In this document: in pieces, positions 1-45,305 of the stretch
How the letters are laid out: every line of letters begins with the position of its first letter
Numbering within the stretch: position 1 is the first letter of the stretch
Sequence record: MT446389.1
Direction: 5' to 3' (one strand)
Length of the DNA: 45,305 nucleotides
DNA from: Escherichia virus TH11
Program-made: the position numbers and the translations under genes
Notes under the pieces: model-generated
The model's input: only the letters and a program-made list of their open reading frames with translations
Told to the model about the DNA's origin: nothing
Databases searched by the model: none

Positions 1-16
1 TTGAGGAGACAGAGCA

Positions 17-574
17 ATGAAATTACTATTCCGCCGCAAATCGGACGGGCGCATTCTTAAGCCGATACAGACCCTGGACGCATACGTGCGCCTACAACAA
101 CCGGCAAACAAAAAAGTATTCCGCGCGCCAACAAGCACGCTGCCGCAGTTCTTCACGGTACACGCCCACGATATCGAGCGCGGCGATGTGCTGCGTGATA
201 TTCGCGACTGCAGTATGTGGATCGTCGAGTATGTCGGGCTTCATGGCCTGCGTATGCAATCCCGCAAGGATGGCGTAGCCGGTATGACTTACTTCGGCCT
301 CGTAAATTACGAGCGAGTGGGTCGCAAATACAGCCTTCGGGACCGCCAGCCGCATGAGCGCGTCGAGTTCCGCAAGTCGCAGCCAGCCTATGCCACCTAC
401 GACGCGAGCAAAGTGATGGAGCCGATCCGCCAGGCCACGCGTGAGATAGTCAATCGCTTTGATGCCGTGACGAATGCACAGCGCCAGGCGCTGGAATACG
501 GTGCGGGATTTATCCGTGTCGAACCAGACGGCAGCATGAAGGCCATCGACCCGCGCTCGGTGATTCTGAAATGA
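17..574 (+). CDS. hypothetical protein
   Basis: 185-aa ORF from track; stop overlaps next ATG (ATGA at 571-574); no motif recognised. Confidence 0.4.
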   Translation: MKLLFRRKSDGRILKPIQTLDAYVRLQQPANKKVFRAPTSTLPQFFTVHAHDIERGDVLRDIRDCSMWIVEYVGLHGLRMQSRKDGVAGMTYFGLVNYERVGRKYSLRDRQPHERVEFRKSQPAYATYDASKVMEPIRQATREIVNRFDAVTNAQRQALEYGAGFIRVEPDGSMKAIDPRSVILK

Positions 575-717
575 GTGCGTCTATCCGTGATATGCTTCAG
601 CATAACCGCTTCGAGATAGGCGGTAGGGTGTTTCGCAATTACTTCGTGGCGCGTGCATGGGCGCGCCATATTGGCAAACCGGAAGGGGCAATTCGATGCT
701 ATACGTCTTCGCGGTAG
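571..717 (+). CDS. small hypothetical protein (48 aa)
   Basis: ATG overlapping upstream stop; below track size cutoff; own translation. Confidence 0.2.
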   Translation: MSASIRDMLQHNRFEIGGRVFRNYFVARAWARHIGKPEGAIRCYTSSR

Positions 718-797
718 TATGTGGCGGTAGTCTGGCGGCCCTGGTGCTGTTGGCGTCGGTTATTAGTCTGGTTAAATACCTATGGGGCAGATTATGA
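696..797 (+). CDS. small hydrophobic peptide (33 aa)
   Basis: Own translation MLYVFAVVCGGSLAALVLLASVISLVKYLWGRL; one predicted TM helix. Confidence 0.2.
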   Translation: MLYVFAVVCGGSLAALVLLASVISLVKYLWGRL

Positions 798-1081
798 TTC
801 ATGATGTGATTTATTGGTTTGGTTTGATCTGCGGGCTATGCCTGCTTACCGCGGTGCTGTTGGGCATCCTGATGTTCGTCGTATGGCCTGCAGTGGAAGC
901 CGCCAGTATTACCCGCATGACGTTCGAGGTATACAAGCGCCGCGGGATCACGGAGCACCCGACCAGGTTACGCATGTGGTGGCTGTGGTATCGGGATATG
1001 ATTGGGGGCCGGATGTTCGAGGCCGTCCGATCGGAAGGATGGGAATGGAAAGGCGTCGGCAAGTGGTCCGTTTTCGATTAA
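782..1081 (+). CDS. membrane protein, lysis-cassette associated
   Basis: Hydrophobic N-terminal segment; alternative start at 794 overlapping upstream stop; sits before holin genes. Confidence 0.4.
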   Translation: MGQIMIHDVIYWFGLICGLCLLTAVLLGILMFVVWPAVEAASITRMTFEVYKRRGITEHPTRLRMWWLWYRDMIGGRMFEAVRSEGWEWKGVGKWSVFD

Positions 1082-1099
1082 TTATGCAAGCGTGATATA

Positions 1100-1133
1100 G
1101 TCCCAGTGAGCTAAAACTTACTGGGACTTTTTT
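1100..1133 (+). terminator. hairpin plus T-run
   Basis: gtcccagtgag...cttactgggac followed by TTTTTT immediately before ATG 1134. Confidence 0.4.
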
Positions 1134-1424
1134 ATGGATAAGCTAAACGAGTGGTTATTTGCCCTCGCATGTCTGGCGGGTGGCTTCGTAGGCGCACGCA
1201 TTCATGGTGAGGCTACGAAGGGGCCGCTAAACTTCGTTTTGTATGTTGTAGTTGGCTTCCTGTGTGCCATATTTGGCGCACCGGCTATTGCCGAGTGGGC
1301 TGGTTTGTCGGGGGAGCGCACTGTCGCCGGTTTGGGCTTCGTAACCGCAATCTTCTGGATGCCAATCGCCGACCGGATCAGGGAGACTATTGCGTCGTTC
1401 CGACTTCCGGGGGGTGCAAAATGA
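1134..1424 (+). CDS. holin-like membrane protein
   Basis: 96 aa, about three hydrophobic segments, directly upstream of endolysin. Confidence 0.5.
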   Translation: MDKLNEWLFALACLAGGFVGARIHGEATKGPLNFVLYVVVGFLCAIFGAPAIAEWAGLSGERTVAGLGFVTAIFWMPIADRIRETIASFRLPGGAK

Positions 1425-1666
1425 TTATCTCCGTCCTGTTGTTTGTTATCATCGGGGCTTCGTCCCTGTTTAACGTGTATGCGCCGTCCGTCCGGGATGG
1501 CATTTTCGGTCGGGTGCTGTATCTGTTAACGGCAATGGTCTGTATTATCGGATTGTTGCAAACAGGAGACGTATCAGATGCCACCTGGACCGCGTTAATC
1601 TGGCTGTTTGCATTGCGCACACTGCGTAATGCTGTTTTGAATGGGGTAAAACATGCGATTCAGTGA
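1421..1666 (+). CDS. second holin/antiholin-like membrane protein
   Basis: Internal ATG at 1421 overlapping upstream stop (ATGA); 81 aa with about three TM segments; track ORF 1262..1666 trimmed. Confidence 0.45.
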   Translation: MIISVLLFVIIGASSLFNVYAPSVRDGIFGRVLYLLTAMVCIIGLLQTGDVSDATWTALIWLFALRTLRNAVLNGVKHAIQ

Positions 1667-2144
1667 CAACGGTCTAAGATTTACGGCAGCATGGGAGGCT
1701 TTCAGCCCGGTGCCGTATTTCGCGACCAAGAAAGAGCAGGCCCGCGGCCTGTACACTTGGGGTTATGGTCATACCGGCACTAATCCGCCTCGAAGCATTA
1801 CCCGAGCGGAAGCGCTGGATCTGCTTAAGCGCGATGTGGCGTATGCTGAGGACTGGGTGAACAAATACGCGCATAAGAGTATTAACCAGGCGCAATTTGA
1901 CGCGCTGGTGGACCTGGTAATCAACGCCGGTCCTGGTCCGATCGTACCGGATGACGTCGCGAATGATTTCGATGATGCGGTACGGTTGGGCGACTGGGCG
2001 AAGGTCCGTGCTACGCTGCCGCTGTTCCGCAAGCAAGGCGGGGAAGTGCTTAAGGGTCTGGTGCGCCGTGCAATCGGCAGACAGGCGTTGTTTGATGGTA
2101 AGCAGTGGGACGTTGCCGAGCGAATCGGTCGTAACGCAGCATAA
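1653..2144 (+). CDS. endolysin, GH24 lysozyme-like
   Basis: N-terminal WEAF...GLYTWGYGHTG resembles the T4/P22 lysozyme catalytic region; follows holins. Confidence 0.8.
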   Translation: MRFSDNGLRFTAAWEAFSPVPYFATKKEQARGLYTWGYGHTGTNPPRSITRAEALDLLKRDVAYAEDWVNKYAHKSINQAQFDALVDLVINAGPGPIVPDDVANDFDDAVRLGDWAKVRATLPLFRKQGGEVLKGLVRRAIGRQALFDGKQWDVAERIGRNAA

Positions 2145-2160
2145 TACGAGGTGACACAGT

Positions 2161-2328
2161 ATGTTAAAAAGTATTCTTGATCATAATGCGGACGCGCTTG
2201 CCGCACTGGCTAAAACCGAAGATCCGGGCGCACGCGCTATCATCGCGGACACTATCAGCCACGCTGGGGTCTTCGATGCGAAGCTGCCAAGCCCACCACC
2301 GCAGGAGGAATCTGGTCCTGAAGCGTAA
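2161..2328 (+). CDS. small hypothetical protein (55 aa)
   Basis: Own translation; below track cutoff; followed by terminator. Confidence 0.2.
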   Translation: MLKSILDHNADALAALAKTEDPGARAIIADTISHAGVFDAKLPSPPPQEESGPEA

Positions 2329-2334
2329 ACAATC

Positions 2335-2361
2335 AAGCCCGGAATTAACCGGGCTTTTTAT
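2335..2361 (+). terminator. rho-independent terminator
   Basis: agcccgg-aattaa-ccgggct hairpin followed by TTTTTA. Confidence 0.5.
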
Positions 2362-2364
2362 TGC

Positions 2365-2394
2365 TTGACTTGCAACCAACATAGACTCCATACT
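2365..2394 (+). promoter_or_regulatory. candidate sigma70-like promoter with embedded TGCAACCAAC motif
   Basis: TTGACT at 2365-2370, 17-18 nt spacer containing TGCAACCAAC, -10-like CATACT. Confidence 0.35.
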
Positions 2395-2423
2395 GCGACC
2401 AATCAACGAGAGGAGTAATCAAG

Positions 2424-2504
2424 ATGGCACGTAAAGATATTTGGGTATTAGCGATCTGGACCACCGCGGCTTTTATCGGCATGGTTATTTGCGAATTGAT
2501 ATAG
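2424..2504 (+). CDS. small hydrophobic peptide (26 aa)
   Basis: Strong RBS GAGGAG about 8 nt upstream of ATG; own translation. Confidence 0.2.
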   Translation: MARKDIWVLAIWTTAAFIGMVICELI

Positions 2505-2565
2505 CCCGCCGCCATACGGACCGTGGTATATTGTCCCCGGTCCACTAATCAGGAATTAATTAAAT

Positions 2566-3708
2566 ATGCACCCGCAAACTAAAATTACCGATGAGCAATT
2601 GATCGCAGAAATTCAGGCAGGGACTACGGTTAAAGATATTGCGAAGAAATACGGGATTGCCCTACGCAATGTTTATATGCGGAAAGCCCGCCTATCGAAA
2701 AAAGGCATTGGACACGGCAACGATGCCGTAATCCGCAAGCGCGTTGCCGATGGCTTTGGGGTTAAGCGCGTATCGGCCCTGGTGCGCGGTAATGGCGAAG
2801 AGGTCATGTCGTGGATCATCACTGAGCAGGACAAGGAGCGCCAACTCGAAGCTATGCGCGCTGTTGTCGATGGTATGAACAGCGAAATCACACCGGCAGC
2901 GCCCGTAAACGCCCCGCCAGTACCGGTCCATGCACTGGACCTACTCAACCTGTACACCGTGTCCGACTTCCACCTGGGCATGTTGGCCTGGGGCGAGGAG
3001 ACTGGCGAAGACTGGGATATGGCGATTGCAGAAGACCTGTTTTACCGCTGGTTTGTCGAAGCCTTCGCACGCGCACCGGACGCAGGCACTGCCGTAATTA
3101 ATATCCTCGGTGATATGGCGCATTTTGATAGCCTTGATGCGGTCACCCCAGCCAGCGGGCACGTACTGGACGCGGATACCCGCTACCAGAAACTGGTCCG
3201 CTACATGATTCGCATGGTGCGCAACGTGGTAGACTTGGCACTGCAAAAACACCACAAAGTCAAACTTCTAATCGTCCAGGGGAATCATGACGAATCGGGC
3301 ATGATTTGGCTGGCTGAAATGTTCAACACCCTGTACGAGAACGAGCCGCGCGTCGATGTGGATACGTCCCCGGACGTATACAAAATGGTGCAACACGGCA
3401 AGACCACGCTGTTCTTCCACCACGGGCACAAAGCGCGCTTCGATGCTATTGAAACCGTCATGATTTCCAAATTCAGACAGGCGTTCGGGTCCAGCGAGTA
3501 CAGCTACGCGCATGTAGGCCACTTGCACCACCAGAAGATTGTAGAATCCCGCAACATGATTGTTGAACAACACCGGACCCTCGCCGCGAAAGACGCATAT
3601 GCCAGCCGCGGCGGTTGGATGTCCGGTCGTAGCGCCAACGTAATAACCTACAGCGCCAACTACGGCGAAGTAGCGCGCTTAACCATTAGCCCGGAAATGT
3701 TGAAATGA
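2566..3708 (+). CDS. calcineurin-like metallophosphoesterase with N-terminal HTH-like region
   Basis: Motifs SDFHLG, ILGDMAHFD, QGNHDE fit D-x-H / GD / GNH(D/E); N-terminus DIAKKYGIALRNVY is HTH-like. Confidence 0.55.
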   Translation: MHPQTKITDEQLIAEIQAGTTVKDIAKKYGIALRNVYMRKARLSKKGIGHGNDAVIRKRVADGFGVKRVSALVRGNGEEVMSWIITEQDKERQLEAMRAVVDGMNSEITPAAPVNAPPVPVHALDLLNLYTVSDFHLGMLAWGEETGEDWDMAIAEDLFYRWFVEAFARAPDAGTAVINILGDMAHFDSLDAVTPASGHVLDADTRYQKLVRYMIRMVRNVVDLALQKHHKVKLLIVQGNHDESGMIWLAEMFNTLYENEPRVDVDTSPDVYKMVQHGKTTLFFHHGHKARFDAIETVMISKFRQAFGSSEYSYAHVGHLHHQKIVESRNMIVEQHRTLAAKDAYASRGGWMSGRSANVITYSANYGEVARLTISPEMLK

Positions 3709-3917
3709 TTAGACAAGTATTCATGAGCACGCAGGCTGACCGCCTGAAGGAATTACGCAAACAACTCGAAGGCTTGCGCCGATTCGAACGAACGGCAGCG
3801 GCTATAGGCATGTCTATCAGCGAGCGGATCGAGATACTATCGCAAATACGCTACACAGAAGGCGCTATAAGCGAAGTAGAAAGCATGTTAACCCGATACT
3901 ACGGTCGCCCCGTTTAA
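3705..3917 (+). CDS. hypothetical protein
   Basis: 70-aa ORF, start overlaps upstream stop. Confidence 0.4.
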   Translation: MIRQVFMSTQADRLKELRKQLEGLRRFERTAAAIGMSISERIEILSQIRYTEGAISEVESMLTRYYGRPV

Positions 3918-3923
3918 CCATCC

Positions 3924-3951
3924 TAGCCCGCCGATTTGGTGGGCTTTTTTG
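3924..3951 (+). terminator. rho-independent terminator
   Basis: agcccgcc...gtgggct hairpin followed by TTTTTT. Confidence 0.45.
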
Positions 3952-4033
3952 TGCCTGTTATAATCCCCTTAGATGGCAGGGCCGTCTCTTATGTTGCCGA
4001 TGGTCGGCGCATATGCACAAAAGGGCTTATATC

Positions 4034-4585
4034 ATGGCAGAAATTAAAGTTAAGGGCCGACGCGCCAAACTGGACGGACGAGTAGCAGTAACCCCGCGCC
4101 GTAAACCAGGCGAGCAAACCGAGCATACCAATCTCGGACCTGAAATCGAGTACGGCAAGCGCCGTAAAGGCGGCAAATGTGGACGCCCTACTGACTACAG
4201 ATCCGTTTACTGCGACCAGCTTCGCCGCTATTTTGCCGACGCCGACGCCTGGCAGGTCAACTACTCCGATAAAGGCGCTGCGCAAGTAATCCCCCGCAAC
4301 AAAATGCCAACCTTCGGTCGTTTTGCCGCAGAAATTGGCGTAGGCGTTGCCTGCCTGTACCGCTGGGCGCGCGCGCATGAGGAGTTCGCCGAGGCGATGG
4401 CGGACGCTATGGAGCTACAGAAAACTTTCCTGATGGAAGCCGGTGGCGTGACCATCGCGGCAGGCTTCGCTACGTTCCTGCTTAAGGCAAACCACGGCGT
4501 CCGCGACGATGTGCCGCTGGATGACGACGAAGATGATAACGGCGACGTCGTAGTGGAACCTACCGGCAAAGGCCAGGGTGAATAA
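4034..4585 (+). CDS. terminase small subunit
   Basis: Directly upstream of and coupled to large terminase (ATG overlaps stop); basic N-terminus, GRPTDY motif, acidic C-tail; start trimmed to MAEIKVK. Confidence 0.5.
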   Translation: MAEIKVKGRRAKLDGRVAVTPRRKPGEQTEHTNLGPEIEYGKRRKGGKCGRPTDYRSVYCDQLRRYFADADAWQVNYSDKGAAQVIPRNKMPTFGRFAAEIGVGVACLYRWARAHEEFAEAMADAMELQKTFLMEAGGVTIAAGFATFLLKANHGVRDDVPLDDDEDDNGDVVVEPTGKGQGE

Positions 4586-5970
4586 TGCGTAACTATGCGG
4601 CAGAACACCGCGCACTGGAACGCGCGATCGCAAAGCGCAACCGACCGCCGCGCCCGACACGCGTTGCGCAGGCCGTACGCCTTTACCAGCCCGATTGCCT
4701 TCCCCACCAGGTGGAACTACTGCGCGACACAAAGACCAAAATACTCGGCCTGTGTTCCGGCTTCGGTGGCGGAAAGTCATGGGTCGCGGCGCGTAAGGTC
4801 ATCCAGCTTCTGACACTGAACCCGGGTCATGACGGCATCGTGACCGAGCCGACTATCCCACTCCTGGTTAAAATCATGTATCCGGAACTGGAGAAGGCTT
4901 TCGACGAGGCTGGATTCCGGTGGAAGTTCAATAAGCAGGACAAGATTTATAGCGTGCTGGTGAAAGGCAAATGGACCCGCGTTATTTGCGAGTCAATGGA
5001 GAACTACACACGTCTTATCGGTGTTAACGCCGCGTGGATTGTTGCCGACGAGTTCGACACCACGAAGCAAGACGTTGCAATGGCGGCGTATCACAAATTG
5101 CTCGGTCGTCTGCGTGCTGGCTTGGTACGCCAGTTCGTCATCGTGTCCACCCCGGAAGGCTACCGGGCGATGTACCAGATTTTCGAAGTGGAGAAGGACA
5201 GCCAGAAACGTTTGATCCGGGCGAAGACCACGGACAACCACCATTTACCGGCGGACTTTATAGACACGCTGCGCAGTCAGTACCCAGCTAACCTGATCGA
5301 CGCGTACCTGAACGGCCTGTTTGTTAACCTTACGTCGGGCGCGGTGTACAAGATGTTCAACCGCGAGGAGAACGCCAGCACCGAAGAAGTGCAGCCGGAC
5401 GACACACTGATTATCGGTATGGACTTTAACGTCACGAAAATGGCGGCGGTTGTGTATGTCAGACGGCAGCGCGTCACCGAAAACAAGGAGTTCCGCGACG
5501 AGATTCACGCGGTGGATGAATTTGTGGACCTGTTTGACACCCCGGCTATGATTGAGGCGATCGAGGAGCGCTACCCGGAACATTGTGCCGCCGGTAGGGT
5601 CGTCGTTTACCCGGATAGCAGCGGCAAATCCCGCAAGACGGTCAACGCGTCGTCGTCCGATATCGCACAACTGGAAGACGCTGGCTTCGAGGTGGAGTAT
5701 GACAGCGTTAACCCGCCTGTGAAAGACCGACTGATCGCGATGAATACGATGATGTGCAACTCGAAGGGCGTGCGCCAGTATTTTGTCAACCTGGATAAAT
5801 GCCCTACACTAGCGAAATGTCTGGAACAGCAGGTGTACGACCTGAAGAAAGGCGAACCGGATAAAACGGCCGGGGTGGACCACATGAATGATGCAGCGGG
5901 CTATCCAATTGCGCACCTGTTCCCAGTGATTCGTCCGATCGCCGTTGTTCCAACTGTAGACTTCTACTAA
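4585..5970 (+). CDS. terminase large subunit
   Basis: 461 aa, Walker A-like GFGGGKS, acidic nuclease-type C-terminal half, precedes portal. Confidence 0.85.
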   Translation: MRNYAAEHRALERAIAKRNRPPRPTRVAQAVRLYQPDCLPHQVELLRDTKTKILGLCSGFGGGKSWVAARKVIQLLTLNPGHDGIVTEPTIPLLVKIMYPELEKAFDEAGFRWKFNKQDKIYSVLVKGKWTRVICESMENYTRLIGVNAAWIVADEFDTTKQDVAMAAYHKLLGRLRAGLVRQFVIVSTPEGYRAMYQIFEVEKDSQKRLIRAKTTDNHHLPADFIDTLRSQYPANLIDAYLNGLFVNLTSGAVYKMFNREENASTEEVQPDDTLIIGMDFNVTKMAAVVYVRRQRVTENKEFRDEIHAVDEFVDLFDTPAMIEAIEERYPEHCAAGRVVVYPDSSGKSRKTVNASSSDIAQLEDAGFEVEYDSVNPPVKDRLIAMNTMMCNSKGVRQYFVNLDKCPTLAKCLEQQVYDLKKGEPDKTAGVDHMNDAAGYPIAHLFPVIRPIAVVPTVDFY

Positions 5971-5980
5971 GGAAACGAAC

Positions 5981-7501
5981 ATGACCGTTAACGTTGACAA
6001 CCAGCACCCCCTCTATGCGCGCATCGCGCCAGAGTGGAAAATGATCCGGGATTGTGTAGCAGGGGAGCGCGCTGTGAAGGCGTGCGGCCCTTTGTACCTG
6101 CCACATCCTGCCAGCGGCGACAATACTGACCCGAAATCACGGGCGCGGTATAAGGCGTATAAGCAACGCGCTGTATTCCTGAACGCCACCGCCCGCACAC
6201 TTAACGCGCTGTTAGGCGTTGCCTTTGCTAAACCGGTAAGTCTCGACCTTTCCGGGGCGATGGCGGACCTTATTGACGACGTAGACGGCAGTGGTATGCC
6301 GCTGCCGCAACTCCTGCGCGGTGCTATGTCTGAAGTTCTGCAATCAGGTCGTGCGGGCTTTATGGTGGACTACGATCGCCAGGCGCATTTTGATGAACTG
6401 GGTAACGTAGTACCGCAGACAGCCGCTGAGATGGCGTCACACCGCCCGCTTATCCGCCTGTACACGGCAGAACAGATCATCAACTGGCGGCAGACCCACG
6501 GAGCCGATACGCTGATTGTGCTGAAGGAGACGGACGAAATCAGCACCGAAGACCCGGACGACTTCGCAAACCACGAAGTAACAATCTGGACTGAATTGCG
6601 CATGATTAACGGTGCAGCACACGCCCGCCGCTGGTACTACAACGCCGACACGTCCGAGGTGCAAATGGACTTGCCGCGCGGATTCACCCGCACCGACCTG
6701 GTGCCGCTGGTGGATGCTACCGGTAAGGCACTGACACAACTTCCGTTTTGCTGGTGTGGCGCGGTGGACAACAACGCAACGCCAGACGCCGCTCCGCTGG
6801 CAGATATCGCGTCCATCAACATTAAGCACTACAACGCCGAAGCGGACGTCGCCGAGATCGCGCACATCGTGGGCCAACCTACCCTGGTTGCGACGGGCTT
6901 GACTCAATCATGGGCGGACAAGAACCTGAAGGGAGGCATTGCCCTCGGTGCGACTAAGGGCGTTATCCTGGGCCAGAACATGGACGCTAAACTGATCCAG
7001 GCGGAGGAGCGCAACTTGTCGGTTGCACTGTGTGAGCGTCGCGAGTTGCAAATGGCTAAACTTGGCGCAGCCCTGGTTGAGAAGGGGACCGCACCTAAGA
7101 CGGCAACCGAGGCGGCCTACGATGCGCAGACTGATAACAGTATCCTGTCGCTTATTGCCGGTAACGTTGAGAAGGCTTTCAACCGTGCGCTGCAAATCGT
7201 GCAGCTATTCACGGGCGACACCGCCGACCAGCGCGTAACGCTGAACAAGTTCTACACTGAAATCACGGTTGATGCGCAGCTTATGACCGCGATGATGTCG
7301 GGTGTGCAGACTGGTACGGTCCGACTTGCTGACTTCATCAAGTGGATGATGGCCCAGGGCGTCATTGACGACTCGCAAACCGTCGAGCAGGTGGAAGACG
7401 AATTGCGAAATCAGAATCCATTGCCTCAAATGTCCCCTGATGCGGTAGAATCTACCGAAGAAGACCCGGACAAGGTAGCGGACAATGGCGAGAACGATTA
7501 A
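5981..7501 (+). CDS. portal protein
   Basis: 506 aa immediately after large terminase; acidic C-terminus; RBS AAGGAAA. Confidence 0.8.
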   Translation: MTVNVDNQHPLYARIAPEWKMIRDCVAGERAVKACGPLYLPHPASGDNTDPKSRARYKAYKQRAVFLNATARTLNALLGVAFAKPVSLDLSGAMADLIDDVDGSGMPLPQLLRGAMSEVLQSGRAGFMVDYDRQAHFDELGNVVPQTAAEMASHRPLIRLYTAEQIINWRQTHGADTLIVLKETDEISTEDPDDFANHEVTIWTELRMINGAAHARRWYYNADTSEVQMDLPRGFTRTDLVPLVDATGKALTQLPFCWCGAVDNNATPDAAPLADIASINIKHYNAEADVAEIAHIVGQPTLVATGLTQSWADKNLKGGIALGATKGVILGQNMDAKLIQAEERNLSVALCERRELQMAKLGAALVEKGTAPKTATEAAYDAQTDNSILSLIAGNVEKAFNRALQIVQLFTGDTADQRVTLNKFYTEITVDAQLMTAMMSGVQTGTVRLADFIKWMMAQGVIDDSQTVEQVEDELRNQNPLPQMSPDAVESTEEDPDKVADNGEND

Positions 7502-8588
7502 TCAACATATGGCGGATCGCATGATCCGTCGTCACATCTTCACCCAGCGCCTGAGCAATGACCAGGCGCGGCGGGTGCTGGCTATGTGGGAGAAGTTCCG
7601 GCCCACGTTACTGGGTAAGCTGACCGAGTTACTTGATGGCAAAAAGTCCATGAGCAACAAGGCACTTACCACACTATTAACGCAACTCGACAAGACCGTC
7701 AAAACGGAACTGCGCGCCGAGTTTAAAGTGCTGGCGGAGAGCCTTCGGGAGTTCGCCGACACCGAGGCTGATTATCTCGCTGACACACTAACGGCAGCGA
7801 TCCAGCCCGCGGTCGCCGTGCCAGCGGTCGAAGTAGTGGGCGTTGTTACCGGCGCGCAGATTGCAGCGACGGCAATGAAAAACCAGTTCCAGGGTAACAC
7901 CATGATGCAATGGCCTGACTCACTTTCCGAGTGGACCAGGACGCAGATCGGCAATCAGGTGCGCGCTGGATTCATCCAGGGCAAGCCGACTATGGAAATT
8001 ATTGCGGACGTGAGGCGCGCGCTCGGCGGTCGAAGTGCGCAAGCTATCTCAAGCGTTGTTAAGTCCGCGGTCAACCACTATGCGGCGACCGCCCGCGAAC
8101 TAATGGTAAAAGCAAATGACGATATTCTCGAAGGTCGCCAATGGTTGGCTACATTGGACACGCATACTTCTCCCATGTGCCAGCTACGCGATCGCCTGTT
8201 TTATCCGGTTGATGTTACTCCCGACACCAAAGGAAAGCGCGGCGGGAAAGTGGTGGCGGGGTCACAATATGGCGCTGGTCCGGGCAAGCTGCATTATTGC
8301 TGCCGTTCGACGGAGACGTGGAAAGTCAAAGGTATGGAAGATTGGCCCAGTGGTAAGCGTCCGGCACTGAAGGCTGACGCGGGCAGATTGCTGAGCGAGC
8401 AGGTCGACGCGCAGACTGATTTCTTCTCATGGGTGCAGCGCCAGCCGCGCCATATTCTGGAAGAATTATACGGAGTGCAACGCGCCGACCAGATTATGCG
8501 CGGAGTGAAAGTGCCGAAGATGTTCACCGATTCCGGCGAACTAATGACTATCGCACAGCTTAAAAACCGGGGGTTATGGCGTGATTAA
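7485..8588 (+). CDS. head morphogenesis protein (Mu F / SPP1 gp7-like)
   Basis: 367 aa after portal, overlapping start; family assignment from position and composition. Confidence 0.6.
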   Translation: MARTINQHMADRMIRRHIFTQRLSNDQARRVLAMWEKFRPTLLGKLTELLDGKKSMSNKALTTLLTQLDKTVKTELRAEFKVLAESLREFADTEADYLADTLTAAIQPAVAVPAVEVVGVVTGAQIAATAMKNQFQGNTMMQWPDSLSEWTRTQIGNQVRAGFIQGKPTMEIIADVRRALGGRSAQAISSVVKSAVNHYAATARELMVKANDDILEGRQWLATLDTHTSPMCQLRDRLFYPVDVTPDTKGKRGGKVVAGSQYGAGPGKLHYCCRSTETWKVKGMEDWPSGKRPALKADAGRLLSEQVDAQTDFFSWVQRQPRHILEELYGVQRADQIMRGVKVPKMFTDSGELMTIAQLKNRGLWRD

Positions 8589-8910
8589 ATATGCAGCGAT
8601 TGGACTGGTTATCGGTCTGGCGGTAGGATTCTGGCTAGGCGACTCCTATCGTACTGGCGTAGTGGCGGAGGCGGCGCAAGAAGCGCAAGCCCAAGCCCAA
8701 CGGCAGCAAACTAAAGTTGTTGAGCGCTCCGTGCAGGCCGAACAGGCCCGCGACGTAGAATACCGGACTATAACGAAAGAGGTTGTTAAATATGTTACGC
8801 GCCCTAACCGCCCTGATTGTAGTTTTGATGCTGAGCGCGTGCGGATCAAGCAACGTGCCGTTGATGCCGCTAACGGAGTCGGCACTGCGACCGCCGTGCA
8901 AGTTCGATAG
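8581..8910 (+). CDS. putative i-spanin (Rz-like)
   Basis: N-terminal TM helix IGLVIGLAVGFWLG then Q/A/E-rich coiled coil; lipoprotein ORF embedded in +1 frame. Confidence 0.4.
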   Translation: MIKYAAIGLVIGLAVGFWLGDSYRTGVVAEAAQEAQAQAQRQQTKVVERSVQAEQARDVEYRTITKEVVKYVTRPNRPDCSFDAERVRIKQRAVDAANGVGTATAVQVR

Positions 8911-9022
8911 CCCGTCCGCAGACCCCGACGAAGACTTGCTGGTCGATGTTAAGAATATGGAATGTGGTGCGAAGCTGAGGGCGCAAGTGCTGGAGTTGCA
9001 GAAAATAATTCGGGGGCCGTGA
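8783..9022 (+). CDS. putative o-spanin (Rz1-like lipoprotein)
   Basis: Signal peptide with lipobox LSAC, Pro-rich mature part, embedded in and extending beyond 8581..8910. Confidence 0.4.
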   Translation: MLNMLRALTALIVVLMLSACGSSNVPLMPLTESALRPPCKFDSPSADPDEDLLVDVKNMECGAKLRAQVLELQKIIRGP

Positions 9023-9036
9023 TGGCCCCCTTTTTG
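9012..9036. terminator. hairpin terminator between convergent genes
   Basis: gggggcc-gtgat-ggccccc followed by TTTTTG. Confidence 0.5.
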
Positions 9037-9801
9037 TTAGCGCGGAATACCGCAAATCTCGTTTAGCGTCTTCACGTCCAGCGCCACCGCCGTGGACTTC
9101 GGCTTATCCGGGTATGGAATAAACTGTTCAACTTCAGGCCACGCCTTGATCAGTTTCTTATCGGTATTGTGCATATCCAGTACGCCGGTAACTGTTAGTT
9201 TGAACGCGTCATACTTCGCACGCAATTCGCGGCGGGCCTTGTCGTTGCGATCTAGGCGCTTGCAGAAGTCGTGGTCTGCCGGGTAGTCTACGCGACCGCG
9301 CGGAAGATATATCGGCAGCGATTTTCCGTCCTCGTCCACTTCGCACACTGAAGCCAGCATAACTTCCTCGTACCCCGGTACGATATCACCGAGATCGGGA
9401 GATAGCTTGTTCAAATATTTCTCTTCCCAGTATCCGCGGTGCAGGCGGTATCGGTATCCATCGCCGCTCAATGATACGGTGCGAACATTACCGCCTGCGT
9501 TGATATCGAATCCGGCGCTATAAACGCTGCCGATGCCTTTTGGCCGGTCGGAGTTATAGCTATACGTCGCCTTGTCGGTGTAAACGCTAACGCCATACAT
9601 CTGCGACTGGTTATCGCGGATTTCTGCGATATATGCGCGTAACTCGGCGAACGTGCGAATGCCTTCCGGCATACAGTCCAGCGTAATGGCGTACGCCAAG
9701 TCGCGAGAGTCCATCATGATGGATTTTGCTTCGGTCGCGATTTCATGGTCGCGCAGGATGTTAGCCAGAATCTTGTTTTTAACGTCTTTTGTCAGTCTCA
9801 T
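9037..9801 (-). CDS. hypothetical protein, reverse-strand moron in head module
   Basis: 254 aa from internal ATG at 9801 with RBS GAGGA; track ORF to 10248 has a low-complexity extension antisense to the scaffold gene. Confidence 0.55.
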   Translation of the reverse strand: MRLTKDVKNKILANILRDHEIATEAKSIMMDSRDLAYAITLDCMPEGIRTFAELRAYIAEIRDNQSQMYGVSVYTDKATYSYNSDRPKGIGSVYSAGFDINAGGNVRTVSLSGDGYRYRLHRGYWEEKYLNKLSPDLGDIVPGYEEVMLASVCEVDEDGKSLPIYLPRGRVDYPADHDFCKRLDRNDKARRELRAKYDAFKLTVTGVLDMHNTDKKLIKAWPEVEQFIPYPDKPKSTAVALDVKTLNEICGIPR

Positions 9802-9823
9802 TTTTGCGTCCTCGTTGTTGGTG

Positions 9824-9846
9824 TGCAACCAATATATGCAACCAAT
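9824..9846. promoter_or_regulatory. tandem TGCAACCAAT motifs in divergent intergenic region
   Basis: Two copies 13 bp apart between minus gene 9037..9801 and plus gene 9950..10651. Confidence 0.45.
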
Positions 9847-9949
9847 ACGCGGATTGCAAGCGAATTTTGCGATTATTTTTATCACTGATAATATTAGAGG
9901 CGTGAAGTCGAGCGGGTGGCCCGCTCTGCCACAATCCCAGGGGGATAGC

Positions 9950-10651
9950 ATGAAACTTACTAAAGCAGAATATGACGCGTTGCCGGAAGGTATGAAGGCG
10001 CTTTTTGTTGCCGATGGTGACGGGTATAAATCAACGTTCATGACCGCAGAAGAAGTACAGGCGGAGATCAAGGGTCTGAAAGACAACAACGCGAAGCTGG
10101 TGAGCGAGAAGAAAGCAGAAGCTGAACGTCGCGCCGAAGCCGAGCGCCTTGCGAAAGAGAAAGAGGAAGCCGCCGCGCGCAAAAATGGCGACCTCGAAGC
10201 GATCGACAAGTCTTGGAAAGATAAGTTTGCGAAACACGAAGCAGACACATCGGGAAAAATCGAAGCCTATCGCAAGCAGATCCACGATCTAACCATCGGC
10301 AGCGCTGCCAAAGACCTGGCGTCGAAGCTGTTCGGTAAGAATGCGGGCATCATGCAACGCCACGTAATGGACCGCCTGACGCTGGAAGACGGCGAAGACG
10401 GCAGCTTGAAAGTGCGTGTCTTGCAGGATGGCAAACCGTCCGCGCTGACTATGGAAGAGCTTGAAAAAGAGTTCCGTAATAACGCCGATTTCGCATCCGT
10501 CCTGGCCGGCACGCCAGCAGGAGGCGCTCCTAGCAAACCGACGCAGGTTGTCGAAGATGTGAAGTCTAAAATTACGATGGGCCATAGCTTCGGTATCACC
10601 GATCTCACCAAACAGGCCGGGGATATCATCGCTAAAATGGGCGACGAGTAA
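9950..10651 (+). CDS. putative scaffolding protein
   Basis: 233 aa, K/E/A-rich coiled coil, immediately upstream of major capsid gene; start trimmed to MKLTKAEYD. Confidence 0.55.
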   Translation: MKLTKAEYDALPEGMKALFVADGDGYKSTFMTAEEVQAEIKGLKDNNAKLVSEKKAEAERRAEAERLAKEKEEAAARKNGDLEAIDKSWKDKFAKHEADTSGKIEAYRKQIHDLTIGSAAKDLASKLFGKNAGIMQRHVMDRLTLEDGEDGSLKVRVLQDGKPSALTMEELEKEFRNNADFASVLAGTPAGGAPSKPTQVVEDVKSKITMGHSFGITDLTKQAGDIIAKMGDE

Positions 10652-10654
10652 GCG

Positions 10655-10681
10655 GATTGCCCGCGAAAGCGGGCAATTTTG
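10655..10681 (+). terminator. hairpin, possible attenuator
   Basis: attgcccgc-gaaa-gcgggcaat followed by TTTT. Confidence 0.4.
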
Positions 10682-10748
10682 CGAGCGCGTAAAACTAAGG
10701 TAACATTAATGCCACTGGGCGAATGCTCACAACTCAAAGGATTTCGAT

Positions 10749-11849
10749 ATGTCTTTAACAGTGTTCCAGCGTAAACTCGTTACCGCGGTTACGCAAATGA
10801 TCCCCGACAACCTGAACGTTTTCAACGCCGCCGCCAATGGCGCTGTTGTTCTCGGTACTGGTGAAGTGCTGAAGGACGTTATTGAGAAAATGTCCGTAGG
10901 CTTGATCGCCAACCTCGTTACCGACCGTAACGCCTACGCCCCCGTCGGCACTCCGGCGACCGCGAAAGTGCTGGCGCGTATGCTAACCAACTCGGTTAAC
11001 CTTTCCGCAAAAGTGGGTCCGGTAGCAATCACTAAGGCTATGATGGCTAAGATCGAAACCAACGTTAACAGCGTTGCGGCTGAGATTGCGGCACAGGCTA
11101 CTCAAGCGATTATGCTGCACTACCTGAAAGCTGGTATCGGCGCAAGTAAAGCGGCGATCGAAAGCAACGCAGCGGCAAAATACACCCAACCGGCGCGCGT
11201 TGACGGCGTTGGCGGTCGTACCTTCCCGACCCTGGCAGACTTCCCGCTGGCGGCTTCTAAGTTCGGCGATCAGGCGTCTTTGATTAAGTCTTGGTTTATG
11301 GACGGCGTTACCTGGGCAAACTTCATTGCGTACCAGGCACTCCCTTCCGCTGAACAGGTATTCGCAATTGGCGATCTCCAGGTAATGGGTGATGGCCTGG
11401 GCCGTCGCTTCATTATCTCCGATGCCGCTGCCGATGCTATGGGGGCGGGTAACATGCTGGGTCTGGTCCCTGGCGCGGTTGCAGTTACCACCAACGGCCT
11501 CGATATGCTGGCGCAGGAGAAAGGCGGTAACGAGAACATCGAGCGCTGGTGGCAGGGCGAGTTCGACTTCAACGTGGCTGTTAAAGGCTACCGTCTGAAG
11601 GCGTCCGCTCGAACCCCGATCGAAGGTGTGCGCTCGTTCAAACTGGACGATATTACCACTTCCGCTAACTGGGAACTGGACCAGGGCCAGGTAGACAACG
11701 CACCGGCAACCGTTCAGGATGTTGGCGCTGTGGGTGATGGCGATACTAAAGGTCGTCGTAAGACCCAGGCCGCACAGGCAGTGCCTACCCGTCACATCAA
11801 GGAAACCGCGGGCGTACTGGTTACGCTGACGGCTACCACCGCGTCTTAA
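10749..11849 (+). CDS. major capsid protein
   Basis: 366 aa after scaffold and followed by a strong terminator; position and size typical. Confidence 0.75.
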   Translation: MSLTVFQRKLVTAVTQMIPDNLNVFNAAANGAVVLGTGEVLKDVIEKMSVGLIANLVTDRNAYAPVGTPATAKVLARMLTNSVNLSAKVGPVAITKAMMAKIETNVNSVAAEIAAQATQAIMLHYLKAGIGASKAAIESNAAAKYTQPARVDGVGGRTFPTLADFPLAASKFGDQASLIKSWFMDGVTWANFIAYQALPSAEQVFAIGDLQVMGDGLGRRFIISDAAADAMGAGNMLGLVPGAVAVTTNGLDMLAQEKGGNENIERWWQGEFDFNVAVKGYRLKASARTPIEGVRSFKLDDITTSANWELDQGQVDNAPATVQDVGAVGDGDTKGRRKTQAAQAVPTRHIKETAGVLVTLTATTAS

Positions 11850-11865
11850 TCGACGCACATCCCAA

Positions 11866-11893
11866 AGGGGCGGGCTTATGCCCGCCTTTTTTA
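11866..11893 (+). terminator. rho-independent terminator
   Basis: ggcgggc-ttat-gcccgcc followed by TTTTTT. Confidence 0.55.
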
Positions 11894-11907
11894 TAGGAGT
11901 GAATACA

Positions 11908-12408
11908 ATGTATGGCGACCCGCAAACCTTTGTCGATTATGCCACTGCGCGAGGCGTTGAAATTACGCTGGGCGATGCAACGCGACACATTACCATCGTT
12001 AATGACTTCCTTAACGGCATCAACTGGATCGGCGAACAGGCGGACCAGACAGGAATAGACGCATGGCCCCGCATCAATTACCCATCGGACGGGAAGCCGG
12101 TGCGCGACACGCTAACCGAAGCCGTGGCGGTAGTGCCTGTCGGGCAAATCGTAGACTTTGCATCAATCCCCGTTGCCGTTGAGCAAGCTGTTTACCGGCT
12201 GGCGCTGTTGGTGGCGGACGAGATCGATATTTCTCCTGTCGGCGATGGTAAAGAGACTATTCGCGAAACGGTCGGCCCGATCACGATGGAATATGACCCG
12301 GCGTCGATTGGTAGCGGGGTGTCGTTCCCGTGGTGGGATGGCTTGTTAGGCCACTGGGTTGATTCAGGCGGCAACGCCGCAGGCAATTTCGACGTATACA
12401 GGGGGTGA
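11908..12408 (+). CDS. putative head-tail connector / head completion protein
   Basis: 166 aa; start trimmed to MYGDPQ with RBS GGAG; synteny only. Confidence 0.4.
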   Translation: MYGDPQTFVDYATARGVEITLGDATRHITIVNDFLNGINWIGEQADQTGIDAWPRINYPSDGKPVRDTLTEAVAVVPVGQIVDFASIPVAVEQAVYRLALLVADEIDISPVGDGKETIRETVGPITMEYDPASIGSGVSFPWWDGLLGHWVDSGGNAAGNFDVYRG

Positions 12409-12409
12409 T

Positions 12410-12529
12410 ATGAATCCTGCATTACTCGCAGCTATTATCGCTGCAAATACTAAACAGCCGACGGAACAAGAACCGGAGCCAGAACCAGTACCACCAGCAC
12501 AGGAGAGTGAAGAAGATGGCGGGCTTTAA
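12410..12529 (+). CDS. small hypothetical protein (39 aa)
   Basis: ATG at 12410 after GGGGG RBS; own translation. Confidence 0.2.
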   Translation: MNPALLAAIIAANTKQPTEQEPEPEPVPPAQESEEDGGL

Positions 12530-12869
12530 TTACGCGGGGTTAAAGCGGAAAGTCAATCCGCTGATTAAAAAGTTCGGCATGACGGCTACGGTGACGCGTC
12601 CGGGATCGGTTGACCGCGTAGACGGCGACGAAGTGATAATCCCGCCAACGTCGTTCGACGTCATCGGTCTTCGCGAGGAGTACAAGCCTAGCGAGATCGA
12701 CGGAACGCGTATCGTTGCCGGTGATGTGAAGTTTTTATGTCGGGCGGTTGAGCAATTGCGGGTGGGAGACCTGGTTAACCTGGACGGCACTGACTACCGG
12801 GTCGTCAACCCTAACCCACTGCAACCGGCTGGCACTACCATGCTGTTTCAACTACAGCTAAGGGGCTAA
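12516..12869 (+). CDS. putative head-tail joining protein
   Basis: 117 aa; RBS AGGAGAG before ATG 12516; synteny only. Confidence 0.4.
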   Translation: MAGFNYAGLKRKVNPLIKKFGMTATVTRPGSVDRVDGDEVIIPPTSFDVIGLREEYKPSEIDGTRIVAGDVKFLCRAVEQLRVGDLVNLDGTDYRVVNPNPLQPAGTTMLFQLQLRG

Positions 12870-12870
12870 C

Positions 12871-13464
12871 GTGGCTGAAGTCTACTCATTCGCCGCCACT
12901 ATTGCTACGTGGGTGGATAAGACGAAGGAGAACAACGACAAGGCGGTGCGGGCGTACGGTATGCAAATACTCGGACGCCTTATTGAGATCTCCCCGGTGG
13001 GCGACCCCCGCCGGTGGAAAATTAACAAGGCTTACGCGCTTGCACGCGAACACGCGAACAAGGTGAACGCCGCACAGCGCCGCAAGAACGGCGGCAAACT
13101 GAAGCGCGGGCAGAAGAAGCACGCCAGTGTGCTCATCTCATTCAAAACTAAAAACGGCAACGTCACGTTCCGCCAGCGTGGCTGGGCCGCGAAGAATTAC
13201 ACCGGTGGGCGCTTCCGGGGAAACTGGCAGGTTACGTTCGACCGCCCGGCTGTCGGCGCTATCGACCGCGTGGACAAGGCCGGAACGGCAACATTAGCCG
13301 CGGGGCGTGAAGTGCTGGCGCATTACGATTCCGGGGAATACGGGTCGATCTGGTTTACTAACAATGTGCCGTATGCGCAGCGACTTGAGTATGGCTGGAG
13401 TAAACAAGCGCCTGCGGGTATTGTTCGCGTCGTAGCGGCAGAAATTAATTCGAAGGTGAAATAA
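12871..13464 (+). CDS. putative neck / tail completion protein
   Basis: 197 aa, GTG start per track; synteny only. Confidence 0.4.
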   Translation: MAEVYSFAATIATWVDKTKENNDKAVRAYGMQILGRLIEISPVGDPRRWKINKAYALAREHANKVNAAQRRKNGGKLKRGQKKHASVLISFKTKNGNVTFRQRGWAAKNYTGGRFRGNWQVTFDRPAVGAIDRVDKAGTATLAAGREVLAHYDSGEYGSIWFTNNVPYAQRLEYGWSKQAPAGIVRVVAAEINSKVK

Positions 13465-13886
13465 TGAGCAATACTCTAATCCGCAAGGCGCTTAACAGCG
13501 TAGTAGAAGAATTATCGGTTAGCCTGAGCACTAGCACGCGCCCGATAAAGGTTAACTGGGAGAACGTGAGTGGCGACCACGCAAACGGCAGCGGTGTCTA
13601 CCTGGAACCATATCTGCTTCCGGCCCCTACCCAATTTGTGGGCTTCCAGCAGAAGGGCCGGATCTATGCAGGCGTGTATCAGATTGCCGTGGTATTTCCT
13701 GCGGGCACGGGCACACAGTATGCGAGCGAACTGGCTGACGCCATCGCGACGTCTGACAAGTGGCAGGCCGTAAGGCTTACCGGTGCTGCATTCCAGCTTC
13801 AAGACGCGCCATACACCAGTTCGGTGATTGAGGATGTTGATCGCGCCCGCATCGTGGTTACAGTGCCCTATTCCTGTTGTGCCTGA
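13464..13886 (+). CDS. putative tail terminator protein
   Basis: 140 aa directly upstream of major tail protein; synteny only. Confidence 0.4.
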   Translation: MSNTLIRKALNSVVEELSVSLSTSTRPIKVNWENVSGDHANGSGVYLEPYLLPAPTQFVGFQQKGRIYAGVYQIAVVFPAGTGTQYASELADAIATSDKWQAVRLTGAAFQLQDAPYTSSVIEDVDRARIVVTVPYSCCA

Positions 13887-13947
13887 TTTGGCGCAATTCT
13901 GCGCGTGCTGTATCATTAAACCGTATATCTAAACAGGAGCGTTCATT

Positions 13948-14673
13948 ATGGGTTATCAACTTCCTAACGGGTCCAGCGTCCAGATTGGGTCCGTACTGGG
14001 CAGCGGCATCGCTGTTACGGCAGCTACCAACGCCGCCGCATCAATCTCTGACCTTACGCAAGGTTGCGTAATTACCTGCGCGGCTTCGCATGGTCTGGTT
14101 GTTGGCGACGTTGTTATGTTCACTAAAACCCCGTGGGTCCGAGCGCTTAATCGCGCATTCATCGTGGGTAAAGTAGCCGAGAACGACGTGACGCTGGCGC
14201 GCTTCGACTCCTCTGACGTCACAAAATACCCGACCGGCGCTTTCAACGCAGGCACTCCGGGCGAAGTGGTGAAGGTGTCGAGCTTTATCGACTTCCCTTT
14301 CATTACTAACGTTGCCGTGTCGGGTGGCGACCAGCAGACTACTACCTTCCAGCCGTTGCAGGTGAACACCGCAATCAGTCTTAACACCACGAAAAACCCG
14401 TTGGTACAGACTTACACCTTCACCCACGACGAAGAAGACCCGATCCGCCCAATCCTGGAAGACCTGGACGACACACAGAAAACCACTGTGATTAAGTTCA
14501 CTAACCCAGCGGCAGCAAGCGGCAAAGGTGAGATCCGTATCTACCCGGCAAAGGTATCTTTCCAGAAGATTCCTTCCGCTGAAGTAAACAACGTGGAAAC
14601 TGTACAGTCCACTCTGACCATGCAGTCTGATATGGTTATCTACCGTAAGGATCTGGTCGAGGCGTTGTCTTGA
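13948..14673 (+). CDS. major tail protein
   Basis: 241 aa followed by strong terminator and then chaperone genes; lambda V-like position. Confidence 0.6.
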   Translation: MGYQLPNGSSVQIGSVLGSGIAVTAATNAAASISDLTQGCVITCAASHGLVVGDVVMFTKTPWVRALNRAFIVGKVAENDVTLARFDSSDVTKYPTGAFNAGTPGEVVKVSSFIDFPFITNVAVSGGDQQTTTFQPLQVNTAISLNTTKNPLVQTYTFTHDEEDPIRPILEDLDDTQKTTVIKFTNPAAASGKGEIRIYPAKVSFQKIPSAEVNNVETVQSTLTMQSDMVIYRKDLVEALS

Positions 14674-14702
14674 TTTGGTCGCTTAAATAGCGAGTGTTAA
14701 TA

Positions 14703-14730
14703 TGGGGCCAGCACGGCCCCTTTTTTTTTA
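14703..14730 (+). terminator. rho-independent terminator
   Basis: ggggcc-agca-cggcccc followed by nine T. Confidence 0.55.
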
Positions 14731-15108
14731 TTGGAGAATACTACAATGGCTAAAGCACCACTCTTCACACTTGACCCAAAGCCGACCTTTAAGCTGCCGA
14801 TTGAGATCCCGCGCCCTGGTGAGAACGAACCCGGCAAAATGACGTTTACCGTACGCCACCGCCCGATCGACGAATTTTCGCAGACCATGCAGGACACTGA
14901 ACGCAAGCTGTCGGAATATGACGACAATGATCCGGACGGCTTTAATGTTATGGTTGAGGCCATCATGCACGTCGCCGAAGGCTGGAATCTGCCGGACGAA
15001 TTTAACGCGGAGAACGTCCGCCGCCTGGTGGTCAACTATCCACGCGCGTTCGGTGTGTTCCACACGTCGTACTATCTCGAACTGATGGGGTTGCGTGAAA
15101 AAAACTAA
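14731..15108 (+). CDS. tail assembly chaperone (G-like)
   Basis: 125 aa between major tail and tape measure; ends two codons after a slippery heptamer. Confidence 0.65.
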   Translation: MENTTMAKAPLFTLDPKPTFKLPIEIPRPGENEPGKMTFTVRHRPIDEFSQTMQDTERKLSEYDDNDPDGFNVMVEAIMHVAEGWNLPDEFNAENVRRLVVNYPRAFGVFHTSYYLELMGLREKN

Positions 15109-15422
15109 TTGAGGCGGCGCGACGCTTTTATGGTCCGCCGCCACCCTCCGAAGATTTAGCCGCAAGTTTATGGGGTGCGGCCCCCGAAGATGTTTGTCCG
15201 CCTGTTGCGCTATGGCCCGACAACGCGAAGATAGTCGCAGTCTTCACAGATTGCGCCACGCAATGGCGCACCGGATTTGGTGGCGCATACGGCATCGACT
15301 ACGGCGTGCTGGAGTGGTTATTTAAGATGCACGGTATCGAAAACGAGCAGCGCGCGTTTAAAGATATCAAGCTAATGGAACGAATCGCGCTTGATGAGAT
15401 GGCGCAGCAGAACCCCGCATAA
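14731..15422 (+). CDS. tail assembly chaperone GT-like fusion via -1 frameshift
   Basis: -1 frame stays open with no start codon from 15099 to stop at 15420-15422 (about 107 codons); slippery A_AAA_AAC at 15099-15105. Confidence 0.55.
15099..15142 (+). promoter_or_regulatory. programmed -1 frameshift signal
   Basis: Heptamer AAAAAAC in X_XXY_YYZ register; 7-bp stem GGCGGCG/CGCCGCC starting about 8 nt downstream. Confidence 0.5.
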
Positions 15423-15780
15423 TGCAGCGGGACGTCCCGTTTTGTCCCGCCTCTGTAAAACTGCATACCTACTCACACCCACTGCATAAACCAAAAACGG
15501 GACAAACGGGACGTCCCGATCTGTCCCGCCATGTAAATGTGCATACCTATTCAGATTTCGTGCATAAAGTAAGCGGGACAAAAAGCGGGACAAACAAGGA
15601 GCGGGACAAAGCGGGACAGCACCCCGTCCCCGCCAGTGCTGCCGCGGGTTGCGGCCGATCGGGACAAGCGGGACAAACCCCAGTCTTTCAGACTAGACGG
15701 GGGTCAATGGCCCCCCTCGTCTGAGACTGAATAAGGTTTGTTTTAAATTCGCTGATACAATGTCAATCGGCAACTGCATA
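15266..15780. repeat. tandem duplication unit 1 (515 bp)
   Basis: Identical to 15781-16295; track ORFs at +515 offset give identical translations; both junctions read directly. Confidence 0.85.
15426..15729. repeat. GCGGGACAAA repeat array copy 1 with terminal stem-loop
   Basis: At least 12 GGGAC(A/G) cores in both orientations, two GCGGGACGTCCCG palindromes, repeated TGCATACCTAYTCA and TGCATAAA, then GC-rich hairpin at 15680-15729. Confidence 0.75.
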
Positions 15781-16295
15781 GCGCACCGGATTTGGTGGCG
15801 CATACGGCATCGACTACGGCGTGCTGGAGTGGTTATTTAAGATGCACGGTATCGAAAACGAGCAGCGCGCGTTTAAAGATATCAAGCTAATGGAACGAAT
15901 CGCGCTTGATGAGATGGCGCAGCAGAACCCCGCATAATGCAGCGGGACGTCCCGTTTTGTCCCGCCTCTGTAAAACTGCATACCTACTCACACCCACTGC
16001 ATAAACCAAAAACGGGACAAACGGGACGTCCCGATCTGTCCCGCCATGTAAATGTGCATACCTATTCAGATTTCGTGCATAAAGTAAGCGGGACAAAAAG
16101 CGGGACAAACAAGGAGCGGGACAAAGCGGGACAGCACCCCGTCCCCGCCAGTGCTGCCGCGGGTTGCGGCCGATCGGGACAAGCGGGACAAACCCCAGTC
16201 TTTCAGACTAGACGGGGGTCAATGGCCCCCCTCGTCTGAGACTGAATAAGGTTTGTTTTAAATTCGCTGATACAATGTCAATCGGCAACTGCATA
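15781..16295. repeat. tandem duplication unit 2 (515 bp)
   Basis: Perfect copy of 15266-15780; junction caactgcata|gcgcaccgga. Confidence 0.85.
15941..16244. repeat. GCGGGACAAA repeat array copy 2
   Basis: Identical to 15426-15729 as part of the 515-bp duplication. Confidence 0.75.
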
Positions 16296-16312
16296 AAAAA
16301 GGGGACTGCATA

Positions 16313-18955
16313 ATGGCAGATCAAGCGGCAGGCATCACGCTGAAGGCTGATGTTGCACAAATCAGAACGGCAAATACTGTGCTGGACTCCTTCGCACAGA
16401 AATCCGAGAACACAGAAAACAAGGTTAAGAAATTAAACGACACCCTCGGCAAATCCAAAAAGGTCACTGGCGACGCCGCTGGTGGAATGGAGAAGCTGGC
16501 GAACGAATCGCAGCGCGCCGCCGACGGCATGACGAAACAGGAGAGACTTGCCAACAGGTTAGGCATGTCGACCAAAAACCTGGGCTTTGCCTCGCGTAAC
16601 GCCGCATTCCAGTTACAGGATATCGCAGTTACGCTTGAGATGGGTATGCCTGTTCACCGCGTCATGCTTCAGCAGTTACCGCAGCTAACTGGGGCGTTCG
16701 GCGGTCTTGGTAACACGCTGCGTTTTGTTGCGGGCTTCCTCGGTCCGGTAGGGATCGGCATTGCAGCACTAACGGCAACGTTAGGCGTAGGAGTGGCGGT
16801 TACGTCCCGTGCCGAAAACCAGGTCGCAGCGCTTAACAAGACGCTGGCGCTGTCCGGTAACATTTCCGGCCTCACTGCAAACCAGATCCTTGTGCTATCC
16901 GAGAACGCCGAGCGCATGGGCGGGTCATTCCGCAAGACGCGTGACACAATCCAGGCGTTGGCGGCGGCGGGTGTGAAAGCGGGTGCGGACTTCGGCACGC
17001 TGGCGAAAGTGGTGAATGACTTTGCGAAGGTGTCCAGCCAGCCGGTCGAGGATGTGGTCGCGGCGGTGGCGAAGCTGTCTACAGACCCGGTAGGCGGCTT
17101 GCGAGCATTGGCTGATAAGTATCACGTCGTAAACGAAGCGCAGATCCAGCAGGTGCAGTCGCTTGTGGATATGGGTCGCGAAACCGAAGCGGTGGCGCTG
17201 GCTAACAAAACAGCCGCAGCGTCGTTTACCACTATGACCAACGATATTAAGTCCAACATGGGTACGCTTGAGCGTTCGATGAACGTCGTCACATCGGCAG
17301 CTAAATCAATGTGGGATGCCATCCTGGATGTTGGACGCGCGCAGTCCTCTAATGAGTCTGAGATGAAAGCGCGTGAATCATTGCAGAGGCTGACCACGGC
17401 TTACTATGCCGAGATGAAAGCGGTAAACGCTGCCGGTGGGGTGATGACCGAAGCGCAGAAAGCGCGTATTAACATGCTTTACAGCGAACTGGTAGCCCAG
17501 GAGAAGGTGGTGGCATCGCTCACCCTGCGCAACCGTGCCGAGCGAGACAACGCAAATGCCGCGGACGAAGCAGCAAAGGCGAACGAAGAGGCAAACCGCA
17601 CCGCCCGCGACCGCGCTGCGTTTGAGAAGGAGTACGCAACCAACGCGAAGCGGCGAGCCGACGAGATCGCCCGCCTCAATTTGCTGAATAAGCGCGGTGT
17701 TATTAACGAGAAAGAGCTTGCCGAGGCGGTGAAGCAGGTAAACGAGCGTTACAAAGACCCCGCCCCGAAGAAGGCCGCCGCTGTTCGAGTCGATGCCGGG
17801 CTGAAAATGCTGGAAGTCGCGCGAAGCGAATTAGCCCAGCTTCGTGAGTCTGGAAAGCAGATCGAAGCCAACTATTCGACGCAGACCCGCACGCAACGCG
17901 CGCAAGCGGCCCTTAACAAGCTGATTGCCGACAACGAGCAGTTAATCGCTGCGAGCAAAGAAAGGGCGCTGACGGCAGCAGAGAAGCAGCAAATGGCGGG
18001 ATTCGAGGCGGTTAAATCTGTACGCGAGCAGATCGTCGAAGAAGCCAAATTGCTGGACGCGAAAGAGAAGCAGGTCAAGGCGCACGCGCAGATCGACGCC
18101 TTCGTTAAGAACCAGAACGCCGAGCTAAAAGCCACCGCGGCGGGCTATGCGCTTTCCACTCGCGAAGCGGCTAACCTGCGCGAAGAATTGCAGCTAATTG
18201 ACCGCCTTAAGCGGGTGGGCGCTAGTGATACCGATATTGATCTGGCGGTGTCTAAGCTGCGCGAAGTGCAGGAAGCACAGACCGGTGCTAACGCCTCGCT
18301 ATGGGATGGATTAAGCCGCGGGCTTAAGGATAGCGTTGATGAAATGGGTAACGGCTATACGCAGATGGCGTCACTAACAAAATTCACGTTCGGCGCTATG
18401 CAGGACACGATGAACGAGTTTTTCGAGACTGGCAAGCTGAACGCAAAGGATATGGTTAAGTCCATCCTGAGCGAATTAATCAAGCTGGCTACATCGCAGG
18501 CGTTCAAGTCCATCGTTAGCGCTTTCGGTGGCGACGGCGGCAAAAACGGATTGTTCGGTGCTATCTTCTCCGGCCTGACTAAGAATGCGGACGGCGGAGC
18601 GTACGCAGGGGGCAATCTCGCGGCCTATTCGGGGCAAGTGGTAAGCCAGCCTACCTTTTTCAGTTACGGCGTCCAGGCGTTCGCTAAGGGTGCTGGATTG
18701 ATGGGGGAGGCTGGACCCGAGGCCATCATGCCGCTGAAGCGCGGGCCAGACGGGAAACTTGGCGTTGCCGCTGCCGGTGTAGGCGGGGGGATGATTGTAA
18801 CGACCAACGTTAACATGGGGACCGGTAAGACGGATACCAGTGTTAGCGGACCAGACCCGCGCACCGCGCAGGCGTTCGGAAAGCAAATCACCGAGTCGGT
18901 CAAGGCCGAGATCGTGAAGGCGACGAAACCGGGTGGTGTACTTTACAAACGATGA
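16313..18955 (+). CDS. tail tape measure protein
   Basis: 880 aa, A/Q/E/K-rich coiled coil, Gly-rich C-terminus, between chaperone and tip genes. Confidence 0.85.
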   Translation: MADQAAGITLKADVAQIRTANTVLDSFAQKSENTENKVKKLNDTLGKSKKVTGDAAGGMEKLANESQRAADGMTKQERLANRLGMSTKNLGFASRNAAFQLQDIAVTLEMGMPVHRVMLQQLPQLTGAFGGLGNTLRFVAGFLGPVGIGIAALTATLGVGVAVTSRAENQVAALNKTLALSGNISGLTANQILVLSENAERMGGSFRKTRDTIQALAAAGVKAGADFGTLAKVVNDFAKVSSQPVEDVVAAVAKLSTDPVGGLRALADKYHVVNEAQIQQVQSLVDMGRETEAVALANKTAAASFTTMTNDIKSNMGTLERSMNVVTSAAKSMWDAILDVGRAQSSNESEMKARESLQRLTTAYYAEMKAVNAAGGVMTEAQKARINMLYSELVAQEKVVASLTLRNRAERDNANAADEAAKANEEANRTARDRAAFEKEYATNAKRRADEIARLNLLNKRGVINEKELAEAVKQVNERYKDPAPKKAAAVRVDAGLKMLEVARSELAQLRESGKQIEANYSTQTRTQRAQAALNKLIADNEQLIAASKERALTAAEKQQMAGFEAVKSVREQIVEEAKLLDAKEKQVKAHAQIDAFVKNQNAELKATAAGYALSTREAANLREELQLIDRLKRVGASDTDIDLAVSKLREVQEAQTGANASLWDGLSRGLKDSVDEMGNGYTQMASLTKFTFGAMQDTMNEFFETGKLNAKDMVKSILSELIKLATSQAFKSIVSAFGGDGGKNGLFGAIFSGLTKNADGGAYAGGNLAAYSGQVVSQPTFFSYGVQAFAKGAGLMGEAGPEAIMPLKRGPDGKLGVAAAGVGGGMIVTTNVNMGTGKTDTSVSGPDPRTAQAFGKQITESVKAEIVKATKPGGVLYKR

Positions 18956-18961
18956 TAAAAT

Positions 18962-18990
18962 GGCCCTCACTACAACGTGGGGGCTTTTTT
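18962..18990 (+). terminator. hairpin plus T-run, possible attenuator
   Basis: gccctcac...gtgggggc with one wobble pair, then TTTTTT immediately before ATG 18991. Confidence 0.35.
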
Positions 18991-19590
18991 ATGTCACAAG
19001 GTACAATCACACTAACGAACGGAAGTAAGACCGTCACGGGCGCGGGGACGGCGTTCCTGAGCGAGATTGGGAAGGTCCGCGTATTTGCTCGCATCGACGG
19101 CAACGACTACACCGGCAAAATTGCAGCATTCAACTCTAACACCGTCATCACCCTGGCGGATAACTGGGCAGGTCCGACAAAAGCCGGTGTGGCTTATGAG
19201 CTAATCGAAGCGCACGACCCGCGATCAAACGAATGGCCATATTACTGGCACATGCAATTGCAGGGCGGCGGCGACGTGCAGTTAGCTTTCCGATCCGAGG
19301 AATTGCAATTCGGTAATGGTTACGGGCAGAACATCGCGGACGGCCCGAACGCCGAGACGAAACAATTTCCCGTGCAATTCATCGGACTGACTACTGACAA
19401 GTGGTGCGACCCTAAACTGGTTTACAACTTTCTTCGCGGTCACTTCGTCAAGCCGTTTGTTGTCACCGCGCCGGATGGCGAAACAGGTTTATTCGTGGTC
19501 GAGCGTTCGAGCTTGTCGTACACTGACAACGGACACAACACGGCAACGGTATCCGCCACCCTTAAGACAGCTATTGGATTCGTAAGATGA
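18991..19590 (+). CDS. minor tail protein (lambda M-like position)
   Basis: 199 aa first gene after tape measure; N-terminus GTITLTNGSKTVTGAGTAF resembles tail fiber N-terminus at 26465. Confidence 0.5.
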   Translation: MSQGTITLTNGSKTVTGAGTAFLSEIGKVRVFARIDGNDYTGKIAAFNSNTVITLADNWAGPTKAGVAYELIEAHDPRSNEWPYYWHMQLQGGGDVQLAFRSEELQFGNGYGQNIADGPNAETKQFPVQFIGLTTDKWCDPKLVYNFLRGHFVKPFVVTAPDGETGLFVVERSSLSYTDNGHNTATVSATLKTAIGFVR

Positions 19591-20375
19591 ATAAACTATA
19601 TCGCGAGGCGACGCGCTTTGACCCATCGGGCCGCGTTCGCCTGATTCACATTGACGCTCAGGACGTGGAGCCAGGCGATGGCGCGATCGGAGCGGGCCAC
19701 CACTATTTTCACTACTGCTTTATTCCGCACACTGCCGAAGATATTGCTGCCGCGGGTGGTGACGAGGACAAGCTAAAACCTAAATCCATCTTCTTCGGCG
19801 GGCAGGAGTTCGAATTTTGGCCCTTCGATCTGTCCGGCCTTAACTTCTCCACATCAACGGCAGCAGAACCGCAGCTAACCATCGTTGATATTGGCGGCAT
19901 AATCACCCGGCTGTCGCTGAATCACGACCAGCTACTGGGCGCGAAGGTTGAGATCATTGATACGTTCGCGAAGTTCCTGGATAACGGGTCGGATCCAGAC
20001 CCGACGCAAAAACGTGTCCAGGAGTATTACATCGACTCACAGGTAGGGCGCAATCCGGGCAAGCAGATCACCTTCGCGCTATCCTCCCCCGCGGATATGG
20101 AGGGGCAAGTAGTACCCCGCCGCCAGATCATGAACATGTGCGAATGGGCGCTCAATGGGAAGTACGCCAGCGGTGACGGTTGCACATGGAACCTCGCACA
20201 GCCGGGCATCAAGTATTACGACGAGCGCGGAAACGAAGTCATCTCGATGACTATGGACCGATGCGGTGGATGCTTGTCGGACTGCTATCTTCGTTTTGGA
20301 CAAGGTCTTGCGGACCCAAAAGCCGCAGTGTTGGACTTCGGCGGTTTTCCTGGGTCGAAATTGATTAAGGGGTAG
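19587..20375 (+). CDS. minor tail protein L-like
   Basis: 262 aa; C-terminal cysteine cluster as in lambda gpL Fe-S site; synteny M-L-K-I-J. Confidence 0.75.
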   Translation: MNKLYREATRFDPSGRVRLIHIDAQDVEPGDGAIGAGHHYFHYCFIPHTAEDIAAAGGDEDKLKPKSIFFGGQEFEFWPFDLSGLNFSTSTAAEPQLTIVDIGGIITRLSLNHDQLLGAKVEIIDTFAKFLDNGSDPDPTQKRVQEYYIDSQVGRNPGKQITFALSSPADMEGQVVPRRQIMNMCEWALNGKYASGDGCTWNLAQPGIKYYDERGNEVISMTMDRCGGCLSDCYLRFGQGLADPKAAVLDFGGFPGSKLIKG

Positions 20376-20377
20376 TC

Positions 20378-21118
20378 ATGTTGACGAAAAAGGTTAAAAG
20401 TGATATCGCCGCACACGTTGCGGCATGTCTGCCGGAAGAAGCCTGCGGGCTGGTCGTCATGGTGGGCCGTAAGCAAGTATTCATCCCGTGCCTGAACGTC
20501 TTCGAAGACCCGACCGGCGTGCGCTCACGCAGAGACGCATTCACGATTAGTGATATGGCCTGGATGGATGCCGAGGATATGGGCGACGTCGTGCGAGTAG
20601 TCCACTCGCATCCAGGCCAGCGAGAGCTTACACCCTCACTTGGCGACGTTAACGGATGCAACGGCAGCGGCGTAGTCTGGACCATCACTAACGAATATGG
20701 CGACTTTATCGAGATCGACCCTGAAGACCCGCCGCTGGTAGGCCGCCGATTTGTTCTCGGAATTACAGATTGTTATGGCCTCGTCATGGACTGGCACAAA
20801 AAGCAGGGTGTAAACCTGCCAGACTTCCGCGTGCCGTATAACTGGTGGGAGACAGGCGAAAATCTGTATATGGATAATTGGTACGGTGCGGGCTTCAGGG
20901 AATGCGAGGAGAATACGCCGGGGGCAATGGTCATCATGCAGATTAGCGCGCCTGTGCCTAACCACGCTGGGATATTCCTTCCAGGCAACCAACTACTACA
21001 CCATATCTACGGCAGCCTGTCGAGCGTGATTCCCTTCCGGGCAGGATTTTTCCGCGACAATGTGGTTAAATGGGTACGTCATAAAGACCTACCAGGGAAT
21101 ATCACAGAATGGCAATGA
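20378..21118 (+). CDS. tail assembly protein K-like (JAMM/MPN plus NlpC/P60)
   Basis: HSHP...S..D JAMM-type motif (VVHSHPGQRELTPSLGD) and C-terminal Cys/His of NlpC/P60 type. Confidence 0.8.
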   Translation: MLTKKVKSDIAAHVAACLPEEACGLVVMVGRKQVFIPCLNVFEDPTGVRSRRDAFTISDMAWMDAEDMGDVVRVVHSHPGQRELTPSLGDVNGCNGSGVVWTITNEYGDFIEIDPEDPPLVGRRFVLGITDCYGLVMDWHKKQGVNLPDFRVPYNWWETGENLYMDNWYGAGFRECEENTPGAMVIMQISAPVPNHAGIFLPGNQLLHHIYGSLSSVIPFRAGFFRDNVVKWVRHKDLPGNITEWQ

Positions 21119-21726
21119 CCACGTTTAAATTGTACGGCGTCTTAGGGCGTCGTTTTGGTAAAGTGCATAAGCTGGACTGCTTCACACCGGGAGAAGGCAT
21201 CACCGGCCTGTGTGTGAAGTTGCCAGGGTTACAAGACTTTTTAATGTCGGCCCACCTGGACAATATGATGTTCAAGGTGCGCAAAGGCAACCACACGATG
21301 ACCGGTTATGATGAGCTTGGCGAGTTCCACGGCGACCGCGTCGTTACCATCGCGCCGGTTATGACGGGGGCAAAAAGCGGACTGGGCCAATTGCTGGCGG
21401 GTGTCGCGATTGTAGTGGCGTCGTTCTATACTGGCGGACTTGCTACTGCCGCTTTCGGGGCTTCGGCTGCAACCGCTGCCGCTATCGGTACGGCTACATT
21501 TTCGTTTGGCATGTCGCTTGCGCTGGGCGGTGCTATGCAATTGCTGTCGCCGCAGCCGAAAGGATTGCAGACCCGGCAGGACGTGGATAACAAAGCGTCG
21601 TATGCGTTCGGCGGCCCAGTAAACACGACCGCGCAAGGTACGGCGCTTGGTGTATTATGGGGCGAGCGTGAGATCGGCGGCGCTATTATTTCAGCCGGAA
21701 TCGTAACCGAGGATTTGAACGAATGA
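21109..21726 (+). CDS. tail assembly protein I-like
   Basis: 205 aa, Gly/Ala-rich hydrophobic C-terminal half, between K-like and J-like genes. Confidence 0.7.
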   Translation: MAMTTFKLYGVLGRRFGKVHKLDCFTPGEGITGLCVKLPGLQDFLMSAHLDNMMFKVRKGNHTMTGYDELGEFHGDRVVTIAPVMTGAKSGLGQLLAGVAIVVASFYTGGLATAAFGASAATAAAIGTATFSFGMSLALGGAMQLLSPQPKGLQTRQDVDNKASYAFGGPVNTTAQGTALGVLWGEREIGGAIISAGIVTEDLNE

Positions 21727-24700
21727 CGATTGTCTATGACGTCACAGGCCATAAAGGCGGCGGTGGCAAACAGCACACCCCACAGGAGACACCCGATAGC
21801 CTGCATTCGCTGGCTAAAATCCGCATCTTGCTTGCGCTGGGAGAAGGTGAGTTCGAAGGTATTCCAGACCCTAACGAATTACGGCGGCGCGTATATCTGG
21901 ACGGAACACCGATCCAGAATGCAGACCTGTCTGAAAACTTCCCAGGCGCGCGTGTGGAGTTCCGCCCCGGAACACAGCACCAGGATGTGATCCACGGATT
22001 TTCAGCGGTGGAAAGTGAGCAATCTGTCGGCGTAAAACTGGAAAACGGCACGCCGTGGGTGCGCCAGATTAACGACACCAGTTTGGACGCCGTGCGCATT
22101 CGCATCGGCATTCCGGCCCTGTACACAAACGAAGATAATGGCGACCTGGTGGGCGGGCGCATCGACTATAAGATCGTTGTGTATACGGATAACGCGGACC
22201 CGCGTGAGTTCAGATTCGCCGCCGTTGGTAAAACAATGTCGCTGTATGAGCGTGACCACCGCATCGAATTACCTCCGAACGTTAACACCGGCTGGCGCGT
22301 GGAGGTGCACCGCATAACGGCAGACTCCACATCGGCGAAAGTGGTTAATGATATCCAGGTGCAATCCATCACTGAGATTATTGACGCCCGCCTGCGTTAC
22401 CCGCTAACCGCGCTGTTGTTCGTGGAGTTCGACGCTAAAGCGTTCCAGAACATCCCGCGCGTGTCCATTAAGTGCAAAGGTCGCAAGGTGTTGATCCCGA
22501 ACAACTACGACCCGATTAACCATACCTATTCGGGCGACTGGGACGGCACGTTTAAACGCGCATGGACGGATAACCCAGCGTGGCACTGGTACGATATTTG
22601 TATTACTGAGCGCTTCGGCCTCGGGCGTAGGATCAAGCCGCAAATGCTGAACCGGTACGCGCTATACCAGATTGCGCAGCGCTGCGACCAGATGGTAAGC
22701 GACGGCAACGGCGGGCAGGAAATCCGATTTAAGAATGATATGTACATCCAGTCGCAGACCGACGCCTGGACCGTGCTTAAGGATCTAGCTGCCATCTTTG
22801 CCGGTATGACCTGGTGGGGAAACCAGATGTTGAATATCGTAAGCGACCAGCCGGTCGCAGCGGTATCGCACACTATCACCAACGCCTCGGTTATTGATGG
22901 TAGATTCGACTACGCATCGGGTAGCCAGAAAACTCGCTATTCCACGTTCGCGGTAGCATACGGCAACCCGAAGAACCACTACGAAGACGCCATCGCAACG
23001 GGCCAGCGTGTCGAACTGGTGCGCCGCCATAAAATCAACCGCCTTGATATTACGGCGATCGGCTGTACGCGTGAATCAGAAGCGCAACGCCGCGGTCACT
23101 GGGCGCTAATCTCCAACCAGCTTGACCAGCAAGTTAGCTTTAAGGTTGGCATGGAGGGACTTTTCTTTATTCCGGGTAGCGTAGTCGCGATCGCGGATAC
23201 AAACATTTCTGGCGGCTTCGAGACTCGCGGCGGTCGCCTGTTGTCGGATCCTGGCACGCGGACGGTGCTGAACACAGACAGCGAAATCACGTTCCGCCCT
23301 GGCGATAAATTCCTGGTACGCACCGATAGCGGTAATGTGGAGACTCGCGAGATCGCCAGCGTCAACGGCAACAAGGTTACGCTAAAAACCGCACTGGATG
23401 CCGACCCGATTCCGGACCAGCCGTTTTGCGTTGATGGCGACGATATCCAGTTGCAGAAGTTCCGCATCACCGACCTGGAATATGACGACTCTACCAGCAC
23501 TTTTTCAGTGCGCGGGATCGAGTACAACGATAGCAAATACGATGCCGTTGATAATGGCGCTCGTCTTGACCCAGGCATCTTTACGCAAGTGCCTGACGGC
23601 GTAATGAAGGGGCCGGAGTCCGTGACCATCACCCCGTCGCAGATTTCATCGCAAGGCCAGCTAATCACCAACGTGGATATTGTTTTCCCGCCGGTGAAGG
23701 ATGCCGTTGTATATGAAATCCAGTGGCGGCGTACCAGCCTGCAGAATATGGAAATCCAGTGGGGTAACGACTGGGTGAACATTCCCCGCACGGCATCGAA
23801 CGGTGCGCACATCCCGAACGTGTTTTCCGGAAACTATCAGGCGCGCGTTCGCGCAATCGGTATGGGCGAAATTTCATCCCCGTGGGTGTCGTCTGCCATC
23901 ACGCCGATCGAAGGTCGTCTCGGTGGGCTTAACGCGCCTATCATCACAAACGCTATTCCGGGCCTCCACCAAATTCTATGGAAGTGGAACCACAACAACG
24001 CCGCTACGGATATATCATACACCGAGCTTGAAGTCCGCAAGCGGGGCGAAATGGAATGGAAGTTCTTGACCAACGTCCCATATCCGGGGTCAGACTATGC
24101 GCAAACGTCGCTGGAGTTCGGGATCTACCAGCAGTTGCGCGCCCGTGTAGCAGATAAAATCGGCAACCTGTCGGACTGGTCCGCCCCGTTTGAAGGCCAG
24201 GTGAGTGACAAAGTTGACGAGTACATGAAGGGGCTTGATGACGAGTTCTTGACTTCCGAGGATGGTAAACACTTCCAGGAAGCAATAGACACGATCCCGC
24301 AAGGTATCTATGAGTCTATGCTCACCGACGCCCAGCAGCTATTCAATGCCCGCGCCGAGTATAAAGGGATTTATGCGGAAATAACGGTGGCGTATAACGT
24401 GGCGACGGACGCCCACAAGGCGGTAGCGCAACTTGAGACGTTGATCGGAACGCGCCTTGACGATGCGGAAGCGTCAATCCACACGTTGCAGACCGCGCAA
24501 AGCACGCACGAACAAGCGTTCGCCCAGTACCAACAAACTGTTGCCGCTAAGTTCGGGGAACAGGAAGCCGCCATCCAGCAAGTACAAACGGCAACGGCAG
24601 ACGTAGCGGGCGCACTGGCGGAGTATAAGACCCAGGTCGCGGCGCAGTTCGGGCAGCAGTCCGCAGCTATCGAGCAGAAGATGACGTCCACGTTTAACCA

Positions 24701-25169
24701 TGCCGGTGGCAACGCCACATACAGCCTTAAGGCGGGCGTGACGTATAACGGGACTTACTACGATGCCGGTATGCAGCTTTCAGTTGTGGCGGAAGGCGGT
24801 GCGGTTAAATCCCGCATCGCGTTCAAGGCGGACCAGTTCTACATCATGCACCCGTCGAATGGGTCGCTTACATCCGCGTTTATCGTCGACGGCGGGCAGG
24901 TGTACATCGACACAGCACGTATCAAGAACGCGTCAATCAACTTCGCGCAGATCACTGACACGCTTCAGTCCAATAACTGGAATCCGGGCAGCAGCGGCTG
25001 GCGTATCGCGAAGGATGGCGGGGCGGAGTTCAACAACGTAACGGTACGCGGCAACCTGTTCGCGACCACGGGTAACTTCGGATTCTCCGGCGGGTCGGTA
25101 CAGATCGACGCAACCGGCATTAACGTGCCATTACCTGGAGGGGGTAGGGTGAAAGTAGGGACGTGGTAA
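21723..25169 (+). CDS. central tail fiber / host specificity protein J-like
   Basis: 1148 aa following I-like gene; size and synteny typical of lambda J. Confidence 0.85.
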   Translation: MTIVYDVTGHKGGGGKQHTPQETPDSLHSLAKIRILLALGEGEFEGIPDPNELRRRVYLDGTPIQNADLSENFPGARVEFRPGTQHQDVIHGFSAVESEQSVGVKLENGTPWVRQINDTSLDAVRIRIGIPALYTNEDNGDLVGGRIDYKIVVYTDNADPREFRFAAVGKTMSLYERDHRIELPPNVNTGWRVEVHRITADSTSAKVVNDIQVQSITEIIDARLRYPLTALLFVEFDAKAFQNIPRVSIKCKGRKVLIPNNYDPINHTYSGDWDGTFKRAWTDNPAWHWYDICITERFGLGRRIKPQMLNRYALYQIAQRCDQMVSDGNGGQEIRFKNDMYIQSQTDAWTVLKDLAAIFAGMTWWGNQMLNIVSDQPVAAVSHTITNASVIDGRFDYASGSQKTRYSTFAVAYGNPKNHYEDAIATGQRVELVRRHKINRLDITAIGCTRESEAQRRGHWALISNQLDQQVSFKVGMEGLFFIPGSVVAIADTNISGGFETRGGRLLSDPGTRTVLNTDSEITFRPGDKFLVRTDSGNVETREIASVNGNKVTLKTALDADPIPDQPFCVDGDDIQLQKFRITDLEYDDSTSTFSVRGIEYNDSKYDAVDNGARLDPGIFTQVPDGVMKGPESVTITPSQISSQGQLITNVDIVFPPVKDAVVYEIQWRRTSLQNMEIQWGNDWVNIPRTASNGAHIPNVFSGNYQARVRAIGMGEISSPWVSSAITPIEGRLGGLNAPIITNAIPGLHQILWKWNHNNAATDISYTELEVRKRGEMEWKFLTNVPYPGSDYAQTSLEFGIYQQLRARVADKIGNLSDWSAPFEGQVSDKVDEYMKGLDDEFLTSEDGKHFQEAIDTIPQGIYESMLTDAQQLFNARAEYKGIYAEITVAYNVATDAHKAVAQLETLIGTRLDDAEASIHTLQTAQSTHEQAFAQYQQTVAAKFGEQEAAIQQVQTATADVAGALAEYKTQVAAQFGQQSAAIEQKMTSTFNHAGGNATYSLKAGVTYNGTYYDAGMQLSVVAEGGAVKSRIAFKADQFYIMHPSNGSLTSAFIVDGGQVYIDTARIKNASINFAQITDTLQSNNWNPGSSGWRIAKDGGAEFNNVTVRGNLFATTGNFGFSGGSVQIDATGINVPLPGGGRVKVGTW

Positions 25170-25172
25170 ATG

Positions 25173-25197
25173 CGAAGGGGCCATATGGCCCCTTTTA
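25173..25197. terminator. bidirectional hairpin terminator
   Basis: Palindrome aaggggccatatggcccctt between convergent genes. Confidence 0.55.
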
Positions 25198-26160
25198 ATA
25201 TATGTTAGGAATGACGAGTAACGGGGTTGGTACTGCAATATTTTTACCCGGCATTTGGAATTGTTGCCGTGAGTAGTTGCCAATGACGCGGTTTTTAGCT
25301 ATGCGCACATTATTGCCCGCCATTCGTATACCGTTCATGCGTACGTGGTTATAGCCGCCGTTGTTCTCAATAAGCGCGCCGGTGTATGAAAGCTGGACCA
25401 GGCTGTTACCGATGTACTGATCGCCGCCGCCGATATTAATAAGGCGGTCATAAACAAACGGCTTATTCACAGTTGAGAACGTGACCTGACCCTGGTTGTT
25501 TGTCATGGTGATGCCGTTCCCAGGGGTGGGCGGCGTATTGTTGAATATAACCAAGTCCATTTCAACAGCCGCGCCTACGTCGTCAATCCCACCATAGGAT
25601 GCATTACGGACGATAATACTTCCGCCATCGAAGCCGACAGACACGTTTCCGTCGTCCCAGCGCGCGAACGGAACGCCGCTTACTGGTAACGGCATACTTC
25701 CGTTCACCCACACGCGCTGCGCATATTGGCAGGTCATCAGCCTGGATACGTTCGATATCGCGGTGAAGTCCGTCGAGTTCGCCACCAGTAAGCCCGCGTT
25801 GCGCGACCCCACCGGCAGCACTTCCATAATCACCCCGCCCCATGAGGGAAGCCCGCTATATGCGTTATACGCGTCCTCACCGCGCAAGGTGATTCCGCTA
25901 TCCCCGTTACGCTGTATTGACGTTATGTAAAACGGATCTGGCAAGACCAGTGTCTGGTCGAAGACTTCCATCACTTCAACGGGACTTGTTAGCACGACGA
26001 CCAGATCTGACCCCGGCGTTAGCGGAGTGTTAATAGTTAGCGTCTTATCAGACTGGCAGCGCTGATAGAATGATGTACAGAATGACGGCGCGCGAAGTCC
26101 TGCGGTAATCTCCATGCGCGGCCTTCCGTCGTTGTAGTCGATAAGTATCCCAGCGCCCAT
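25195..26160 (-). CDS. hypothetical Gly/Asn/Ser-rich protein, possibly tail-associated
   Basis: About 321 aa from ATG at 26160 with RBS GGGAG; no signal peptide; co-oriented with upstream lipoprotein gene. Confidence 0.45.
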   Translation of the reverse strand: MGAGILIDYNDGRPRMEITAGLRAPSFCTSFYQRCQSDKTLTINTPLTPGSDLVVVLTSPVEVMEVFDQTLVLPDPFYITSIQRNGDSGITLRGEDAYNAYSGLPSWGGVIMEVLPVGSRNAGLLVANSTDFTAISNVSRLMTCQYAQRVWVNGSMPLPVSGVPFARWDDGNVSVGFDGGSIIVRNASYGGIDDVGAAVEMDLVIFNNTPPTPGNGITMTNNQGQVTFSTVNKPFVYDRLINIGGGDQYIGNSLVQLSYTGALIENNGGYNHVRMNGIRMAGNNVRIAKNRVIGNYSRQQFQMPGKNIAVPTPLLVIPNIY

Positions 26161-26162
26161 TA

Positions 26163-26384
26163 TTACCACTCCCGTGATTTAACTGATACCGTACCAGAGA
26201 AGTTGCCGTCACTATCGGCAGACAGACCAGTGAAGCGCATATCCACATCTCCGGCTGGCACTTTCTTCCCGTCGACGTAGCGCAACATGCAGCTACCGTA
26301 GGCAACCGTAATGCAATCGCCGTTGTTGCGTTCTACAGCACAACCGGACAACAGAACCGCACAAATCATAATTAAAGTTTTCAT
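26163..26384 (-). CDS. small lipoprotein, candidate superinfection-exclusion factor
   Basis: 73 aa from internal ATG; signal peptide MKTLIMICAVLLSGC with lipobox; RBS AGGAG; between RBP-type genes. Confidence 0.55.
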   Translation of the reverse strand: MKTLIMICAVLLSGCAVERNNGDCITVAYGSCMLRYVDGKKVPAGDVDMRFTGLSADSDGNFSGTVSVKSREW

Positions 26385-26438
26385 GGTATCATCTCCTATA
26401 TTTGGTTGAGTTTTAGTATTACACCGCTCGATCAAGAA

Positions 26439-26448
26439 TGCAACCAAT
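26439..26448. promoter_or_regulatory. TGCAACCAAT motif between divergent lipoprotein and tail fiber genes
   Basis: Motif with -35-like TTGCAT on minus strand and TACTAA about 18 nt downstream, pointing at lipoprotein gene. Confidence 0.4.
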
Positions 26449-26464
26449 TTACGAGGATTTAGCT

Positions 26465-28288
26465 ATGGCAGCGGGTACTCTATCCGTAACGAATAACAGC
26501 AAGGCGGTTGTCGGGGTAGGCACGACGTTTACCACGTTTACAGCTGGCGACTTCTTAACGCTGGTGGTAGGGCAAGTCCCATACACTGTTGCTATCGCGT
26601 CAGTCGAAAGCGACACCGCGCTTACGCTGGTGCTGCCGTTCGACGGCCCCACGGCAACCGATCTCGCGTGGGATGGCGTTAAGCGCGATACCATGTCACT
26701 GGCGACGATGGGCGTAACCGTACAGGCACAGAAAGCATTGCGCTTGATGCTTGCAGATGAAAACAACTGGCGTGCAATCTTCGGCGACGCTGAAGAAATA
26801 ACCGTGACGTTGCCTAACGGGCAGGTAATGCAGGGTATGTCATGGGGATATCTGTCGCAGTTGATGAAACAGGTCGACCCAGTTGAGATGCGCAACCTGC
26901 AACAGCAAGCCGCCGCATCGGAAGCCGCCGCGCTGGTGTCACGCAACGAGGCCGAAGGCTTCAAGACTGAGACGGCAGGCATTCGCGACGCCACCAATCA
27001 GATTAAGGCAGACACACAGGCGATCCACGACGCCACGAATACCATCAAGACGCAGACCGACCAGATTAAGACCGACACGCAGGCCATCAAGGACCAGACG
27101 AACCAGATCAAGACCGACACCGGCGTTATGAGGGACGAGGCAAACACCGCGAAGACTGACGCGCAAGCCGCCAGCACTGCCGCGCAGGGATATCGCGACC
27201 AGGCCGAGGAATGGGCGCAAAGCGTTAACGCGGATAACCTGCTAACCAAATCCGGCAACCTCGCGGGGCTTGCGGACAAAAGTGCGTCGTGGGCTAACCT
27301 TATGCCGTCCGGCCCGCTTCGAGTAGGCGCTGATCCCGTCGACAATCTGGACGCTGCGACTAGAGGATGGGTGTGGCGCGGTCTTGATGACGTGGGGGTG
27401 TGGGCCTTACGCAATAACTATGCTTCGGAACCCGCTGGCGGCGCAGAAGTATACGGCGGTCGCTTCGACTCATCTGCGAACGTCGCAGGGGCCGAAAAAT
27501 ACAGAATGTCGCTGCAACTTCAGGGATTTAATAACGTAGACGCCTGGACACGTTTGGTTACCGCTGACGTCCGCAGCATGGTGAACGCGGCGACGTGGGA
27601 CTTTAAGATCGATGGTAAGTTGCTTTTCAACAAAGGATTGGTTACATCATCCATCTCGGCGTCGCCCGGTAACACCTATGTCACCCTTGCGAATACATGG
27701 AGTGACAGCCAATACTCAGGCCACGTAGGTTTTGTCGGAGGGGGAACTGGGGTGTCTAATGGTGGGTGGCGTAACTTTATTTCGTTCGGGGCGCTGATCC
27801 ACCCACTAGCCGGTAACTCACACCCCCACGCTATGATTTCGCAGGTCTTTGACTATGATTTGTCGACTGGGGTACAGCCCAACGGCGATATCGTTCGAAA
27901 CACAACATTCAACCCCGAAGCATACGATATTACTTTCGGCAACAACTCAGGGACTGTTAACTATCTTTTTTCAAAGTCCCCAGTATCCGACAGGGCGCTG
28001 AAGCATGATATCGCCAGGATCGATACTCAAGTCGCGTACGATAACGTTATGGCTATGGAGTACTCGTCCTTTGTTTATAACTACGACAAAAAAGAGACGG
28101 TTAGACGTGGTTTTATCGCGCAGCAGTTGGAAGAGATCGACCCGCAGTATGTCCGTAAGTACGCCAACGCAACCGGTAAAGAGTCTCTGGCATTGGATGA
28201 AAACGTTCTACTACTGGACCTTATCGCGACTGTTCAGCATTTAGCGGCAAAGGTTGAAGCCTTAGAAAGTAAGTTAGCGGATAAATAA
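26465..28288 (+). CDS. tail fiber protein with C-terminal S74-type intramolecular chaperone domain
   Basis: C-terminus SDRALKHDIARID...; coiled-coil repeats TxQIKxDTQAI; start trimmed to MAAGTLSV because the track ATG lies inside the regulatory motif. Confidence 0.7.
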   Translation: MAAGTLSVTNNSKAVVGVGTTFTTFTAGDFLTLVVGQVPYTVAIASVESDTALTLVLPFDGPTATDLAWDGVKRDTMSLATMGVTVQAQKALRLMLADENNWRAIFGDAEEITVTLPNGQVMQGMSWGYLSQLMKQVDPVEMRNLQQQAAASEAAALVSRNEAEGFKTETAGIRDATNQIKADTQAIHDATNTIKTQTDQIKTDTQAIKDQTNQIKTDTGVMRDEANTAKTDAQAASTAAQGYRDQAEEWAQSVNADNLLTKSGNLAGLADKSASWANLMPSGPLRVGADPVDNLDAATRGWVWRGLDDVGVWALRNNYASEPAGGAEVYGGRFDSSANVAGAEKYRMSLQLQGFNNVDAWTRLVTADVRSMVNAATWDFKIDGKLLFNKGLVTSSISASPGNTYVTLANTWSDSQYSGHVGFVGGGTGVSNGGWRNFISFGALIHPLAGNSHPHAMISQVFDYDLSTGVQPNGDIVRNTTFNPEAYDITFGNNSGTVNYLFSKSPVSDRALKHDIARIDTQVAYDNVMAMEYSSFVYNYDKKETVRRGFIAQQLEEIDPQYVRKYANATGKESLALDENVLLLDLIATVQHLAAKVEALESKLADK

Positions 28289-28291
28289 GGA

Positions 28292-28316
28292 GAAGGGGCC
28301 ATACGGCCCCTTTTTA
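28292..28316. terminator. bidirectional hairpin terminator
   Basis: aaggggcc-atac-ggcccctt followed by TTTTT; between convergent genes. Confidence 0.55.
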
Positions 28317-28889
28317 GTTTGAGTTTTCCCAGTCCATTTTGCGCCGCACCAGCGGACTCTCGTAATACTCCTTACCCTCCACTTCCACCAAAGGCCAGTC
28401 GTTCACGATTACGTACGGTTCCGCGATATCCTCAATCACGCCGTGCGCGCTATGTTGCCCGAACGCTACGCCAACCAGGATGACACCGGCAACTCGACGG
28501 GATAGATATTCTCGAGCGCAACGTGCCTCGACCAGTCCGCGACGGATGCCGCTGGTGGCTTTGACCTCGTAGGTCCAGACGGCATCAATCATGTGCTCAC
28601 GGAAGTCGGGGCCGGACTTAACCTTGCGCTTACCGACCATGATAATATCGCCGCGGTCGATAGTATTTGCGCTAAACAGGCCAGTACGCATAAGCAAACC
28701 TTGCGGGATACAACTACGCCCGCCTGCCAGCCCTTCAAGGTACATGCCTGCAAACATCTCGCCCAGCACACCGACAAGACGGCTTTGCTTGCACGCGTCA
28801 GACTTTAAGCGCCACTGGTCAAACTCGACGCTTGCTAACATTGCCGCGATGTGGAATTGTTTACCGGTTATTTCATATTCGCCGTACAT
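28314..28889 (-). CDS. hypothetical protein, possible PD-(D/E)XK-like fold
   Basis: 191 aa, last gene of leftward operon; weak GD...D...EVK pattern only. Confidence 0.45.
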   Translation of the reverse strand: MYGEYEITGKQFHIAAMLASVEFDQWRLKSDACKQSRLVGVLGEMFAGMYLEGLAGGRSCIPQGLLMRTGLFSANTIDRGDIIMVGKRKVKSGPDFREHMIDAVWTYEVKATSGIRRGLVEARCAREYLSRRVAGVILVGVAFGQHSAHGVIEDIAEPYVIVNDWPLVEVEGKEYYESPLVRRKMDWENSN

Positions 28890-28931
28890 TGTGAAGCCCT
28901 CATTGCTGCGGGCCGAAGCCCGCTATTAGAA

Positions 28932-29264
28932 TTATTTAAGTGCGCTAGTCACCAGTGTTTTTTCCATATTGCGGAAGTCTTCCGGCGTCATGAGGATTTT
29001 GGACCCATCCTCGCCAGTGAGCACGACCATAGGCTGGACTTCTTGATCCGCAATGCCGAAATTGGCGGCTTTAACGGTCTTCCCTAACGAGGCCACCGTA
29101 TCCTCGGCAACGCGCATTCCACTGTTATACGCATTAATCTCGCCATCCAGGCGCACGGACAGGTCCGAAGGCTTGAACGCGCCGCCGGTCTTGATAGGCC
29201 AGCCCTTGAGGCTGTCGAATTGCGCTGCCGTTGTATCGATCTGAATCTCGTCATGCACGGTCAT
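28932..29264 (-). CDS. hypothetical protein
   Basis: 110 aa from internal ATG (MTVHDEIQ); track N-terminal extension overlaps a better-supported small gene. Confidence 0.4.
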   Translation of the reverse strand: MTVHDEIQIDTTAAQFDSLKGWPIKTGGAFKPSDLSVRLDGEINAYNSGMRVAEDTVASLGKTVKAANFGIADQEVQPMVVLTGEDGSKILMTPEDFRNMEKTLVTSALK

Positions 29265-29406
29265 GTAAGACTCGCCCGGTAAGCGCGTTAAACACGGCAG
29301 CGATCTGTTTCGCGCTGCGTTCTTCTTTCGCGTTGTCATAGCCGTTTTCTTTTCCGCGCTGTTCCATAGTGGTGGCGGCGTTTTTGCAGTATTCGTATGC
29401 TTTCAT
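29254..29406 (-). CDS. small hypothetical protein (50 aa)
   Basis: Strong RBS AGGAG 7 nt upstream of ATG at 29406; own translation. Confidence 0.3.
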
Positions 29407-29423
29407 GGTTTGTCTCCTTTTAG

Positions 29424-29453
29424 GGGAGGCAGTATTGCCTCCCGATGTGGTTG
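29424..29453. repeat. conserved stem-loop element copy 1
   Basis: GGGAGGC-AGTATT-GCCTCCC followed by GATGTGGTT. Confidence 0.5.
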
Positions 29454-29457
29454 TGTG

Positions 29458-29727
29458 TTATTTCTTGGCCCACTCCAGAGTTTTACACTCGTAGTCTTCT
29501 TCGGCCTGGCTGAGCACACACGTCATCATGTGCTCCGCATTGTCAAATCCGCTGGATTTAGCGTATTTATCTGCTCCTCCAACCTCTGCAATCTCGGCGT
29601 TTAGCGCCTCTACAGAATGCAGTTCGATATTATTAAGATAAGGGCTTGAAACGCCTTCTTTGTCTTCAATCATTGACCAGAATGCGTTGATTTTGTTGTC
29701 CAGGTCCGCACTAATGAATTGTTTCAT
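29458..29727 (-). CDS. hypothetical protein
   Basis: 89 aa from internal ATG (MKQFISADL) with RBS AAGGTG; track start lies in TGCAACCAAT motifs. Confidence 0.45.
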   Translation of the reverse strand: MKQFISADLDNKINAFWSMIEDKEGVSSPYLNNIELHSVEALNAEIAEVGGADKYAKSSGFDNAEHMMTCVLSQAEEDYECKTLEWAKK

Positions 29728-29748
29728 AATATTCACCTTTTTGTTGCG

Positions 29749-29778
29749 GGAGGCGGTATTGCCTCCCGATGTGGTTAA
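29749..29778. repeat. conserved stem-loop element copy 2
   Basis: GGGAGGC-GGTATT-GCCTCCC followed by GATGTGGTT. Confidence 0.5.
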
Positions 29779-29784
29779 TATAGT

Positions 29785-29805
29785 TGGTTGCATTATTGGT
29801 TGCAA
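29785..29805. promoter_or_regulatory. tandem ATTGGTTGCA motifs, candidate leftward promoter
   Basis: Minus strand reads TTGCAA, 17 nt, TATATT upstream of gene 29458..29727. Confidence 0.45.
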
Positions 29806-30263
29806 GTGAATTTTGCAAGATTCACAGAATAAATATGCGGGACCAGTTCTTCACACGCCCGTTTGATGGCGGCGATGTTCTTCGCGCAGTCGTCAATGAT
29901 GACCAGTTCGTTAACTTCTGCATAGCACACCAGGCCAAATACGGAACGGGCCTTGTACTCTGGCGGCGGCGTGTCATCAAGCATATGGCGTAAGAACAGA
30001 CGACCTTTCGGGAATCTATCCAATTGCTCTTTCGTTGACTCCCAGCAATCTGACTGGCGGTTTGACAGGTACGCAATGTCGAAGCCCTGTTTAGCGTACA
30101 TGCGCAATAACGGCAGCATGTCATAATTAATGTCTTCGCGGACGTGGGCCTTATGCCACTTCGCCCAAAACGTTGATTTAGTCTTGATCCCCGGAACTAG
30201 GTCGTCGCGCACACTGCTTGACCCGTTGATAACGCCATCTAAATCGCAAATCAGTAGTTTCAT
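29793..30263 (-). CDS. HAD-superfamily phosphatase-like protein
   Basis: Motif I CDLDGVI, motif II IAYLSNR, motif IV VIIDD. Confidence 0.55.
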   Translation of the reverse strand: MKLLICDLDGVINGSSSVRDDLVPGIKTKSTFWAKWHKAHVREDINYDMLPLLRMYAKQGFDIAYLSNRQSDCWESTKEQLDRFPKGRLFLRHMLDDTPPPEYKARSVFGLVCYAEVNELVIIDDCAKNIAAIKRACEELVPHIYSVNLAKFTCNQ

Positions 30264-30481
30264 TTTAATTCCGCCATTAAATTTTCACGTACAATACGGG
30301 CCGAGAATGCGTCGCACACAAGATGGCAACGCGCCGTCATGACAAGCCAGCCAGTTAGGTCAAGGCCCAGCAATTGATGAGGTTGGCTTGCGCGCCTTAC
30401 TTTATTTCCAGGGAAAACCTGGTAGCGTTTAATTATTTCATCCACGACGCGAGGACTTCGGTCGACGACTAAGATATTCAT
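30260..30481 (-). CDS. hypothetical protein
   Basis: 73-aa ORF overlapping neighbours at both ends. Confidence 0.35.
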   Translation of the reverse strand: MNILVVDRSPRVVDEIIKRYQVFPGNKVRRASQPHQLLGLDLTGWLVMTARCHLVCDAFSARIVRENLMAELK

Positions 30482-30947
30482 TTAATTCACCTTCGCTCAT
30501 TATTTCGATTTGTGCGCTGCCGTTTGGCGGCACTTCTTCAAAGATTATCAATTGCTGGCACTTGTTGTTACTCGGCCCGACTTCGCCGGTGACGGCGTGT
30601 ATAAATCTAATCCGCCAGTCCAGAAGAATTATCAGGTTTGCAGTCTTCCTGGCCAGCTTCGCCCACTTCGTCGACGTGTCCTGATTCAGTAGCATGACCG
30701 TCCGGCGTCCGTGCGCTGCGCACTCTACCCACGGCAGCGGATCGGAATACGGCGGATTGCACCACTTCCACCCTTTCAACTCGGACCAGTCCACATCAAG
30801 CGCACTGTGTTCCGCCGTGAAGTAACGCGGTAGCAGATGATTGGCGTCGCTTGCCGCCATATCGTAACGGAATCGGTATTTCCGACGAAGCGGTTTAAAT
30901 AAAGCTGGCGGCGTGCGCCAGCTATCTTTTTGCTCATTCTCCGTCAT
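30438..30947 (-). CDS. DNA N6-adenine methyltransferase (phage Dam-type)
   Basis: 169 aa with WRTPP N-terminal motif and catalytic NPPY (WCNPPYS). Confidence 0.7.
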   Translation of the reverse strand: MTENEQKDSWRTPPALFKPLRRKYRFRYDMAASDANHLLPRYFTAEHSALDVDWSELKGWKWCNPPYSDPLPWVECAAHGRRTVMLLNQDTSTKWAKLARKTANLIILLDWRIRFIHAVTGEVGPSNNKCQQLIIFEEVPPNGSAQIEIMSEGELNEYLSRRPKSSRRG

Positions 30948-31392
30948 AGTCGGGATCTATCGCATACAGGGCGGTTTTCTTGCCACTGGATAGCACGCGT
31001 TGGACTCGGGATAGCTCCGCCCTACTGAGCGGTCGGCTATCGGAATAGTAGCTGCCGTTTGCACGCCACGCTATACGCACCAGTCCTTTCCGCGGGATCG
31101 AAGACTGGCTGCCCTTCGGACGGACGTACTCCTCGGCCAGTTTGCAATGCTCGCGCAGACCTTCGGCAGTGATGCGGTTTAGCGCGACGGTGGTTGTGTA
31201 CCCGGTGCGCTGCATAATACCCATCAACTCATACAGCAGTTCGAAGCGCTCCTCTAACTCCTTGCGCATCTTTTCCTCGCCTTCATAGCTCGCCAGGTAG
31301 GTATCCGCGAGCGCGTTCGCCCGTTCGACCTGTTCGCGGGCTTCGAGGCATTGCGCGGCCCAGTAATTTTTCTCTTCTTGTAAAATTTTCAT
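30934..31392 (-). CDS. hypothetical protein
   Basis: 152 aa, coiled-coil N-terminus. Confidence 0.45.
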   Translation of the reverse strand: MKILQEEKNYWAAQCLEAREQVERANALADTYLASYEGEEKMRKELEERFELLYELMGIMQRTGYTTTVALNRITAEGLREHCKLAEEYVRPKGSQSSIPRKGLVRIAWRANGSYYSDSRPLSRAELSRVQRVLSSGKKTALYAIDPDYDGE

Positions 31393-31446
31393 CGTGTTGT
31401 CTCCAGGTATTAAAAAAGGCGTCCAAACCGGACACCCTTAAGATAA

Positions 31447-31473
31447 TGCAACCAATATGATTATGCAACCAAT
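31447..31473. promoter_or_regulatory. tandem TGCAACCAAT motifs, candidate leftward promoter
   Basis: Minus strand reads TTGCAT, 17 nt, TATCTT upstream of gene starting 31392. Confidence 0.45.
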
Positions 31474-31797
31474 TTACGCATAAAAGTTCGGGTCGCGTGC
31501 GACGTCTACCAGGTAAAGGTTGCTTATGCGGTTGCCGTAGTGCCCTGGAGTGCGCTGGCGGCACACAACGGCGAAGCCTGGAGGGATTGTATTGCCCGTC
31601 TCAATAATCCACGCCACGCGTGCGCCAGACAGCGTCTTTCCGTTGCATTCGATACGTGTTCCACCATCGGCAGTATTGATGTTGCCAATCTTGCAGCCGG
31701 TGGACTTCAGACGGATGACTCCGGTTTTGCTGTCGTAGGTGAATAGCTGGTTAGTCATTGCGACTGAAAAATCGATGGTTTCGTATGTAGCGTTCAT
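31474..31797 (-). CDS. hypothetical protein, possible degenerate HNH_3-like
   Basis: 107 aa; Gly-rich beta-hairpin pattern loosely like HNH_3 but catalytic His not evident. Confidence 0.3.
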   Translation of the reverse strand: MNATYETIDFSVAMTNQLFTYDSKTGVIRLKSTGCKIGNINTADGGTRIECNGKTLSGARVAWIIETGNTIPPGFAVVCRQRTPGHYGNRISNLYLVDVARDPNFYA

Positions 31798-32504
31798 TTT
31801 AAATTTTCCTCGTTAACCGCTATCGCGAAGCCGCGCGGAGTGAGTGAGCGGATTAATTTTGTACGAGCGGATTTACCACCGAGGCGACTATACTGTTTCG
31901 AGTACCCTTTTTCAACGAAAACAGGTTTCTTCTCTGGCATACGGAAGCCGTTGCCGGTCCATAAGCAAGTCAGCTTCGGATATGAATCGCGGGCGTTGAT
32001 GTATTCCGGGAAGAGCGGGTGTACGTCATCCTCCGGCAGATACCCCCCATACTCCCACGGGTCGAACGAGTGATCCGGCTTGCGCCACTGGGTGGAAAGC
32101 ACACTGCGCGGATTCTCAATCATATATGGCACTTCGAAGAAGTCACCCAGGTAAGCGGCGATCTTCGCGGTGCGCACCGCCTTAAGCTGAAAGGCGGGGT
32201 CTTTTGCACGTTTGCGCGGGAAAGCTGGCGCGCCGCTCACTGCCAGATCCGTACACGGAGGGAACGCATAGATTATATCCGGCGTACCGAAATCGCCATT
32301 CATCGCGCGGTCCACAAAGTCCATATCGATAAACTCATTGCGATATCGGATTCCACGACCATAAATCCGGTAGTCAAGGTATGATCCGTGATCGGCTTCG
32401 GAGTAGTTGAAGCAATAACACTTATGCCCCATCTCGGCAGCACGCTCAATCATCAAGCCGCTGCCGTCAAACAATGACCAGATTGTCATTTTCGCAATAG
32501 TCAT
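31794..32504 (-). CDS. DNA cytosine-5 methyltransferase-like protein (short)
   Basis: Motif I-like LFDGSG, motif IV-like FPPCTDLAVSG, motif VI-like IENPRSVL; 236 aa is short for a full C5-MTase. Confidence 0.5.
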   Translation of the reverse strand: MTIAKMTIWSLFDGSGLMIERAAEMGHKCYCFNYSEADHGSYLDYRIYGRGIRYRNEFIDMDFVDRAMNGDFGTPDIIYAFPPCTDLAVSGAPAFPRKRAKDPAFQLKAVRTAKIAAYLGDFFEVPYMIENPRSVLSTQWRKPDHSFDPWEYGGYLPEDDVHPLFPEYINARDSYPKLTCLWTGNGFRMPEKKPVFVEKGYSKQYSRLGGKSARTKLIRSLTPRGFAIAVNEENLK

Positions 32505-33925
32505 TTGCGCGCCTTCTTAGCTTTCATGTATTCCATCAAGTCGTCCTGAATGTCTCGCTTACTGTCGCGACGCTCGGCGACCAATTCGTCCAGTGTCCCG
32601 CGAGCCTGGATAATGTAGACGAATACTGGTCGAGGGTGTCCGGCTTGCATCTGGCGAACCGGCCCGATACGTTCAACGATCTGCGAAAAGTGTTCAAAGT
32701 TCCAGGTGTCTGAGAAGATTGCCAGGTGATGACCGCCGTCCTGCAAGTTAAGGCCGTGACCAGCCGATGCCGGGTGTGCGAACATGATGGGGATCTCGCC
32801 TCTGTTCCACGCTTCCATATCCTTATTGCCTTGCTTACCCTTACCCAGCGCTACGCCGTGCGGAAATTTCTTCTTAAGACGTGCCAGGTCATGCTTATAC
32901 TGATACGCAACGAGCAACGGCGCGCCGTTCAACTCCTCCACGATACTTTCCAGCGCGTCCAGTTTAGCGTCGTGAATTTTCACCCATTCATCGGTGCGCT
33001 CGCCGTCTTCGTCGACCTTATATACGGCCCCGGAAGCAAGCTGAAGGCACTTAATGGTCTTCGACGCGGCGTTTGCGGCCTCCACAGTTCCGCTTTCCAG
33101 TTCGGCAAATAGCTCACTTTCAAACTGGTCGTAAATCTTGCGGGCTTTCTTCGGCAGGTCCACGACAACCGGCGTATAGATTGGCTTGTCGCACCCGAAG
33201 TATTCAGCCGCGTCAACGGTTAGTGATACGTCAGACAGGCGTTGTTGTATTTCTTTCTCGGAGTTCTTTAGCGGGGCGTGCTGCATAGTGAAGCTGCCAG
33301 GCTTAACCGGCTTGCTAATGAACCAGCGATCGGTAAATGCCTTATAGCTACTGCCGAGGCGTTCGCCACCGTCGACAAACCACGTCTGACCCCACAGGTC
33401 TTTCAGTCCGTTTGGAGCGGGCGTGCCGGTCAGGTTAATCCAGCGCTTGACGTGCTTATGTGCGATCGCCGCCAGGGCGCGGGCGCGCTTACTGCCCTGC
33501 TTGCTGCGGTAGCCTTTCAGCTTAGTGGATTCATCGGCAACAACGACCGTAAAGGGCCACGCATCGCCGTAATAGTCAACCAACCACTCAACCACATCAT
33601 AGTTAACACAAACCACGTTAGCGTCGCTCTCAAGCGCTGCAATACGGTCCTTCTCAGGTCCAGTGCCGTCTACGACCAGCAGGGATGAGAATCGCCATTT
33701 CTCCTGCTCCGGTGGCCAGGTGCCGGACGCAACGCGCAGCGGGGCCAGCACCAGTACGCGGTCCTCATGATGGGACAGGACGCCAGTCTGGAACATTTTA
33801 TTCAGCGCCCACATTGTCGCGCCGGTTTTACCGGATCCCATTGTCGCCCATATATTACATCGCTTATGCTTGAGGATGAACGCGGTTATCAACTTCTGAT
33901 ATTCGCGGCGTCGGAATCTTGCCAT
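32501..33925 (-). CDS. SNF2-family ATP-dependent helicase
   Basis: Walker A MGSGKTG, motif II VVADESTK; start at internal ATG 33925, track GTG at 34015 would overlap upstream gene. Confidence 0.7.
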   Translation of the reverse strand: MARFRRREYQKLITAFILKHKRCNIWATMGSGKTGATMWALNKMFQTGVLSHHEDRVLVLAPLRVASGTWPPEQEKWRFSSLLVVDGTGPEKDRIAALESDANVVCVNYDVVEWLVDYYGDAWPFTVVVADESTKLKGYRSKQGSKRARALAAIAHKHVKRWINLTGTPAPNGLKDLWGQTWFVDGGERLGSSYKAFTDRWFISKPVKPGSFTMQHAPLKNSEKEIQQRLSDVSLTVDAAEYFGCDKPIYTPVVVDLPKKARKIYDQFESELFAELESGTVEAANAASKTIKCLQLASGAVYKVDEDGERTDEWVKIHDAKLDALESIVEELNGAPLLVAYQYKHDLARLKKKFPHGVALGKGKQGNKDMEAWNRGEIPIMFAHPASAGHGLNLQDGGHHLAIFSDTWNFEHFSQIVERIGPVRQMQAGHPRPVFVYIIQARGTLDELVAERRDSKRDIQDDLMEYMKAKKARK

Positions 33926-33929
33926 GTCT

Positions 33930-34154
33930 TTATTCCGCCTTTTTCCAGACTTCTGTCTCACTGTTCCAGTTCCTTTTTGTGGCGTCGTAGTTGGTGGCGT
34001 GTCCGATGTGGACACCGGTAGCCCGGAAGCTCTTAAATTTTTGCCAGCACACCGTCAACGGCAGCGGGTAATTCATGCCTGCGATAAACCACACGCGATC
34101 GCCCGGTTTACATTCGCCCAGCTTGGTGAGTCGGTAATGTTCTTTCATCGTCAT
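33930..34154 (-). CDS. hypothetical protein
   Basis: 74-aa ORF; weak RBS. Confidence 0.3.
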   Translation of the reverse strand: MTMKEHYRLTKLGECKPGDRVWFIAGMNYPLPLTVCWQKFKSFRATGVHIGHATNYDATKRNWNSETEVWKKAE

Positions 34155-34192
34155 GTCTCTCTAAAAATGGCGGGACAAGCCCGCCGTATTGA

Positions 34193-34366
34193 TTATTCTT
34201 GTTCTGCGCGATAGCGGCGCTGCCGTTCGCGCTCTTTCTTATTGCGGCACGACTTGCACTCGGCCCGATGCCCGTCCGGGCTGCGCGCAGTCTTACCGGT
34301 GTATTTGTGGAACTGGGACAGCGGCTTGATGCAGCCGCAATTACTGCAACGTTTTTCTTCAATCAT
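34193..34366 (-). CDS. small zinc-ribbon protein
   Basis: 57 aa from internal ATG; CSNCGC...CKSC four-Cys pattern, basic C-terminus. Confidence 0.35.
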   Translation of the reverse strand: MIEEKRCSNCGCIKPLSQFHKYTGKTARSPDGHRAECKSCRNKKERERQRRYRAEQE

Positions 34367-34406
34367 TTCTAAAATCCTCGATAGTGCTAACCGGCACACT
34401 ATACCG

Positions 34407-34685
34407 CTACGCGACCAATTCAGCAACCAATAAATCACAGTCGGCTATGTTGTCGATAACGCGAACGTCCGCACCGCGGCGGGCCATTCGTTCATGTTCA
34501 CGTACCTGGTGCGGCTTCGGTTTCCCACCTGGGCGCTTCACTTCGACGAACACTATTTTGCCGTTGATGATAATAATCAGGTCGGGCGCACCTGCGCGCC
34601 CCTCCCATGCCAGTTTTCGGCAGAATCCCCCAACGGCTTTAACCAGCTTCATCAGGTGACTTTGTATCTTGCCTTCTGGTGTCAT
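34407..34685 (-). CDS. VRR-NUC domain nuclease
   Basis: 92 aa with PD-(D/E)XK core GAPDLIII...VFVEVKRPGGKP...Q. Confidence 0.7.
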   Translation of the reverse strand: MTPEGKIQSHLMKLVKAVGGFCRKLAWEGRAGAPDLIIIINGKIVFVEVKRPGGKPKPHQVREHERMARRGADVRVIDNIADCDLLVAELVA

Positions 34686-34873
34686 TTGGTCTGCAACTCC
34701 ACGTTACGCAGACGAAGGTCTACCGGTATATCCGACCGGCCGGTTAGTGCCAGCGCCAGGTTTTCAGGCGTGACGAGTGCCGTAATGGTCTTGCCACGTT
34801 CCAGTCTAATGACGATTCGAATCTCGTCATTGTCCGTCGCGCCAGCGCGCATAATGCTCATTTCTGCTTTCAT
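34682..34873 (-). CDS. hypothetical protein
   Basis: About 63 aa from internal ATG (MKAEMS) abutting DNA polymerase stop. Confidence 0.35.
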   Translation of the reverse strand: MKAEMSIMRAGATDNDEIRIVIRLERGKTITALVTPENLALALTGRSDIPVDLRLRNVELQTK

Positions 34874-34877
34874 AATC

Positions 34878-37169
34878 TTACTTCCTGTACCTGTACATAA
34901 TGTCGCCTTCGGCGGCAAGTGGGAAGCCTTTCGCCCAAATAGGCAGGTCGCACATCAGCGCGCAAAGCTCCTCGGTCGTGTAGTCGTCGGTGTCCGGCAC
35001 TTCTGTGATCAATTCGTCGTGTACTGACAGGACGATTTCATATCCGGCAGCTTCAACGCCTGGCATGGACCATGCGAGAATATCGCGGCACAACGCCTGT
35101 ACGATGTTCTCCGTCAGTTTGCCGCCGTAGGTGTACTGGAAGCCCCACTGGCGCGTAGTCTGATTCTCGCCCTGGTATTTGATGCGGGTGCTGGTGCGCT
35201 TCTTGCCGGTGTCTTCGTCAATCTCGGTCGTGACCGACAGCGCGATGCCTGGGTAGCTCATGATGCGCCCGGACGGCAACTCAATTTTCAACCACCACCC
35301 AGCGGCGTTCGGGTCGTCGCGCTCCTCGTCGAAGGTTGGGTCGTGCTTCGCCTTCGTGCGCACAATCTTAAGCGCTTTCCTACCGTCCGGGCGAACGTTC
35401 GCGCCGGCCCAGTATGCTTTGCCAGGATTGCGGATCGCACATAACACCGCGTCCTCAAGCTCGGCCCAAAAGGCTACCGTCTTCGGGTGAGCCTCGCGCC
35501 ACATACGTTTGATTGCGTCACAAGTCAGCCATACGTTTTTCGGCAGTATGTATGTTGGGCGCTCGTCCTTCTTACCGGGCTTCGGCGGGCGCTTCGCTTC
35601 GTTAATGCGGGCGTACTCATAACCACGTTTCGCCGCGGCCCAAATGTGATCCGGGAACGTGCCTTTCATCACGTCCGCCATAGTGTAAAGGTCGAGGCCC
35701 AGGTTTTTAGCGAACTGCAAGAACGCCGCGACGCCGCCACCATAGCCCAGTCCCAATTCACACGCCTTACCGATCTGGCGCAAGTCTTTGCGGTTGGCTT
35801 TGATGTAATCCGGGTCAAGGCCGAACATCTTACCGGCAGTCTCGCAATAGATATCGCGACCGGCCTTAAACACCATTAGCGCGGTTTTCTCGCCCGCGAT
35901 CCAGGCAAGGCCACGCCCTTCCACGTTGGAGTAGTCCGCGACGACAAACTTCTTGCCCTTCGCCGGAATGATGCACCCACGAACGGTCGAGGCGGTCAGC
36001 TTAGATATGTCATACGCCCAGTGCGCGGTCCCGCGTAACAGGGAGTTGATGCCGTTGGTGAGCATGTGCGACCGCACCCAAAACGAGACGTCGCTCTCGC
36101 CTTCGCGGCGCTTAATCTTCCCTTCGTGGTCGTCGCTATACTCGCCGCGTGCCAGGTTTTGCGGCTGGAAGCCTTTACCTGCCCAGCGCAGCGTGCGCTT
36201 TGCACCACCATACTGAAGACACCCACGGCGGCGACCATCTGCGGATAAGCCATTAACGAGCGGATTGTACTTAGTCGAGGCCGTTGATGACGCGCCGAGG
36301 CGCATTTCGATAAGCGCTTTGCCTTCGTCGGGGAAGTCCGTGTCTTCAAGCAGGTCGTTAAGTGTGGATTTCTGCGCGTTGTGGATTGTGAACGCCGGGG
36401 CGATATCACGCAGGATTGGCAGGAAGTCATTGCCTGTCAGTTTACCACCAAATCGCTCCCAGGCTTCCTCCTTCAATTCTTCCTTATGCGCCTGCACCGC
36501 TTTGATCGCGGCGTTCGCCAGGTCAACGTCCACATAGAATCCGCGGTCGTTGATCAACTGGTCAATAAGCAGTATCTCGTCTTCCTTCGGAGTATTACCC
36601 CAGTCCGGTATGCGCCAGTAGACCTCACGCATCGCGATAATATCCAGCGCGGCATATCGCAGAAATTTGGCCCATTCTTCAGGGTGAGTCTCGCGCGTGT
36701 AGCGGCGTATTTTGTAGGTCTTAGGGGTAGGCTTACAGAATCGTTTGATCAGCGCCTTGCCTGCCTTATCCTTCGCGTGCTCTGCGTCAACGCCCAGCAC
36801 CTGACACTGCATATCGAGGCTACCCGGCAGCGCGTGCCGAAAGGCCATAATCATGGTATCTTCGATCTGGCACACTGGCAGGTCAATGCCCCACTTCTCG
36901 CGAATGACCAGGCGGTCAAACAGGAGGCCGTTAGCCATCACGATTTTTGCTTTCTTGCGGCATACCTGGCGGAGCGCCTTGCGCAGTTCACGCGGCATTG
37001 TTGGGGATTCAGTGGCATCCCATGTCTGCACGCGGCCCTCGTCGATGGCGTATGTGCAAATCATAATCTCGGTGGTTGGGTGCTCTGCGTAGGCGTACGC
37101 CCCTACTTTCTTCAGGTCAACCCCGCTGAATGTCTCGGTGTCGAGAAACAGGCGTTCGAAGTCTTTCAT
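34878..37169 (-). CDS. DNA polymerase, family A, with 3'-5' exonuclease domain
   Basis: 763 aa; Exo I motif FLDTETFSG; typical Pol I-like C-terminal polymerase region. Confidence 0.9.
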   Translation of the reverse strand: MKDFERLFLDTETFSGVDLKKVGAYAYAEHPTTEIMICTYAIDEGRVQTWDATESPTMPRELRKALRQVCRKKAKIVMANGLLFDRLVIREKWGIDLPVCQIEDTMIMAFRHALPGSLDMQCQVLGVDAEHAKDKAGKALIKRFCKPTPKTYKIRRYTRETHPEEWAKFLRYAALDIIAMREVYWRIPDWGNTPKEDEILLIDQLINDRGFYVDVDLANAAIKAVQAHKEELKEEAWERFGGKLTGNDFLPILRDIAPAFTIHNAQKSTLNDLLEDTDFPDEGKALIEMRLGASSTASTKYNPLVNGLSADGRRRGCLQYGGAKRTLRWAGKGFQPQNLARGEYSDDHEGKIKRREGESDVSFWVRSHMLTNGINSLLRGTAHWAYDISKLTASTVRGCIIPAKGKKFVVADYSNVEGRGLAWIAGEKTALMVFKAGRDIYCETAGKMFGLDPDYIKANRKDLRQIGKACELGLGYGGGVAAFLQFAKNLGLDLYTMADVMKGTFPDHIWAAAKRGYEYARINEAKRPPKPGKKDERPTYILPKNVWLTCDAIKRMWREAHPKTVAFWAELEDAVLCAIRNPGKAYWAGANVRPDGRKALKIVRTKAKHDPTFDEERDDPNAAGWWLKIELPSGRIMSYPGIALSVTTEIDEDTGKKRTSTRIKYQGENQTTRQWGFQYTYGGKLTENIVQALCRDILAWSMPGVEAAGYEIVLSVHDELITEVPDTDDYTTEELCALMCDLPIWAKGFPLAAEGDIMYRYRK

Positions 37170-37336
37170 TGCTTTATCCTCACTACGGCGTCAGCGCTGC
37201 CGATCATGGAGAAGATGCCGTCGGACAGGGCGATCTCTTCTCCATTGTTGCGAATCTCGGCAACTGTGAAATACTCGCCCAGCAATTTGGACCATACCTG
37301 CATTCCGACTTTTACTTCGCTGGCTTTAATACGCAT
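37166..37336 (-). CDS. small hypothetical protein (56 aa)
   Basis: Stop overlaps polymerase ATG (ATGA); own translation; weak RBS. Confidence 0.3.
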   Translation of the reverse strand: MRIKASEVKVGMQVWSKLLGEYFTVAEIRNNGEEIALSDGIFSMIGSADAVVRIKQ

Positions 37337-37350
37337 TTTTCATTGTCCTA

Positions 37351-37377
37351 TTAAAAAGCCCGCATTAAGCGGGCTTG
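37351..37377 (-). terminator. rho-independent terminator on minus strand
   Basis: aagcccgc-attaa-gcgggctt with T-run on the minus strand. Confidence 0.5.
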
Positions 37378-37394
37378 AATAGTGGGCTTTGCCC

Positions 37395-38180
37395 TTAACG
37401 GCGGCGACGTTTACGTGGCGCTTCGTCTTCGTCGTCGTCCTCATCTTCGTCATCGCGTGGCTTACGACGTTTGCGAGGTTTTTCATCTTCCTCATCGTCG
37501 TCATCACGACGTTTTGACTTTTTGGACTTGCGCGGCTTGTCATCTTCATCATCGTCATCACGACGTTTTGACTTTTTGGACTTGCGCGGTGCTTCGTCTT
37601 CGTCGTCGTTGTCGTTGTCCAGGTCTTCATCGGAGCAAGAAGACCCGCCACCTCCGAAGGCTTCGCCGTCTTCACGGAATCGCAGACCCAGCAAGCCAGC
37701 CCCGAGACCTTTGCCGTTGGTATTGTTCCATGCCCAAATATCAAGGGACACGTTGCAATAACAACCGGAGTAGATCTCCTGGCCTTCGATCTCGTCGCCT
37801 TCTACGTTCAGACCTTGTTCCGTCTGCTTCTCGCCGAGTGACGTTTGAATGATCGGCTGTTTGAACGATTTGGCGTTGATATACAACATGCCTTCGAATT
37901 CTTCGGTTACTTCGTCGCGCTCGTCACCGTCGCGAACTGCGCATTCCTTAGAATCCTGGGCGTAGTGGCGGTCCATCCACTTATCGGCATTCTTCTCGGA
38001 TTTCAGCTTATCGGTGAGCACTGCGCGCGCTGCCGCTTCCACTTTGTCCACCTGCGGATCTTCTTTATCCAGAAGAATAACGGCACGGTATGCCGGTTTT
38101 TGACCATCCTGTTTAGGGGTATCACGTTCCCAAATTTTAAGGAAGCATACGCGCACATTTTTCAGGTTGACTTTAGCCAT
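37395..38180 (-). CDS. putative ssDNA-binding protein with charged repetitive C-terminal tail
   Basis: Sits between Cas4-like exonuclease and polymerase; Gly hinge then alternating acidic and K/R blocks ending RKRRRR; start trimmed to MAKVNLK. Confidence 0.5.
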   Translation of the reverse strand: MAKVNLKNVRVCFLKIWERDTPKQDGQKPAYRAVILLDKEDPQVDKVEAAARAVLTDKLKSEKNADKWMDRHYAQDSKECAVRDGDERDEVTEEFEGMLYINAKSFKQPIIQTSLGEKQTEQGLNVEGDEIEGQEIYSGCYCNVSLDIWAWNNTNGKGLGAGLLGLRFREDGEAFGGGGSSCSDEDLDNDNDDEDEAPRKSKKSKRRDDDDEDDKPRKSKKSKRRDDDDEEDEKPRKRRKPRDDEDEDDDEDEAPRKRRRR

Positions 38181-38236
38181 TTTCCAATTCCTCATTTTCA
38201 CATGTATCGGGGTTATTGTGAGCCACCCCGTCCGGC

Positions 38237-38262
38237 TTGGTTGCTAATCTACTTGGTTGCGC
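38237..38262. promoter_or_regulatory. tandem TTGGTTGC motifs upstream of SSB-like gene
   Basis: Two copies 17 bp apart in intergenic region 38202-38270. Confidence 0.4.
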
Positions 38263-38270
38263 CTGAGCGG

Positions 38271-38513
38271 TCAAGCATTTTTATTAAAAAGATTTCGTGT
38301 CACGTAGTTGGTGGCGTTCTCGATCCAGCTTAACGGCGGGCGTTCGATGTTCTTTTCCACCCAATCGACGGCAACTTCGCTATAGCCGTCATCCAGCCAG
38401 CGGGTCGGATGGCGAATCATCCACGCCACCATTAACACGCCTTGCACGCAATGCAGGATAAAGCCCAGCGCTCCGAGCAAAAACATCAATAAGATTGCGA
38501 ATACTTTATTCAT
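38271..38513 (-). CDS. small membrane protein
   Basis: 80 aa with two hydrophobic helices. Confidence 0.4.
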   Translation of the reverse strand: MNKVFAILLMFLLGALGFILHCVQGVLMVAWMIRHPTRWLDDGYSEVAVDWVEKNIERPPLSWIENATNYVTRNLFNKNA

Positions 38514-39936
38514 TGCTTAAGTCCTCGTCAGTAGCTTCCGACCACGCAGGGCGCGGGTCGTCGATTGGTGCTAACACCGGTTTGGCAGGTGCGCGCGTGA
38601 TTTTATCACACAGCTTCGCCCACACTTTCGGTTTTTCGTCCTTCAGTACCTTCTCGGCATCCGTAGGGCTGAGCAATGTTTCTTTGTACATCACATCGCG
38701 CTTGATCCGGGCCTTCGTGAAGATTTCAATAACTTCGCTCTCGTCCGCCCACTTACGGATCCCTTCCTTACCGGCAACCATCTTGAGGCCCAGCGATTCG
38801 CCATCGCCCGCCATAACCGCTTTGAATACCGCGGACTCGATAGCCTTGATGTGCTGGCGCATTGCGTCAAGACCTTCATATGCCTTGCGCAGTTCCGCCG
38901 CGCTCATAGCGCCTGGTGCCGCTTCTTTCTCACCACGCTTCGCACGTCGTGCCGCTTTGCGGGCTTCGCGGGCCATATTGCGGTCGTGATTGGCGCATTC
39001 TTCCTCTGTCGCAATACTCACGTCGTCGCCCAGGTCTTCGTCTGTTGCCGTTGGTGGGGTCATCGTGTCGATTGCAGCCTTAGCGCGGGCGCTACACTGA
39101 TCCGCAAATCTGCACCACTGGCACGCATCGACGCTGGGCCGGAAGTCTGCGCGGGTTAGTCCCTTTTTGCCGCGGGCGTACGCTTCCAGGGCGGCGATAG
39201 CACGCTTGGACGCAAACTTCGCGAATATCTCCAGGGCTTCTACAGAAATATCCCACTCCGACGCCCCGCCGCAATACGGCTGGAAGATAACCAGGCGCAC
39301 GGTCGTAATATCGTACATGGTTTGCAGCTTGCGCAGCAGGCCCAGCGCATACAACATAAGCTGTTTGTTTTCTTTCGCCTCGACCTTATGTCGTCCCGTC
39401 TTCAGGTCGCCAACAATCAGCATGTACGTGCCGTCGGTCTTCTTCATGACCATGACCATATCGGCAGTACCGAACGTCTTAACCCGGTTGCCGTCGATCT
39501 CGAAGCCGGAGTGTAGGACGCGGGTAAGATCGGCGCGCATCTCAAGCTGAACAAACTCCGCCACTTCGAGGAGCGGTCGCCAGTGGTCGATGTATGCGTC
39601 GCACTGTTTCACCATATCGTCGTTGACCAGTACGCCACCTTTCGGTGCTTTCGGGTGCGCCTTTACCGGTCCCTTACCTTCGTTCTCTACGTAGCACCCT
39701 TTGTACGTCTTCGCTGTTATTCCCTTCTCACCGGCGATAATGCGGTTGAGCACGACTTCAGATACGGTGTGCATACTCGTACCGTTAATCGCCGCCTGCC
39801 CGGATTCGTTCGGGATATCTTTTTCTACCACCAGGGCGGCAGGGCAACCCATCCATTTTTTAGCACCGGATGGGCCGAGTAAAGAGTGTTCCGTGTTGCT
39901 ACCGGATTGCGTTTTACGTTTTGGTTTAATCGCCAT
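38506..39936 (-). CDS. Cas4-like PD-(D/E)XK exonuclease
   Basis: N-terminal GPSGAKKWMGCPA and C-terminal CQWCRFADQC give a Cas4-type four-Cys pattern; long charged C-terminal extension. Confidence 0.7.
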   Translation of the reverse strand: MAIKPKRKTQSGSNTEHSLLGPSGAKKWMGCPAALVVEKDIPNESGQAAINGTSMHTVSEVVLNRIIAGEKGITAKTYKGCYVENEGKGPVKAHPKAPKGGVLVNDDMVKQCDAYIDHWRPLLEVAEFVQLEMRADLTRVLHSGFEIDGNRVKTFGTADMVMVMKKTDGTYMLIVGDLKTGRHKVEAKENKQLMLYALGLLRKLQTMYDITTVRLVIFQPYCGGASEWDISVEALEIFAKFASKRAIAALEAYARGKKGLTRADFRPSVDACQWCRFADQCSARAKAAIDTMTPPTATDEDLGDDVSIATEEECANHDRNMAREARKAARRAKRGEKEAAPGAMSAAELRKAYEGLDAMRQHIKAIESAVFKAVMAGDGESLGLKMVAGKEGIRKWADESEVIEIFTKARIKRDVMYKETLLSPTDAEKVLKDEKPKVWAKLCDKITRAPAKPVLAPIDDPRPAWSEATDEDLSNE

Positions 39937-40124
39937 TATTCCACCCTTGAAAATTGAGCAATGTAATAGTCGTGTTTAACATTGGCCCGCTTCGCGGCTT
40001 CGTTCATGGTCGATGCCAGTCCTCGGGCTTGCGTCCAGCAGCAATTCCAGTTTTGATTCATAACAATTTCGGGCTGCTCGTCGCCGGTGATACGGCAACG
40101 AAATAAAACAAAGAATATAGCCAT
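39936..40124 (-). CDS. hypothetical protein
   Basis: 62-aa ORF coupled to downstream gene. Confidence 0.35.
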   Translation of the reverse strand: MAIFFVLFRCRITGDEQPEIVMNQNWNCCWTQARGLASTMNEAAKRANVKHDYYIAQFSRVE

Positions 40125-40376
40125 TTATTTCGTCTCCCAGCGGTCAATCGTTCTTGCTTCGGATGCAACCGCAAAGCGAACATATTCCAGATTGGAGTCC
40201 GCCCAAATATAAAAGTCGGGGTTAGTAAAGGTGGTGCGCTTGATTTGCGCGGGCGTGTTACGGCGTTTATCTATTACGGCAACGCGGGATTGAAAGCTGC
40301 CGATGCGTTCGAATAGCCAATAGTACGGGCGCTGGTCGCGGGAATCCACCGCCTCGATTAGCGTGAATCGTGCCAT
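40125..40376 (-). CDS. hypothetical protein
   Basis: 83-aa ORF with RBS GAGGA. Confidence 0.4.
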   Translation of the reverse strand: MARFTLIEAVDSRDQRPYYWLFERIGSFQSRVAVIDKRRNTPAQIKRTTFTNPDFYIWADSNLEYVRFAVASEARTIDRWETK

Positions 40377-40388
40377 TGTCTCGTCCTC

Positions 40389-40418
40389 TAAAAAGAGGCC
40401 CGCTAATATGCGGGCCGG
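40389..40418 (-). terminator. intra-operon terminator/attenuator on minus strand
   Basis: ggcccgc-taatat-gcgggcc followed by CTTTTT on the minus strand. Confidence 0.45.
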
Positions 40419-40424
40419 ATAATA

Positions 40425-40550
40425 TTAATCTTCACCGCCGAGTTGTTTATAAACCTCGTCCGGGTCGTCGCCTCTTTCTTCGCAGAAGGCGGTGAATGCC
40501 GCCCAATTTTCTGCTATGAAATCGAGCATGATTCTCATTTCATAGTCCAT
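40425..40550 (-). CDS. small acidic hypothetical protein (41 aa)
   Basis: Own translation MDYEMRIMLDFIAENW...; weak RBS. Confidence 0.2.
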   Translation of the reverse strand: MDYEMRIMLDFIAENWAAFTAFCEERGDDPDEVYKQLGGED

Positions 40551-40554
40551 GATA

Positions 40555-41073
40555 TTAGTCTTCCAGTTCGAAATAAGTCTCGACGATTTCTTTTAAATCT
40601 TTGTGGAAGTCTTCGACGTCGTCGTCTTCCAGCTTGGCGATTGATTTGATCTCGAACGCTTCCAGCAGGTCGTCAAATTCGTCGTTAGCATCGTCGTCAT
40701 CGCCACCGGCGATAATCGCGGCGTACTGCTTGATCTCGTCGCGCATCTCTGCCAGCGGATCGGCATCTTTCTTCCCTTTGCCTTTCGCCGGAGCTTTTTT
40801 ACCCTTCGCCGGTTTTTCGTCTTCGGCTTCTTCATCGTCGTCATCTTCTACGACTTCTTTTTTGGCCTTACCTTTAGCCGGGGATTTTTTAGATTTAGCC
40901 GGTTTTTCGTCTTCGGCGTCATCGTCGTCATCTTCGACAACTTCTTTTTTGGCCTTAGACGGCTTCTTATCTTCCTGTTTACCAACGGCAGCGCCAACGG
41001 TTTCATAATGCTTTGCAATGGTTTCCAGTGCTACTACGCCGCGAGTGATCAGGTTTACGATTTGCTCAAACAT
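40555..41073 (-). CDS. charged tandem-repeat protein, candidate DNA mimic or nucleoid-associated factor
   Basis: 172 aa from internal ATG with RBS GGAGAT; two in-frame repeats KKEVVEDDDD..EDEKPAK.KK.PAKGK; first gene of leftward early operon. Confidence 0.55.
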   Translation of the reverse strand: MFEQIVNLITRGVVALETIAKHYETVGAAVGKQEDKKPSKAKKEVVEDDDDDAEDEKPAKSKKSPAKGKAKKEVVEDDDDEEAEDEKPAKGKKAPAKGKGKKDADPLAEMRDEIKQYAAIIAGGDDDDANDEFDDLLEAFEIKSIAKLEDDDVEDFHKDLKEIVETYFELED

Positions 41074-41269
41074 GGTATATCTCCGATTGGTTAAGTTTAG
41101 GTGTCGGCAGTTAACTTCGTCGCTGGCCTTAACATATTGCCAGGTTACGCGTTCTCCCGTTCGGGTAGTGGACCTGGTTATATAATCACGGTTGGGAATC
41201 CTGACACTTCGATCCGGCCCCTGCGTTGCCCCTCTCCAGTTTGCGTCCTGCATCCTGTCGACGGAGTGA

Positions 41270-41299
41270 ATGATAGATTGGTTGCAGGATAGGTGTCAA
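41270..41299 (-). promoter_or_regulatory. candidate early leftward promoter with operator-like motif in spacer
   Basis: Minus strand TTGACA, 18-nt spacer containing TGCAACCAAT, TATCAT. Confidence 0.4.
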
Positions 41300-41310
41300 C
41301 AACTAATTTC

Positions 41311-41346
41311 AAAAAAAAAGCGCCGAGGCAAAATGCGACGGCGCTA
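41311..41346 (-). terminator. rho-independent terminator on minus strand
   Basis: 7-bp stem AGCGCCG/CGGCGCT followed on minus strand by nine T. Confidence 0.45.
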
Positions 41347-41368
41347 ACCAATAAGAGACAATGAGACG
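41311..41368 (-). ncRNA. candidate short leftward transcript (about 58 nt)
   Basis: Minus-strand TTGAAA, 16 nt, TAATAA promoter about 60 nt upstream of the terminator; no ORF. Confidence 0.25.
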
Positions 41369-41415
41369 AGAATTATTATTACACGCGTGCGCGCCCGTTT
41401 CAATATCCAAAGGAT

Positions 41416-41444
41416 TTGACACCGTGCAGTTTTGGGTGTAGTTT
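41416..41444 (+). promoter_or_regulatory. candidate rightward sigma70-like promoter
   Basis: Perfect -35 TTGACA at 41416-41421, 17-nt spacer, weak -10 TAGTTT, upstream of gene at 41476. Confidence 0.4.
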
Positions 41445-41475
41445 CGTTGGTCATTAACCAACTGAGGGCAGAGCA

Positions 41476-41805
41476 ATGAATGTAAACGACGCAATCGAAA
41501 TGTTAACGAAGACTGTTTGCAGTGAGACAAGCCGGTCGTGGGCATACACCGATGCCGTGGGGGCTGTGTTATTTGAAATCGAACGACTGCGGCTTACCGA
41601 AAAAGAATTGCGCGCCAGGCTGGAACTACTCAACGGTACAGCAGCAAGCAAGCTGCAAAAACACAATGAAGAAATGGAAGAATACAAAAAGCAGGTTATC
41701 CGTTTGCGCGCCGAGGGTAAATCATGGGCGATGATTGCCGAGTTGACCGGGATTAATCAGAGCACAGTGCGCTCCTGGGTACGCAATAATAAAACTTCTA
41801 AGTAA
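41476..41805 (+). CDS. HTH DNA-binding regulator
   Basis: 109 aa; C-terminal KSWAMIAELTGINQSTVRSWV is a helix-turn-helix; first gene of rightward operon. Confidence 0.55.
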   Translation: MNVNDAIEMLTKTVCSETSRSWAYTDAVGAVLFEIERLRLTEKELRARLELLNGTAASKLQKHNEEMEEYKKQVIRLRAEGKSWAMIAELTGINQSTVRSWVRNNKTSK

Positions 41806-41815
41806 GGCCACGGCA

Positions 41816-44080
41816 ATGAGCTTGATTAAATTCGCTGTAACAAAACCCGCTAAAAAAGGCGAAAAAGCCAGGGCGGAAAACTTCCAGATGACGACCGATG
41901 AGTTTTTCGAATTTATCAAAGATGCGAAAGAAATCTCCTCGGTGCATATCAACAAGACGGAAGATAAAGCCGAGTATGCGCGCCGCAAGCGTAAGGCCGA
42001 TGGCATCGTGGCGTATACCAGTGACGGATTGCGTCGTAAGACCAGTGCGGTGGACCGCTCGATCCTGTTCTTTGATATTGACCGCACCGACACCCGCACC
42101 CTGCGCCGCTGCCGTAAGGCGTTCATCGACGCGGGACTGGAACATGTATTTCACACCACAACCGGCGACCGCCACCCGCTGAAAGGTGGCACGCGTTGCG
42201 CTCGTTTCCTGGTGCTCACCGACAAGCCTGTACCGGCGGAAGACCTAGGCCGCGTACAGTATGCACTGTTACACCAACTGGGCCTGTCAGATGTGGACTT
42301 CGATGATTGTACGAAAGACACAAACCGCCTTATGTACCTACCACACCAGCAGTCCGTTGTTAAGTGTCACTACGGCAAACGTGCCCGCGTCCGTCGTCTG
42401 CTTCGCCTGGCGGATAAGCTGGGAGTGGAAAAAGAGGAAGTACGACGCGAACTGACCCAGGGCGATGACGGCGTGGCTGACGGTATTCTGGATTGGTGCT
42501 TCCAGGCGGGATTCGAACCGCTGTCGTCCGGTCGTGGTTATGAAGTGCCATGCCCGAACGAACACCTGCACAGTGGTGAAGGGTCCACCGCTATCATGGT
42601 TAAGGATGGCGAGATCCGTTTCAAGTGTATGCATACCGGCAACGAGTGTTGCTCGGAGCTGAACAGACACCAGCACCTGGCGCTACGTCTTATCGGGATC
42701 CCGGACCACCTGAACGTCGAACCGCACAACATGTCACGTAAGCAAATCGCCGCCATCCTTCCAGGACTGGACGACGAGGAAGTGGAATCGTGCTATGCGC
42801 ATATCGTTGATGCGGTCGGAGACGGCGACGAGTACGGCGGATGTACAGATGCAGACCTGGACAACGAGCCGGTTGCGCTGTTCAGTAAGCACGACCCGAT
42901 CATCGAGGGGCTGATTAACTTCAAATCGACCTGGTATCTTGCTGGCGAGTCGAACATCGGTAAATCGTTCTACGTGCTGGGCCAGATGGCGTCAGTATCT
43001 GCCGGTATTCCGTTCGGCGGCGCGAAGGTCGTCCAGTGCCACAACTTCTATTTCGACGCGGAAGGTGGTGAAGCCTCCAACCAGCGTAAGGAAGCATTGC
43101 AGATCAAATATGAGCACGACCTGGACAAGCTGCACATTATCGATCTGCAGTCACGCGGCTGGGATATCACCAGCAAATCCGGCTTGCGTGAAGTTATCAG
43201 CTTTATCAACCGCACCGCTAACGGCGAGCCGGTTGGCCTGGTGGCGTTCGACTCACTCAACCAGACTGTCGCGTTGCGGTCAGCCGATGCTAAACCGTTC
43301 GACGAGAACAACGCCAGCGATATGGGCGAAGTGGTCAAAGCGCTGAAGGCTATTGCGGAAAACACAGGCGGCAGTGCGGGAGTCATCCACCACCCGGCGA
43401 AAGGTGCAAACGGCAGCAGATCTCCCCGCGGGTCCGGCGCGCTGCATGGTGCTGTCGATTCCGCGTTCTTCCTGGAGCAACCGGACGACAATCAGCCGGG
43501 CCAATTGAACCTGTACCATGAGAAGGCACGTAACGGCATCAAGCAAGCGCCGCGCGGCTTCGTCCTGCTTAAGTGCAAGGTTAAGGTGGATCTCCGCAAG
43601 TCAGAGGCGTTCGAATCGCACCAGTCCACCAGCACCGGGCCTGACTTCGGTGATGTGGTTGCAGGATGGGACGTCAAGCCGATCGCATCAACGCCACGCG
43701 ACGAGACTCTTTACCTCGTACCTGTCGCCCTGGCACCGTTCGCTATTGAGCAGGCGAAGGCCGCGGGTAAGGCAGCAGTTAAGGAAGAGAACCCCGCAGG
43801 ACCGCGCAACGAAAAAGAGAAAGTGCTTTATGCGGCGCTGGAAAAACTGATGGAAGATAACCCGGACCATACCGGATTCAGTAAATCGGCAATCGTCCGC
43901 CAGGCTGGACTTGCGAAAGGTGGCACATCGACGAAGGCAATAGACGATATGGTCGAGCGCGGCGTGCTCGGTTTCTATACAGATCCGCACACCGGGGCCA
44001 TCTATGGGTCATCGAATATCGTCATCAAAACGAATATACCCATCACGCTTTCGGCGACCGATGATGATTTAAAAGATTAA
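41816..44080 (+). CDS. bifunctional primase-polymerase / helicase
   Basis: N-terminal AEP-like FFDIDRTD, Cys/His zinc cluster, C-terminal Walker A AGESNIGKS and Walker B LVAFDSL. Confidence 0.8.
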   Translation: MSLIKFAVTKPAKKGEKARAENFQMTTDEFFEFIKDAKEISSVHINKTEDKAEYARRKRKADGIVAYTSDGLRRKTSAVDRSILFFDIDRTDTRTLRRCRKAFIDAGLEHVFHTTTGDRHPLKGGTRCARFLVLTDKPVPAEDLGRVQYALLHQLGLSDVDFDDCTKDTNRLMYLPHQQSVVKCHYGKRARVRRLLRLADKLGVEKEEVRRELTQGDDGVADGILDWCFQAGFEPLSSGRGYEVPCPNEHLHSGEGSTAIMVKDGEIRFKCMHTGNECCSELNRHQHLALRLIGIPDHLNVEPHNMSRKQIAAILPGLDDEEVESCYAHIVDAVGDGDEYGGCTDADLDNEPVALFSKHDPIIEGLINFKSTWYLAGESNIGKSFYVLGQMASVSAGIPFGGAKVVQCHNFYFDAEGGEASNQRKEALQIKYEHDLDKLHIIDLQSRGWDITSKSGLREVISFINRTANGEPVGLVAFDSLNQTVALRSADAKPFDENNASDMGEVVKALKAIAENTGGSAGVIHHPAKGANGSRSPRGSGALHGAVDSAFFLEQPDDNQPGQLNLYHEKARNGIKQAPRGFVLLKCKVKVDLRKSEAFESHQSTSTGPDFGDVVAGWDVKPIASTPRDETLYLVPVALAPFAIEQAKAAGKAAVKEENPAGPRNEKEKVLYAALEKLMEDNPDHTGFSKSAIVRQAGLAKGGTSTKAIDDMVERGVLGFYTDPHTGAIYGSSNIVIKTNIPITLSATDDDLKD

Positions 44081-44155
44081 ATTTTGCGCGCATTGGTTGC
44101 CGATATGGGAATTCCCATATCGCTAGAAGATTAAATTTTGCGCGCATTGGTTGCC
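44073..44155. repeat. direct repeat - palindrome - direct repeat element
   Basis: 29-bp direct repeat at 44073-44101 and 44127-44155 flanking perfect 20-bp palindrome gatatgggaattcccatatc at 44102-44121. Confidence 0.7.
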
Positions 44156-44213
44156 ATTTTGAGTGTTTTTATCTGGTCGTATTGGTTGCCGTGTAGTGTA
44201 AATATAGTGAATA

Positions 44214-44402
44214 GTTATGCAGTTTTATTGCATAAAGTAAGCGGGACAAAAAGCGGGACAAACAAGGGGCGGGACAAAGCGGGACAGCACCCCTGTCCCA
44301 CCCCGGATGACGCGGCCTGGAGAGGAGCGGGACAGGCGGGACAACCCCCAGTCTTTCAGACTAGACGGGGGGTCAATGGCCCCCCTCGTCTGAGACTGAA
44401 TA
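44214..44402. repeat. GCGGGACAAA repeat array copy 3 with terminal stem-loop
   Basis: Paralogue of 15565-15735 with a few substitutions; preceded by AT-rich stretch; hairpin at 44350-44398. Confidence 0.7.
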
Positions 44403-44543
44403 AAATCCGGGGATTGCAAAATACACGGCAGCATGATGCGAAGTGCGGTCGAGGATGAACTAGGCAACCAATGCGAGATGCATTATGCTGAGTGAAAAAT
44501 GCAGTTTGCAGTCACAGCAGATAGCGATCAACTTTTTCATGCG

Positions 44544-44594
44544 CATGTTTGATATTGGTTGCATTCAACCCGGCACCTGGCTATATTGGTTGCG
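44544..44594. promoter_or_regulatory. ATTGGTTGC motif pair upstream of gene at 44616
   Basis: ATTGGTTGCA at 44544-44553 and ATTGGTTGC at 44584-44592; reverse-orientation copy near 44466. Confidence 0.4.
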
Positions 44595-44615
44595 CACCAA
44601 CATGAGGACTGAACA

Positions 44616-44906
44616 ATGAGAGCGTTAATCTGGAATTACACAATGGCAGTGGCAAAACCGGTCGAAGCGAGATATACCAACGGCAGAGCACCGTGGGAGC
44701 GCCTGGTAGCTCCGACCTGGTTTGCGGTCATGGATGCGACCGCGGGCATGGAAGACCCCGAGCCGTTGCGCGCGGCTATCAGGGCTTACGCGCTTGCATT
44801 TGCCCGTGAACGCCTGGCCTATCGCTTCGGTATTGGCGATAAGGCAGTGACAAACGTCGCCCGGATTAAAGCCCAGCGCGAACTATTCTCCAAGCTTGCG
44901 AAATAA
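44616..44906 (+). CDS. hypothetical protein
   Basis: 96-aa ORF with RBS GAGGA. Confidence 0.45.
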   Translation: MRALIWNYTMAVAKPVEARYTNGRAPWERLVAPTWFAVMDATAGMEDPEPLRAAIRAYALAFARERLAYRFGIGDKAVTNVARIKAQRELFSKLAK

Positions 44907-44915
44907 GGGGCCAAA

Positions 44916-45185
44916 ATGAGCCGTAGGCGCGCTAAACAGCTTTCCTGGCATATCCCCCTGCATTGCATACGAATATGGGCTGAGAATGCGGTTGAGGGCG
45001 AATCTGTATTCTGGTGCTATCGCGATGATGTGAAGCCGTTGACGCAGACTCGCTACTTGCACCAGTTCGCAGCACAACACGATTTCAGGGTGCGTACTTC
45101 CTTGCAACCAATTGGAATACGTATTACATTACGCCGGAAGCCCGCCGTTGAGCGGGTAGGCAAACACTGGAGACTGAGCAAATGA
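44916..45185 (+). CDS. hypothetical protein
   Basis: 89-aa ORF; stop overlaps next ATG. Confidence 0.4.
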   Translation: MSRRRAKQLSWHIPLHCIRIWAENAVEGESVFWCYRDDVKPLTQTRYLHQFAAQHDFRVRTSLQPIGIRITLRRKPAVERVGKHWRLSK

Positions 45186-45305
45186 CACCAGCACTAATGG
45201 CGGGATTCTCGCAGAAGTTTATTTCTGTTGATGCCTGCATAGCAGATTATGAGATGGACGGCATCGCTACTGTATGCGATGGCGACACGAAAACTGCCGA
45301 TGAGA
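45182..45305 (+). CDS. hypothetical protein, 5' fragment truncated by window end
   Basis: ATG at 45182 overlapping upstream stop; open to end of window. Confidence 0.3.
   Translation, partial: MTPALMAGFSQKFISVDACIADYEMDGIATVCDGDTKTADE

Follow-up and report, generated by a model that had tools for sequence, protein, structure and literature searches.

Mutants of phages SM_A8 and SMS22 that escape the Tmn defence system share the substitution K216E (K296E in the SMS22 numbering) in the gene nmad5 (Yamashita et al., Commun Biol 2025, PMC11846954). Reversion of K216E restores sensitivity to Tmn, and an engineered K216E substitution confers resistance (PMC11846954). The same study reports that nmad5 can be deleted with retention of viability and with no reported plating defect, that the deletion does not lead to escape from Tmn, and that the gene could not be cloned because it is toxic (PMC11846954). 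A loss of function cannot explain K216E, since phages that lack the gene altogether remain sensitive.

Tmn is a decameric membrane NTPase whose cytosolic arms directly bind RIIB, an early protein of phage T2, and the arm surfaces diversify among Tmn variants (2026 preprint, PMC13001434). RIIB is described as a replisome component and as membrane-associated; nonsense mutations in it allow escape from Tmn, and a D219S variant binds without activating (PMC13001434). T2 RIIB and Nmad5 are alike in that a single-residue change in each phage protein alters the outcome with Tmn, and they differ in three respects: (i) RIIB is known to be early, whereas early expression of nmad5 is probable, as its consensus promoter and the gene order in other phages suggest; (ii) RIIB nonsense mutants escape Tmn, but the nmad5 deletion does not and (iii) RIIB is membrane-associated, whereas Nmad5 has no hydrophobic segment. 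A profile comparison between Nmad5 and RIIB of T4, which is closely related to the T2 trigger, gave no similarity (hhalign probability 1.7%).

Here we analyze an nmad5 gene on the reverse strand of Escherichia virus TH11 (MT446389.1), using the term window for the whole 45,305-nt stretch of DNA. The encoded protein (positions 9037–9801) is 86% identical to SM_A8 CDS7 (nmad5) over 254 of 254 residues, and both genes lie on the same strand, flanked by the spanin and scaffold genes. The loci differ in that SM_A8 has a 104-aa cargo gene between the promoter and nmad5, whereas the phage studied here has none. K216 is present in our protein and is invariant in 38 representatives of the Dhillonvirus clade. 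As an orthologue, the nmad5 gene described here should share the SM_A8 and SMS22 traits of dispensability, toxicity on cloning and escape from Tmn through K216E. Dispensability is evident both from the viable engineered deletion and from a natural truncation: SM_S24 has a clean 252-nt deletion, equivalent to positions 9055–9306 of the window, that removes the conserved C-terminal domain. This phage (SMS24) is still inhibited by Tmn (PMC11846954), as expected if phages do not escape when the gene is lost.

The nmad5 gene and its reading frame

The 2.2-kb region surrounding the ORF is 100% identical to that of Escherichia virus TH13 (MT446391.1), a Dhillonvirus, and 91–96% identical to the region in more than 130 other Dhillonvirus genomes. 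The coding sequence (9037–9801, – strand), supported by the ORF list, Pfam and PHROG matches, conservation and dN/dS, comprises 254 codons and a stop, with the ATG at 9801–9799 and the stop codon at 9039–9037. The Shine–Dalgarno sequence GAGGA (9809–9813, – strand) is located 7 nt 5′ of the ATG and is retained in 13 of 13 aligned Dhillonviruses, so the good ribosome-binding site credited to this 254-aa frame in a preliminary description of the locus is borne out.

The protein matches PF18757 (Nmad5, ‘nucleotide modification associated domain 5’) over its full length, with an E-value of 1.2e-56 and a score of 192.5 bits against a gathering cut-off of 27 bits; residues 1–253 align to model positions 1–206 of 206. 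The protein exceeds the 206-position model by about 50 residues, owing to a more variable middle region (approximately residues 111–170). It also matches phrog_1965, a PHROG family of unknown function. Across 13 Dhillonviruses the length and frame of the ORF are kept and dN/dS is 0.116 (dN 0.059, dS 0.503, 78 pairs), ranging by region from 0.24 for residues 51–110 to 0.029 for residues 171–254. The gene is under strong purifying selection, and this dN/dS value together with the full-length Pfam match places the ORF beyond chance; by these comparisons it is a real gene and an orthologue of Dhillonvirus nmad5.

The gene has been described already. The preliminary description had called it a gene of unknown function with no recognizable catalytic motif, which holds in the biochemical sense but overlooks that the protein belongs to a named family. 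Nmad names reportedly originate in Iyer et al. 2013, and the name of the Nmad5 family rests on genomic association with nucleotide- and base-modification genes. Our literature search found no paper in which PF18757 is named and no report of a biochemical activity for any Nmad5 family member. Two similar-looking identifications were considered and rejected: the ‘NMAD’ domain of defence systems in the DefensePredictor study is Nmad2, and Ksap1, the Dhillonvirus trigger of KpAvs2, is a different gene of 74 aa.

The composition of nmad5 is typical of the phage (GC 52.7% and GC3 63.5%, against 54.4 ± 2.6% for the genome, 22nd percentile). Its product is a soluble, single-domain protein: a Kyte–Doolittle scan identified no transmembrane segment, the maximum mean over 19 residues being 0.87. 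Searches of the PADLOC defence families gave no match at E-values up to 1, the sole NCBIfam match was sigma-factor-like and at noise level (E 0.12), and an Rfam scan of positions 8500–10500 returned nothing.

An upstream extension of the same frame (9802–10248, – strand), antisense to the scaffold gene, would give a 403-aa protein from a GTG or a 334-aa protein from an ATG. Neither start has a Shine–Dalgarno sequence. In related phages the upstream frame is interrupted, closed or taken by other genes, and the M-R-L-T sequence that begins the 254-aa form is the N-terminus of nearly all of the 97 aligned family members. On both grounds the 403-aa form is spurious, as the preliminary description had suspected, and sequence comparison places the extension outside nmad5 as an artefact. 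The 334-aa start lies exactly 80 codons upstream of the 254-aa ATG, which accounts for the use of both K216 and K296 for the same residue in the literature; the 334-aa form implied by the SMS22 numbering is probably an over-extension.

Local organization and regulatory signals

In this phage, nmad5 forms its own leftward transcription unit between the spanin and scaffold genes, delimited by a predicted promoter and a predicted terminator. That it constitutes an independent unit within the head-gene block had been proposed from the sequence, and conservation of both signals agrees with this. The promoter, found by a promoter scan, is of the sigma-70 type (9831–9859, – strand) and matches the consensus at 9 of 12 positions, with a –35 element TTGCAA (9859–9854), a 17-nt spacer and a –10 element TATATT (9836–9831). 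It is retained 5′ of the first leftward gene in 11 of 11 genomes, including those in which that gene is a cargo gene. A candidate promoter for the scaffold and capsid genes (9867–9894, + strand) lies in the opposite orientation and consists of TTGCGA (9867–9872), 16 nt and an extended TG-n-TAATAT element (TGaTAATAT, ending at 9894). This element was recognized by eye in a conserved region and falls under the promoter-scan threshold. Of the divergent promoter pair postulated in the preliminary description, then, the leftward member is supported by the scan and by conservation in 11 genomes and the rightward one remains a candidate identified by eye.

The terminator (9012–9036) would serve both strands and is common to the convergent o-spanin gene (+ strand) and nmad5 (– strand). 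Its hairpin (9012–9030) has a G+C stem of 7–8 bp and a predicted stability of about –18 kcal/mol on either strand; on the + strand it is followed by the T-run TTTTTGTT and preceded by an A-run, which is why we assign it as a bidirectional intrinsic terminator. The structure is kept in 13 Dhillonviruses, where the outer pair shows a compensatory change from G:C to A:T, and the terminator placed here in the preliminary description is upheld as a prediction.

Two exact direct copies of TGCAACCAAT are present on the + strand at 9824–9833 and 9837–9846. Read on the – strand as ATTGGTTGCA, they sit in the spacer of the leftward promoter and at about +1. The copies were correctly noted at the outset, but they are not special to this locus: TGCAACCAAT occurs in 9 exact copies in the whole window, where 0.2 would be expected, and it marks many transcription-unit starts. 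In Bas84, of whose genome ~3.6% is non-coding, 9 of 17 sites are intergenic. The motif is a genome-wide regulatory element rather than one particular to nmad5, and the copies at 9824–9846 are probably operator-like sites for some regulator.

Between the scaffold ATG (9950) and the first leftward gene lie 148 bp that are conserved in the genus, and what follows the leftward promoter varies. In this phage and TH13, in SECphi18 and Bas84 and in three IMG/VR genomes, nmad5 comes directly after the promoter. In SM_A8 and in seven of the 11 genomes compared it is preceded by an unrelated small cargo gene, of which there are at least four kinds (109 aa, phrog_24635; 135 aa; 53 aa; and one more in L011); a GGGGC-GAAA-GCCCC hairpin follows the cargo gene and is itself followed by the nmad5 ribosome-binding site. 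The gene nmad5 is near-universal at this locus, being full length (at least 80% coverage) in ~145 of ~158 matching records, and even in a relative with only 44% identity it sits at this position and is transcribed away from the scaffold and capsid genes. The variable upstream cargo genes can be classed as morons; nmad5 cannot.

Conservation within the family and predicted structure

An exhaustive search of 1.84 billion cluster representatives identified only 103 relatives. Almost all are single-domain proteins of 170–250 aa in which the similarity falls chiefly within the final ~90 residues. An alignment of 97 members shows L217, W221 and N247 to be invariant and P222, L246, E223, T213, R2, L3, G104, P253, P229 and G251 to be kept in 83–98%; residue 216 is lysine or arginine in 73 of these proteins, and just ~58–61% retain the D176/H177 pair. 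The resulting family signature consists of an N-terminal R-L-T, a central G, the motif T-x2-(K/R)-L-x3-W-P-E and a C-terminal L-N-x3-G-(L/I)-P. Our nmad5 protein, which matches the family over its full length, has every element of it: R2, L3, T4 and G104, followed by T213-x2-K216-L217-x3-W221-P222-E223 and L246-N247-x3-G251-I-P253. Five of the conserved polar residues, R2, T4, T213, E223 and N247, could form a small active site, an observation that counts against the protein-binding model discussed below.

Structure prediction and a fold search had been suggested as ways to place the protein. The AlphaFold2 model, calculated with a 42-sequence alignment, has a pLDDT of 92 and a pTM of 0.85. 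From the N-terminus, it comprises a set of helices, a four-stranded sheet, the middle region specific to this lineage, a helix of 30 residues, a pair of short helices bearing the W-P-E motif and, last, a tail. The β-bridge residues of the model include both residue 2 and residue 213, on the basis of which the N-terminus and the T213–E223 motif would pack together as one conserved patch that includes K216. We found no solved structural relative of the model and no known enzyme fold, and sequence searches of the PDB with the single protein and with the family profile returned nothing below an E-value of 0.8.

Genomic contexts of the family and the DNA-modification label

Two questions are important in interpreting the name of this family: (i) where are modification genes found next to Nmad5 and (ii) does the label apply to nmad5 of this phage. 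The association is seen in Mesyanzhinovviridae only, among the lineages examined. There the Nmad5 gene is directly upstream of the dUMP hydroxymethylase gene, in or beside a thymidine-hypermodification or glucosylation cassette, as in M6 (ORF056), SN1 (SN1_019), Lydia (PaL_00002), Bordetella phage MW2 (gp16) and PhiJL001 (gp23), and in PhiJL001 it overlaps the dUMP hydroxymethylase gene by 4 nt. These proteins belong to the same family as ours and share 30–40% identity with it in the C-terminal third, but they are encoded beside a modification cassette, whereas nmad5 here is isolated in the head and lysis block. The synteny in Mesyanzhinovviridae, PhiJL001 included, makes a link to nucleotide metabolism conceivable for the family, and this too counts against a protein-binding role.

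Outside the Mesyanzhinovviridae, in the lineages examined, the neighbors of Nmad5 are early, recombination or host-interaction genes. In the early left operon of mEp235 and an Stx1 phage it is the next gene after N (or Nun). Enterobacter prophage remnants have the order CI-type repressor, 229-aa gene, Nmad5 and KilR; other loci have RdgC, a 174-aa gene, Nmad5 and Kil; Erf, YqaJ and Nmad5 with Lar further along; or SSB, a 139-aa gene and Nmad5. In Vibrio phage Athena1 it has early genes on one side and replication protein O on the other, and in a Dinoroseobacter phage it is flanked by a helicase and an exonuclease. The lambdoid and Stx-phage proteins (mEp235 gp37, SH2026Stx1 gp17) are members of the same family that stand alone, with no modification partners nearby; they are ~207 aa long, lack the middle insertion and belong to the N-dependent early left operon of temperate phages. 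Among 5426 complete E. coli genomes, 211 (~4%) carry the Stx-type allele. An all-against-all BLASTP comparison of 32 neighboring proteins from 18 loci identified no partner gene common to different lineages.

The current annotation would have Nmad5 act as a nucleotide- or DNA-modification factor that makes, or contributes to, a modification of phage DNA or of a nucleotide pool, with Tmn sensing the modification and K216E altering the product, and this is also how Yamashita et al. themselves interpret it (PMC11846954). The family name, the handful of conserved polar residues and the conserved place 5′ of dUMP hydroxymethylase, next to a hypermodification cassette, in M6-like, Bordetella and PhiJL001 phages all speak for such a role. 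Several lines of evidence lead us to consider it unlikely. The invariant residues of the family are L217, W221 and N247, with the D176/H177 pair poorly kept, and the model has no known enzyme fold. Survival of Tmn sensitivity in the nmad5 deletion is hard to reconcile with a modification as the signal (PMC11846954). Lambdoid and Stx prophages in E. coli commonly carry Nmad5, with no modification genes nearby, and in tblastn searches with two queries the other thymidine-hypermodifying phages ViI, SP10, PhiW-14 and PaMx11 were absent from the matches and organism summaries listed.

The gene content of a close relative also argues against the annotation. Bas84 has annotated methyltransferase fragments, a ligase, a polynucleotide kinase, a polymerase and helicases, and its annotation contains no aGPT-Pplase, 5-hmdU DNA kinase, dUMP hydroxymethylase or glycosyltransferase. 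In BASEL phenotyping, Dhillonviruses were restriction-sensitive compared with the deazaguanine-modified Queuovirinae. For M6, the hypermodification steps have been assigned to gp51–54, with gp55 dispensable for the first steps, in work with lysate mixtures of gp51–55; the M6 Nmad5, ORF056, is outside the set used, which shows its non-use there and not the absence of a role in vivo. The modification-gene association that lies behind the name of PF18757 is, judged from the Bas84 annotation, absent for nmad5 of this phage, and the label ‘DNA modification enzyme’ is not supported for it.

A proposed protein-binding model

The explanation that best accommodates these observations is that nmad5 encodes a dispensable, soluble and probably early protein that binds other proteins through one conserved surface and is not a DNA-modifying enzyme in this phage. 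We put this forward tentatively, at a likelihood somewhat short of even. It draws its support from the conservation of K216, the published genetics, the precedent of Tmn and RIIB, the placement of relatives in early regions and the conserved patch of the structural model. The binding surface would be formed by the N-terminus (R2, T4, K/R8 and N14) together with C-terminal residues T213, K216, L217, W221, P222, E223 and N247.

By analogy with RIIB, contact between Nmad5 and Tmn can be envisaged as follows. The wild-type protein would touch Tmn by way of its K216 patch, serving as a neutral ligand or as one trigger among two or more that are redundant, and at least one second Dhillonvirus product would also be able to trigger Tmn. 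The K216E substitution, a charge reversal beside the invariant L217, may then allow the protein to occupy Tmn without activating it and so prevent activation by the second trigger. In nature, wild-type Nmad5 could act on a host or phage protein of DNA metabolism or defence that is bound early in infection; a host target that is essential would fit the toxicity encountered on cloning.

A more far-reaching form of the model holds that Nmad5 is misnamed altogether: that it is a protein-binding family with a new fold, common to many coliphages and to E. coli and Stx prophages, and a ligand of the Tmn sensor arms, and that K216E converts it to a decoy inhibitor. We regard this as possible, with the balance of probability clearly against it. 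If true, Nmad5 would be a second class of Tmn ligand after T2 RIIB and structurally unrelated to it.

Other explanations

It is also conceivable that Nmad5 is a non-catalytic adaptor in replication, recombination or post-replicative DNA processing and that its effect on Tmn is indirect. The neighbors seen across lineages (Erf, YqaJ, RdgC, SSB, the Gam/Bet region, replication protein O, helicase, exonuclease and DNA polymerase) would suit such a function, as would the designation of the Tmn trigger RIIB as a replisome component (PMC13001434). The 32 neighboring proteins compared include no conserved partner, however; the Dhillonvirus nmad5 gene is far from the replication module, and the deletion has no reported plating defect (PMC11846954). 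An adaptor role is, in our estimation, somewhat less probable than a role in modification.

The two TGCAACCAAT copies overlap the nmad5 promoter, and the motif recurs at the beginnings of other transcription units, so that Nmad5 might be imagined as a transcription regulator that binds these sites and controls its own promoter; the sigma-factor-like match would point the same way, were it not very weak and indistinguishable from noise at E 0.12. No helix-turn-helix or other DNA-binding fold was detected in Nmad5, a gene that is dispensable and truncated in SM_S24 is unlikely to encode a global regulator, and in many relatives it is a different gene, not nmad5, that adjoins the operator sites. 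We consider regulation by Nmad5 very improbable.

The preliminary description had grouped nmad5 with the morons and host-directed factors of tailed phages, naming superinfection exclusion and abortive infection among the possibilities. Part of this idea survives: the gene is dispensable, toxic and a site of defence escape, as would befit phage–host conflict. A sporadically acquired moron is not what we find, given its presence at full length in nearly all matching Dhillonvirus records, its ancient synteny and its typical composition, and the independent promoter and terminator unit opposite the structural operon is what remains in favor of that reading. Exclusion or abortive infection specifically is hardly credible for a protein with no transmembrane segment and no PADLOC match. 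Membrane association is typical of proteins of the Sie, Imm and Rex type. The annotation of the close relative Bas84 includes neither an integrase nor a CI-type repressor. Least plausible of all is a structural or head-assembly function, for which nothing except position in the head block can be cited: nmad5 is transcribed opposite to the head genes, deletion and natural truncation are both viable, and homologues in other phages sit in early, recombination or replication regions.

Implications

Our analysis of the Dhillonvirus locus establishes the correct start codon of nmad5, the conserved predicted promoter, probable operator-like sites and predicted terminator that surround it and the variable cargo slot upstream. 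It also identifies the misfit of the modification label in this lineage and the lack of a solved structural relative, and provides a testable decoy model for escape from Tmn. The name ‘DNA modification enzyme’ rests on gene-neighborhood evidence that holds in the Mesyanzhinovviridae but not in the Dhillonviruses or the lambdoid and Stx prophages.

Nmad5 combines a confidently predicted fold lacking a solved relative with very strong selection, dispensability in the laboratory and toxicity to the host, and proteins that do so often prove to be host-takeover or counter-defence factors. The phage studied here carries the wild-type K216, and therefore, should Tmn block it, the published single-codon K216E edit should transfer directly, which would be of practical use in phage therapy. 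Finding the target of Nmad5 would explain how the membrane NTPase defence Tmn reads infection by Dhillonviruses.

Organization and regulation of the nmad5 region

In Dhillonviruses, the interval that separates nmad5, the leftward gene encoding an Nmad5 protein, from the conserved leftward promoter is a variable cargo slot. Most other members of the group carry a small gene inserted at this position (2087–2461 in L008, 2050–2457 in L010, about 2325–2486 in L012 and 1146–1460 in L037, each a Dhillonvirus locus, as well as in the further locus L011), and the inserted genes are of at least four unrelated kinds: one encoding 109 aa (phrog_24635), one 135 aa, one 53 aa and one other. A GGGGC-GAAA-GCCCC hairpin follows the inserted gene. 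The equivalent of the slot in the present genome, TH13, is found at about 9802–9830.

On the other side of nmad5, an i-spanin gene (8581–8910, plus strand) and the o-spanin gene embedded in it (8783–9022, plus strand) are flanked by a head-morphogenesis gene and nmad5, and the o-spanin stop codon falls within the hairpin loop of the shared terminator. In the annotation of the close relative Bas84, the spanin genes are distant from those for the holin and endolysin, which are located near the opposite end of the genome.

The promoter and leader of nmad5 are not unique in the genome. A nearly identical arrangement, TATATTGGTTGC(A/G)CACCAACA..GAGGAC..ATG, precedes nmad5 (9836–9799, minus strand) and is also seen ahead of a different small gene at about 44.6 kb (44577–44640, plus strand), and this close match between the two cassettes suggests that the two genes are co-regulated. 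The motif TGCAACCAAT (reverse complement ATTGGTTGCA) is distributed more widely, with nine exact copies in the whole window against 0.2 expected and ∼19 sites if one mismatch is tolerated (2371, 2394, 9824, 9837, 26439, 29795, 31447, 31464, 41277, 44554 and 45103, among others). Tandem pairs are frequent, with a spacing of 12–31 nt, and 9 of the 17 sites in Bas84 are intergenic in a genome of which only ∼3.6% is non-coding. TGCAACCAAT is probably the binding site of a phage regulator, placed at the starts of transcription units. We also note a repeat cluster at 44070–44280, comprising two copies of a 32-nt direct repeat, 54 nt apart and bearing the motif variant ATTGGTTGCC, a further, third occurrence of this variant and three AGCGGGACAA repeats. 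This cluster looks like an origin or operator array.

Natural variation and neighbors of Nmad5

In phage SM_S24 (PP920554.1), a natural 252-nt deletion (positions 2065–2080 of its locus, equivalent to 9055–9306 of the window) eliminates the conserved C-terminal domain of Nmad5. This phage is reported to be still sensitive to the bacterial defence Tmn (PMC11846954).

Among unannotated neighbors of Nmad5 genes, a single similarity crosses lineages. In a Dhillon-like phage (L030), Nmad5 is closely followed by a 170-aa gene (5251–5763) that is a distant relative of a 197-aa gene (1278–1871), the second one after Nmad5 in an unrelated contig (L031), with 28% identity between the products (E = 5e-12).

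In Mesyanzhinovviridae, a dUMP hydroxymethylase gene always lies directly downstream of the Nmad5 gene, irrespective of the final modification: the two genes are at 6010–6609 and 6606–7658 of locus L039 in PhiJL001, where they overlap by 4 nt, at 4707–5270 and 5284–6348 of locus L023 in Bordetella phage MW2, and at 786–1346 and 1469–2524 of locus L004 in Lydia (PV031332.1). The Lydia homologue, PaL_00002, is labelled '5-hmdU DNA kinase domain protein', and an identical label on the neighboring gene is present; the kinase label of PaL_00002 may be an annotation carry-over. The conserved pairing with dUMP hydroxymethylase hints at a possible contribution of Nmad5 to the 5-hmdU pathway in Mesyanzhinovviridae.

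Follow-up and report, generated by a model that had tools for sequence, protein, structure and literature searches.

The genome of Escherichia virus TH11, a Dhillonvirus whose sampled segments are identical to phage TH13, carries a 10-bp motif that recurs along the 45,305 nucleotides analysed here (MT446389.1; the window). Because the motif lies inside most of the predicted promoters and clusters next to a replication gene, it is most likely where a phage protein docks to couple the timing of gene expression with DNA replication. From the sequence evidence we think it probable that a phage-encoded, sequence-specific DNA-binding protein recognizes the motif, and that this protein would repress or time promoters and also bind an ori-like cluster. 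An earlier note on this DNA had suggested either the binding site of a phage regulator or a phage-specific promoter element. We favour the first suggestion, for which the lineage-specific covariation described below speaks.

The word TGCAACCAAT occurred nine times on the two strands, compared with 0.20 expected from dinucleotide shuffles (none of 100 shuffles reached nine). With up to one mismatch, 19 matches were obtained (3.45 expected; shuffle maximum, nine), and the 8-mer core GCAACCAA was found 21 times (~1.3 expected). These counts bear out the over-representation claimed in the earlier note. The 10-mer has the form (T/G)GCAACCAA(T), with GCGGCCAAC as a variant word; the site is asymmetric and its flanks have no information content. 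On a gene map projected from annotated relatives, non-coding DNA makes up 7.7% of the window, yet 16 of the 24 motif sites lie there (binomial P=6×10−13), in agreement with the mostly intergenic location noticed before, and a further four sites lie no more than 16 bp from a gene end. Motif pairs are head-to-tail without exception, with start-to-start distances of 12, 12, 13, 16, 17, 23 and 31 bp.

All positions named in the earlier note hold a copy (starts at 2371, 9824/9837, 26439, 29783/29795, 31447/31464, 38236/38252, 41277, 44092/44146/44181, 44463 and 44554/44585). To these we add the pair 34410/34422 (CGCGACCAAT and AGCAACCAAT), a copy at 2394 (TGCGACCAAT) and four copies in coding DNA:

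17636: motif copy in coding DNA
20985: motif copy in coding DNA
32577: motif copy in coding DNA
45103: motif copy in coding DNA

Rfam covariance models gave no family at gathering score in the whole window, and the tRNA scan was also empty. Neither a description of the motif nor a promoter map or phage-level transcriptome was found in the Dhillonvirus literature, including the HK578, SSL-2009a, EP23 and eiAU genome papers.

Sixteen copies overlap nine predicted promoters (A to I), which are sigma70-type consensus predictions from a scan that overall returned no more promoters than were found in shuffled sequence. The copies lie at about −40 to +3/+4, in several registers and in both orientations:

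2365..2394, plus strand: predicted promoter A (TTGACT-18-CATACT), after a terminator at 2335-2356 and upstream of an SbcD-like gene
2371..2380, plus strand: motif copy TGCAACCAAC, right after the −35 of promoter A, about −30 to −21
2394..2403, plus strand: motif copy TGCGACCAAT, over the −10 end and start site of promoter A, about −7 to +3
9831..9859, minus strand: predicted promoter B (TTGCAA-17-TATATT), driving the accessory Nmad5 gene (9801..9037)
9824..9833, plus strand: motif copy TGCAACCAAT, covering the promoter B −10 and +1 in the minus-strand reading, about −9 to +1
9837..9846, plus strand: motif copy TGCAACCAAT, spacer of promoter B, about −22 to −13
26439..26448, plus strand: motif copy, serving on the minus strand as the −35 TTGCAT of predicted promoter C (cor-like gene), about −40 to −31
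29777..29805, minus strand: predicted promoter D (TTGCAA-17-TATATT)
29783..29792, minus strand: motif copy TGCAACCAAC, spacer of promoter D, about −22 to −13
29795..29804, minus strand: motif copy TGCAACCAAT, giving the −35 TTGCAA of promoter D, within the last codons of the PNK gene
31440..31468, minus strand: predicted promoter E (TTGCAT-17-TATCTT), upstream of a ligase-like gene, then a terminator-like hairpin
31447..31456, plus strand: motif copy, spacer of promoter E, about −23 to −14, reversed relative to transcription
31464..31473, plus strand: motif copy, giving the −35 TTGCAT of promoter E, about −40 to −31
34398..34426, minus strand: predicted promoter F (TTGCTG-17-TATAGT), upstream of a Lar-like gene
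34410..34419, plus strand: motif copy CGCGACCAAT, spacer of promoter F, within the 3′ end of the VRR-NUC gene
34422..34431, plus strand: motif copy AGCAACCAAT, giving the −35 TTGCTG of promoter F
38246..38274, minus strand: predicted promoter G (TTGACC-17-TAGATT) of the gp2.5-like SSB gene, orthologous across all compared lineages
38236..38245, minus strand: motif copy AGCAACCAAG, covering the promoter G start site, about −6 to +4
38252..38261, minus strand: motif copy CGCAACCAAG, spacer of promoter G, touching the −10
41270..41299, minus strand: predicted leftward early promoter H (TTGACA-18-TATCAT), 11/12 consensus matches
41277..41286, minus strand: motif copy, spacer of promoter H, about −23 to −14
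44559..44587, plus strand: predicted promoter I (TTGCAT-17-TATATT), gene 44616-44906
44554..44563, minus strand: motif copy, giving the −35 TTGCAT of promoter I
44585..44594, minus strand: motif copy CGCAACCAAT, covering the promoter I −10 and +1

As the earlier note had proposed, the motif occupies the spacer (predicted promoters B, D, E, G and H) or supplies a −35-like hexamer (C, D, E, F and I); next to the TTGCA(A/T) named there, TTGCTG also occurs. The registers seen were −40 to −31, −34 to −21, −28 to −13 and −9 to +4, with no fixed distance or orientation to the −10. Two structural-gene promoters are free of the core motif: the one upstream of terS, a conserved predicted extended −10 (TGTTATAAT, 3956), and the scaffold promoter.

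The motif has also misled start-codon assignment. The true tail-fibre start is the ATG at 26465, 17 nt downstream of the copy at 26439..26448, and the ATG at 26438 is within the motif, as had been suspected. The second false ATG proposed, at 29805, is a TTG, although it too falls within the motif. Public records place starts within the motif at 9836 (scaffold), in a reading frame that is disrupted by indels in LM40P1, and at 29793; the gene downstream of promoter D probably starts at 29727.

The densest cluster, which the earlier note did not mention as such, is beside the primase-helicase gene:

41816..44080, plus strand: primase-helicase gene (AEP primase, zinc module, RepA-like helicase, C-terminal winged helix)
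44081..44615: ori-like repeat region ('region B' of the SO-1 record) with seven motif copies
44092..44101, minus strand: motif copy GGCAACCAAT, within a 54-bp tandem duplication
44146..44155, minus strand: motif copy GGCAACCAAT
44181..44190, minus strand: motif copy GGCAACCAAT
44463..44472, plus strand: motif copy GGCAACCAAT, inverted relative to the three upstream copies

This region also holds GCGGGACA iterons, a long hairpin and a conserved GAATAGTTATGCAG element, and the copies at 44092-44190 and at 44463 flank the iterons and the hairpin. No convincing promoter was found at the three copies in 44092-44190, and many of the region B copies lack a −10 partner. Clustered direct repeats of the kind that marks origin iterons were found in TH11 (seven copies, 44081-44615), L133 (five), L132 (six) and Shemara (three). 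The eiAU cluster has nine copies, the first of them within the 3′ end of the primase-helicase gene, and seven lie with AT-rich tracts in 900 bp of non-coding DNA. By reading, AT-rich tracts are at 27030-27200 in eiAU and at 44160-44235 in TH11. GC skew followed the direction of transcription only and gave no origin location; the proteins encoded just after the ori-like region are small and unrelated between lineages. This iteron cluster, which follows the primase-helicase gene, most likely belongs to a replication origin or its control region.

A known counterpart is the alpha protein of P4, a primase-helicase whose C-terminal winged-helix origin-binding domain reads iterons in ori and crr. 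In TH11, primase and helicase are likewise fused, the C-terminal module has winged-helix topology and iterons adjoin the gene, and a second, distant repeat region (region A, about 15.4-16.2 kb) resembles region B. Unlike alpha, the TH11 helicase core is of the RepA/RecA type (AAA_25) and not SF3, the primase looks AEP-type, and the C-terminal domain co-varies with the GCGGGACA iterons and their counterparts, not with GCNNCCAA. Moreover, the P4 iterons are not known to be dispersed in promoters.

Comparison with related phages places the motif in a lineage-variable iteron family, GC[NN]CCAA[Y], another point absent from the earlier note. The 3′ end of the primase-helicase gene is the constant place of this family. 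The variants are AA..T in Dhillonvirus and L131, AA..C in eiAU and VLCpiS11a (VLC), AG in Shemara and L133, and GG in L132. Each of the words GCAACCAA, GCAGCCAA and GCGGCCAA dominates in one genome, at or downstream of the primase-helicase 3′ end, and each genome uses one variant, which is common to its ori-like cluster and its promoters. In L132, GCGGCCAA occupies the orthologous SSB promoter spacer and the VRR-NUC junction, at precisely the positions of GCAACCAA in VLC.

The core GCAACCAA is the top 8-mer, or among the top 8-mers, in other lineages, with 23 copies in eiAU (1.25 expected; 17/23 intergenic), 13 in VLC (10 intergenic) and 13 in 22 kb of L131. Orthologous junctions with copies are the SSB promoter, VRR-NUC/Lar, the junction after the lysis genes, the one upstream of scaffold and the one after the primase-helicase gene; the 34422 copy has orthologues in eiAU, VLC and L132, in the last case in its own variant. 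Among six Dhillonviruses the copies are invariant while the intervening DNA drifts (invariant columns: 113/150 in motifs versus 493/850 in other non-coding DNA; Fisher P=6×10−5). The 2371 copy is kept in five of the six and also in L131, and the copy at 31447..31456 is invariant in six genomes. LM40P1 has two copies at the promoter C site, giving TTGCAA-17-TATATT, and Dhillonviruses with a swapped downstream gene still keep promoter B and its motif pair. A scan of IMG/VR for tandem pairs (GCAACCAA-N2-10-GCAACCAA) returned 120 loci, nearly all of them chance matches or collagen-like coding repeats of GGC-AAC-CAA (Gly-Asn-Gln); L045 was the single Dhillonvirus among them.

These distributions bear on the idea that an initiator reads the motif purely as a replication-origin iteron and that the promoter copies have no transcriptional role. 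Those copies might then be secondary initiator-titration sites, or a by-product of TTGCA as a convenient −35. We regard this as unlikely. In its favour, variant clusters are present at the primase-helicase 3′ end in every lineage, Shemara and L133 have the variant nowhere else, and eiAU combines its cluster with AT-rich tracts. The idea does not account for 16 copies within about −40 to +3 of nine predicted promoters, for copies at orthologous junctions in four or five lineages, or for L132's own variant in the SSB promoter spacer. Placement so precise and conserved is hard to explain without an effect on RNA polymerase. Plasmid iterons with Rep autoregulation and the omega heptads of pSM19035 resemble the motif in being short direct repeats, variable in number, that overlap promoters and also serve replication or partition control. 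They are, however, contiguous or limited to the rep promoter, whereas the TH11 copies are 12-54 bp apart and spread over at least nine predicted promoters in a 45-kb virulent phage genome.

If the motif is the recognition site of a phage-encoded protein, the leading candidate binder in this genus is the product of the sole dedicated HTH regulator gene in the window, as judged from about 25 small and early proteins scanned against Pfam and PHROG:

41476..41805, plus strand: gene for HTH109, a 109-aa HTH protein

HTH109 matches Sigma70_r4_2 at 27.8 bits (Pfam cut-off, 25.7), and its fold matches were to generic HTH proteins with non-significant E-values. The earlier note had named this protein as a possible binder. 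This is reasonable within the genus, but HTH109 homologues occur only in Dhillon-like and L131-like lineages, and eiAU, VLC and L132 share the core and lack the protein. Covariation did not point to the Cro-like proteins of eiAU, VLC and L132 as the reader, as their recognition helices do not track the motif variant. Nor did it point to the primase-helicase: no column tracks the variant, and its C-terminal winged-helix domain (residues about 650-754) follows the second iteron family. A fold search with the full-length primase-helicase was dominated by the RecA/RepA core and did not single out the C-terminal module. Homologues of this protein are encoded on roughly 325 contigs. In tblastn searches with all proteins of the window, eiAU, VLC and L132, only a Dam-like methyltransferase and Nmad5 tracked the dispersed motif.

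The match of HTH109 to a sigma70 domain is also of interest for the other suggestion of the earlier note, a phage-specific promoter element. A modified host RNA polymerase or a phage sigma-like or appropriator factor would read it, as with T4 MotA. TTGCA(A/T) hexamers 17 bp upstream of the −10 at five promoters would fit as well. Nevertheless, register and orientation are not fixed, the flanks are uninformative, many region B copies stand alone, and in the near-consensus promoters G and H the motif is in the spacer, a stretch that sigma70 does not contact base-specifically. From their sequences, the orthologous SSB promoters of Shemara, L134 and Golestan have good hexamers of the TTGACA-N17-TATAGT type and no motif. 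The T4 MotA box and the lambda Q-binding element are likewise short phage-specific words between or over the −35 and −10, but they have a fixed position and orientation and act positively, whereas the TH11 motif varies in both. A MotA box would lie near −30 in one orientation and be accompanied by MotA and AsiA homologues; the register of the TH11 motif varies, and the same scans, on about 25 small and early proteins, gave no match to these families or to Q. A promoter element thus seems improbable to us. Since each genome uses one variant and the motif-less relatives keep the SSB promoter, we read the motif as an add-on operator for a phage-encoded protein and not as a promoter element.

An operator could also be read by a conserved DNA-binding protein of the enterobacterial host that different phages exploit. 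Phages that infect E. coli, Edwardsiella or Klebsiella have the core, as does 'Sodalis' phage SO-1, and no phage protein convincingly fits the phyletic pattern. The motif also bears a loose likeness to OmpR and CytR half-sites (GxxAC, TGCAAC), which we take to favour a host protein. Nevertheless, the variants (AA, AG and GG; T or C at position 9) are coherent within each genome despite the same or close hosts, and Golestan and Shemara, which infect E. coli or Salmonella, have no dispersed copies. To our knowledge, the motif does not match the consensus of DnaA, IHF, Fis, sigma54 or the marbox, which counts against a host protein, nor do we know of a convincing match to the CytR, OmpR or CspA Y-box consensus; the T-to-C switch at position 9 abolishes CCAAT. 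We give this explanation little credence.

Equally little speaks for the motif as a target of phage DNA modification by Nmad5, a Dam-like methyltransferase or both, which would tune promoters and origin epigenetically. Nmad5-family genes are present in nine of ten genomes with the dispersed motif and absent from Shemara, L134 and Golestan, a PF05869 Dam-like gene, which Dhillonvirus, eiAU and VLC encode, is missing in Shemara and Golestan, and Nmad5 is driven by predicted promoter B with its two motif copies. Against this, SO-1 has 21 copies and no Nmad5, the Nmad5 proteins of VLC and L132 are 89% identical although the motif variants differ, and iteron-like clustering is more typical of protein binding. 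In addition, nmad5 can be deleted in a Dhillonvirus (PMC11846954). Nmad5 was rejected as a likely reader on the same grounds (missing from SO-1, near-identical despite different variants, deletable). Least probable of all is a non-functional dispersed repeat or a module-boundary remnant of recombination and gene shuffling, since, although several copies border variable accessory genes (the slot downstream of promoter B; the cor/tail-fibre junction) and two VLC copies have about 40 nt of flanking similarity in common, conservation is limited to the 10-mer and excludes the flanks, the motif is kept across genera with no detectable intergenic nucleotide similarity, and the variants covary inside genomes.

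We therefore return to the operator for a phage-encoded protein. As the site is asymmetric and the pairs are head-to-tail at variable spacing, we propose that a monomer, or an oligomer with flexible links, would bind each site on its own. Such a protein would have two targets. The first would be the cluster directly downstream of the primase-helicase gene, where its sites are interleaved with the second iteron family. The second would be one or two sites in the core (−40 to about +3) of most predicted sigma70-type promoters, namely the leftward DNA-metabolism promoters D to H, promoter I as the first rightward one after the ori-like region, and A, B and C. Protein bound at these positions would block RNA polymerase, and its function would therefore most likely be to repress early, middle and accessory promoters or to time their shut-off; that it represses rather than activates is suggested by site position only. 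The structural-gene promoters that have no core motif (terS, scaffold) would remain active.

The operators of the P1 repressor C1 offer a precedent for such an arrangement. They have an asymmetric 17-bp consensus and occur at more than 12 dispersed sites, single or paired, that overlap promoters. The TH11 motif is similarly asymmetric and present in many dispersed copies, single or paired, which in either orientation overlap the −35, spacer or −10 of ordinary sigma70 promoters (16 copies at nine predicted promoters), and one regulator would govern many operons. It differs from the C1 operators in sequence, in being shorter (10 bp) and in also forming an iteron-like cluster beside a replication gene. 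Unlike P1, Dhillonviruses are described as lytic; no lysogeny module was seen in TH11, and no C1 homologue was recognized among the scanned proteins.

For the cluster, the DnaA box provides a comparison. The bacterial initiator binds this 9-mer both at oriC and in regulated promoters. Like it, the motif is short and asymmetric, is clustered at a putative origin, has further copies in promoters and is used in both orientations relative to transcription, so that one protein would read replication and transcription. The sequences are unrelated, however: the motif does not match the DnaA box consensus TTWTNCACA, TTGGTTGCA agrees with TTATCCACA at 4/9 positions by inspection, and no DnaA-like protein is encoded. 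As the variant changes between phage lineages, the reader would be phage-specific, unlike DnaA.

A bolder and tentative extension, which we consider possible but doubtful, is that a protein that binds origin iterons was co-opted as a genome-wide transcriptional switch in a widespread set of virulent enterobacterial siphoviruses (Dhillonvirus, Eiauvirus and some Guernseyvirinae-like phages), with its word (GCAACCAA, GCAGCCAA or GCGGCCAA) re-tuned per lineage at the origin and the promoter spacers in step. If so, one protein, the phage counterpart of DnaA, would read origin occupancy and early-to-late promoter shut-off. HTH109 and the Cro-like protein, which are unrelated but share a gene slot, or another protein, would then recognize a near-identical word.

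Among phages of E. coli, Salmonella and Klebsiella, Dhillonviruses and their relatives belong to those isolated most often, and they feature in therapy collections and defence-system studies. For these phages the motif yields a concrete regulon map of nine predicted promoters and an ori-like region, and it corrects several public start-codon annotations that lie within it. It also provides a short bait sequence for a regulator search, and AA, AG and GG form a natural set of specificity variants for swaps. If the dual use at origin and promoters is true, a lytic phage would couple replication and transcription compactly through one DNA word, which would aid phage engineering and the design of orthogonal phage-derived operator/repressor pairs.

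The motif, a conserved 10-mer with the core GCAACCAA, is over-represented, as the earlier note had claimed. TGCAACCAAT occurs nine times exactly (0.20 expected) and 19 times with at most one mismatch (3.45 expected), numbers that no shuffle reached, and the core has 21 copies against ~1.3 expected. All motif coordinates in that note were correct on re-check, but its list had overlooked the pair at 34410/34422 and a second copy at 2394. Location was analysed with 24 sites (the core GCAACCAA plus GCGACCAAT). Non-coding DNA makes up 7.7% of the window, yet 16 of the 24 sites fall there (binomial P=6×10−13), confirming the mostly intergenic placement, and another four are no more than 16 bp from the end of a gene. 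In position-frequency analysis the motif is asymmetric and compact, a 10-mer (T/G)GCAACCAA(T) whose flanks are uninformative. Pairs are head-to-tail without exception, with a start-to-start spacing of 12 to 31 bp. We found no published description of the motif in the literature searched, and the SO-1 record notes repeat regions with no mention of the dispersed word.

Two sampled segments (9000-12000 and 41000-45305) were 100% identical to Escherichia virus TH13 and 88-97% identical to many Dhillonvirus genomes. The SO-1 and McMelon annotations, projected onto the window, provided the gene map.

Arms of the projected gene map
~41.4 kb, across the window ends, to 25.2 kb, rightward: HTH gene, primase-helicase gene, small genes, lysis genes, terminase, head and tail genes
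41.3 to 28.3 kb, leftward: DNA-metabolism genes

By consensus scans and sequence reading, 16 motif copies were placed inside nine sigma70-like promoters. These are consensus predictions; the scans gave no overall excess of promoter-like sites over shuffled sequence.

Predicted promoters with motif copies (consensus predictions)
A, 2365-2394, + strand, TTGACT-18-CATACT
B, 9859-9831, - strand, TTGCAA-17-TATATT
C, 26443-26415, - strand, TTGCAT-17-AATACT
D, 29805-29777, - strand, TTGCAA-17-TATATT
E, 31468-31440, - strand, TTGCAT-17-TATCTT
F, 34426-34398, - strand, TTGCTG-17-TATAGT
G, 38274-38246, - strand, TTGACC-17-TAGATT
H, 41299-41270, - strand, TTGACA-18-TATCAT
I, 44559-44587, + strand, TTGCAT-17-TATATT

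Relative to start sites inferred at ~7 nt past the -10, the copies form four groups, with both orientations represented, and all promoter-associated copies fall within the RNA polymerase footprint.

Positions of motif copies relative to the inferred starts
-40..-31, promoters C, E, F and I: the motif, read as ATTGGTTGCW, supplies the -35
-34..-21, promoters D and A
-28..-13, promoters B, D, E, F, G and H: in the spacer
-9..+4, promoters A, B, G and I

In six aligned Dhillonviruses, including LM40P1 (~76% identity), motif copies are invariant and the DNA between them drifts: 113 of 150 motif columns are invariant versus 493 of 850 other non-coding columns (six regions; Fisher P=6×10−5), the exceptions being mainly locus A, missing in two genomes, and the copy inside a 54-bp duplication. 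CHD5UKE2 and YD-2008.s keep promoter B and its motif pair despite a neighbouring rearrangement with extra genes, and in LM40P1 the cor junction has acquired a second copy, making TTGCAA-17-TATATT.

Two structural-gene promoters lack a motif copy in the promoter core. That of terS, without any copy, has a perfect extended -10, TGTTATAAT (3956-3964), just past a terminator (3925-3945), which is kept in McMelon, CHD5UKE2, YD-2008.s and LM40P1 (there as TGATATAAT). At the scaffold promoter (9867-9894), motif pair B lies at -77..-55. The rightward early promoter (41416-41444, TTGACA-17-TAGTTT) is followed by a degenerate palindrome, GTTGGTcattaACCAAC (41446-41462), with no full motif copy; the sister lineage L131 has a full copy in the leader of this promoter.

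G+C-rich leader hairpins directly follow several motif-bearing promoters (31415-31440, 29745-29765, 38205-38232 and 9916-9932). The promoter E hairpin has a T-run and is terminator-like, its 5' arm overlapping the inferred start site; it might stop upstream read-through while sparing promoter E transcripts. Several start codons in public records or the ORF list (9836, 10041, 26438, 29793/29805 and 41253) lie inside or across motif and promoter regions and are probably wrong. Those at 26438 and 29805 had already been called false in the earlier note, correctly in our view.

Likely true starts
9950, scaffold gene (the 9836 frame is broken by LM40P1 indels)
9801, Nmad5 gene (254 aa, not 334; the 80-residue length difference is also seen in PMC11846954)
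26465, tail fibre gene
29727, gene downstream of promoter D
41073, gp46-like gene

Downstream of promoter H, 41186-41251 (- strand) contains ~52-65 nt that are 86-94% identical to unannotated intergenic DNA in unrelated T1-like phages (slyngel, JLBYU07, BEBK14 and KMI8) and in Klebsiella phage IME279. It lies inside the publicly annotated 60-residue N-terminal extension of the gp46-like protein; in relatives the protein begins at the position equivalent to 41073. The stretch matches no Rfam family, is not a tRNA and shows no unusual RNA fold (z=0.17).

The wider comparison covered ten lineages, three of them known from 12 to 22 kb loci only. In Edwardsiella phage eiAU, a member of another genus, the top over-represented 8-mer is TTGGTTGC (23 versus 1.25 expected), with 17 of the 23 copies intergenic though the genome is 90% coding. 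Klebsiella phage VLCpiS11a has ten copies of GTTGGTTGC (0.32 expected). Both carry C instead of T at motif position 9. L131, a deeper Dhillon-like metagenomic lineage with a 69% identical primase-helicase, has 13 copies in 22 kb. Despite non-alignable intergenic DNA, copies recur at orthologous junctions, namely upstream of the gp2.5-like SSB and scaffold genes, downstream of the lysis and primase-helicase genes, and at the 3' end of VRR-NUC.

The SSB promoter is orthologous in every lineage compared. Its spacer contains GCAACCAA in Dhillonvirus, L131 and VLCpiS11a and, in the relative L132, that lineage's own ori variant, GCGGCCAA. No motif-like word occurs in the spacers of Shemara, L134 and Golestan, where TTGACA-N17-TATAGT-like hexamers are nonetheless present. 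We conclude from this comparison that the motif has been added to promoters of an otherwise ordinary kind, and is a predicted operator and not a promoter element. The earlier suggestion that copies lie in spacers or act as the -35 of sigma70-like promoters holds, but its 'phage-specific promoter element' is not supported, given these motif-less promoters, the variable register and the use of both orientations. The VRR-NUC junction shows the same variant pattern (TTGGTTGC in VLCpiS11a versus TTGGCCGC in L132), and a genome-by-variant matrix gave a single variant per genome. The two junctions together suggest that one reader recognises both the ori cluster and the promoter copies. Its specificity appears to differ by lineage, which favours a phage-encoded protein over a conserved host factor.

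The densest cluster (44081-44615) comprises seven copies. Subtype GGCAACCAATGCG accounts for four, three in one orientation and the fourth in the other, and together these four bracket a GCGGGACA repeat block and a long hairpin. The SO-1 depositors marked this ori-like stretch as a repeat, 'region B', which resembles a 'region A' located upstream of the tape-measure gene. The eiAU equivalent is a 900-bp non-coding region with seven CTGCAACCAAC repeats and AT-rich tracts. Relatives without GCAACCAA have one- or two-base variants at exactly the post-primase-helicase site: GCAGCCAAC in Shemara (three times) and L133 (five times), and GCGGCCAAC in L132 (six times). No member of this iteron family was found in L134 or Golestan.

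A second iteron family is distinct from the first: GCGGGACA(A), accompanied by GGGACGTCCC palindromes, occupies 15443-15675, 15958-16190 and 44241-44343, each block being followed by the same long hairpin (15681, 16196 and 44349); these blocks correspond to the SO-1 regions A and B. Counterparts are CTCGCAA (VLCpiS11a, L132), GGGGAGA (Shemara) and AGGGATAA (L134). A 515-bp perfect tandem duplication (~15265-15779 and 15780-16294) spans the 3' end of the tail-chaperone frameshift gene and region A; the unit is single-copy in the other Dhillonviruses examined, and the duplication could be genuine or an assembly artefact. A 54-bp tandem duplication (44070-44155, TA[A/G]AAGATTAAATTTTGCGCGCATTGGTTGCC...) provides a third ori-region motif copy here and in McMelon; SO-1, LM40P1, CHD5UKE2 and YD-2008.s have two there. 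The ori-like region also contains GAATAGTTATGCAG (44209-44222), which occurs twice downstream of the primase-helicase gene in both Shemara and L134 and may serve as an extended -10-type promoter or as a further origin element; Golestan's commonest intergenic word is TGAATAGTA. Across the window, the octamer ACGGCA[A/G]C occurs 52 times (~3.5 expected; e.g. 528, 1683, 2714 ... 44425), 50 times within genes, in all three reading frames and spaced ~870 bp, with 24 copies on the + strand versus three on the - strand of the structural arm. Its word family also ranks among the top 8-mers of eiAU, Shemara, VLCpiS11a, Golestan and L132-L134. This conserved, skewed oligomer might act as a primase or packaging signal, or be Chi-like.

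As to the reader, the earlier note proposed the 109-aa HTH protein HTH109 (41476-41805, + strand). It leads the candidates in the window, but is missing in the motif-bearing eiAU, VLCpiS11a and L132, and we rate it somewhat below an even chance. HTH109 is the sole dedicated HTH regulator recognised (Pfam HTH_23, HTH_28 and Sigma70_r4_2 above cut-offs); family scans of ~25 further small and early proteins yielded no relevant match. Its C-terminal 60 residues are near-invariant in all 24 known clusters and residues 1-46 are hypervariable; the predicted structure (pLDDT 86.7) has a 59-residue helix leading into a helix-turn-helix, with a statistically non-significant resemblance to LuxR, sigma-region-4 and resolvase DNA-binding domains. 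The family is confined to Dhillon-like and L131-like phages. In eiAU, VLCpiS11a, L132, Shemara, L134 and Golestan its slot holds an orthologous Cro-like XRE protein whose recognition helix does not track the motif variant. Another, unrecognised phage protein is a rather less probable reader.

The primase-helicase is an unlikely reader. It has an AEP-type primase signature and an RSF1010-RepA-like core, together with an invariant Cys/His module; residues 666-737 form a C-terminal module of winged-helix topology. This C-terminal domain, the protein's most variable part, clusters as {Dhillonvirus, L131}, {VLCpiS11a, L132} and {Shemara, L134}, matching the second iteron family (GCGGGACA; CTCGCAA; GGGGAGA or AGGGATA) and not GCNNCCAA, and no alignment column tracks the GCNNCCAA variant. 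Least likely are a host factor and Nmad5. The Nmad5 gene (9037-9801), driven by predicted promoter B, was picked out by a phyletic-profile screen: it is present in nine of ten genomes with dispersed motifs and absent where motifs are not dispersed. However, SO-1 lacks it yet has 21 motif copies, the VLCpiS11a and L132 proteins are 89% identical although their motif variants differ, and nmad5 is deletable in Dhillonvirus PhiSMS22 (PMC11846954); Nmad5 is therefore more probably a regulated accessory gene than the reader. A PF05869 Dam-like methyltransferase gene (30438-30947) and Nmad5 share the presence/absence pattern of the promoter-dispersed motif, with SO-1 as the exception for Nmad5; the shared pattern may stem from function or from common ancestry.

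Among known systems, the phage P1 C1 repressor operators, likewise dispersed and asymmetric, are closest in architecture, and the DnaA box, which serves origin and promoters alike, is closest in logic. For the replication module the nearest is P4 alpha, with iterons in ori and crr, to which we liken the second iteron blocks co-varying with the C-terminal winged-helix-like domain. The MotA box and the Q-binding element are fixed-register promoter elements, unlike the motif.

From position and comparison we infer a mechanism in which a phage protein would bind single 10-bp sites. The asymmetric sites and head-to-tail pairs at variable spacing suggest independent or flexibly linked binding. Since the sites lie on the -35, over the start site or in the spacer beside the -10, a bound protein should exclude RNA polymerase. 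The near-consensus promoters G and H would need no activator, which points to repression rather than activation. Motif-bearing promoters serve the leftward DNA-metabolism operon, accessory genes and the first rightward transcription after the ori-like region, and the structural ones are motif-free; this division would fit early/middle shut-off. The cluster by the primase-helicase gene may belong to the origin, or may control transcription into or through it.

Follow-up and report, generated by a model that had tools for sequence, protein, structure and literature searches.

A probable -1 frameshift at the tail assembly chaperone locus of Escherichia virus TH11 and related Dhillonviruses

Does the pair of overlapping open reading frames that precedes the tape measure gene of Escherichia virus TH11 encode two tail assembly chaperones from a single start codon, the longer one being produced by a -1 ribosomal frameshift? 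We addressed this question in a window of 45,305 nucleotides, the whole stretch of DNA analyzed here (record MT446389.1; one strand), for which a sequence-only reading had proposed a frameshift of the G/GT type. The tail genes of this window are arranged in the order tail terminator, major tail protein, G, T, tape measure and minor tail protein. The major tail protein gene (13948..14673, forward strand; PHROG 584 'major tail protein', E = 7.5e-74) served as the upstream synteny anchor and the tape measure gene (16313..18955, forward strand; PHROG 24 'tail length tape measure protein', E = 7e-181) as the downstream one. G and T are encoded on the same strand as these flanking tail genes, with the major tail protein on one side and the tape measure on the other, which is the canonical location of a G/GT pair. 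Using megablast, region 13900-16400 was matched to 158 phage records, nearly all of them E. coli Dhillonviruses, and the best match was Escherichia virus TH13 (MT446391.1) with 100% identity.

Gene G (14746..15108, forward strand) encodes a tail assembly chaperone of 120 aa with an ATG start and a TAA stop; a check against the sequence placed this stop at 15106-15108, where the 0 frame had been proposed to end. The protein matched the Pfam family Phage_TAC_4 (PF08748) along the entire profile (positions 1-124 of 124; E = 1.4e-23) with a score of 83.9 bits for a gathering cut-off of 21.1, which makes it a full-length member of this family. The codon TTG 14731 is the mechanical start of the open reading frame only. 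ATG 14746 is the likely start of G, because the motif GGAG is found at 14733-36, nine nt upstream of this codon, because GenBank relatives carry an annotation of the same gene of 363 nt and because the Pfam match begins at residue 1. With this start, the fusion of G and T would reach 225 aa instead of the roughly 230 aa that had been predicted. Across 19 distinct Dhillonvirus sequences, the variable sites of G are distributed as 10/6/74 over codon positions 1/2/3. Both G and T matched tail-category families of PHROGs, and one of these families (phrog_17368; 213 positions) was matched by G in its first half and by T in its second half. A sequence search of PDB yielded no match, and NCBIfam presented no model for the G half or the T half.

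The extension T occupies positions 15105..15422 of the forward strand, in the -1 frame after the shift, and consists of 105 codons and a TAA. The -1 frame is indeed open from 15099 to the TAA at 15420-15422, for a total of 107 sense codons. The Pfam domain DUF1799 was identified over its full profile (positions 1-80 of 80; E = 7.2e-21) and corresponds to nt 15171-15401, or residues 25-101 of the extension. The proposal that this frame has no start codon is correct for the first 69 codons, but four in-frame starts are found further downstream (GTG 15306 and ATG 15327, 15375 and 15399), all inside or after DUF1799 and confined to the last 39 codons. No start codon therefore stands ahead of the domain: the domain begins at 15171 and the first in-frame start is GTG 15306. 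DUF1799 was the only Pfam match of the extension at E<=0.1; no match to the lambda-type family Phage_tail_T was obtained, which places this T part outside the sequence family of lambda gpT. Such a match does not define the G/GT functional class, whose conservation holds 'despite low sequence similarity' (PMC5009743).

We then analyzed sequence variation in the extension across the same 19 distinct Dhillonvirus sequences. From 15108 to 15419, the variable sites are distributed as 22/9/70 over codon positions 1/2/3 when read in the -1 frame and as 9/70/22 when read in the 0 frame. T is under purifying selection at the protein level in the -1 frame. The 22/9/70 pattern further indicates that the region upstream of the first possible start codon is selected like the rest of T.

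The proposed slippery heptamer A_AAA_AAC was found at 15099..15105 of the forward strand, in the register of the 0 frame (AAA 15100-02 and AAC 15103-05), with AAA (Lys) as the P-site codon and AAC (Asn) as the A-site codon. The stop codon of G had been described as lying two codons after the heptamer; it directly abuts it, AAC being the last sense codon. On the 5' side, the heptamer is abutted by a TGA of the -1 frame (15096..15098, forward strand), which sets the upstream limit of the shift window. Together, this TGA and the 0-frame TAA at 15106-08 confine a productive shift to 15099-15105. In the 45-kb window, the motif AAAAAAC was observed only twice, at the G/T shift site (15099) and at 28957 on the reverse strand, relative to 8.2 occurrences expected from shuffled sequences (all 100 shuffles contained at least two). 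This scarcity is consistent with the motif being avoided at sites at which slippage is not desired.

The junction is conserved. The segment 15094-15119, which includes the heptamer, is invariant among the 19 distinct Dhillonvirus sequences. In 16 near-identical Dhillonvirus loci (15 from IMG/VR and JLBYU37 from GenBank) and in four distant IMG/VR loci whose G shows 42-56% identity, we observed GAAAAAAAC followed by the stop codon and by 100-105 open codons in the -1 frame. A scan with one genome per species provided 33 prophage loci from many genera, mostly Proteobacteria. An in-register heptamer was found at the end of G in all 37 evaluable lineages, in which the identity of G ranges from 22 to 61% in the aligned subset: A_AAA_AAC in 23 lineages, G_GGA_AAC in 13 and G_GGA_AAG in one. 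The stop codon of G is located directly 3' of the heptamer in 31 of these 37 lineages, and each of the 23 G reading frames that we tested belongs to Phage_TAC_4. Four prophage loci were considered as candidate in-frame fusions of G and T and were rejected: their -1 frame is open far upstream, yet they present the normal heptamer and stop codon. Equivalent heptamer sites were also identified at the end of G in the T1-like phage Christensenvirus CY1 and in Cronobacter phiES15. In Klebsiella phage FairDinkum (Webervirus), G ends at about 755-766 with GCA_AAA_GTC_TAA and without an X_XXY_YYZ heptamer. We note that the only slippery sequence available to the chaperone pair of FairDinkum is a short run of the A_AAA type.

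We extended the comparison to homologs of T. A HMMER scan identified 1060 homologs of the extension, and 1154 phage records carry a T homolog. Since 40 aligned T homologs proved too diverse for scanning loci, an alignment of six sequences was used. Many of the homologs begin with KKL or GKL, which correspond to AAA-AAA-CUN or GGG-AAA-CUN in the -1 frame. In distant homologs, the similarity starts with the first -1 codons 3' of the heptamer (KKL or GKL) and continues through a conserved Ala-rich stretch with an aromatic end, such as KKLIEAARRFY. None of the best 150 of the 1060 homologs was a natural in-frame fusion of G and T, which would have demonstrated that both parts function within one chain: all were stand-alone calls of 38-150 aa. 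Likewise, a homolog search with the 225-aa fusion retrieved two matches to G only and no fusion protein.

Other explanations of this arrangement were considered. T could be a small gene of its own that is initiated at GTG 15306 or ATG 15327, without any frameshift. Both codons are in frame, and the records of JLBYU37, SECphi18 and McMelon annotate 'DUF1799' stubs of 31-38 aa, but such a stub would cover less than half of DUF1799 (extension residues 25-101). Moreover, the roughly 200 nt upstream of GTG 15306 are likewise substituted mainly at third positions of the -1 frame and are open in every relative, and distant homologs are conserved at the protein level back to the heptamer. Independent initiation of T is disfavored by the missing start codon and by the selection upstream of GTG 15306, and we consider it to have only a very slim chance of being correct. 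The overlap could also be a relic or an artefact, in the form of a homopolymer sequencing error in a single G-T gene or of a decaying T frame without function. In favor of this view, the site consists of a homopolymer run, GenBank marks the record UNVERIFIED and the window differs structurally from that record. Against it, 19 Dhillonviruses that were sequenced independently, as well as prophages from many genera, share the length of the A run and the abutting stop, and T is under purifying selection. A sequencing error is excluded by these many independent genomes, and the relic or artefact explanation overall appears the least credible that we considered.

Finally, the frame could be changed in the transcript rather than by the ribosome, if RNA polymerase added one A within the run of seven A's that is present at 15098-15104, giving ...REKK-LIEAARR.... 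One inserted A leads to the same downstream frame as a -1 shift, and a small yield is sufficient for a protein of the GT type (PMC5009743). However, what is conserved across relatives is the X_XXY_YYZ register and not the length of the run. Of the 37 junctions, 13 are G_GGA_AAC and one is G_GGA_AAG. In these 14 sites, only three A's follow a run of three to four G's, and many of the A_AAA_AAC sites contain only six A's (A6-A7 in relatives). Productive slippage in E. coli reportedly occurs at runs of about 8-9 or more (Baranov et al. 2005, as cited in PMC4066793), and no Dhillonvirus sequence contains a run longer than A7, which leaves the locus short of a conserved run of about 8-9. The 14 homologous G3A3 sites and the many sites with six A's disfavor transcriptional slippage, which we regard as highly unlikely.

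With a probability of roughly 0.9, we conclude that genes G and T give rise to two proteins that share a start codon, the longer one through a -1 frameshift. The gene order, the assignment of G to Phage_TAC_4, the selected -1 reading frame and the conserved in-register heptamer all support the G/GT interpretation that the sequence-only reading had offered. We infer the ribosomal shift itself, its rate, the roles of the hairpin and of the stop codon, and the binding partners. In the proposed mechanism, most ribosomes would translate 14746-15105 and terminate at TAA 15106, yielding the 120-aa chaperone G. A minority would slip back by one nucleotide with tRNA-Lys on AAA 15100-02 and tRNA-Asn on AAC 15103-05, and these tRNAs would re-pair with AAA 15099-01 and AAA 15102-04. 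The next codon decoded by the shifted ribosomes would be the CUA that starts at 15105, and they would stay in the -1 frame until TAA 15420, giving a GT protein of 225 aa with the predicted junction ...G-L-R-E-K-N-L-I-E-A-A-R-R.... The hairpin located 7 nt downstream, and possibly the adjacent stop codon as well, may pause the ribosome and result in a low GT:G ratio. If the pair behaves as in lambda, both proteins would coat the tape measure protein through their G part, and the rare GT would recruit the major tail protein through its T (DUF1799) part; both G and GT would be absent from the virion. In the papers searched, we found no frameshift report specific to Dhillonvirus or HK578, nor protein-level, ribosome-profiling or reporter evidence for any Dhillonvirus.

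A GC-rich hairpin, the candidate stimulator of the shift, is found at 15113..15142 of the forward strand, with an outer stem GGCGGCG/CGCCGCC and an inner stem GAC/GUC. The two outer arms are located as originally described (15113-15119 and 15136-15142), and the spacer between the heptamer and the stem is 7 nt long (15106-15112) rather than about 8 nt. For the 45 nt downstream of the heptamer, the predicted fold is a hairpin with an energy of -20 kcal/mol (z = -3.5), a stability that none of 200 shuffled sequences reached. Both arms are invariant among the 19 distinct Dhillonvirus sequences, including five synonymous third positions, although 67% of the third positions of T are variable in the same set. 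Our own binomial estimate of the probability that all five would be invariant is about 0.004. However, this conservation could partly be explained by protein constraint, since the stem overlaps conserved Ala-Ala and Pro-Pro codons. Covariation is nearly absent: one inner pair is A-U here, two relatives have G-C at this place and most have an A.C mismatch. In the wider family, the 50 nt downstream present z<-2 in 12 of 37 lineages (about one expected), with a mean z of -0.97, and many distant relatives have no convincing downstream hairpin. It is plausible that the hairpin is a stimulator at the level of the genus, and the many relatives without a convincing one argue against a family-wide requirement. 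No Rfam family was found anywhere in the window.

The heptamer of the family is almost always X_XXA_AAC, with a 0-frame stop codon abutting it in 31 of 37 lineages, a tighter rule than a slippery site at any place in the overlap. This led us to consider a 'shifty stop', in which termination would compete with slippage and thereby set the G:GT ratio, with tRNA-Asn slipping during the time that the stop codon spends waiting in the A site. We view this possibility as tentative and rather unlikely. If it were true, the GC hairpin would act as an added brake in the genus Dhillonvirus, these junctions would constitute a distinct sub-mechanism within G/GT sites, and the use here of two heptamers that shift poorly in E. 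coli would be explained. Without stimulators, A_AAA_AAC is a poor shifter in E. coli (PMC4066793).

A close known counterpart is gpG/gpGT of phage lambda (Levin, Hendrix & Casjens 1993; Xu, Hendrix & Duda 2004, 2013, 2014; summarised in PMC5009743). In lambda, G and GT are produced at a ratio of about 30:1, and the amount of GT required is a few per cent of that of G; there, the tape measure protein is the partner of the G part and the major tail protein that of the T part (PMC5009743). As in lambda, the locus consists of an overlapping pair of reading frames between the major tail and tape measure genes, and a -1 shift at an X_XXY_YYZ site near the end of G is predicted to give a C-terminally extended GT, with a site of low efficiency expected. 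The two systems differ in their heptamer (A_AAA_AAC here and G_GGA_AAG in lambda) and in their T part, which here is DUF1799 without a Pfam match to the Phage_tail_T of lambda. Another difference is that here the stop codon of G abuts the heptamer and a GC hairpin lies 7 nt downstream. The lambda shift is reported to require no structure downstream.

There is also a close likeness with T1-like phages (Drexlerviridae) and many proteobacterial prophages, which possess Phage_TAC_4 and DUF1799 in the same order and in a -1 relation. Their junctions (A_AAA_AAC or G_GGA_AAC) are of the same kind as the one described here, but the identity of their G is 22-61% and their downstream hairpins differ or are absent. 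The same heptamer is used in IS1 insA-insB', where A_AAA_AAC leads to a small amount of fusion protein in E. coli (PMC4066793); unlike here, the product of IS1 is a transposase and not a virion assembly factor, and IS1 has no established stimulator. In the haloarchaeal siphoviruses HCTV-1, -2 and -5, the likeness considered is that of a g-t frameshift, and the hosts are archaea. For the related Edwardsiella phage eiAU, this conserved frameshift was noted by position only (PMC3025963). Relative to the hairpin-stimulated sites of dnaX and of the IS3 family, the Dhillonvirus stem is stable and invariant in the genus, but covariation is essentially absent and a z<-2 is reached in only 12 of 37 family members.

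The probable G/GT frameshift of this locus is an ordinary and widely conserved mechanism of long-tailed phages that is unannotated in the public Dhillonvirus records inspected. None of the seven GenBank records that we inspected (four Dhillonviruses and three from other groups) annotates a joined GT coding sequence: G is annotated alone, and T is either missing or given as a stub of 31-38 aa or as a separate reading frame whose start is arbitrary. In PHROGs, the families of both G and T carry the label 'tail length tape measure protein', seemingly a wrong label passed on by transfer, and in Pfam the T part still goes by the name DUF1799. From this comparison, DUF1799 can be identified as the domain that forms the T part of Phage_TAC_4 chaperones and that would be accessed through a -1 shift at a fixed heptamer. 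Many of the 1154 phage records with a T homolog are candidates for a joined GT coding sequence, provided that each junction is checked, since at least one phage (Webervirus) lacks the heptamer. The main value of these results lies in annotation; knowledge of tail assembly or of recoding is left unchanged.

The 3' end of T is included in a duplication. A unit of 515 bp is present as two exact tandem copies on the forward strand (15266-15780 and 15781-16295). The sequence-only reading had assigned the last 52 codons of the extension to the duplicated unit; the overlap is real, but as the unit starts at 15266 it comprises about 51 sense codons and the stop. The first copy carries the real 3' end of T and leaves T intact, and the second carries an orphan 3' fragment of T (15781-15937) that has no way of joining G. 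The duplication spans these last codons of T, the entire spacer up to the tape measure gene, and the region of the putative tape measure promoter and ribosome binding site. It is absent from the GenBank record of TH13 (MT446391.1) and from 16 other Dhillonvirus loci, which all present a single copy; either a real variant or an artefact of the assembly may account for it. The window is identical to the TH13 record apart from a rotated start, the 515-bp duplication and a difference in a 587-bp repeat, which is found as two tandem copies in MT446391.1 (29939-31112) and as one copy in the window (34368-34956).

T and the tape measure gene are separated by a spacer of 374-406 nt, which contains 8-11 CGGGACA motifs and a strong conserved hairpin. 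This spacer is non-coding, based on the lack of codon periodicity and on the lack of a PHROG match for a 100-aa reading frame (15422-15724) that overlaps the stop codon of T. This reading frame was rejected as a gene: its substitutions are distributed as 41/48/38 over the codon positions and its annotation is inconsistent among relatives. The spacer element itself (15423-15780, repeated at 15938-16295) is a dense array of CGGGACA in both orientations with the palindrome AAACGGGACGTCCCGTTT, and the strong conserved hairpin AGTCTTTCAGACTAGACGGGGG...CCCCCCTCGTCTGAGACT lies 3' of the array. CGGGACA was counted 26 times in the window, relative to 6.1 occurrences expected. The element was kept between T and the tape measure gene in all the Dhillonviruses examined and did not match any Rfam family. 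It resembles an array for protein binding with a terminator behind it.

On the other side of the chaperone pair, a consensus scan and the sequence revealed a terminator-like hairpin (GGGGCCAGCACGGCCCC and a T9 run; 14704..14729, forward strand) between the major tail protein gene and G, more precisely between the stop of the former (14673) and the start of the latter (14746). This putative terminator likely attenuates read-through into G, and G, T and the tape measure gene would then be transcribed less than the major tail protein gene.

A paralog of the CGGGACA element (198 bp, 87% identical) was detected at 44207-44403, in an intergenic region that follows a reading frame of 754 aa (41816-44080). 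In this long intergenic region (44080-44600), ATTGGTTGC motifs are repeated at about 44095, 44150, 44183, 44553 and 44585, adjoining this second CGGGACA array. The region 44080-44600 may be an early regulatory region or an origin.

Follow-up and report, generated by a model that had tools for sequence, protein, structure and literature searches.

Escherichia virus TH11, a Dhillonvirus and sister phage of TH13, was deposited as a 45,305-bp record with 54.4% G+C (MT446389; PMC7498436), and this whole stretch is the window analyzed here, for which we calculated a GC content of 54.45%. In the tail region, between the genes of the tail tube protein (Pfam Phage_tail_3) and the tape measure protein (TMP_2), the plus strand encodes a tail assembly chaperone of 120 amino acids, G (14746 to 15108; Phage_TAC_4, 3e-22). 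Near the end of this gene, the sequence and its translations show a slippery heptamer, A_AAA_AAC (15099 to 15105), followed in the −1 frame by a T extension that runs to a TAA at 15420 to 15422 (15099 to 15422 in all, plus strand). The predicted G-T fusion matches both Phage_TAC_4 (3e-22) and DUF1799 (3.3e-20). With the heptamer, the T-type extension, and the gene position all present, the locus agrees with a lambda-like G/GT chaperone and a programmed −1 frameshift, the frameshift itself being predicted. The tape measure gene follows at 16313 to 18955 (plus strand, 880 amino acids; TMP_2, 2.5e-43, and Tape_meas_lam_C).

Self-comparison of the window at a period of 515 showed that 15266 to 15780 and 15781 to 16295 share 515 of 515 bases and lie head to tail with a gap of 0. 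This bears out the perfect duplication described in an earlier sequence-only reading of this DNA, with a period of exactly 515, and the two ORF pairs cited there for their identical translations (15372..15593/15887..16108 and 15422..15724/15937..16239) are both present. The identity stops exactly at the unit edges, with not one extra base on either side, so that the junction has zero microhomology. Across the whole 45,305-bp window, it is the only exact tandem run that reaches 60 nt. A perfect repeat of 515 bp cannot have arisen by chance, and the question is whether the phage itself has it or whether it is confined to the record.

Copy 1 (15266 to 15780, plus strand) contains the last 52 codons of gpGT, the non-coding region A, a hairpin, and a promoter-like element. 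The sequence-only reading had placed the end of the GT extension, the full repeat array, and its hairpin in the unit, ahead of the tape measure gene; the anatomy is correct, as the slippery heptamer and the Pfam matches show. The second copy ends 17 nt short of the ribosome-binding region and ATG (16313) of the tape measure gene. The novel junction between the copies (15763 to 15798, plus strand) reads TCAATCGGCAACTGCATA/GCGCACCGGATTTGGTGG, the slash marking the boundary; in other extents the letters are GGCAACTGCATA/GCGCACCGGATTT and CAACTGCATA/GCGCACCGG. An in-frame TAG (15779 to 15781) arises at this point, before the relic T fragment of copy 2, which would therefore be an untranslated relic. 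The junction 36-mer had no exact match in the collections viral_contigs, metagenome_contigs, and genome_contigs.

Regions A and B

In single-copy terms, region A extends from 15423 to 15797, and the unit carries about 360 nt of non-coding DNA. The array of region A (copy 1 at 15423 to 15679, copy 2 at 15938 to 16194, plus strand) has nine CGGGACA motifs, together with CGGGAC half-sites in direct and inverted orientation, two palindromes of the sequence CGGGACGTCCCG, and paired TGCATA boxes at a spacing of 21 nt. CGGGACA was observed 26 times in the window against an expectation of 6.1 ± 2.5, and all but two of these occurrences (24 of 26) fall inside regions A and B. Among seven Dhillonviruses, the CGGGAC(A) motifs and the TGCATAA boxes are invariant while the spacers vary; the direct CGGGAC(A) repeats are spaced by 9 to 16 nt, and inverted pairs or palindromes (CGGGACGTCCCG) are found as well. 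Such an arrangement is suggestive of binding by a protein to the DNA rather than of a single RNA structure.

Region A also shows indels of 1, 2, 9, and 10 nt among the seven phages, including lengths that are not multiples of 3. Since these indels break the frame and the ATG of the 100-amino-acid ORF is not conserved, we consider region A non-coding. This ORF (15422 to 15724) was rejected as a gene on the same grounds, and it has no Pfam match and is not listed among called gene products.

Beyond the array lies a GC-rich hairpin (copy 1 at 15680 to 15728, copy 2 at 16195 to 16243, plus strand) with an RNA folding energy of −28.5 kcal/mol (z = −3.7), and the hairpin of the region B copy reaches −35 kcal/mol (z = −4.3). 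In a comparison of its copies in regions A and B across 11 phages, the stem was invariant and only the loop varied, so that no covariation could be counted. A terminator scan did not call a canonical intrinsic terminator at the hairpin, and no U-tract directly follows the stem. On its 3′ side, ca. 50 nt ahead of the tape measure ATG, there is an extended −10-like element, TGATACAAT (16268 to 16276, plus strand; other copy at 15753 to 15761), which is invariant in the seven Dhillonviruses. Judging by the consensus TGnTATAAT, it is a putative promoter.

Region B (44207 to 44403, plus strand) is paralogous to the right half of region A (array and hairpin), with 87% identity over 198 bp, and is located downstream of the primase/helicase gene. 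Two exact stretches are common to both regions, one of 39 nt (15561 and 44229) and one of 36 nt (15699 and 44368). The element itself was already known: in the 2009 GenBank entry for the Sodalis phage SO-1 (GQ502199), “region A” and “region B” are annotated as repeat_region features with direct, inverted, and palindromic repeats and with mutual similarity. In TH11, the homologue of this region A is the non-coding part of the unit (15423 to 15780), and 44207 to 44403 falls within the homologue of SO-1 region B. There is a single region A in SO-1 and in every other member, whereas the TH11 record has two.

An Rfam scan of the whole window gave no family at the gathering score, and a literature search for a function of the array returned nothing beyond the SO-1 annotation. 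Our best guess is that region A could act as a regulated terminator/promoter node in the tail operon, and that region B might be a second copy of the protein-binding module by a probable origin or early regulatory region. The element, which is strongly conserved, non-coding, and present twice per genome (as regions A and B), merits experimental attention.

Sibling genome, relatives, and read assembly

A megablast search with positions 14700 to 16400 retrieved 158 phage records, essentially all from the genus Dhillonvirus, which comprises HK578/SO-1-like virulent coliphages. Among the 158, Escherichia virus TH13 (MT446391) was alone in being ≥99% identical to the query. TH13 and the window are in fact 100% identical and have three structural differences, namely, the start point, the 515-bp unit, and a tandem block that TH13 has of its own. 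The TH13 record starts at window position 3915 and contains the 515-bp unit once; its own perfect tandem block, with a period of 587, lies at the equivalent of window 34368 to 34956, 19 kb from the 515-bp unit. Subtracting 515 bp from TH11 and 587 bp from TH13 leaves 44,790 bp in both cases, with 0 mismatches after rotation. One genome padded at two sites by the pipeline is a far simpler explanation than two fixed duplications without any point mutation. Thus, MT446389 and MT446391 appear to describe a single genome of 44,790 bp, to which each record adds a different spurious tandem block.

The comparison with relatives proposed in the sequence-only reading was carried out with a 200-bp query centered on the junction and 60 records evenly sampled down the ranking of 158. 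In 60 of 60, the two halves of the junction were found ca. 515 to 540 bp apart and in reversed order, which is the single-copy arrangement, and none of the 60 Dhillonvirus records had the contiguous junction. We also examined 10 metagenome or Logan contigs with exactly the same G protein. The gap between G and the tape measure gene was ca. 690 to 710 nt in 10 of 10, versus 1,205 nt in the window. In TH13, in all relatives, and in one of the Logan contigs described below (SRR11772945_3025), copy 1 and its upstream flank are collinear, and we regard this copy as the genuine genomic sequence. Copy 2 (15781 to 16295, plus strand) is the redundant block, absent from TH13, from all 60 sampled relatives, and from the 10 metagenome contigs.

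An assembly independent of the records was available for SRR11772945, a run of the same BioProject that is either that of TH11 or that of TH13 (the two are indistinguishable), in the form of Logan contigs built at k = 31. Two of them are 100% identical to the window and collinear with its single-copy form. Contig _3025 (16,522 bp) corresponds to window 44374..45305 followed by 1..15590; it joins 45305 to 1, so the two ends of the window are contiguous in the phage, and it crosses 15266 unbroken, reaching 324 nt inside the unit. Contig _3507 (21,308 bp) runs from 16220 (equivalent to 15705) to 37527, with 76 nt within the unit, and crosses 16295/16296 unbroken; it also contains the 587-bp block of TH13 in a single copy. 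Junction 31-mers were absent from the fetched stretches of both contigs. A real tandem duplication produces branch nodes in a de Bruijn graph of k = 31: two predecessors lead into the first node of the unit, and two successors leave its last. With such branch nodes, contigs would end within 30 nt of both unit boundaries, and those of SRR11772945 do not. Their ends fall exactly in the 39-nt and 36-nt stretches common to regions A and B. The assembly of this run contradicts one of the two record duplications (that of TH11 or that of TH13) directly, and the other would fall by analogy.

Other records of the study were informative as well. The TH phages were sequenced with MiSeq 2 × 250 reads and inserts of 350 to 450 bp, using the Geneious de novo assembler and PhageTerm (PMC7498436). 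Exact end-to-end overlaps were found in the records of TH16 (668 bp), TH20 (807 bp), TH49 (98 bp), and TH50 (833 bp). The same 40,945-bp unit, at 100% identity, makes up TH49 and TH50, which are circularly permuted and have overlaps of unequal length. Identical permutations with unequal overlaps imply that the ends of these two records are assembly break points and not physical ends of the T7 type, and the record ends of TH16 and TH20 are taken to be, by analogy, of the same kind. Un-trimmed redundancy of 98 to 833 bp (0.4 to 3 read lengths) was therefore present in the six study records examined, internal in TH11 and TH13 and at the record ends in the other four. Its internal position implies that TH11 and TH13 must have been rotated after assembly without trimming. 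The four podovirus records (TH16, TH20, TH49, and TH50) are unrotated, which indicates that the pipeline was not uniform and counts as a point against the artefact.

Assembly breaks in region A

Several other records of Dhillonviruses have ends in region A or close to it. In window coordinates, the ends are 15598/15724 in Maverick, 15577/15703 in CHD5UKE2, and 15310/15433 in PNS1, each with a 127-nt overlap. The maximum SPAdes k-mer is 127, and because of this signature the ends of the three records are raw contig ends; that is, they are raw contigs. Kente has ends at 15625/15711 with ca. 85 bp missing, and BEK2-2 starts at 15282 with ca. 0.5 kb missing. The inferred contig ends of TH11 (15266 and 15780) flank this same block, each within ca. 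300 nt of stretches shared by A and B. Region A is an assembly-break hotspot, owing to the exact stretches of 36 to 39 nt that it shares with region B; the site of the TH11 block is therefore not a random one, which is consistent with an artefact.

The phage UDS3lw (PQ658967) has an exact internal tandem block with a period of 127 at 43697 to 43951 of its record, within region B. The genome was assembled with SPAdes and analyzed with PhageTerm (PMC13348001), and its internal block of 127 bp means that the overlap of a circular contig can become internal in a Dhillonvirus. The UDS3lw record starts ca. 115 nt past the region B hairpin, perhaps, but not necessarily, because of a PhageTerm pac call. 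PhageTerm emits a “reorganized” genome and can “complete” a genome with repeats (PMC5557969).

Origin of the tandem block

Taking these data together, we consider the 515-bp duplication to be an artefact of the record, with a probability of about 0.93: an un-trimmed overlap of contig ends that was carried inside by re-orientation, and not phage biology. The phage would have a 44,790-bp, circularly assembling, headful-packaged Dhillonvirus genome, from which the de novo assembler would have produced a linear contig slightly longer than one turn of the circle. This contig would have started at 15266 and ended at 15780, with the same 515 bp at both ends, and re-orienting it to a new start with the overlap untrimmed would have left the two copies head to tail in the interior. 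On this view, copy 2 would be the far end of that first linear contig, which escaped trimming. The rotation was most likely either the “reorganized” output of PhageTerm or a manual step. The length of the unit is compatible with 2 × 250-nt reads and 350- to 450-bp inserts, and it falls within the study range of 98 to 833 bp.

The sequence-only reading had left the choice between a very recent event and an assembly artefact; the latter is now strongly favored and the former disfavored. Assembly expansion or the concatenation of redundant ends, which it had named as what would refute a real duplication, turned out to be the right alternative. Its biological proposal, a relic T C terminus plus a doubled binding array, finds no support, the sibling TH13 having a single copy here and a different block elsewhere. 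Against a real duplication as such stand the lack of the block in every relative sampled, the un-trimmed end overlaps in all other same-study records checked, and the unbranched read assembly of the project.

The best of the alternatives, and still a very improbable one, is that TH11 underwent a genuine and very recent tandem duplication by illegitimate recombination or replication slippage, which would leave an untranslated T relic and a second array, hairpin, and promoter-like element before the tape measure gene. The block is present in the deposited sequence, and it would be viable: GT is not disrupted, the signals ahead of the tape measure gene are retained, and the junction TAG closes off the relic. 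This viability is a point against an artefact. A headful phage can also hold 1.15% more DNA, and PhageTerm predicts headful packaging for relatives. However, this explanation needs two independent fixed duplications of similar size, in TH11 and TH13, with no point mutation; all study records checked carry redundancy of this kind, the block occurs in no sampled relative or metagenomic contig, and its junction lacks any microhomology. Moreover, the k = 31 graph of SRR11772945, a run of this project, is unbranched at both boundaries, and 2 × 250 reads with inserts of 350 to 450 bp could not fix the copy number of a 515-bp repeat at two. If it were true, a fresh duplication would double a conserved cis-element (CGGGACA array, hairpin, and promoter-like element) before the tape measure gene, providing a natural copy-number variant with which to probe the role of regions A and B in regulator binding, replication, or packaging initiation. 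As a duplication, it would be a modest curiosity.

Even less credit can be given to the idea that the copies are direct terminal repeats, or terminal redundancy, joined at rotation, with region A as the packaging site and 15266 and 15780 as physical ends. The Dhillonvirus records that begin or finish in or near region A would agree with it, as would the resemblance of this short-repeat array to some pac or cos regions and the ability of PhageTerm to add repeats when completing a genome (PMC5557969). Nevertheless, the redundancy of the identical TH13 genome sits 19 kb away, and the break points differ from record to record (15310/15433, 15577/15703, 15598/15724, and 15625/15711), three of them with the 127-nt SPAdes signature; on these grounds we rejected the view that the duplication stems from region A being a packaging site or the place of physical ends. 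Published PhageTerm results are headful packaging (Opt-212 and UDS3lw) and a 10-nt cos end (EE09), with no 0.5-kb terminal repeat reported, and terminal repeats in PhageTerm output would lie at the two ends of a record instead of inside it. Finally, a lysate heterogeneous at region A, through A/B exchange or copy-number variants, from which a duplicated sub-population was assembled, is the least probable of all: regions A and B are direct paralogues (87% identity, with exact stretches of 36 to 39 nt) and the break hotspot could reflect real graph branches, but the unit boundaries (15266 and 15780) are off the A/B-shared stretches, so that A/B exchange would not create the 515-bp junction, the Logan contigs are unbranched at the boundaries, and exact shared k-mers suffice to explain the hotspot.

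Under the un-trimmed overlap that we favor, the main value of these observations is one of data quality, that is, a correction of TH11 and TH13 as one genome and a caution over comparable blocks in other records of this study and in UDS3lw. Spurious blocks of this kind inflate genome sizes, create phantom ORFs, and mimic duplications, terminal repeats, or doubled regulatory sites.

Compared with known systems, the TH11 block resembles genuine tandem duplications of tailed phages in its head-to-tail copies, viable gene order, and fit to a headful capsid. It differs from them in a junction without independent support, an identical sibling with another “duplication,” and the absence of a branch in the read assembly. 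Like T7-type direct terminal repeats or headful redundancy, it consists of two identical copies of a few hundred base pairs, which would lie at the ends of a linear permutation, but its position is not shared with TH13, the copies are internal, and the genus is reported to be headful and circularly assembling. The closest likeness is to the un-trimmed overlap of a circular contig, as in the 127-nt SPAdes type. The copies are perfect, head to tail, and free of microhomology, they are absent from identical or near-identical genomes, and their length equals that of one read or a few. Redundancy at other positions is seen in further records made with this pipeline, and UDS3lw is identical in kind with a unit of 127 bp. 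Unlike a SPAdes overlap, the TH11 unit, at 515 bp, is not k-mer sized, as is expected of an overlap-layout assembler (Geneious) versus a de Bruijn one.

TH11 and TH13 as one permuted genome

TH11 and its sibling record TH13 (MT446391) are one identical sequence of 44,790 bp once two tandem blocks and the differing start points are set aside. The TH13 block is a perfect tandem repeat with a period of 587, located at 29939-31114 of the GenBank record and corresponding to window 34368-34956, a segment that is present as a single copy both in the window itself and in contig SRR11772945_3507 of the independent Logan assembly. Position 45305 of the window is joined to position 1 without a gap in TH13 and in Logan contig SRR11772945_3025, and the window therefore represents a complete, circularly permuted genome with an arbitrary start. 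The window begins 16 nt upstream of an ATG, while the TH13 record starts 3,914 nt downstream of the window start.

A repeated non-coding module and assembly breaks

The genome carries two copies of a conserved non-coding module in the same orientation, region A (window 15423-15780), which separates the tail assembly chaperone genes (GT) from the tape measure gene, and region B (window 44207-44403), after the primase/helicase gene. The module combines CGGGAC(A) repeats in direct and inverted order with TGCATAA boxes and a hairpin whose stem is invariant. In the record of Sodalis phage SO-1, both regions are annotated, as repeat regions. Regions A and B have in common an exact 39-nt stretch (window 15561-15599 and 44229-44267) and an exact 36-nt stretch (15699-15734 and 44368-44403), and the k=31 contigs stop in them. 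Breaks in or near the shared stretches also occur in at least five further Dhillonvirus records (Maverick, CHD5UKE2, PNS1, Kente, and BEK2-2); at this site Kente lacks ca. 85 bp and BEK2-2 ca. 0.5 kb, including most of G and T.

Other repeats were found along the window. Immediately 3' of the primase/helicase stop, window 44073-44210 holds a 54-bp direct repeat (AGATTAAATTTTGCGCGCATTGGTTGCC...). ATTGGTTGCC recurs between this repeat and region B, where there is also an AT-rich stretch. This segment looks like an iteron-type origin or an early regulatory region. Two imperfect tandem repeats, with 85-87% matches, lie within minus-strand ORFs, one of 54 bp x 2.2 at 37492-37609 and one of 90 bp x 2.0 at 40781-40957. 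Contig SRR11772945_3507 ends at 37527, within the former.

Redundancy in other records

UDS3lw (PQ658967), another Dhillonvirus, has an exact internal tandem block inside region B (43697-43951 of the record) with a period of 127, the maximum k of SPAdes; the block appears to be an artefact of the same kind as those in TH11 and TH13. This record starts at the window equivalent of 44515, ca. 115 nt past the region B hairpin. In the TH11 study, exact end-to-end overlaps are present in the Autographiviridae records TH16 (668 bp), TH20 (807 bp), TH49 (98 bp), and TH50 (833 bp). TH49 and TH50 are circular permutations of each other with 100% identity, and the record ends of this pair are therefore not true terminal repeats of the phages. 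TH16 and TH20 are probably affected in the same way.

Frameshift site and packaging mode

A canonical -1 slippery heptamer, A_AAA_AAC, is located at window 15099-15105, three codons ahead of the G stop. In most relatives, G and the T-frame piece are annotated as separate small ORFs and not as a frameshift product. Descriptions of the packaging mode of Dhillonvirus are inconsistent across papers: for phage EE09 a 10-nt 5' cos end (ATCTTAAGGG) is reported on the basis of PhageTerm (PMC10673088), whereas other papers on the genus describe headful packaging.

What the first reader, a model, noticed from the sequence alone, without database searches (positions are those of the whole stretch)
15426..15729. 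GCGGGACAAA repeat arrays in three paralogous copies, each capped by a GC-rich stem-loop
Within about 300 bp there are at least 12 copies of a GGGAC(A/G) core in both orientations, two GCGGGACGTCCCG palindromes, and repeated TGCATACCTAYTCA and TGCATAAA submotifs forming two imperfect roughly 70-bp super-repeats. The array ends in the hairpin cagtctttcagactagacgggggtcaatggcccccctcgtctgagactg. The same architecture recurs at 15941-16244 (identical, via the tandem duplication) and at 44214-44402 next to an AT-rich stretch downstream of the primase-helicase gene. ORFs across the arrays are repeat-driven, so this is a non-coding protein-binding array. Possible roles are replication-origin iterons, a partition or packaging site, or a multi-site operator; none is established. 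This is my top candidate for undescribed biology in the window.
Basis: seen in the sequence. Interest (0 to 1): 0.8.

Follow-up and report, generated by a model that had tools for sequence, protein, structure and literature searches.

The report
Phage replication-origin repeat arrays (iterons)
The GGGAC repeat clusters are real, non-coding and conserved, and they are most likely the sites where the phage's own primase-helicase binds to start or control DNA replication, which is a familiar kind of element in a form not yet characterised.

Summary
Of 36 CGGGACR sites in the window, 32 lie in three short stretches.

There are only two loci:
- Region A lies between the tail-chaperone and tape-measure genes.
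- Region B lies just after the primase-helicase gene.
- The "third copy" is an exact 515-bp tandem duplication. It is absent from this phage's own GenBank record (Escherichia virus TH13, Dhillonvirus) and from its relatives.

Regions A and B are conserved in about 150 Dhillonviruses. The 2009 Sodalis phage SO-1 record already annotates them as repeat regions.

Main result: dense CGGGAC arrays also occur in unrelated phage contigs (46-69% GC), almost always directly 3' of a homolog of this AAA_25 helicase. In a sample chosen by protein alone, 24 of 77 homologs had a 6-mer repeated at least 8 times right after the gene, against 0 of 154 control windows. The motif changes by lineage along with a C-terminal helix.

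TH13's C-terminus is predicted to be a winged helix. The most AT-rich 45 nt of the genome abuts region B.

Best reading (confidence 0.7): these are iterons of a replication origin bound by the helicase-initiator, as in SaPI Rep, P4 alpha and pRN1. Region A would be a second, late-region site, as with SPP1 oriR or P4 crr. Nothing has been tested biochemically.

The parts
15426..15729 (.). Region A, first copy: non-coding iteron array between the tail-chaperone gpT-like frame (stop codon 15421-15423) and the tape-measure gene
   Evidence: conserved in 153 phage records; annotated as 'region A' repeat_region in SO-1
15428..15449 (.). Iteron cluster 1 (+ - -): CGGGACGTCCCGTTTTGTCCCG. It is the left arm of a 21-22 nt inverted repeat with 15498-15518.
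   Evidence: folded as DNA, z = -6.5
15450..15497 (+). Spacer 1 (42% GC) carrying TGCATA-N17-CATAAA (15462-15467 and 15485-15490)
   Evidence: read directly from the sequence
15498..15528 (.). Iteron cluster 2 (+ + - -): two iterons facing two inverted iterons with no spacer. This is the core arrangement seen in other lineages.
   Evidence: the same core appears
15529..15573 (+). Spacer 2, AT-rich (36% GC, lowest ~1% of 45-nt windows), with a second TGCATA-N17-CATAAA
15574..15675 (+). Core shared with region B: four direct CGGGACA iterons (15574, 15586, 15602, 15612), a degenerate inverted GTCCCC (15626-15631), a GC-rich spacer, then two more iterons (15660, 15669)
   Evidence: iterons invariant and spacers variable in an alignment of 18 A and B copies
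15681..15729 (+). GC-rich hairpin closing the array. The stem is invariant and the loop variable within the genus. No U-tract follows directly.
   Evidence: not called as a terminator
15781..16295 (+). Second unit of an exact 515-bp tandem duplication (first unit 15266-15780). It contains region A copy 2 (15941-16244).
   Evidence: junction absent from the eight best-matching records shown, including TH13's own
16268..16276 (+). TGaTACAAT, an extended -10-like element conserved downstream of the hairpin and ahead of the tape-measure start codon (16313)
   Evidence: invariant; the promoter role is inferred
41816..44080 (+). Primase-helicase (754 aa), the proposed initiator: AAA_25 helicase core at residues 357-531, with PHROG primase and helicase-primase matches
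43811..44026 (+). C-terminal domain (residues ~666-737) predicted to be a winged helix, the proposed iteron-binding domain
44197..44241 (.). The most AT-rich 45-nt window of the genome (24% GC, tied with 26363-26407), directly 5' of the first region B iteron. Candidate DNA-unwinding element.
44242..44343 (+). Region B iterons: four direct CGGGACA, an inverted GTCCC (44295-44299), then two more direct iterons
   Evidence: annotated as 'region B' in SO-1
44349..44398 (+). Region B hairpin, the paralog of 15681-15729

Best explanation
The CGGGAC(A) repeats are iterons, meaning short double-stranded DNA sites bound by the phage's own replication initiator. That initiator is most likely the 754-aa primase-helicase encoded just upstream of region B, acting through its C-terminal winged-helix domain.

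Proposed steps:
1. Protomers bind the direct repeats.
2. Inverted pairs (+ + - -, for example CGGGACaaaCGGGACGTCCCGatctGTCCCG) nucleate opposed helicase assemblies.
3. The adjacent AT-rich stretch melts.
4. The helicase loads itself and its N-terminal primase primes synthesis for the phage DNA polymerase.

Region B is the origin next to the initiator gene. Region A carries more iterons and two iteron/AT-spacer modules. It is a second initiator-binding locus in the late genes. It could be a second origin, a cis enhancer like P4 crr, or an initiator-bound fork barrier like SPP1 oriR.

Shown here: the repeat anatomy, conservation, linkage to the helicase gene, change of motif with protein lineage, AT-richness, and the predicted fold.

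Inferred: binding, melting, helicase loading, and the specific role of region A and of the hairpin.
For: 1. Fourteen of 19 sequences compared (18 viral loci picked for dense CGGGAC arrays, plus this window) encode a homolog of this helicase, with the array immediately 3' of it. It is the only gene they share. Their N-terminal primase domains differ (Prim-Pol or Zn-ribbon+Toprim).

2. In a sample chosen by protein alone, a 6-mer occurred at least 6 times in the 490 bp after the gene in 32 of 77 loci, against 8 of 154 control windows. At 8 or more the figures were 24 of 77 against 0 of 154.

3. Motifs differ by lineage: CGGGACA, CGGACA, CGTGACA, GGTTACA, CACCACA, CGTTGC and others. They track residues of a C-terminal helix: RKAF, RQA[WY], KTAW, KQRV.

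4. Closer relatives behave the same way:
- 68% identity keeps CGGGAC and the hairpin.
- Salmonella phage SE1, at 52%, has GGGGAGA x6.
- Roseobacter phage CRP-701 has CGGACA with the same architecture.

5. An independent two-site layout: L131 has CTCGCAA iterons both after the helicase gene and about 10 kb away among the head genes.

6. TH13's C-terminus is predicted to be a winged helix.

7. The lowest-GC 45-nt window of the genome abuts region B.

8. Within the genus the iterons are invariant while spacers and copy number vary, and both orientations occur.

9. Experimental precedents: SaPI Rep and its origin (PMC9371898), pRN1 (PMC4234260), SPP1 oriL/oriR (PMC6316719).
Against: - There are no binding or replication data for any member.
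- TH13's C-terminal sequence shows no detectable homology to the 'RKAFxRA' C-termini of the distant CGGGAC phages (hhalign probability 0.6%). A shared specificity therefore rests on co-location, not on a shared recognition helix.
- The motif/helix correlation is confounded by phylogeny, because the groups are clades.
- Region A is 26 kb from the helicase gene. SE1 has no second array.
- GC skew follows transcription direction and does not mark an origin.
- More than half of the protein-first loci show no strong repeat right after the gene.
- TGCATA-N17-CATAAA and the hairpin would also fit a small transcription unit.
Confidence: 0.7

Rival explanations
1. Transcriptional control cassette. The arrays would be multi-site operators for a phage regulator, for example the 109-aa HTH protein. 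The hairpin would act as a terminator or insulator, and promoters would sit inside and after the array. Together they would set expression of the tape-measure and downstream operons.
For: - Region A is bracketed by transcription-like signals: TGCATA-N17-CATAAA geometry occurs twice, and a conserved TGaTACAAT lies before the tape-measure gene.
- Region B precedes a promoter-like TTGCAT-N17-TATATT.
- Among close relatives the type of small HTH protein (HTH_23 or HTH_3) changes along with the repeat motif.
Against: - The distant phages with CGGGAC arrays share no small HTH protein; they share only the helicase.
- The arrays sit at the 3' end of the helicase gene, not at its promoter.
- The hairpin has no U-tract and is not called as a terminator.
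- A separate dispersed motif, TTGGTTGC, already looks like the promoter or operator element.
Confidence: 0.1
2. Transcribed structured or decoy RNA. A ~160-nt RNA running from TGCATAAA to the hairpin would display GGA-containing repeats to an RNA-binding protein, as a CsrA/RsmA-type sponge does, or would act as a 3'-UTR element.
For: - The core has the same orientation as the flanking genes in both A and B, starts at an invariant TGCATAAA and ends in a stable hairpin.
- There is a weak Rfam PrrB/RsmZ match at 15603-15724: 17.7 bits, E = 0.063.
Against: - The Rfam score is far below the gathering threshold of 44, and nothing reaches threshold in the window.
- Apart from the hairpin, the core folds no better than shuffled sequence (z about -1).
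- The motif is conserved in both orientations, with + + - - symmetry.
- Related lineages use motifs without GGA, such as GGTTACA, CACCACA and CGTTGC.
Confidence: 0.06
3. Packaging (pac/cos) or partition site bound by the small terminase or a centromere-binding protein.
For: Pac sites and centromeres are often arrays of short repeats.
Against: - Region A is about 11 kb from the small terminase gene (4013-4585).
- In other lineages the arrays follow the helicase gene, not the terminase gene.
- The cos sequence reported for Dhillonvirus EE09 (PMC10673088) maps to 31435-31444.
- No ParB-type protein was seen among the nine proteins scanned, and these are lytic phages.
Confidence: 0.03
4. Selfish or structural repeat with no dedicated function: a recombination-prone repeat patch or small mobile element that duplicated from B to A.
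For: - A and B are paralogous, with signs of patchy sequence exchange between them.
- Iteron copy number varies among relatives.
- The window carries an extra tandem duplication of the region.
Against: - The motifs stay invariant while the spacers drift.
- Both loci are kept at fixed positions in about 150 genomes.
- Equivalent arrays with other motifs sit at the same gene in many lineages.
Confidence: 0.05

Closest known systems
SaPI (Staphylococcus aureus pathogenicity island) Pri-Rep-ori replicons
   Same: - A primase and an initiator-helicase, fused in PriRep5.
- A winged helix in the C-terminal domain recognises 5-6 nt iterons.
[quoted passage not shown]
   Different: - SaPI Reps are AAA+ helicases of the SF3 or MCM-like type. 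Here the helicase is RecA-fold AAA_25 (RepA/DnaB-like).
- There is no sequence homology.
- The arrays here often carry a GC-rich hairpin at the centre or the end.
- Dhillonviruses have a second array in the late genes.
Phage P4 alpha protein with ori and crr
   Same: - One polypeptide combines primase, helicase and a C-terminal winged-helix origin-binding domain.
- Short iterons occur in both orientations at two separate loci (ori and crr).
- crr is built of two direct repeats that each contain iterons, like the two 78-bp modules of region A.
(From established knowledge; P4 is also discussed in PMC4234260.)
   Different: - P4 alpha is a Toprim primase plus SF3 helicase and is unrelated in sequence.
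- The iteron is TGTTCACC.
- No solved-structure relative was found by sequence.
pRN1 ORF904 with its stem-loop origin (and Bordetella phage BIP-1)
   Same: - A small repressor gene, followed by a primase-helicase with a C-terminal winged helix.
- The origin lies directly downstream of the gene and includes a stem-loop whose structure, not sequence, is conserved (PMC4234260).
   Different: - pRN1 lacks iterons and uses an SF3 helicase.
- Its stem-loop is about 100 nt.
- Here iterons dominate and the hairpin is 20-50 nt.
Bacillus phage SPP1 oriL and oriR
   Same: - Two similar repeat-plus-AT-rich sites bound by one origin-binding protein.
- One site is at the replication genes. The other is in an intergenic segment that interrupts the structural genes and is bracketed by transcription signals.
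- oriR is proposed to stall forks and trigger the switch to concatemer synthesis (PMC6316719).
   Different: - The SPP1 initiator gp38 is separate from the helicase gp40 and its loader gp39.
- oriL lies inside gene 38.
- The sequences are unrelated.
SV40 large T antigen and papillomavirus E1 core origins
   Same: Pairs of short sites in inverted orientation, next to an AT-rich tract, assemble two opposed initiator-helicase hexamers. This is an analogy from established knowledge.
   Different: These are eukaryotic viral SF3 helicases with a different origin-binding fold. The comparison is a mechanistic analogy only.

Membership tests
Iteron-type origin served by a cis-encoded initiator-helicase (SaPI Rep, P4 alpha, pRN1 type) | Cluster of short repeated sites (iterons), direct and inverted | tested here: met
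   13-14 sites in region A and 7 in region B. 32 of 36 genome-wide CGGGACR sites lie in the arrays.
Iteron-type origin served by a cis-encoded initiator-helicase (SaPI Rep, P4 alpha, pRN1 type) | Array lies immediately next to (3' of) the initiator gene | tested here: met
   Region B starts about 160 bp after the stop codon at 44080. The same position is seen in 13 other lineages and in protein-first loci. Region A does not meet this feature.
Iteron-type origin served by a cis-encoded initiator-helicase (SaPI Rep, P4 alpha, pRN1 type) | AT-rich unwinding region adjoining the iterons | tested here: met
   44197-44241 is the lowest-GC 45-nt window of the genome (24%). The region A spacers fall in the lowest 1-5%.
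Iteron-type origin served by a cis-encoded initiator-helicase (SaPI Rep, P4 alpha, pRN1 type) | Initiator carries a sequence-specific DNA-binding (winged-helix) domain | tested here: inconclusive
Iteron-type origin served by a cis-encoded initiator-helicase (SaPI Rep, P4 alpha, pRN1 type) | Iteron sequence changes together with the initiator lineage | tested here: met
   Lineage-specific motifs track a C-terminal helix. Caveat: the groups are clades, and TH13's own C-terminus does not align with them.
Iteron-type origin served by a cis-encoded initiator-helicase (SaPI Rep, P4 alpha, pRN1 type) | Initiator binds the iterons and replication starts there | not testable with these tools
   Requires EMSA or footprinting, marker-frequency analysis or a plasmid origin assay.
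Iteron-type origin served by a cis-encoded initiator-helicase (SaPI Rep, P4 alpha, pRN1 type) | Helicase of the SF3/AAA+ class, as in the characterised members | tested here: not met
   The Pfam match is AAA_25, a RecA-fold RepA/DnaB-like domain. No PDB relative was found by sequence. So it works like these systems but is not a member of their protein families.
Two-site origin (SPP1 oriL/oriR, P4 ori/crr) | Two paralogous initiator-site clusters, one of them away from the replication genes | tested here: met
   The A and B cores are about 90% identical. An independent case occurs in L131. SE1 lacks it.
Intrinsic (Rho-independent) terminator | GC-rich stem-loop followed directly by a U-tract | tested here: not met
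   No terminator is called at either hairpin. The T-run starts about 9 nt after the stem in region A and is absent in region B.
CsrB/RsmZ-type sponge RNA | Match to the Rfam covariance model at the gathering score | tested here: not met
   17.7 bits against a threshold of 44. No family reaches threshold in the window.
pac/cos packaging site | Located at the genome termini or at the small terminase gene | tested here: not met
   The cos sequence reported for a relative maps to 31435-31444. The arrays are 11 kb or more from the terminase genes.

The most novel reading that the evidence does not exclude
These arrays would mark a widespread and uncharacterised class of phage replicons. In this class a RecA-fold (SF4-like, AAA_25) primase-helicase is its own origin-recognition protein. 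A short C-terminal recognition helix would read lineage-specific heptamers, many of the form NNNNACA, arranged as two sites, a spacer or hairpin, and two inverted sites directly 3' of the gene. In Dhillonviruses a second, larger array inside the tail operon would act not as a simple origin but as an initiator-bound fork trap or cis enhancer that times the switch to concatemer synthesis or couples replication to late-gene expression.
Probability: 0.3. Interest if true: 0.6.

Novelty: new variant of a known kind. Interest (0 to 1): 0.45.

Why it matters
Replication origins are unmapped for most of the small siphoviruses used as E. coli model and therapy phages, including the BASEL Dhillonviruses.

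If the reading is right:
- It gives the origin of an entire genus.
- It gives a simple rule for finding origins in many uncultured phages: look directly 3' of this helicase gene.
- It provides natural pairs of recognition helix and iteron that could be used to study, or re-engineer, how initiators choose their sites.
- It offers a tractable E. coli system for asking why some phages keep a second initiator-binding locus among their late genes.

It also corrects annotation. The "hypothetical proteins" called across the arrays in many GenBank records are probably not genes.

Tried and rejected
- Rfam at gathering thresholds found nothing. Permissive scans gave only sub-threshold hits to mir-606, snoZ188, P18 and PrrB_RsmZ.
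- Folding the 170-nt core as RNA or DNA gave z about -1, so only the terminal hairpin stands out.
- GC skew follows gene orientation and gave no origin signal.
- A literature search for the motif returned noise. The Dhillonvirus papers I opened do not discuss the repeats.
- The truncated SO-1 note ("possible ...") could not be read in full.
- A C-terminal-only protein search returned a single fragment.
- Alignments A1 and A5 were too diverse for the search for related loci.
Only one dense locus, L219, emerged.
- hhalign between the TH13-type and distant C-termini found no homology.
- A resemblance to the E. coli type I-E CRISPR repeat (GCGGGGATAAAC against GCGGGACAAAC) and G-quadruplex potential were considered from memory. 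I dropped both. The flanking C and AC are invariant, both orientations occur, and related arrays use non-G-rich motifs.
- T7-type primase recognition sites were rejected because the primase domains differ among phages that share the motif.

Full report
**Identity of the window.** The window is Escherichia virus TH13, genus Dhillonvirus. It matches GenBank MT446391.1 at 100% identity, rotated by 3914 bases. The record is flagged UNVERIFIED and has no annotation.

**Observation.**
- CGGGACR occurs 36 times against 15.9 expected; none of 100 shuffles reached 36.
- 32 of the 36 sites fall in three stretches: 15428-15675, 15943-16190 and 44242-44343.
- GGGAC/GTCCC counts are 14, 15 and 7, in both orientations.
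- The palindromes, the TGCATAC/TGCATAA submotifs (period 78 bp) and the terminal hairpin are all as described.

**The "third copy".**
- The second array is one unit of an exact 515-bp tandem duplication (15266-15780 and 15781-16295).
- TH13's own GenBank record lacks this duplication. That record instead carries a ~588-bp tandem duplication of window 34368-34956.
- The junction is not contiguous in any of the eight best-matching records shown, out of 158 that match.
- The conserved biology is therefore two loci.
- Region A lies between the gpT-like end of the tail assembly chaperone (Phage_TAC_4 and DUF1799) and the tape-measure gene.
- Region B lies just after the primase-helicase gene.

**Conservation and prior notice.**
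- Region A is found at more than 80% coverage in 153 phage records, nearly all Dhillonviruses.
- GeorgBuechner has exactly two clusters.
- The Sodalis phage SO-1 record annotates "region A" and "region B" as repeat regions of direct, inverted and palindromic repeats with mutual similarity. The rest of that note is truncated in the tool output.
- In alignments of 18 A and B cores and of 8 complete A regions, the CGGGACA units, TGCATAAA and the hairpin stem are invariant.
- Spacers, the hairpin loop and the number of units vary, and single-base indels occur.
- This is the pattern expected of non-coding binding sites. The ORFs some records call there are probably spurious.

**Link to the helicase.**
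- A pattern scan of viral contigs for two nearby GCGGGACA units recovered Dhillonviruses. It also recovered many unrelated contigs of 46-69% GC with dense CGGGAC arrays.
- ORFs were clustered across 19 sequences: 18 such loci plus this window. Exactly one family was widely shared. Fourteen sequences encode a homolog of the window's 754-aa primase-helicase, always with the array directly 3' of the gene.
- These proteins are only 16-23% identical to TH13's.
- Their N-terminal primase modules differ: Prim-Pol in L017, Zn-ribbon plus Toprim in L012, no Pfam match in TH13.
- They keep the AAA_25 helicase core and a short C-terminal domain.
- No small HTH protein is shared.

**Protein-first control.**
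- To remove the bias of choosing loci by DNA pattern, 80 loci were collected by protein similarity alone.
- In the 490 bp after the stop codon, a 6-mer occurred at least 6 times in 32 of 77 loci, against 8 of 154 control windows inside the gene.
- A 6-mer occurred at least 8 times in 24 of 77 loci, against 0 of 154 controls.
- The repeated word depends on lineage: CGGGACA, CGGACA, CGTGACA, GGTTACA, CACCACA, CGTTGC, CGGTGC, TGAGCAA and others.
- A common core recurs: two units, a short spacer or GC-rich perfect hairpin of unrelated sequence, then two inverted units.
- Named phages behave alike. Roseobacter phage CRP-701 has CGGACA arrays with a central hairpin.
- TH13's closer relatives show the same rule. 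A 68%-identical helicase keeps CGGGAC and the hairpin. Salmonella phage SE1, at 52%, has GGGGAGA x6.
- A C-terminal helix co-varies with the motif: RKAF with CGGGACA, RQA[WY] with CGTGACA, KTAW with GGTTACA, KQRV with CGTTGC. The groups are clades, so this is suggestive only.

**TH13 specifics.**
- Residues ~666-737 are predicted as helix, strand, helix, helix and a beta wing, with pLDDT 81-87.
- No single match is strong. The TH13-type C-terminus is not detectably homologous in sequence to the distant "RKAFxRA" domains.
- The most AT-rich 45-nt window of the genome (24% GC, 44197-44241, tied with 26363-26407) directly abuts the first region B iteron. The two region A spacers are in the lowest 1-5%.
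- Region A contains two modules of inverted iterons flanking such spacers. One forms a 21-nt inverted repeat (z = -6.5).
- The right half of region A is the paralog of region B (about 90% identity).

**Interpretation.** The anatomy matches experimentally defined systems.
- In SaPIs, a winged helix in the Rep C-terminal domain binds 6-12 penta- or hexanucleotide iterons immediately downstream of rep. There is an AT-rich centre and opposed iterons on each side (PMC9371898).
- In pRN1, the origin is a structure-conserved stem-loop just downstream of a primase-helicase with a C-terminal winged helix. A small repressor gene sits upstream (PMC4234260).
- P4 alpha uses iterons at two loci, ori and crr (established knowledge).
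- SPP1 has a second copy of its initiator sites, oriR, in an intergenic gap in the structural genes. oriR is proposed to stall forks and trigger the switch to concatemer synthesis (PMC6316719).
- An independent two-site layout occurs in L131 with a different motif. SE1 has only one array.

I therefore read the arrays as initiator-binding iterons of the replication system (confidence 0.7). Region B is the gene-adjacent origin. The exact role of region A remains open: second origin, enhancer or fork trap.

**Rivals.**
- Transcriptional cassette (0.10). Promoter-like geometry and a conserved TGaTACAAT before the tape-measure gene support it. The helicase linkage and the absence of a terminator call argue against it.
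- Structured or sponge RNA (0.06). The Rfam RsmZ hit is weak. Two-orientation symmetry and the non-GGA motifs of related lineages argue against it.
- Packaging or partition site (0.03). The cos sequence reported for EE09 maps to 31435-31444.
- Functionless repeat (0.05).

**Novelty.** This kind of element, an iteron origin beside a self-encoded initiator-helicase, is well known, and the two Dhillonvirus regions were flagged in GenBank in 2009. I did not find the following described in any paper I could search:
- the association of such arrays with a RecA-fold AAA_25 primase-helicase family across many phage lineages;
- the lineage-specific iteron words;
- the recurrent "+ + hairpin - -" core.

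I rate it a new variant of a known kind, of moderate interest.

Noticed in passing
window, 21 sites, e.g. 9825/9838, 29784/29796, 31448/31465, 38237/38253, 44093-44189, 44464, 44555/44586: TTGGTTGC occurs 21 times against 1.9 expected. It is dispersed through the genome, mostly in pairs, and six copies flank region B. The 44555/44586 pair overlaps a good promoter-like TTGCAT-N17-TATATT before the 44616 operon. It is probably a phage promoter or operator element, distinct from the CGGGAC iterons. L129 has the same motif.
   Followed up: partly
window 15266-16295 and 34368-34956: The window and GenBank MT446391.1 (UNVERIFIED) differ by two tandem duplications. The 515-bp one exists only in the window. 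A ~588-bp one, covering window 34368-34956, exists only in the record. They could be assembly artefacts or real heterogeneity, and the raw reads are needed to decide.
   Followed up: partly
window 31435-31444 (- strand): The 10-nt 5' cos sequence ATCTTAAGGG, reported by PhageTerm for Dhillonvirus EE09, matches exactly here. The site is an AT-rich intergenic gap among early genes, next to a TTGGTTGC pair and a TGCATAA. That is an odd place for a cos site.
   Followed up: no
window 15462-15490, 15540-15568, 44211-44239: TG(C/A)ATA-N17-CATAAA occurs with promoter-like spacing in each AT-rich spacer of the arrays. TGCATA is not enriched elsewhere in the genome. The role is unknown: it could be an origin-associated promoter, a host-factor site or a priming site.
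   Followed up: partly
window 14704-14720: A strong terminator-like hairpin, GGGGCCAGCACGGCCCC followed by T9, lies right after the major tail protein gene. It probably attenuates transcription into the chaperone genes.
   Followed up: no
L131 12313-12558 and 22100-22190: A phage whose helicase is 48% identical carries CTCGCAA iterons after the helicase gene. A second + + aatt - - cluster lies about 10 kb away, after a head-morphogenesis gene. This is an independent two-site layout with a different motif.
   Followed up: partly
L022 4563-6058; L219 10027-11508: Two high-GC (65-69%) contigs carry very dense CGGGAC arrays of 12-21 copies in several blocks. No recognisable helicase homolog or Pfam hit was found in the adjacent ORFs of L022; the L219 ORFs were not examined. 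Either a very divergent initiator is present or the same word has a different use.
   Followed up: partly
window 41476-41805 and relatives L129-L131, L126: The small gene upstream of the helicase is HTH_23/sigma-70 region 4-like in the phages with CGGGAC (TH13, L129). It is HTH_3-type in L130 and L131, whose repeat motifs differ; SE1 has an annotated 'DNA binding protein' there whose type was not checked. It may be the replication-operon repressor, like orf56 of pRN1.
   Followed up: partly
window 41816-42880 (N-terminal ~350 aa of the primase-helicase): Pfam finds no primase domain. The sequence nevertheless has an hhhDxD motif (ILFFDIDR) and a conserved Cys/His cluster (CPN..H...C.H..C), and PHROG primase families match weakly. 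This suggests a divergent archaeo-eukaryotic-type primase plus a zinc module.
   Followed up: no
L081 6664-6949: The CGGGAC pattern hit in this contig is a coding 15-nt tandem repeat (GCAGACCTGTCCCGC). It is a false positive of the DNA scan.
   Followed up: yes

Follow-up and report, generated by a model that had tools for sequence, protein, structure and literature searches.

The gene at positions 26465 to 28288 of the window (the whole 45,305-nt stretch of DNA analysed here) raises the question of what its product does on the phage tail and, if it is a fibre, where on the tail tip that fibre would be fastened. The gene and its translation start are as follows.

26453..26457, + strand: ribosome-binding site GAGGA, read from the sequence, 7 nt upstream of the ATG at 26465
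26465..28288, + strand: gene for a lateral tail fibre (607 aa and a stop codon), which closes the tail module on the + strand

The gene is 100% identical to that of Escherichia virus TH13 (MT446391), and the TH13-matching window belongs by taxonomy to the genus Dhillonvirus. It encodes the Dhillonvirus lateral (side) tail fibre. Specifically, the product matches phrog_1980, ‘tail fiber protein’, over aa 1-605 (E=3e-121), the annotated tail-fibre genes of other Dhillonviruses are 86-94% identical to it, the 148 phage records found by megablast are nearly all Escherichia phages, and the homologous CDS of phage AV129 is annotated with an equal length of 1824 nt. An in-frame ATG at 26438, which would give a longer open reading frame, was rejected as the start as it has no ribosome-binding site. 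The gene order is TMP-M-L-K-I-J-(receptor-binding protein and lipoprotein on the minus strand)-fibre, and the fibre keeps this position, behind the J, receptor-binding protein and lipoprotein genes, in AV129 and in 15 IMG/VR Dhillonvirus loci. Earlier papers already describe this gene, including the S74 domain and the conserved anchor at its 5' end: the BASEL papers report a lateral tail fibre locus in Dhillonvirus that is conserved at its far 5' end only and targets the O-antigen (PMC8594841, PMC11990801), and intramolecular autocatalytic chaperones were noted in the tail fibres of Dhillonvirus JLBYU60 (PMC12309495). What we add is modest. From homology we place the fibre, in a way that can be tested, on the shaft of the central fibre J, and we view a barrel carried by the distal tail protein (Dit) as a paralog of the fibre anchor that the phage can do without; neither point alters the current view of siphovirus adsorption.

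We put forward a hypothetical model, to which we assign a probability of roughly 0.8, of a modular homotrimeric Dhillonvirus side fibre made of an anchor, a coiled coil, a junction, a distal binder and an S74 chaperone, with the Dit barrel as an accessory. The fibre gene is divided as follows.

26465..26683, + strand: N-terminal six-stranded beta-barrel, the fibre anchor domain (aa 1-73)
26684..26884, + strand: stem (aa 74-140), modelled as a long helix (74-105), a beta-hairpin (112-124) and a helix (127-135)
26885..27223, + strand: coiled-coil shaft (aa 141-253), from heptads, the TRF period, a 63-nt repeat and a model helix
27224..27400, + strand: conserved junction (aa 254-312), ...NLLTKSGNLAGLADKSASWANL...GADP...LDAATRGWV, a recombination boundary
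27401..27985, + strand: variable beta-rich distal part, presumed to bind the receptor (aa 313-507), from model strands and phrog_6921
27986..28285, + strand: Peptidase_S74 intramolecular chaperone (aa 508-607), from Pfam, an invariant Ser/Lys pair, Foldseek and profile matches

Secondary structure is taken from predicted models, of which the full-length AF2 monomer is poor (mean pLDDT 63) and weak in the N-domain. We propose that the anchor module, the barrel together with the helical stem, fastens the fibre to the tail tip, that the heptad coiled coil serves as the proximal shaft and the junction as a seam for recombination, and that the distal part binds a surface glycan, most likely the O-antigen, as a reversible first receptor. 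The S74 domain would nucleate folding of the trimer and then excise itself by means of a Ser508/Lys513 dyad, so that the 65.4-kDa uncleaved chain is predicted to shed a fragment of 11.4 kDa and leave a mature fibre of 54.0 kDa. The Dit barrel would have come from a fibre-type anchor that became fused to Dit, and fibre attachment would not require it.

The middle of the protein is a coiled coil of the trimeric type. About 13 xDTxxIK heptads, in the protein register, cover aa 161-251, and the predicted model has an unbroken helix at aa 139-253. The original prediction was right to see coiled-coil repeats here but not in describing the underlying DNA as imperfect repeats of about 30 bp, a length that was rejected: the period reported by TRF is 21, two directly repeated 63-nt copies (26993-27055 and 27056-27118) are 71% identical, and the self-identity of the DNA peaks at shifts of 42, 105, 63, 84 and 21 (0.45-0.51), compared with 0.37 at a shift of 30.

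By alignment, the junction is the recombination boundary between a conserved proximal and a variable distal half. Of 112 homologs aligned from the N-terminus, 41 stop matching at aa 270-279 and 18 at aa 300-309, while 47 run the full length, and by megablast 18 of the 148 records cover at least 80% of the fibre gene, the rest matching from nt 1 to about 870-900 only. The junction motif aligns to residues 480-583 of DT57C LtfA, and the segment offers a natural seam for engineered fibre swaps. The distal part is modelled with strands at aa 328-503 (pLDDT 50-85) and is matched by phrog_6921. A fold search with the predicted model of aa 313-507 gave no significant match; in sequence, this part is 77% identical to that of an E. 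coli O70:H38 prophage fibre, P0022. An exchangeable lateral fibre directed at the O-antigen would limit the host range of Dhillonvirus.

The anchor belongs to a large family that has a second member within the window, on the distal tail protein.

18991..19590, + strand: distal tail protein (gpM-like Dit), 199 aa, from Pfam Phage_min_tail and identity to 23gd_B
18991..19209, + strand: paralogous beta-barrel on Dit (aa 1-73), from barrel homology to the fibre

Phage_min_tail matches Dit aa 86-193, and among solved structures the protein is matched by chain 23gd_B, ‘Distal tail protein gp20’, at about 97% identity (E=1.9e-130). In the fibre, the barrel is modelled at aa 5-72 and is followed by a helix at 74-105. 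A resemblance between the N-termini of the fibre and of the protein at 18991..19590 had been predicted, and their alignment bears this out: in BLASTP, 70 aa align at 34% identity (E=9e-8, 38.5 bits), far beyond chance. There are also PHROG cross-matches (phrog_9922 with the fibre; phrog_1980, phrog_17834 and phrog_28473 with Dit), and a two-sequence profile finds 3830 protein clusters at E<=1e-3. On these grounds chance similarity was rejected, and by sequence comparison the two N-termini are true homologs. The barrel lies mostly at residues 1-73 of fibre-like proteins of 250-800 aa, and its profile matches the F2-pyocin side fibre 25ve_A (E=1e-4). The stem segment is matched in 107 of 141 representative family members; in fibre proteins, stem and barrel are conserved as a unit, with R93, N101, W102 and W127 of the stem nearly invariant. 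When the 80-aa N-domain alone was used in a word-indexed homolog search, two metagenomic fragments were returned. Neither the fibre nor the barrel profile matched an Ur-lambda Stf chain in the PDB, and the fold of the anchor is a small barrel different from the Stf collar domain.

The homologous anchor of the F-type pyocin side fibre was seen by cryo-EM to dock on the shaft of the central fibre rather than on the baseplate or Dit. There, the N-domain (residues 2-76) sits on the central-fibre coiled coil, the domains of two of the three protomers form a pseudo-sixfold ring and the stem helices pack on the shaft (PMC13455828, PMC12874032, bioRxiv 10.64898/2026.02.24.707460). The corresponding central fibre of the window is J.

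21723..25169, + strand: J-like central tail fibre, 1148 aa, matching 23gd_D with 2525 bits
24210..24308, + strand: conserved acidic motif of J (aa 830-862)
24273..24677, + strand: alpha-helical shaft of J (about aa 851-985), proposed docking site of the lateral fibre

J aa 895-1100 are homologous to residues 980-1185 of the F2-pyocin central fibre 25vf_A (E=3e-18). Based on this double homology with F-type pyocins, of the side-fibre N-domain and of the central-fibre shaft, we infer that the fibre anchor may encircle the start of the J alpha-helical shaft, a placement to which we give slightly better than even odds, with docking on the Dit ring being less likely. The J C-terminal domain is found in 63 of 65 non-Dhillonvirus loci with the fibre anchor, whatever their Dit type. 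An anchor of the pyocin type would call for an acidic, kinked gap in the shaft that basic residues of the anchor touch. Where the shaft begins, J proteins that co-occur with the anchor keep the sequence DDxFLTSxDG across different hub types, and the fibre stem carries the basic residues K73, R74, K90 and R93. In the window the acidic motif reads DDEFLTSEDG...TIPQG (J aa 838-861) and lies in a segment that failed to align to the pyocin fibre; a PDB sequence search found no match between this motif and the pyocin docking gap. The proposed docking segment (aa 830-870) is located upstream of the stretch of J that aligns with the pyocin central fibre. In Mantel tests on 16 Dhillonvirus genomes, the fibre barrel did not co-vary with the J shaft (r=0.08); for the J tip there was a weak, uncorrected correlation (r=0.22, p=0.04), which we treat as uninformative. 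In 23gd, a solved Dhillonvirus tip, both Dit and J are present, but no chain was found to match the fibre. The J shaft is the same shaft in which a coiled-coil-to-beta-prism switch occurs in the F7 pyocin, so that fibres docked on it would have to release on triggering.

The alternative that survives best, although we consider it unlikely, is that six barrels on the hexameric Dit form a ring on which the fibre barrels dock, as plug and socket, at the tube-tip junction. Its analogues would be dodecameric collars such as those of Stf in Ur-lambda and p132 in T5, and both these phages attach their fibres through collars of small domains around Dit. The F-pyocin domain does self-associate laterally into a six-membered ring, with the domain of the third protomer left peripheral, and all 16 standard Dhillonvirus genomes examined (the window and the 15 IMG/VR loci) carry the barrel on both Dit and the fibre. 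However, two Dhillonvirus contigs (L082 and L083), in which J shares 98% and the fibre anchor 95% identity with TH13, have a Dit of 123 aa that lacks the barrel, as does the similarly short Dit of L084, all three being metagenome assemblies. Outside the genus, every one of the 65 anchor-bearing loci has the barrel on the fibre only, alongside two other types of Dit. Moreover, the two barrels do not co-vary across the 16 Dhillonvirus genomes (Mantel r=-0.01, p=0.48), the Dit barrel scores higher against barrels from the fibres of other phages (about 50 bits) than against those of the TH13 type (27 bits with phmmer; 38.5 by BLASTP between the two proteins of the window), and it lacks the stem.

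Taken with the near-identity of J and the anchor in L082 and L083, the short Dit in these contigs and the fibre-only barrel in the 65 other loci argue that attachment is independent of the Dit copy. Hence the Dit barrel is probably a lineage-specific accessory decoration and not an obligatory partner, and the fibre probably attaches without it; Dit itself needs no docking module, being built into the tail tip as a ring (its solved structure is 23gd_B). The original prediction of a shared baseplate-docking module thus stands in part: the role as an anchor holds for fibres, given the F-pyocin homolog, but that homolog docks on the central-fibre shaft and the Dit copy can probably be dispensed with. 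As both copies occur in all 16 genomes, the Dit barrel may still have a cooperative role with the fibres. In L082 and L083 the short Dit is accompanied by an insertion of about 150 aa in gpL, seemingly an interchangeable accessory module; a megablast search of the INPHARED collection found no cultured phage with this short-Dit/long-gpL cassette. In the literature searched, no paper on PDB 23gd or on Dit/fibre paralogy was found. A more speculative reading, which we regard as unlikely, is that the Dit gene captured a fibre anchor, so that a six-fold collar is built into the tube-tip junction; the barrel may then cooperate with the lateral fibres, for example by holding the barrel of the third, peripheral protomer or by stowing the fibres, or may itself bind host glycans, and would be exchanged as an accessory module. 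If true, it would be an undescribed, swappable ‘tip-decoration cassette’ of small siphoviruses.

Irrespective of where the fibre docks, its C-terminus is a bona fide S74-type intramolecular chaperone as judged by sequence and predicted fold. Pfam Peptidase_S74 (PF13884) matches aa 508-563 with E=1.6e-11, its 44.7 bits exceeding the cut-off of 22. Ser508 (codon 27986-27988) and Lys513 (codon 28001-28003), in the motif SDRALK, are invariant across 38 full-length homologs, the equivalent residues are also invariant in 12 divergent C-terminal tails, and SDxxxK is retained by 80 distinct and very divergent tails. The same i/i+5 spacing of Ser and Lys occurs in endoNF (S911/K916) and T5 pb1 (S1264/K1269). 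In Foldseek the predicted domain (pLDDT 74-90 over aa 520-607, with a C-terminal helix at 579-606) matches 7dc3, the MyRF ICA (E=2.6e-5), and 3gw6, the endoNF chaperone (E=3e-3), and profiles of the region match 8hqz_d, 8jov_1, 7dc3, 6f45 and 3gud, the last of which begins exactly at the Ser aligned to Ser508. We therefore agree with the earlier assignment of a self-cleaving type of chaperone domain, for which a comparison with S74 domains and T5 pb1-type fibres had been suggested (the latter represented by DT57C LtfA, 8hqz_d, E=4e-12), and we predict self-cleavage directly before Ser508. A self-releasing chaperone would also explain the absence of a separate fibre-assembly chaperone gene downstream.

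It is very improbable that the S74-like C-terminus is instead a degenerate relic that stays uncleaved on the mature fibre. Such a reading can appeal to the kind of support available for TH13, sequence and predicted fold, but would have to accommodate the invariance of the dyad in full-length homologs and its persistence in the 80 divergent tails, a Pfam score of twice the gathering cut-off, a fold that resembles active chaperones and the lack of a chaperone gene downstream. The description of homologs in several Dhillonvirus GenBank records as ‘putative tail tip protein’, which would make the product a central tip component rather than a lateral fibre, was rejected, since M, L, K, I and J with the DUF6453 receptor-binding protein fully account for the tip, the product has the architecture of a fibre with an anchor homologous to the side-fibre anchor seen by cryo-EM, and the BASEL papers name this type of protein as the lateral tail fibre.

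The closest known systems are the lateral fibres of other Dhillonviruses (GeorgBuechner and other BASEL isolates, AV129, McMelon, JLBYU60), which are encoded by the same gene at the same position. The allele nearest to that of TH13 has 94% identity along the entire protein, and homologs that have only the proximal half in common are 83-93% identical over that half; it is the distal allele alone that differs, with PF25670 or Collar domains at this place in some relatives. The side fibres of F-type pyocins (PyoF13, PA0643, PA0646; PDB 25ve, 25vj) likewise have an N-terminal barrel followed by a helical stem, and their partner central fibre (PA0641, 25vf) has a shaft and tip homologous to J of the window, with a lambda-like hub in both. 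They differ in having separate chaperones (PyoF14/15), an R-pyocin-like receptor-binding domain and no S74 domain, and the pyocin Dit lacks the barrel that the TH13 Dit carries; docking was seen in the pyocin, whereas for TH13 we infer it on J. T5 pb1 and DT57C LtfA have the same role, that of an optional O-antigen-binding lateral fibre in a siphovirus with a porin as terminal receptor, and aa 207-312 and 511-606 of the window fibre align to residues 480-583 and 962-1071 of LtfA (8hqz_d, E=4e-12). T5-like fibres are, however, attached via a separate dodecameric collar protein (p132/LtfC, Ig-like) and their N-termini are unrelated to that of the window fibre; the TH13 tail module contains no p132/LtfC-type collar gene, and in AV129 and TH13 there is no extra structural gene between the tape measure and the fibre. 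Ur-lambda Stf has an N-terminal collar domain that forms a dodecamer around gpV/gpM, and the window fibre has no such domain. The chaperone domains of endoNF and MyRF share the fold and the Ser-Lys dyad of the S74 domain, but are attached to a sialidase tailspike and a eukaryotic transcription factor, respectively, and this module alone is common to them and the window fibre. Finally, T5 pb9 and the Dit of phage Chi also carry decoration barrels, whereas the barrel of TH13 Dit is N-terminal and can be recognised, at 34% identity, as a copy of a fibre anchor.

The 607-residue ORF at 26465-28288 (+) is genuine and was known before: it encodes the lateral tail fibre of a published phage and carries a canonical S74 chaperone domain whose cleavage is predicted. 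Its 1824-nt region is 100% identical to that of Escherichia virus TH13 (MT446391), an unclassified Dhillonvirus whose GenBank record carries no annotation, and tail-fibre genes of many other coliphages are 86-94% identical to it; homologs in many Dhillonvirus GenBank records are labelled “putative tail tip protein” or “hypothetical protein”. The genes around the ORF form a lambda-like siphovirus tail module:

16313-18955, tape measure protein
18991-19590, gpM-like distal tail protein (Dit)
after Dit and before J in module order, gpL, gpK and gpI
21723-25169, J-like central fibre, 1148 residues
25195-26169 (-), DUF6453 protein, between J and the fibre (phrog_1265, E=6e-118)
26163-26384 (-), Cor-like phage lipoprotein, between J and the fibre
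26465-28288 (+), the fibre, after the DUF6453 and Cor-like lipoprotein genes
28314-28889 (-), 191-residue protein directly downstream of the fibre on the opposite strand (phrog_10558, unknown function, E=7e-117)
downstream of the fibre (-), replication-module genes

The original prediction placed the fibre start correctly at 26465, as GAGGA lies 7 nt upstream and the AV129 homolog is annotated at equal length. A mechanical ORF list extends both the fibre and the Dit by in-frame upstream ATGs; that at 26438, which opens the longest fibre ORF, was rejected for want of a ribosome-binding site, and that at 18952 is an unlikely Dit start, given that the solved chain 23gd_B begins MSQGT. For the 191-residue protein, a Pfam scan returned no match and phrog_10558 was the sole match. 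The BASEL papers call the DUF6453 and Cor-like lipoprotein region the “bona fide RBP locus”; the DUF6453 gene is inverted in eight Dhillonvirus loci, its homolog is co-directional with the fibre gene in 32 non-Dhillonvirus loci, and in the loci L019, L021, and L074 it lies between J and the fibre.

The C-terminal chaperone motif noticed at the outset is a genuine Peptidase_S74 domain (Pfam E=1.6e-11, twice the gathering score), and an earlier publication notes that tail fibres of Dhillonvirus have an intramolecular autocatalytic chaperone (PMC12309495). Ser508 and Lys513 (in SDRALK) are both unchanged across 38 homologs and are retained in 80 distinct tails, the rest of which has drifted to 25-47% identity. 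The alignment to S74 proteins that had been suggested as a check bears this out, since a profile of those tails matches the solved S74 domains of DT57C LtfA, phage GP4, MyRF, S16 gp37, and the GA-1 neck appendage, the released chain of which begins at exactly the aligned Ser. The predicted fold agrees as well: modelled by AF2 at pLDDT 74-90, the domain has structural matches in the MyRF ICA domain (E=2.6e-5) and in the endoNF chaperone (E=3e-3).

The central repeats are likewise real coiled-coil repeats, about 13 xDTxxIK units over residues 161-251 enclosed in a single helix predicted by AF2 (residues 139-253), but their units are heptads. The proposed DNA period of roughly 30 bp is therefore wrong: the DNA repeats every 21 bp and includes a 63-bp duplication (71% identity), and when shifted by multiples of 21 it matches itself at 0.45-0.51, versus 0.37 at a shift of 30.

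The fibre is modular. At least 80% of the gene is covered in 18 of 148 matching phage records, the remainder sharing only its first ~870-900 nt, and protein-level alignments end at residues 270-310, inside a conserved junction (residues 254-312) that also aligns to DT57C LtfA. Beyond it the homologs are highly varied, their distal halves carrying S74 together with various distal domains, or else PF25670 or Collar. This agrees with the Dhillonvirus lateral tail fibre locus described by BASEL, which is conserved at its far 5' end only and for whose fibre the O-antigen serves as an initial, facultative receptor (PMC8594841; PMC11990801). A prophage fibre of E. coli O70:H38 (P0022, on a 53.7-kb contig) is 77% identical over residues 192-607 and has an N-terminus (MIYTTGTIAISGNTVTGLGTNF...) unlike that of the TH13 fibre, which we take as evidence that a virulent phage and a prophage have exchanged distal modules.

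The N-terminal resemblance between the fibre and the Dit proved to be true homology by pairwise alignment (34% identity over 70 residues, E=9e-8; 38.5 bits by BLASTP), with reciprocal PHROG cross-hits. A profile built from the two copies and searched against 1.84 billion representative proteins defines a family of 3830 clusters at E≤1e-3 (484 at E≤1e-10), in most members of which the barrel forms residues 1-73 of a 250-800-residue protein; two of the three members of this kind that were scanned have fibre-type C-termini (S74, PF25670, or Collar). In the confident AF2 model from a diverse alignment (pLDDT 88), six strands form a beta-barrel, after which come a helix of 32 residues, a hairpin, and a second, short helix. 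In fibres the barrel is followed by a conserved stem (residues 74-140), present in 107 of 141 representatives and absent from the Dit copy. Elsewhere the barrel is repeated in tandem, up to 14 times, within giant PKD-containing proteins. Five array proteins (P0123, P0124, P0125, P0130, and P0139; 1000-2900 residues) carry 10-14 copies of the 70-residue barrel, PKD domains are present in all three array proteins scanned (P0123, P0124, and P0126), and P0126 has a weak NHL match. Fusion to a gpM-like Dit was found in one cluster only. Two solved chains match the profile, namely 23gd_B, the Dhillonvirus “distal tail protein gp20” (~97% identical to the Dit here), and 25ve_A, an F2-pyocin side fibre (E=1e-4).

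The original prediction took the two N-termini to be a shared baseplate-docking module; the homology and the anchoring role of the fibre copy stand, while the Dit copy appears to be a dispensable paralogous decoration and the J shaft the likelier dock. Among 80 IMG/VR loci recovered with the barrel, all 15 Dhillonvirus loci have it in both Dit and fibre and all 65 others in the fibre only, their Dit being short and gpM-like (35), phrog_1302-type (20), or not detected (10); J with the same C-terminal domain is found in 63 of these 65. In a whole-Dit search the fusion is limited to a tight cluster (83-98% identity), the nearest relatives outside it being 122-125 residues long without a barrel. 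Two of these short-Dit relatives were looked at in their gene context. The metagenome-assembled Dhillonvirus contigs L082 and L083, from separate sequencing runs (Logan SRR4022240 and SRR19633711), match TH13 in tape measure protein (95%), J (98%), DUF6453 protein (92%), and fibre anchor (95%), and have a 123-residue Dit without the barrel (core 65% identical) and a 415-residue gpL with a ~150-residue insertion for which a Pfam scan gave no match; the more distant L084 also pairs a short Dit with an anchor-bearing fibre. In these otherwise near-identical Dhillonvirus contigs, the alternative cassette of short Dit and long gpL spans 10001-11609 (L082) and 5772-7380 (L083), and megablast found it in none of 50,697 phage collection records. 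The Dit barrel looks like a captured fibre anchor, a lineage-specific decoration rather than the obligatory socket of the fibre. It scores ~50 bits against fibre barrels of other phages versus 27 bits against TH13-type ones (phmmer), and across 16 Dhillonvirus genomes it (18991-19209) is more variable and faster evolving than the core (19228-19587; mean distance 0.089 versus 0.030).

The fibre N-module is an anchor, and we propose by homology, at a probability of roughly 55%, that it most likely docks on the J shaft. [quoted passage not shown] The TH13 J hub is homologous to the pyocin central fibre (E=7e-225), as are its shaft and tip (J 895-1100 versus residues 980-1185, E=3e-18), and hence both pyocin interaction partners have TH13 homologs. 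An acidic motif at the shaft start is common to the J proteins of all phage groups with the fibre anchor, related forms (DDFLTSADGD, LIDDGIQKSDAF) being kept in J proteins with differing hubs: it reads VDEYMKGLDDEFLTSEDG...TIPQG in TH13 (DDEFLTSEDG then TIPQG; J residues 830-862, 24210-24308), ADDYLGDIADDFLTSADGD in lambdoid prophages, and LIDDGIQKSDAF in a third hub type. The TH13 motif resembles the acidic gap of the F7 pyocin (Asp950, 951, 953, 954, and 961), and we hypothesize that it is a candidate docking site equivalent to that gap, a proposal kept at this level because the J segment gives no sequence alignment to the pyocin fibre. The J shaft (residues 851-985) corresponds to 24273-24677 and, with the tip, is homologous to the F-pyocin central-fibre region. 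[quoted passage not shown]
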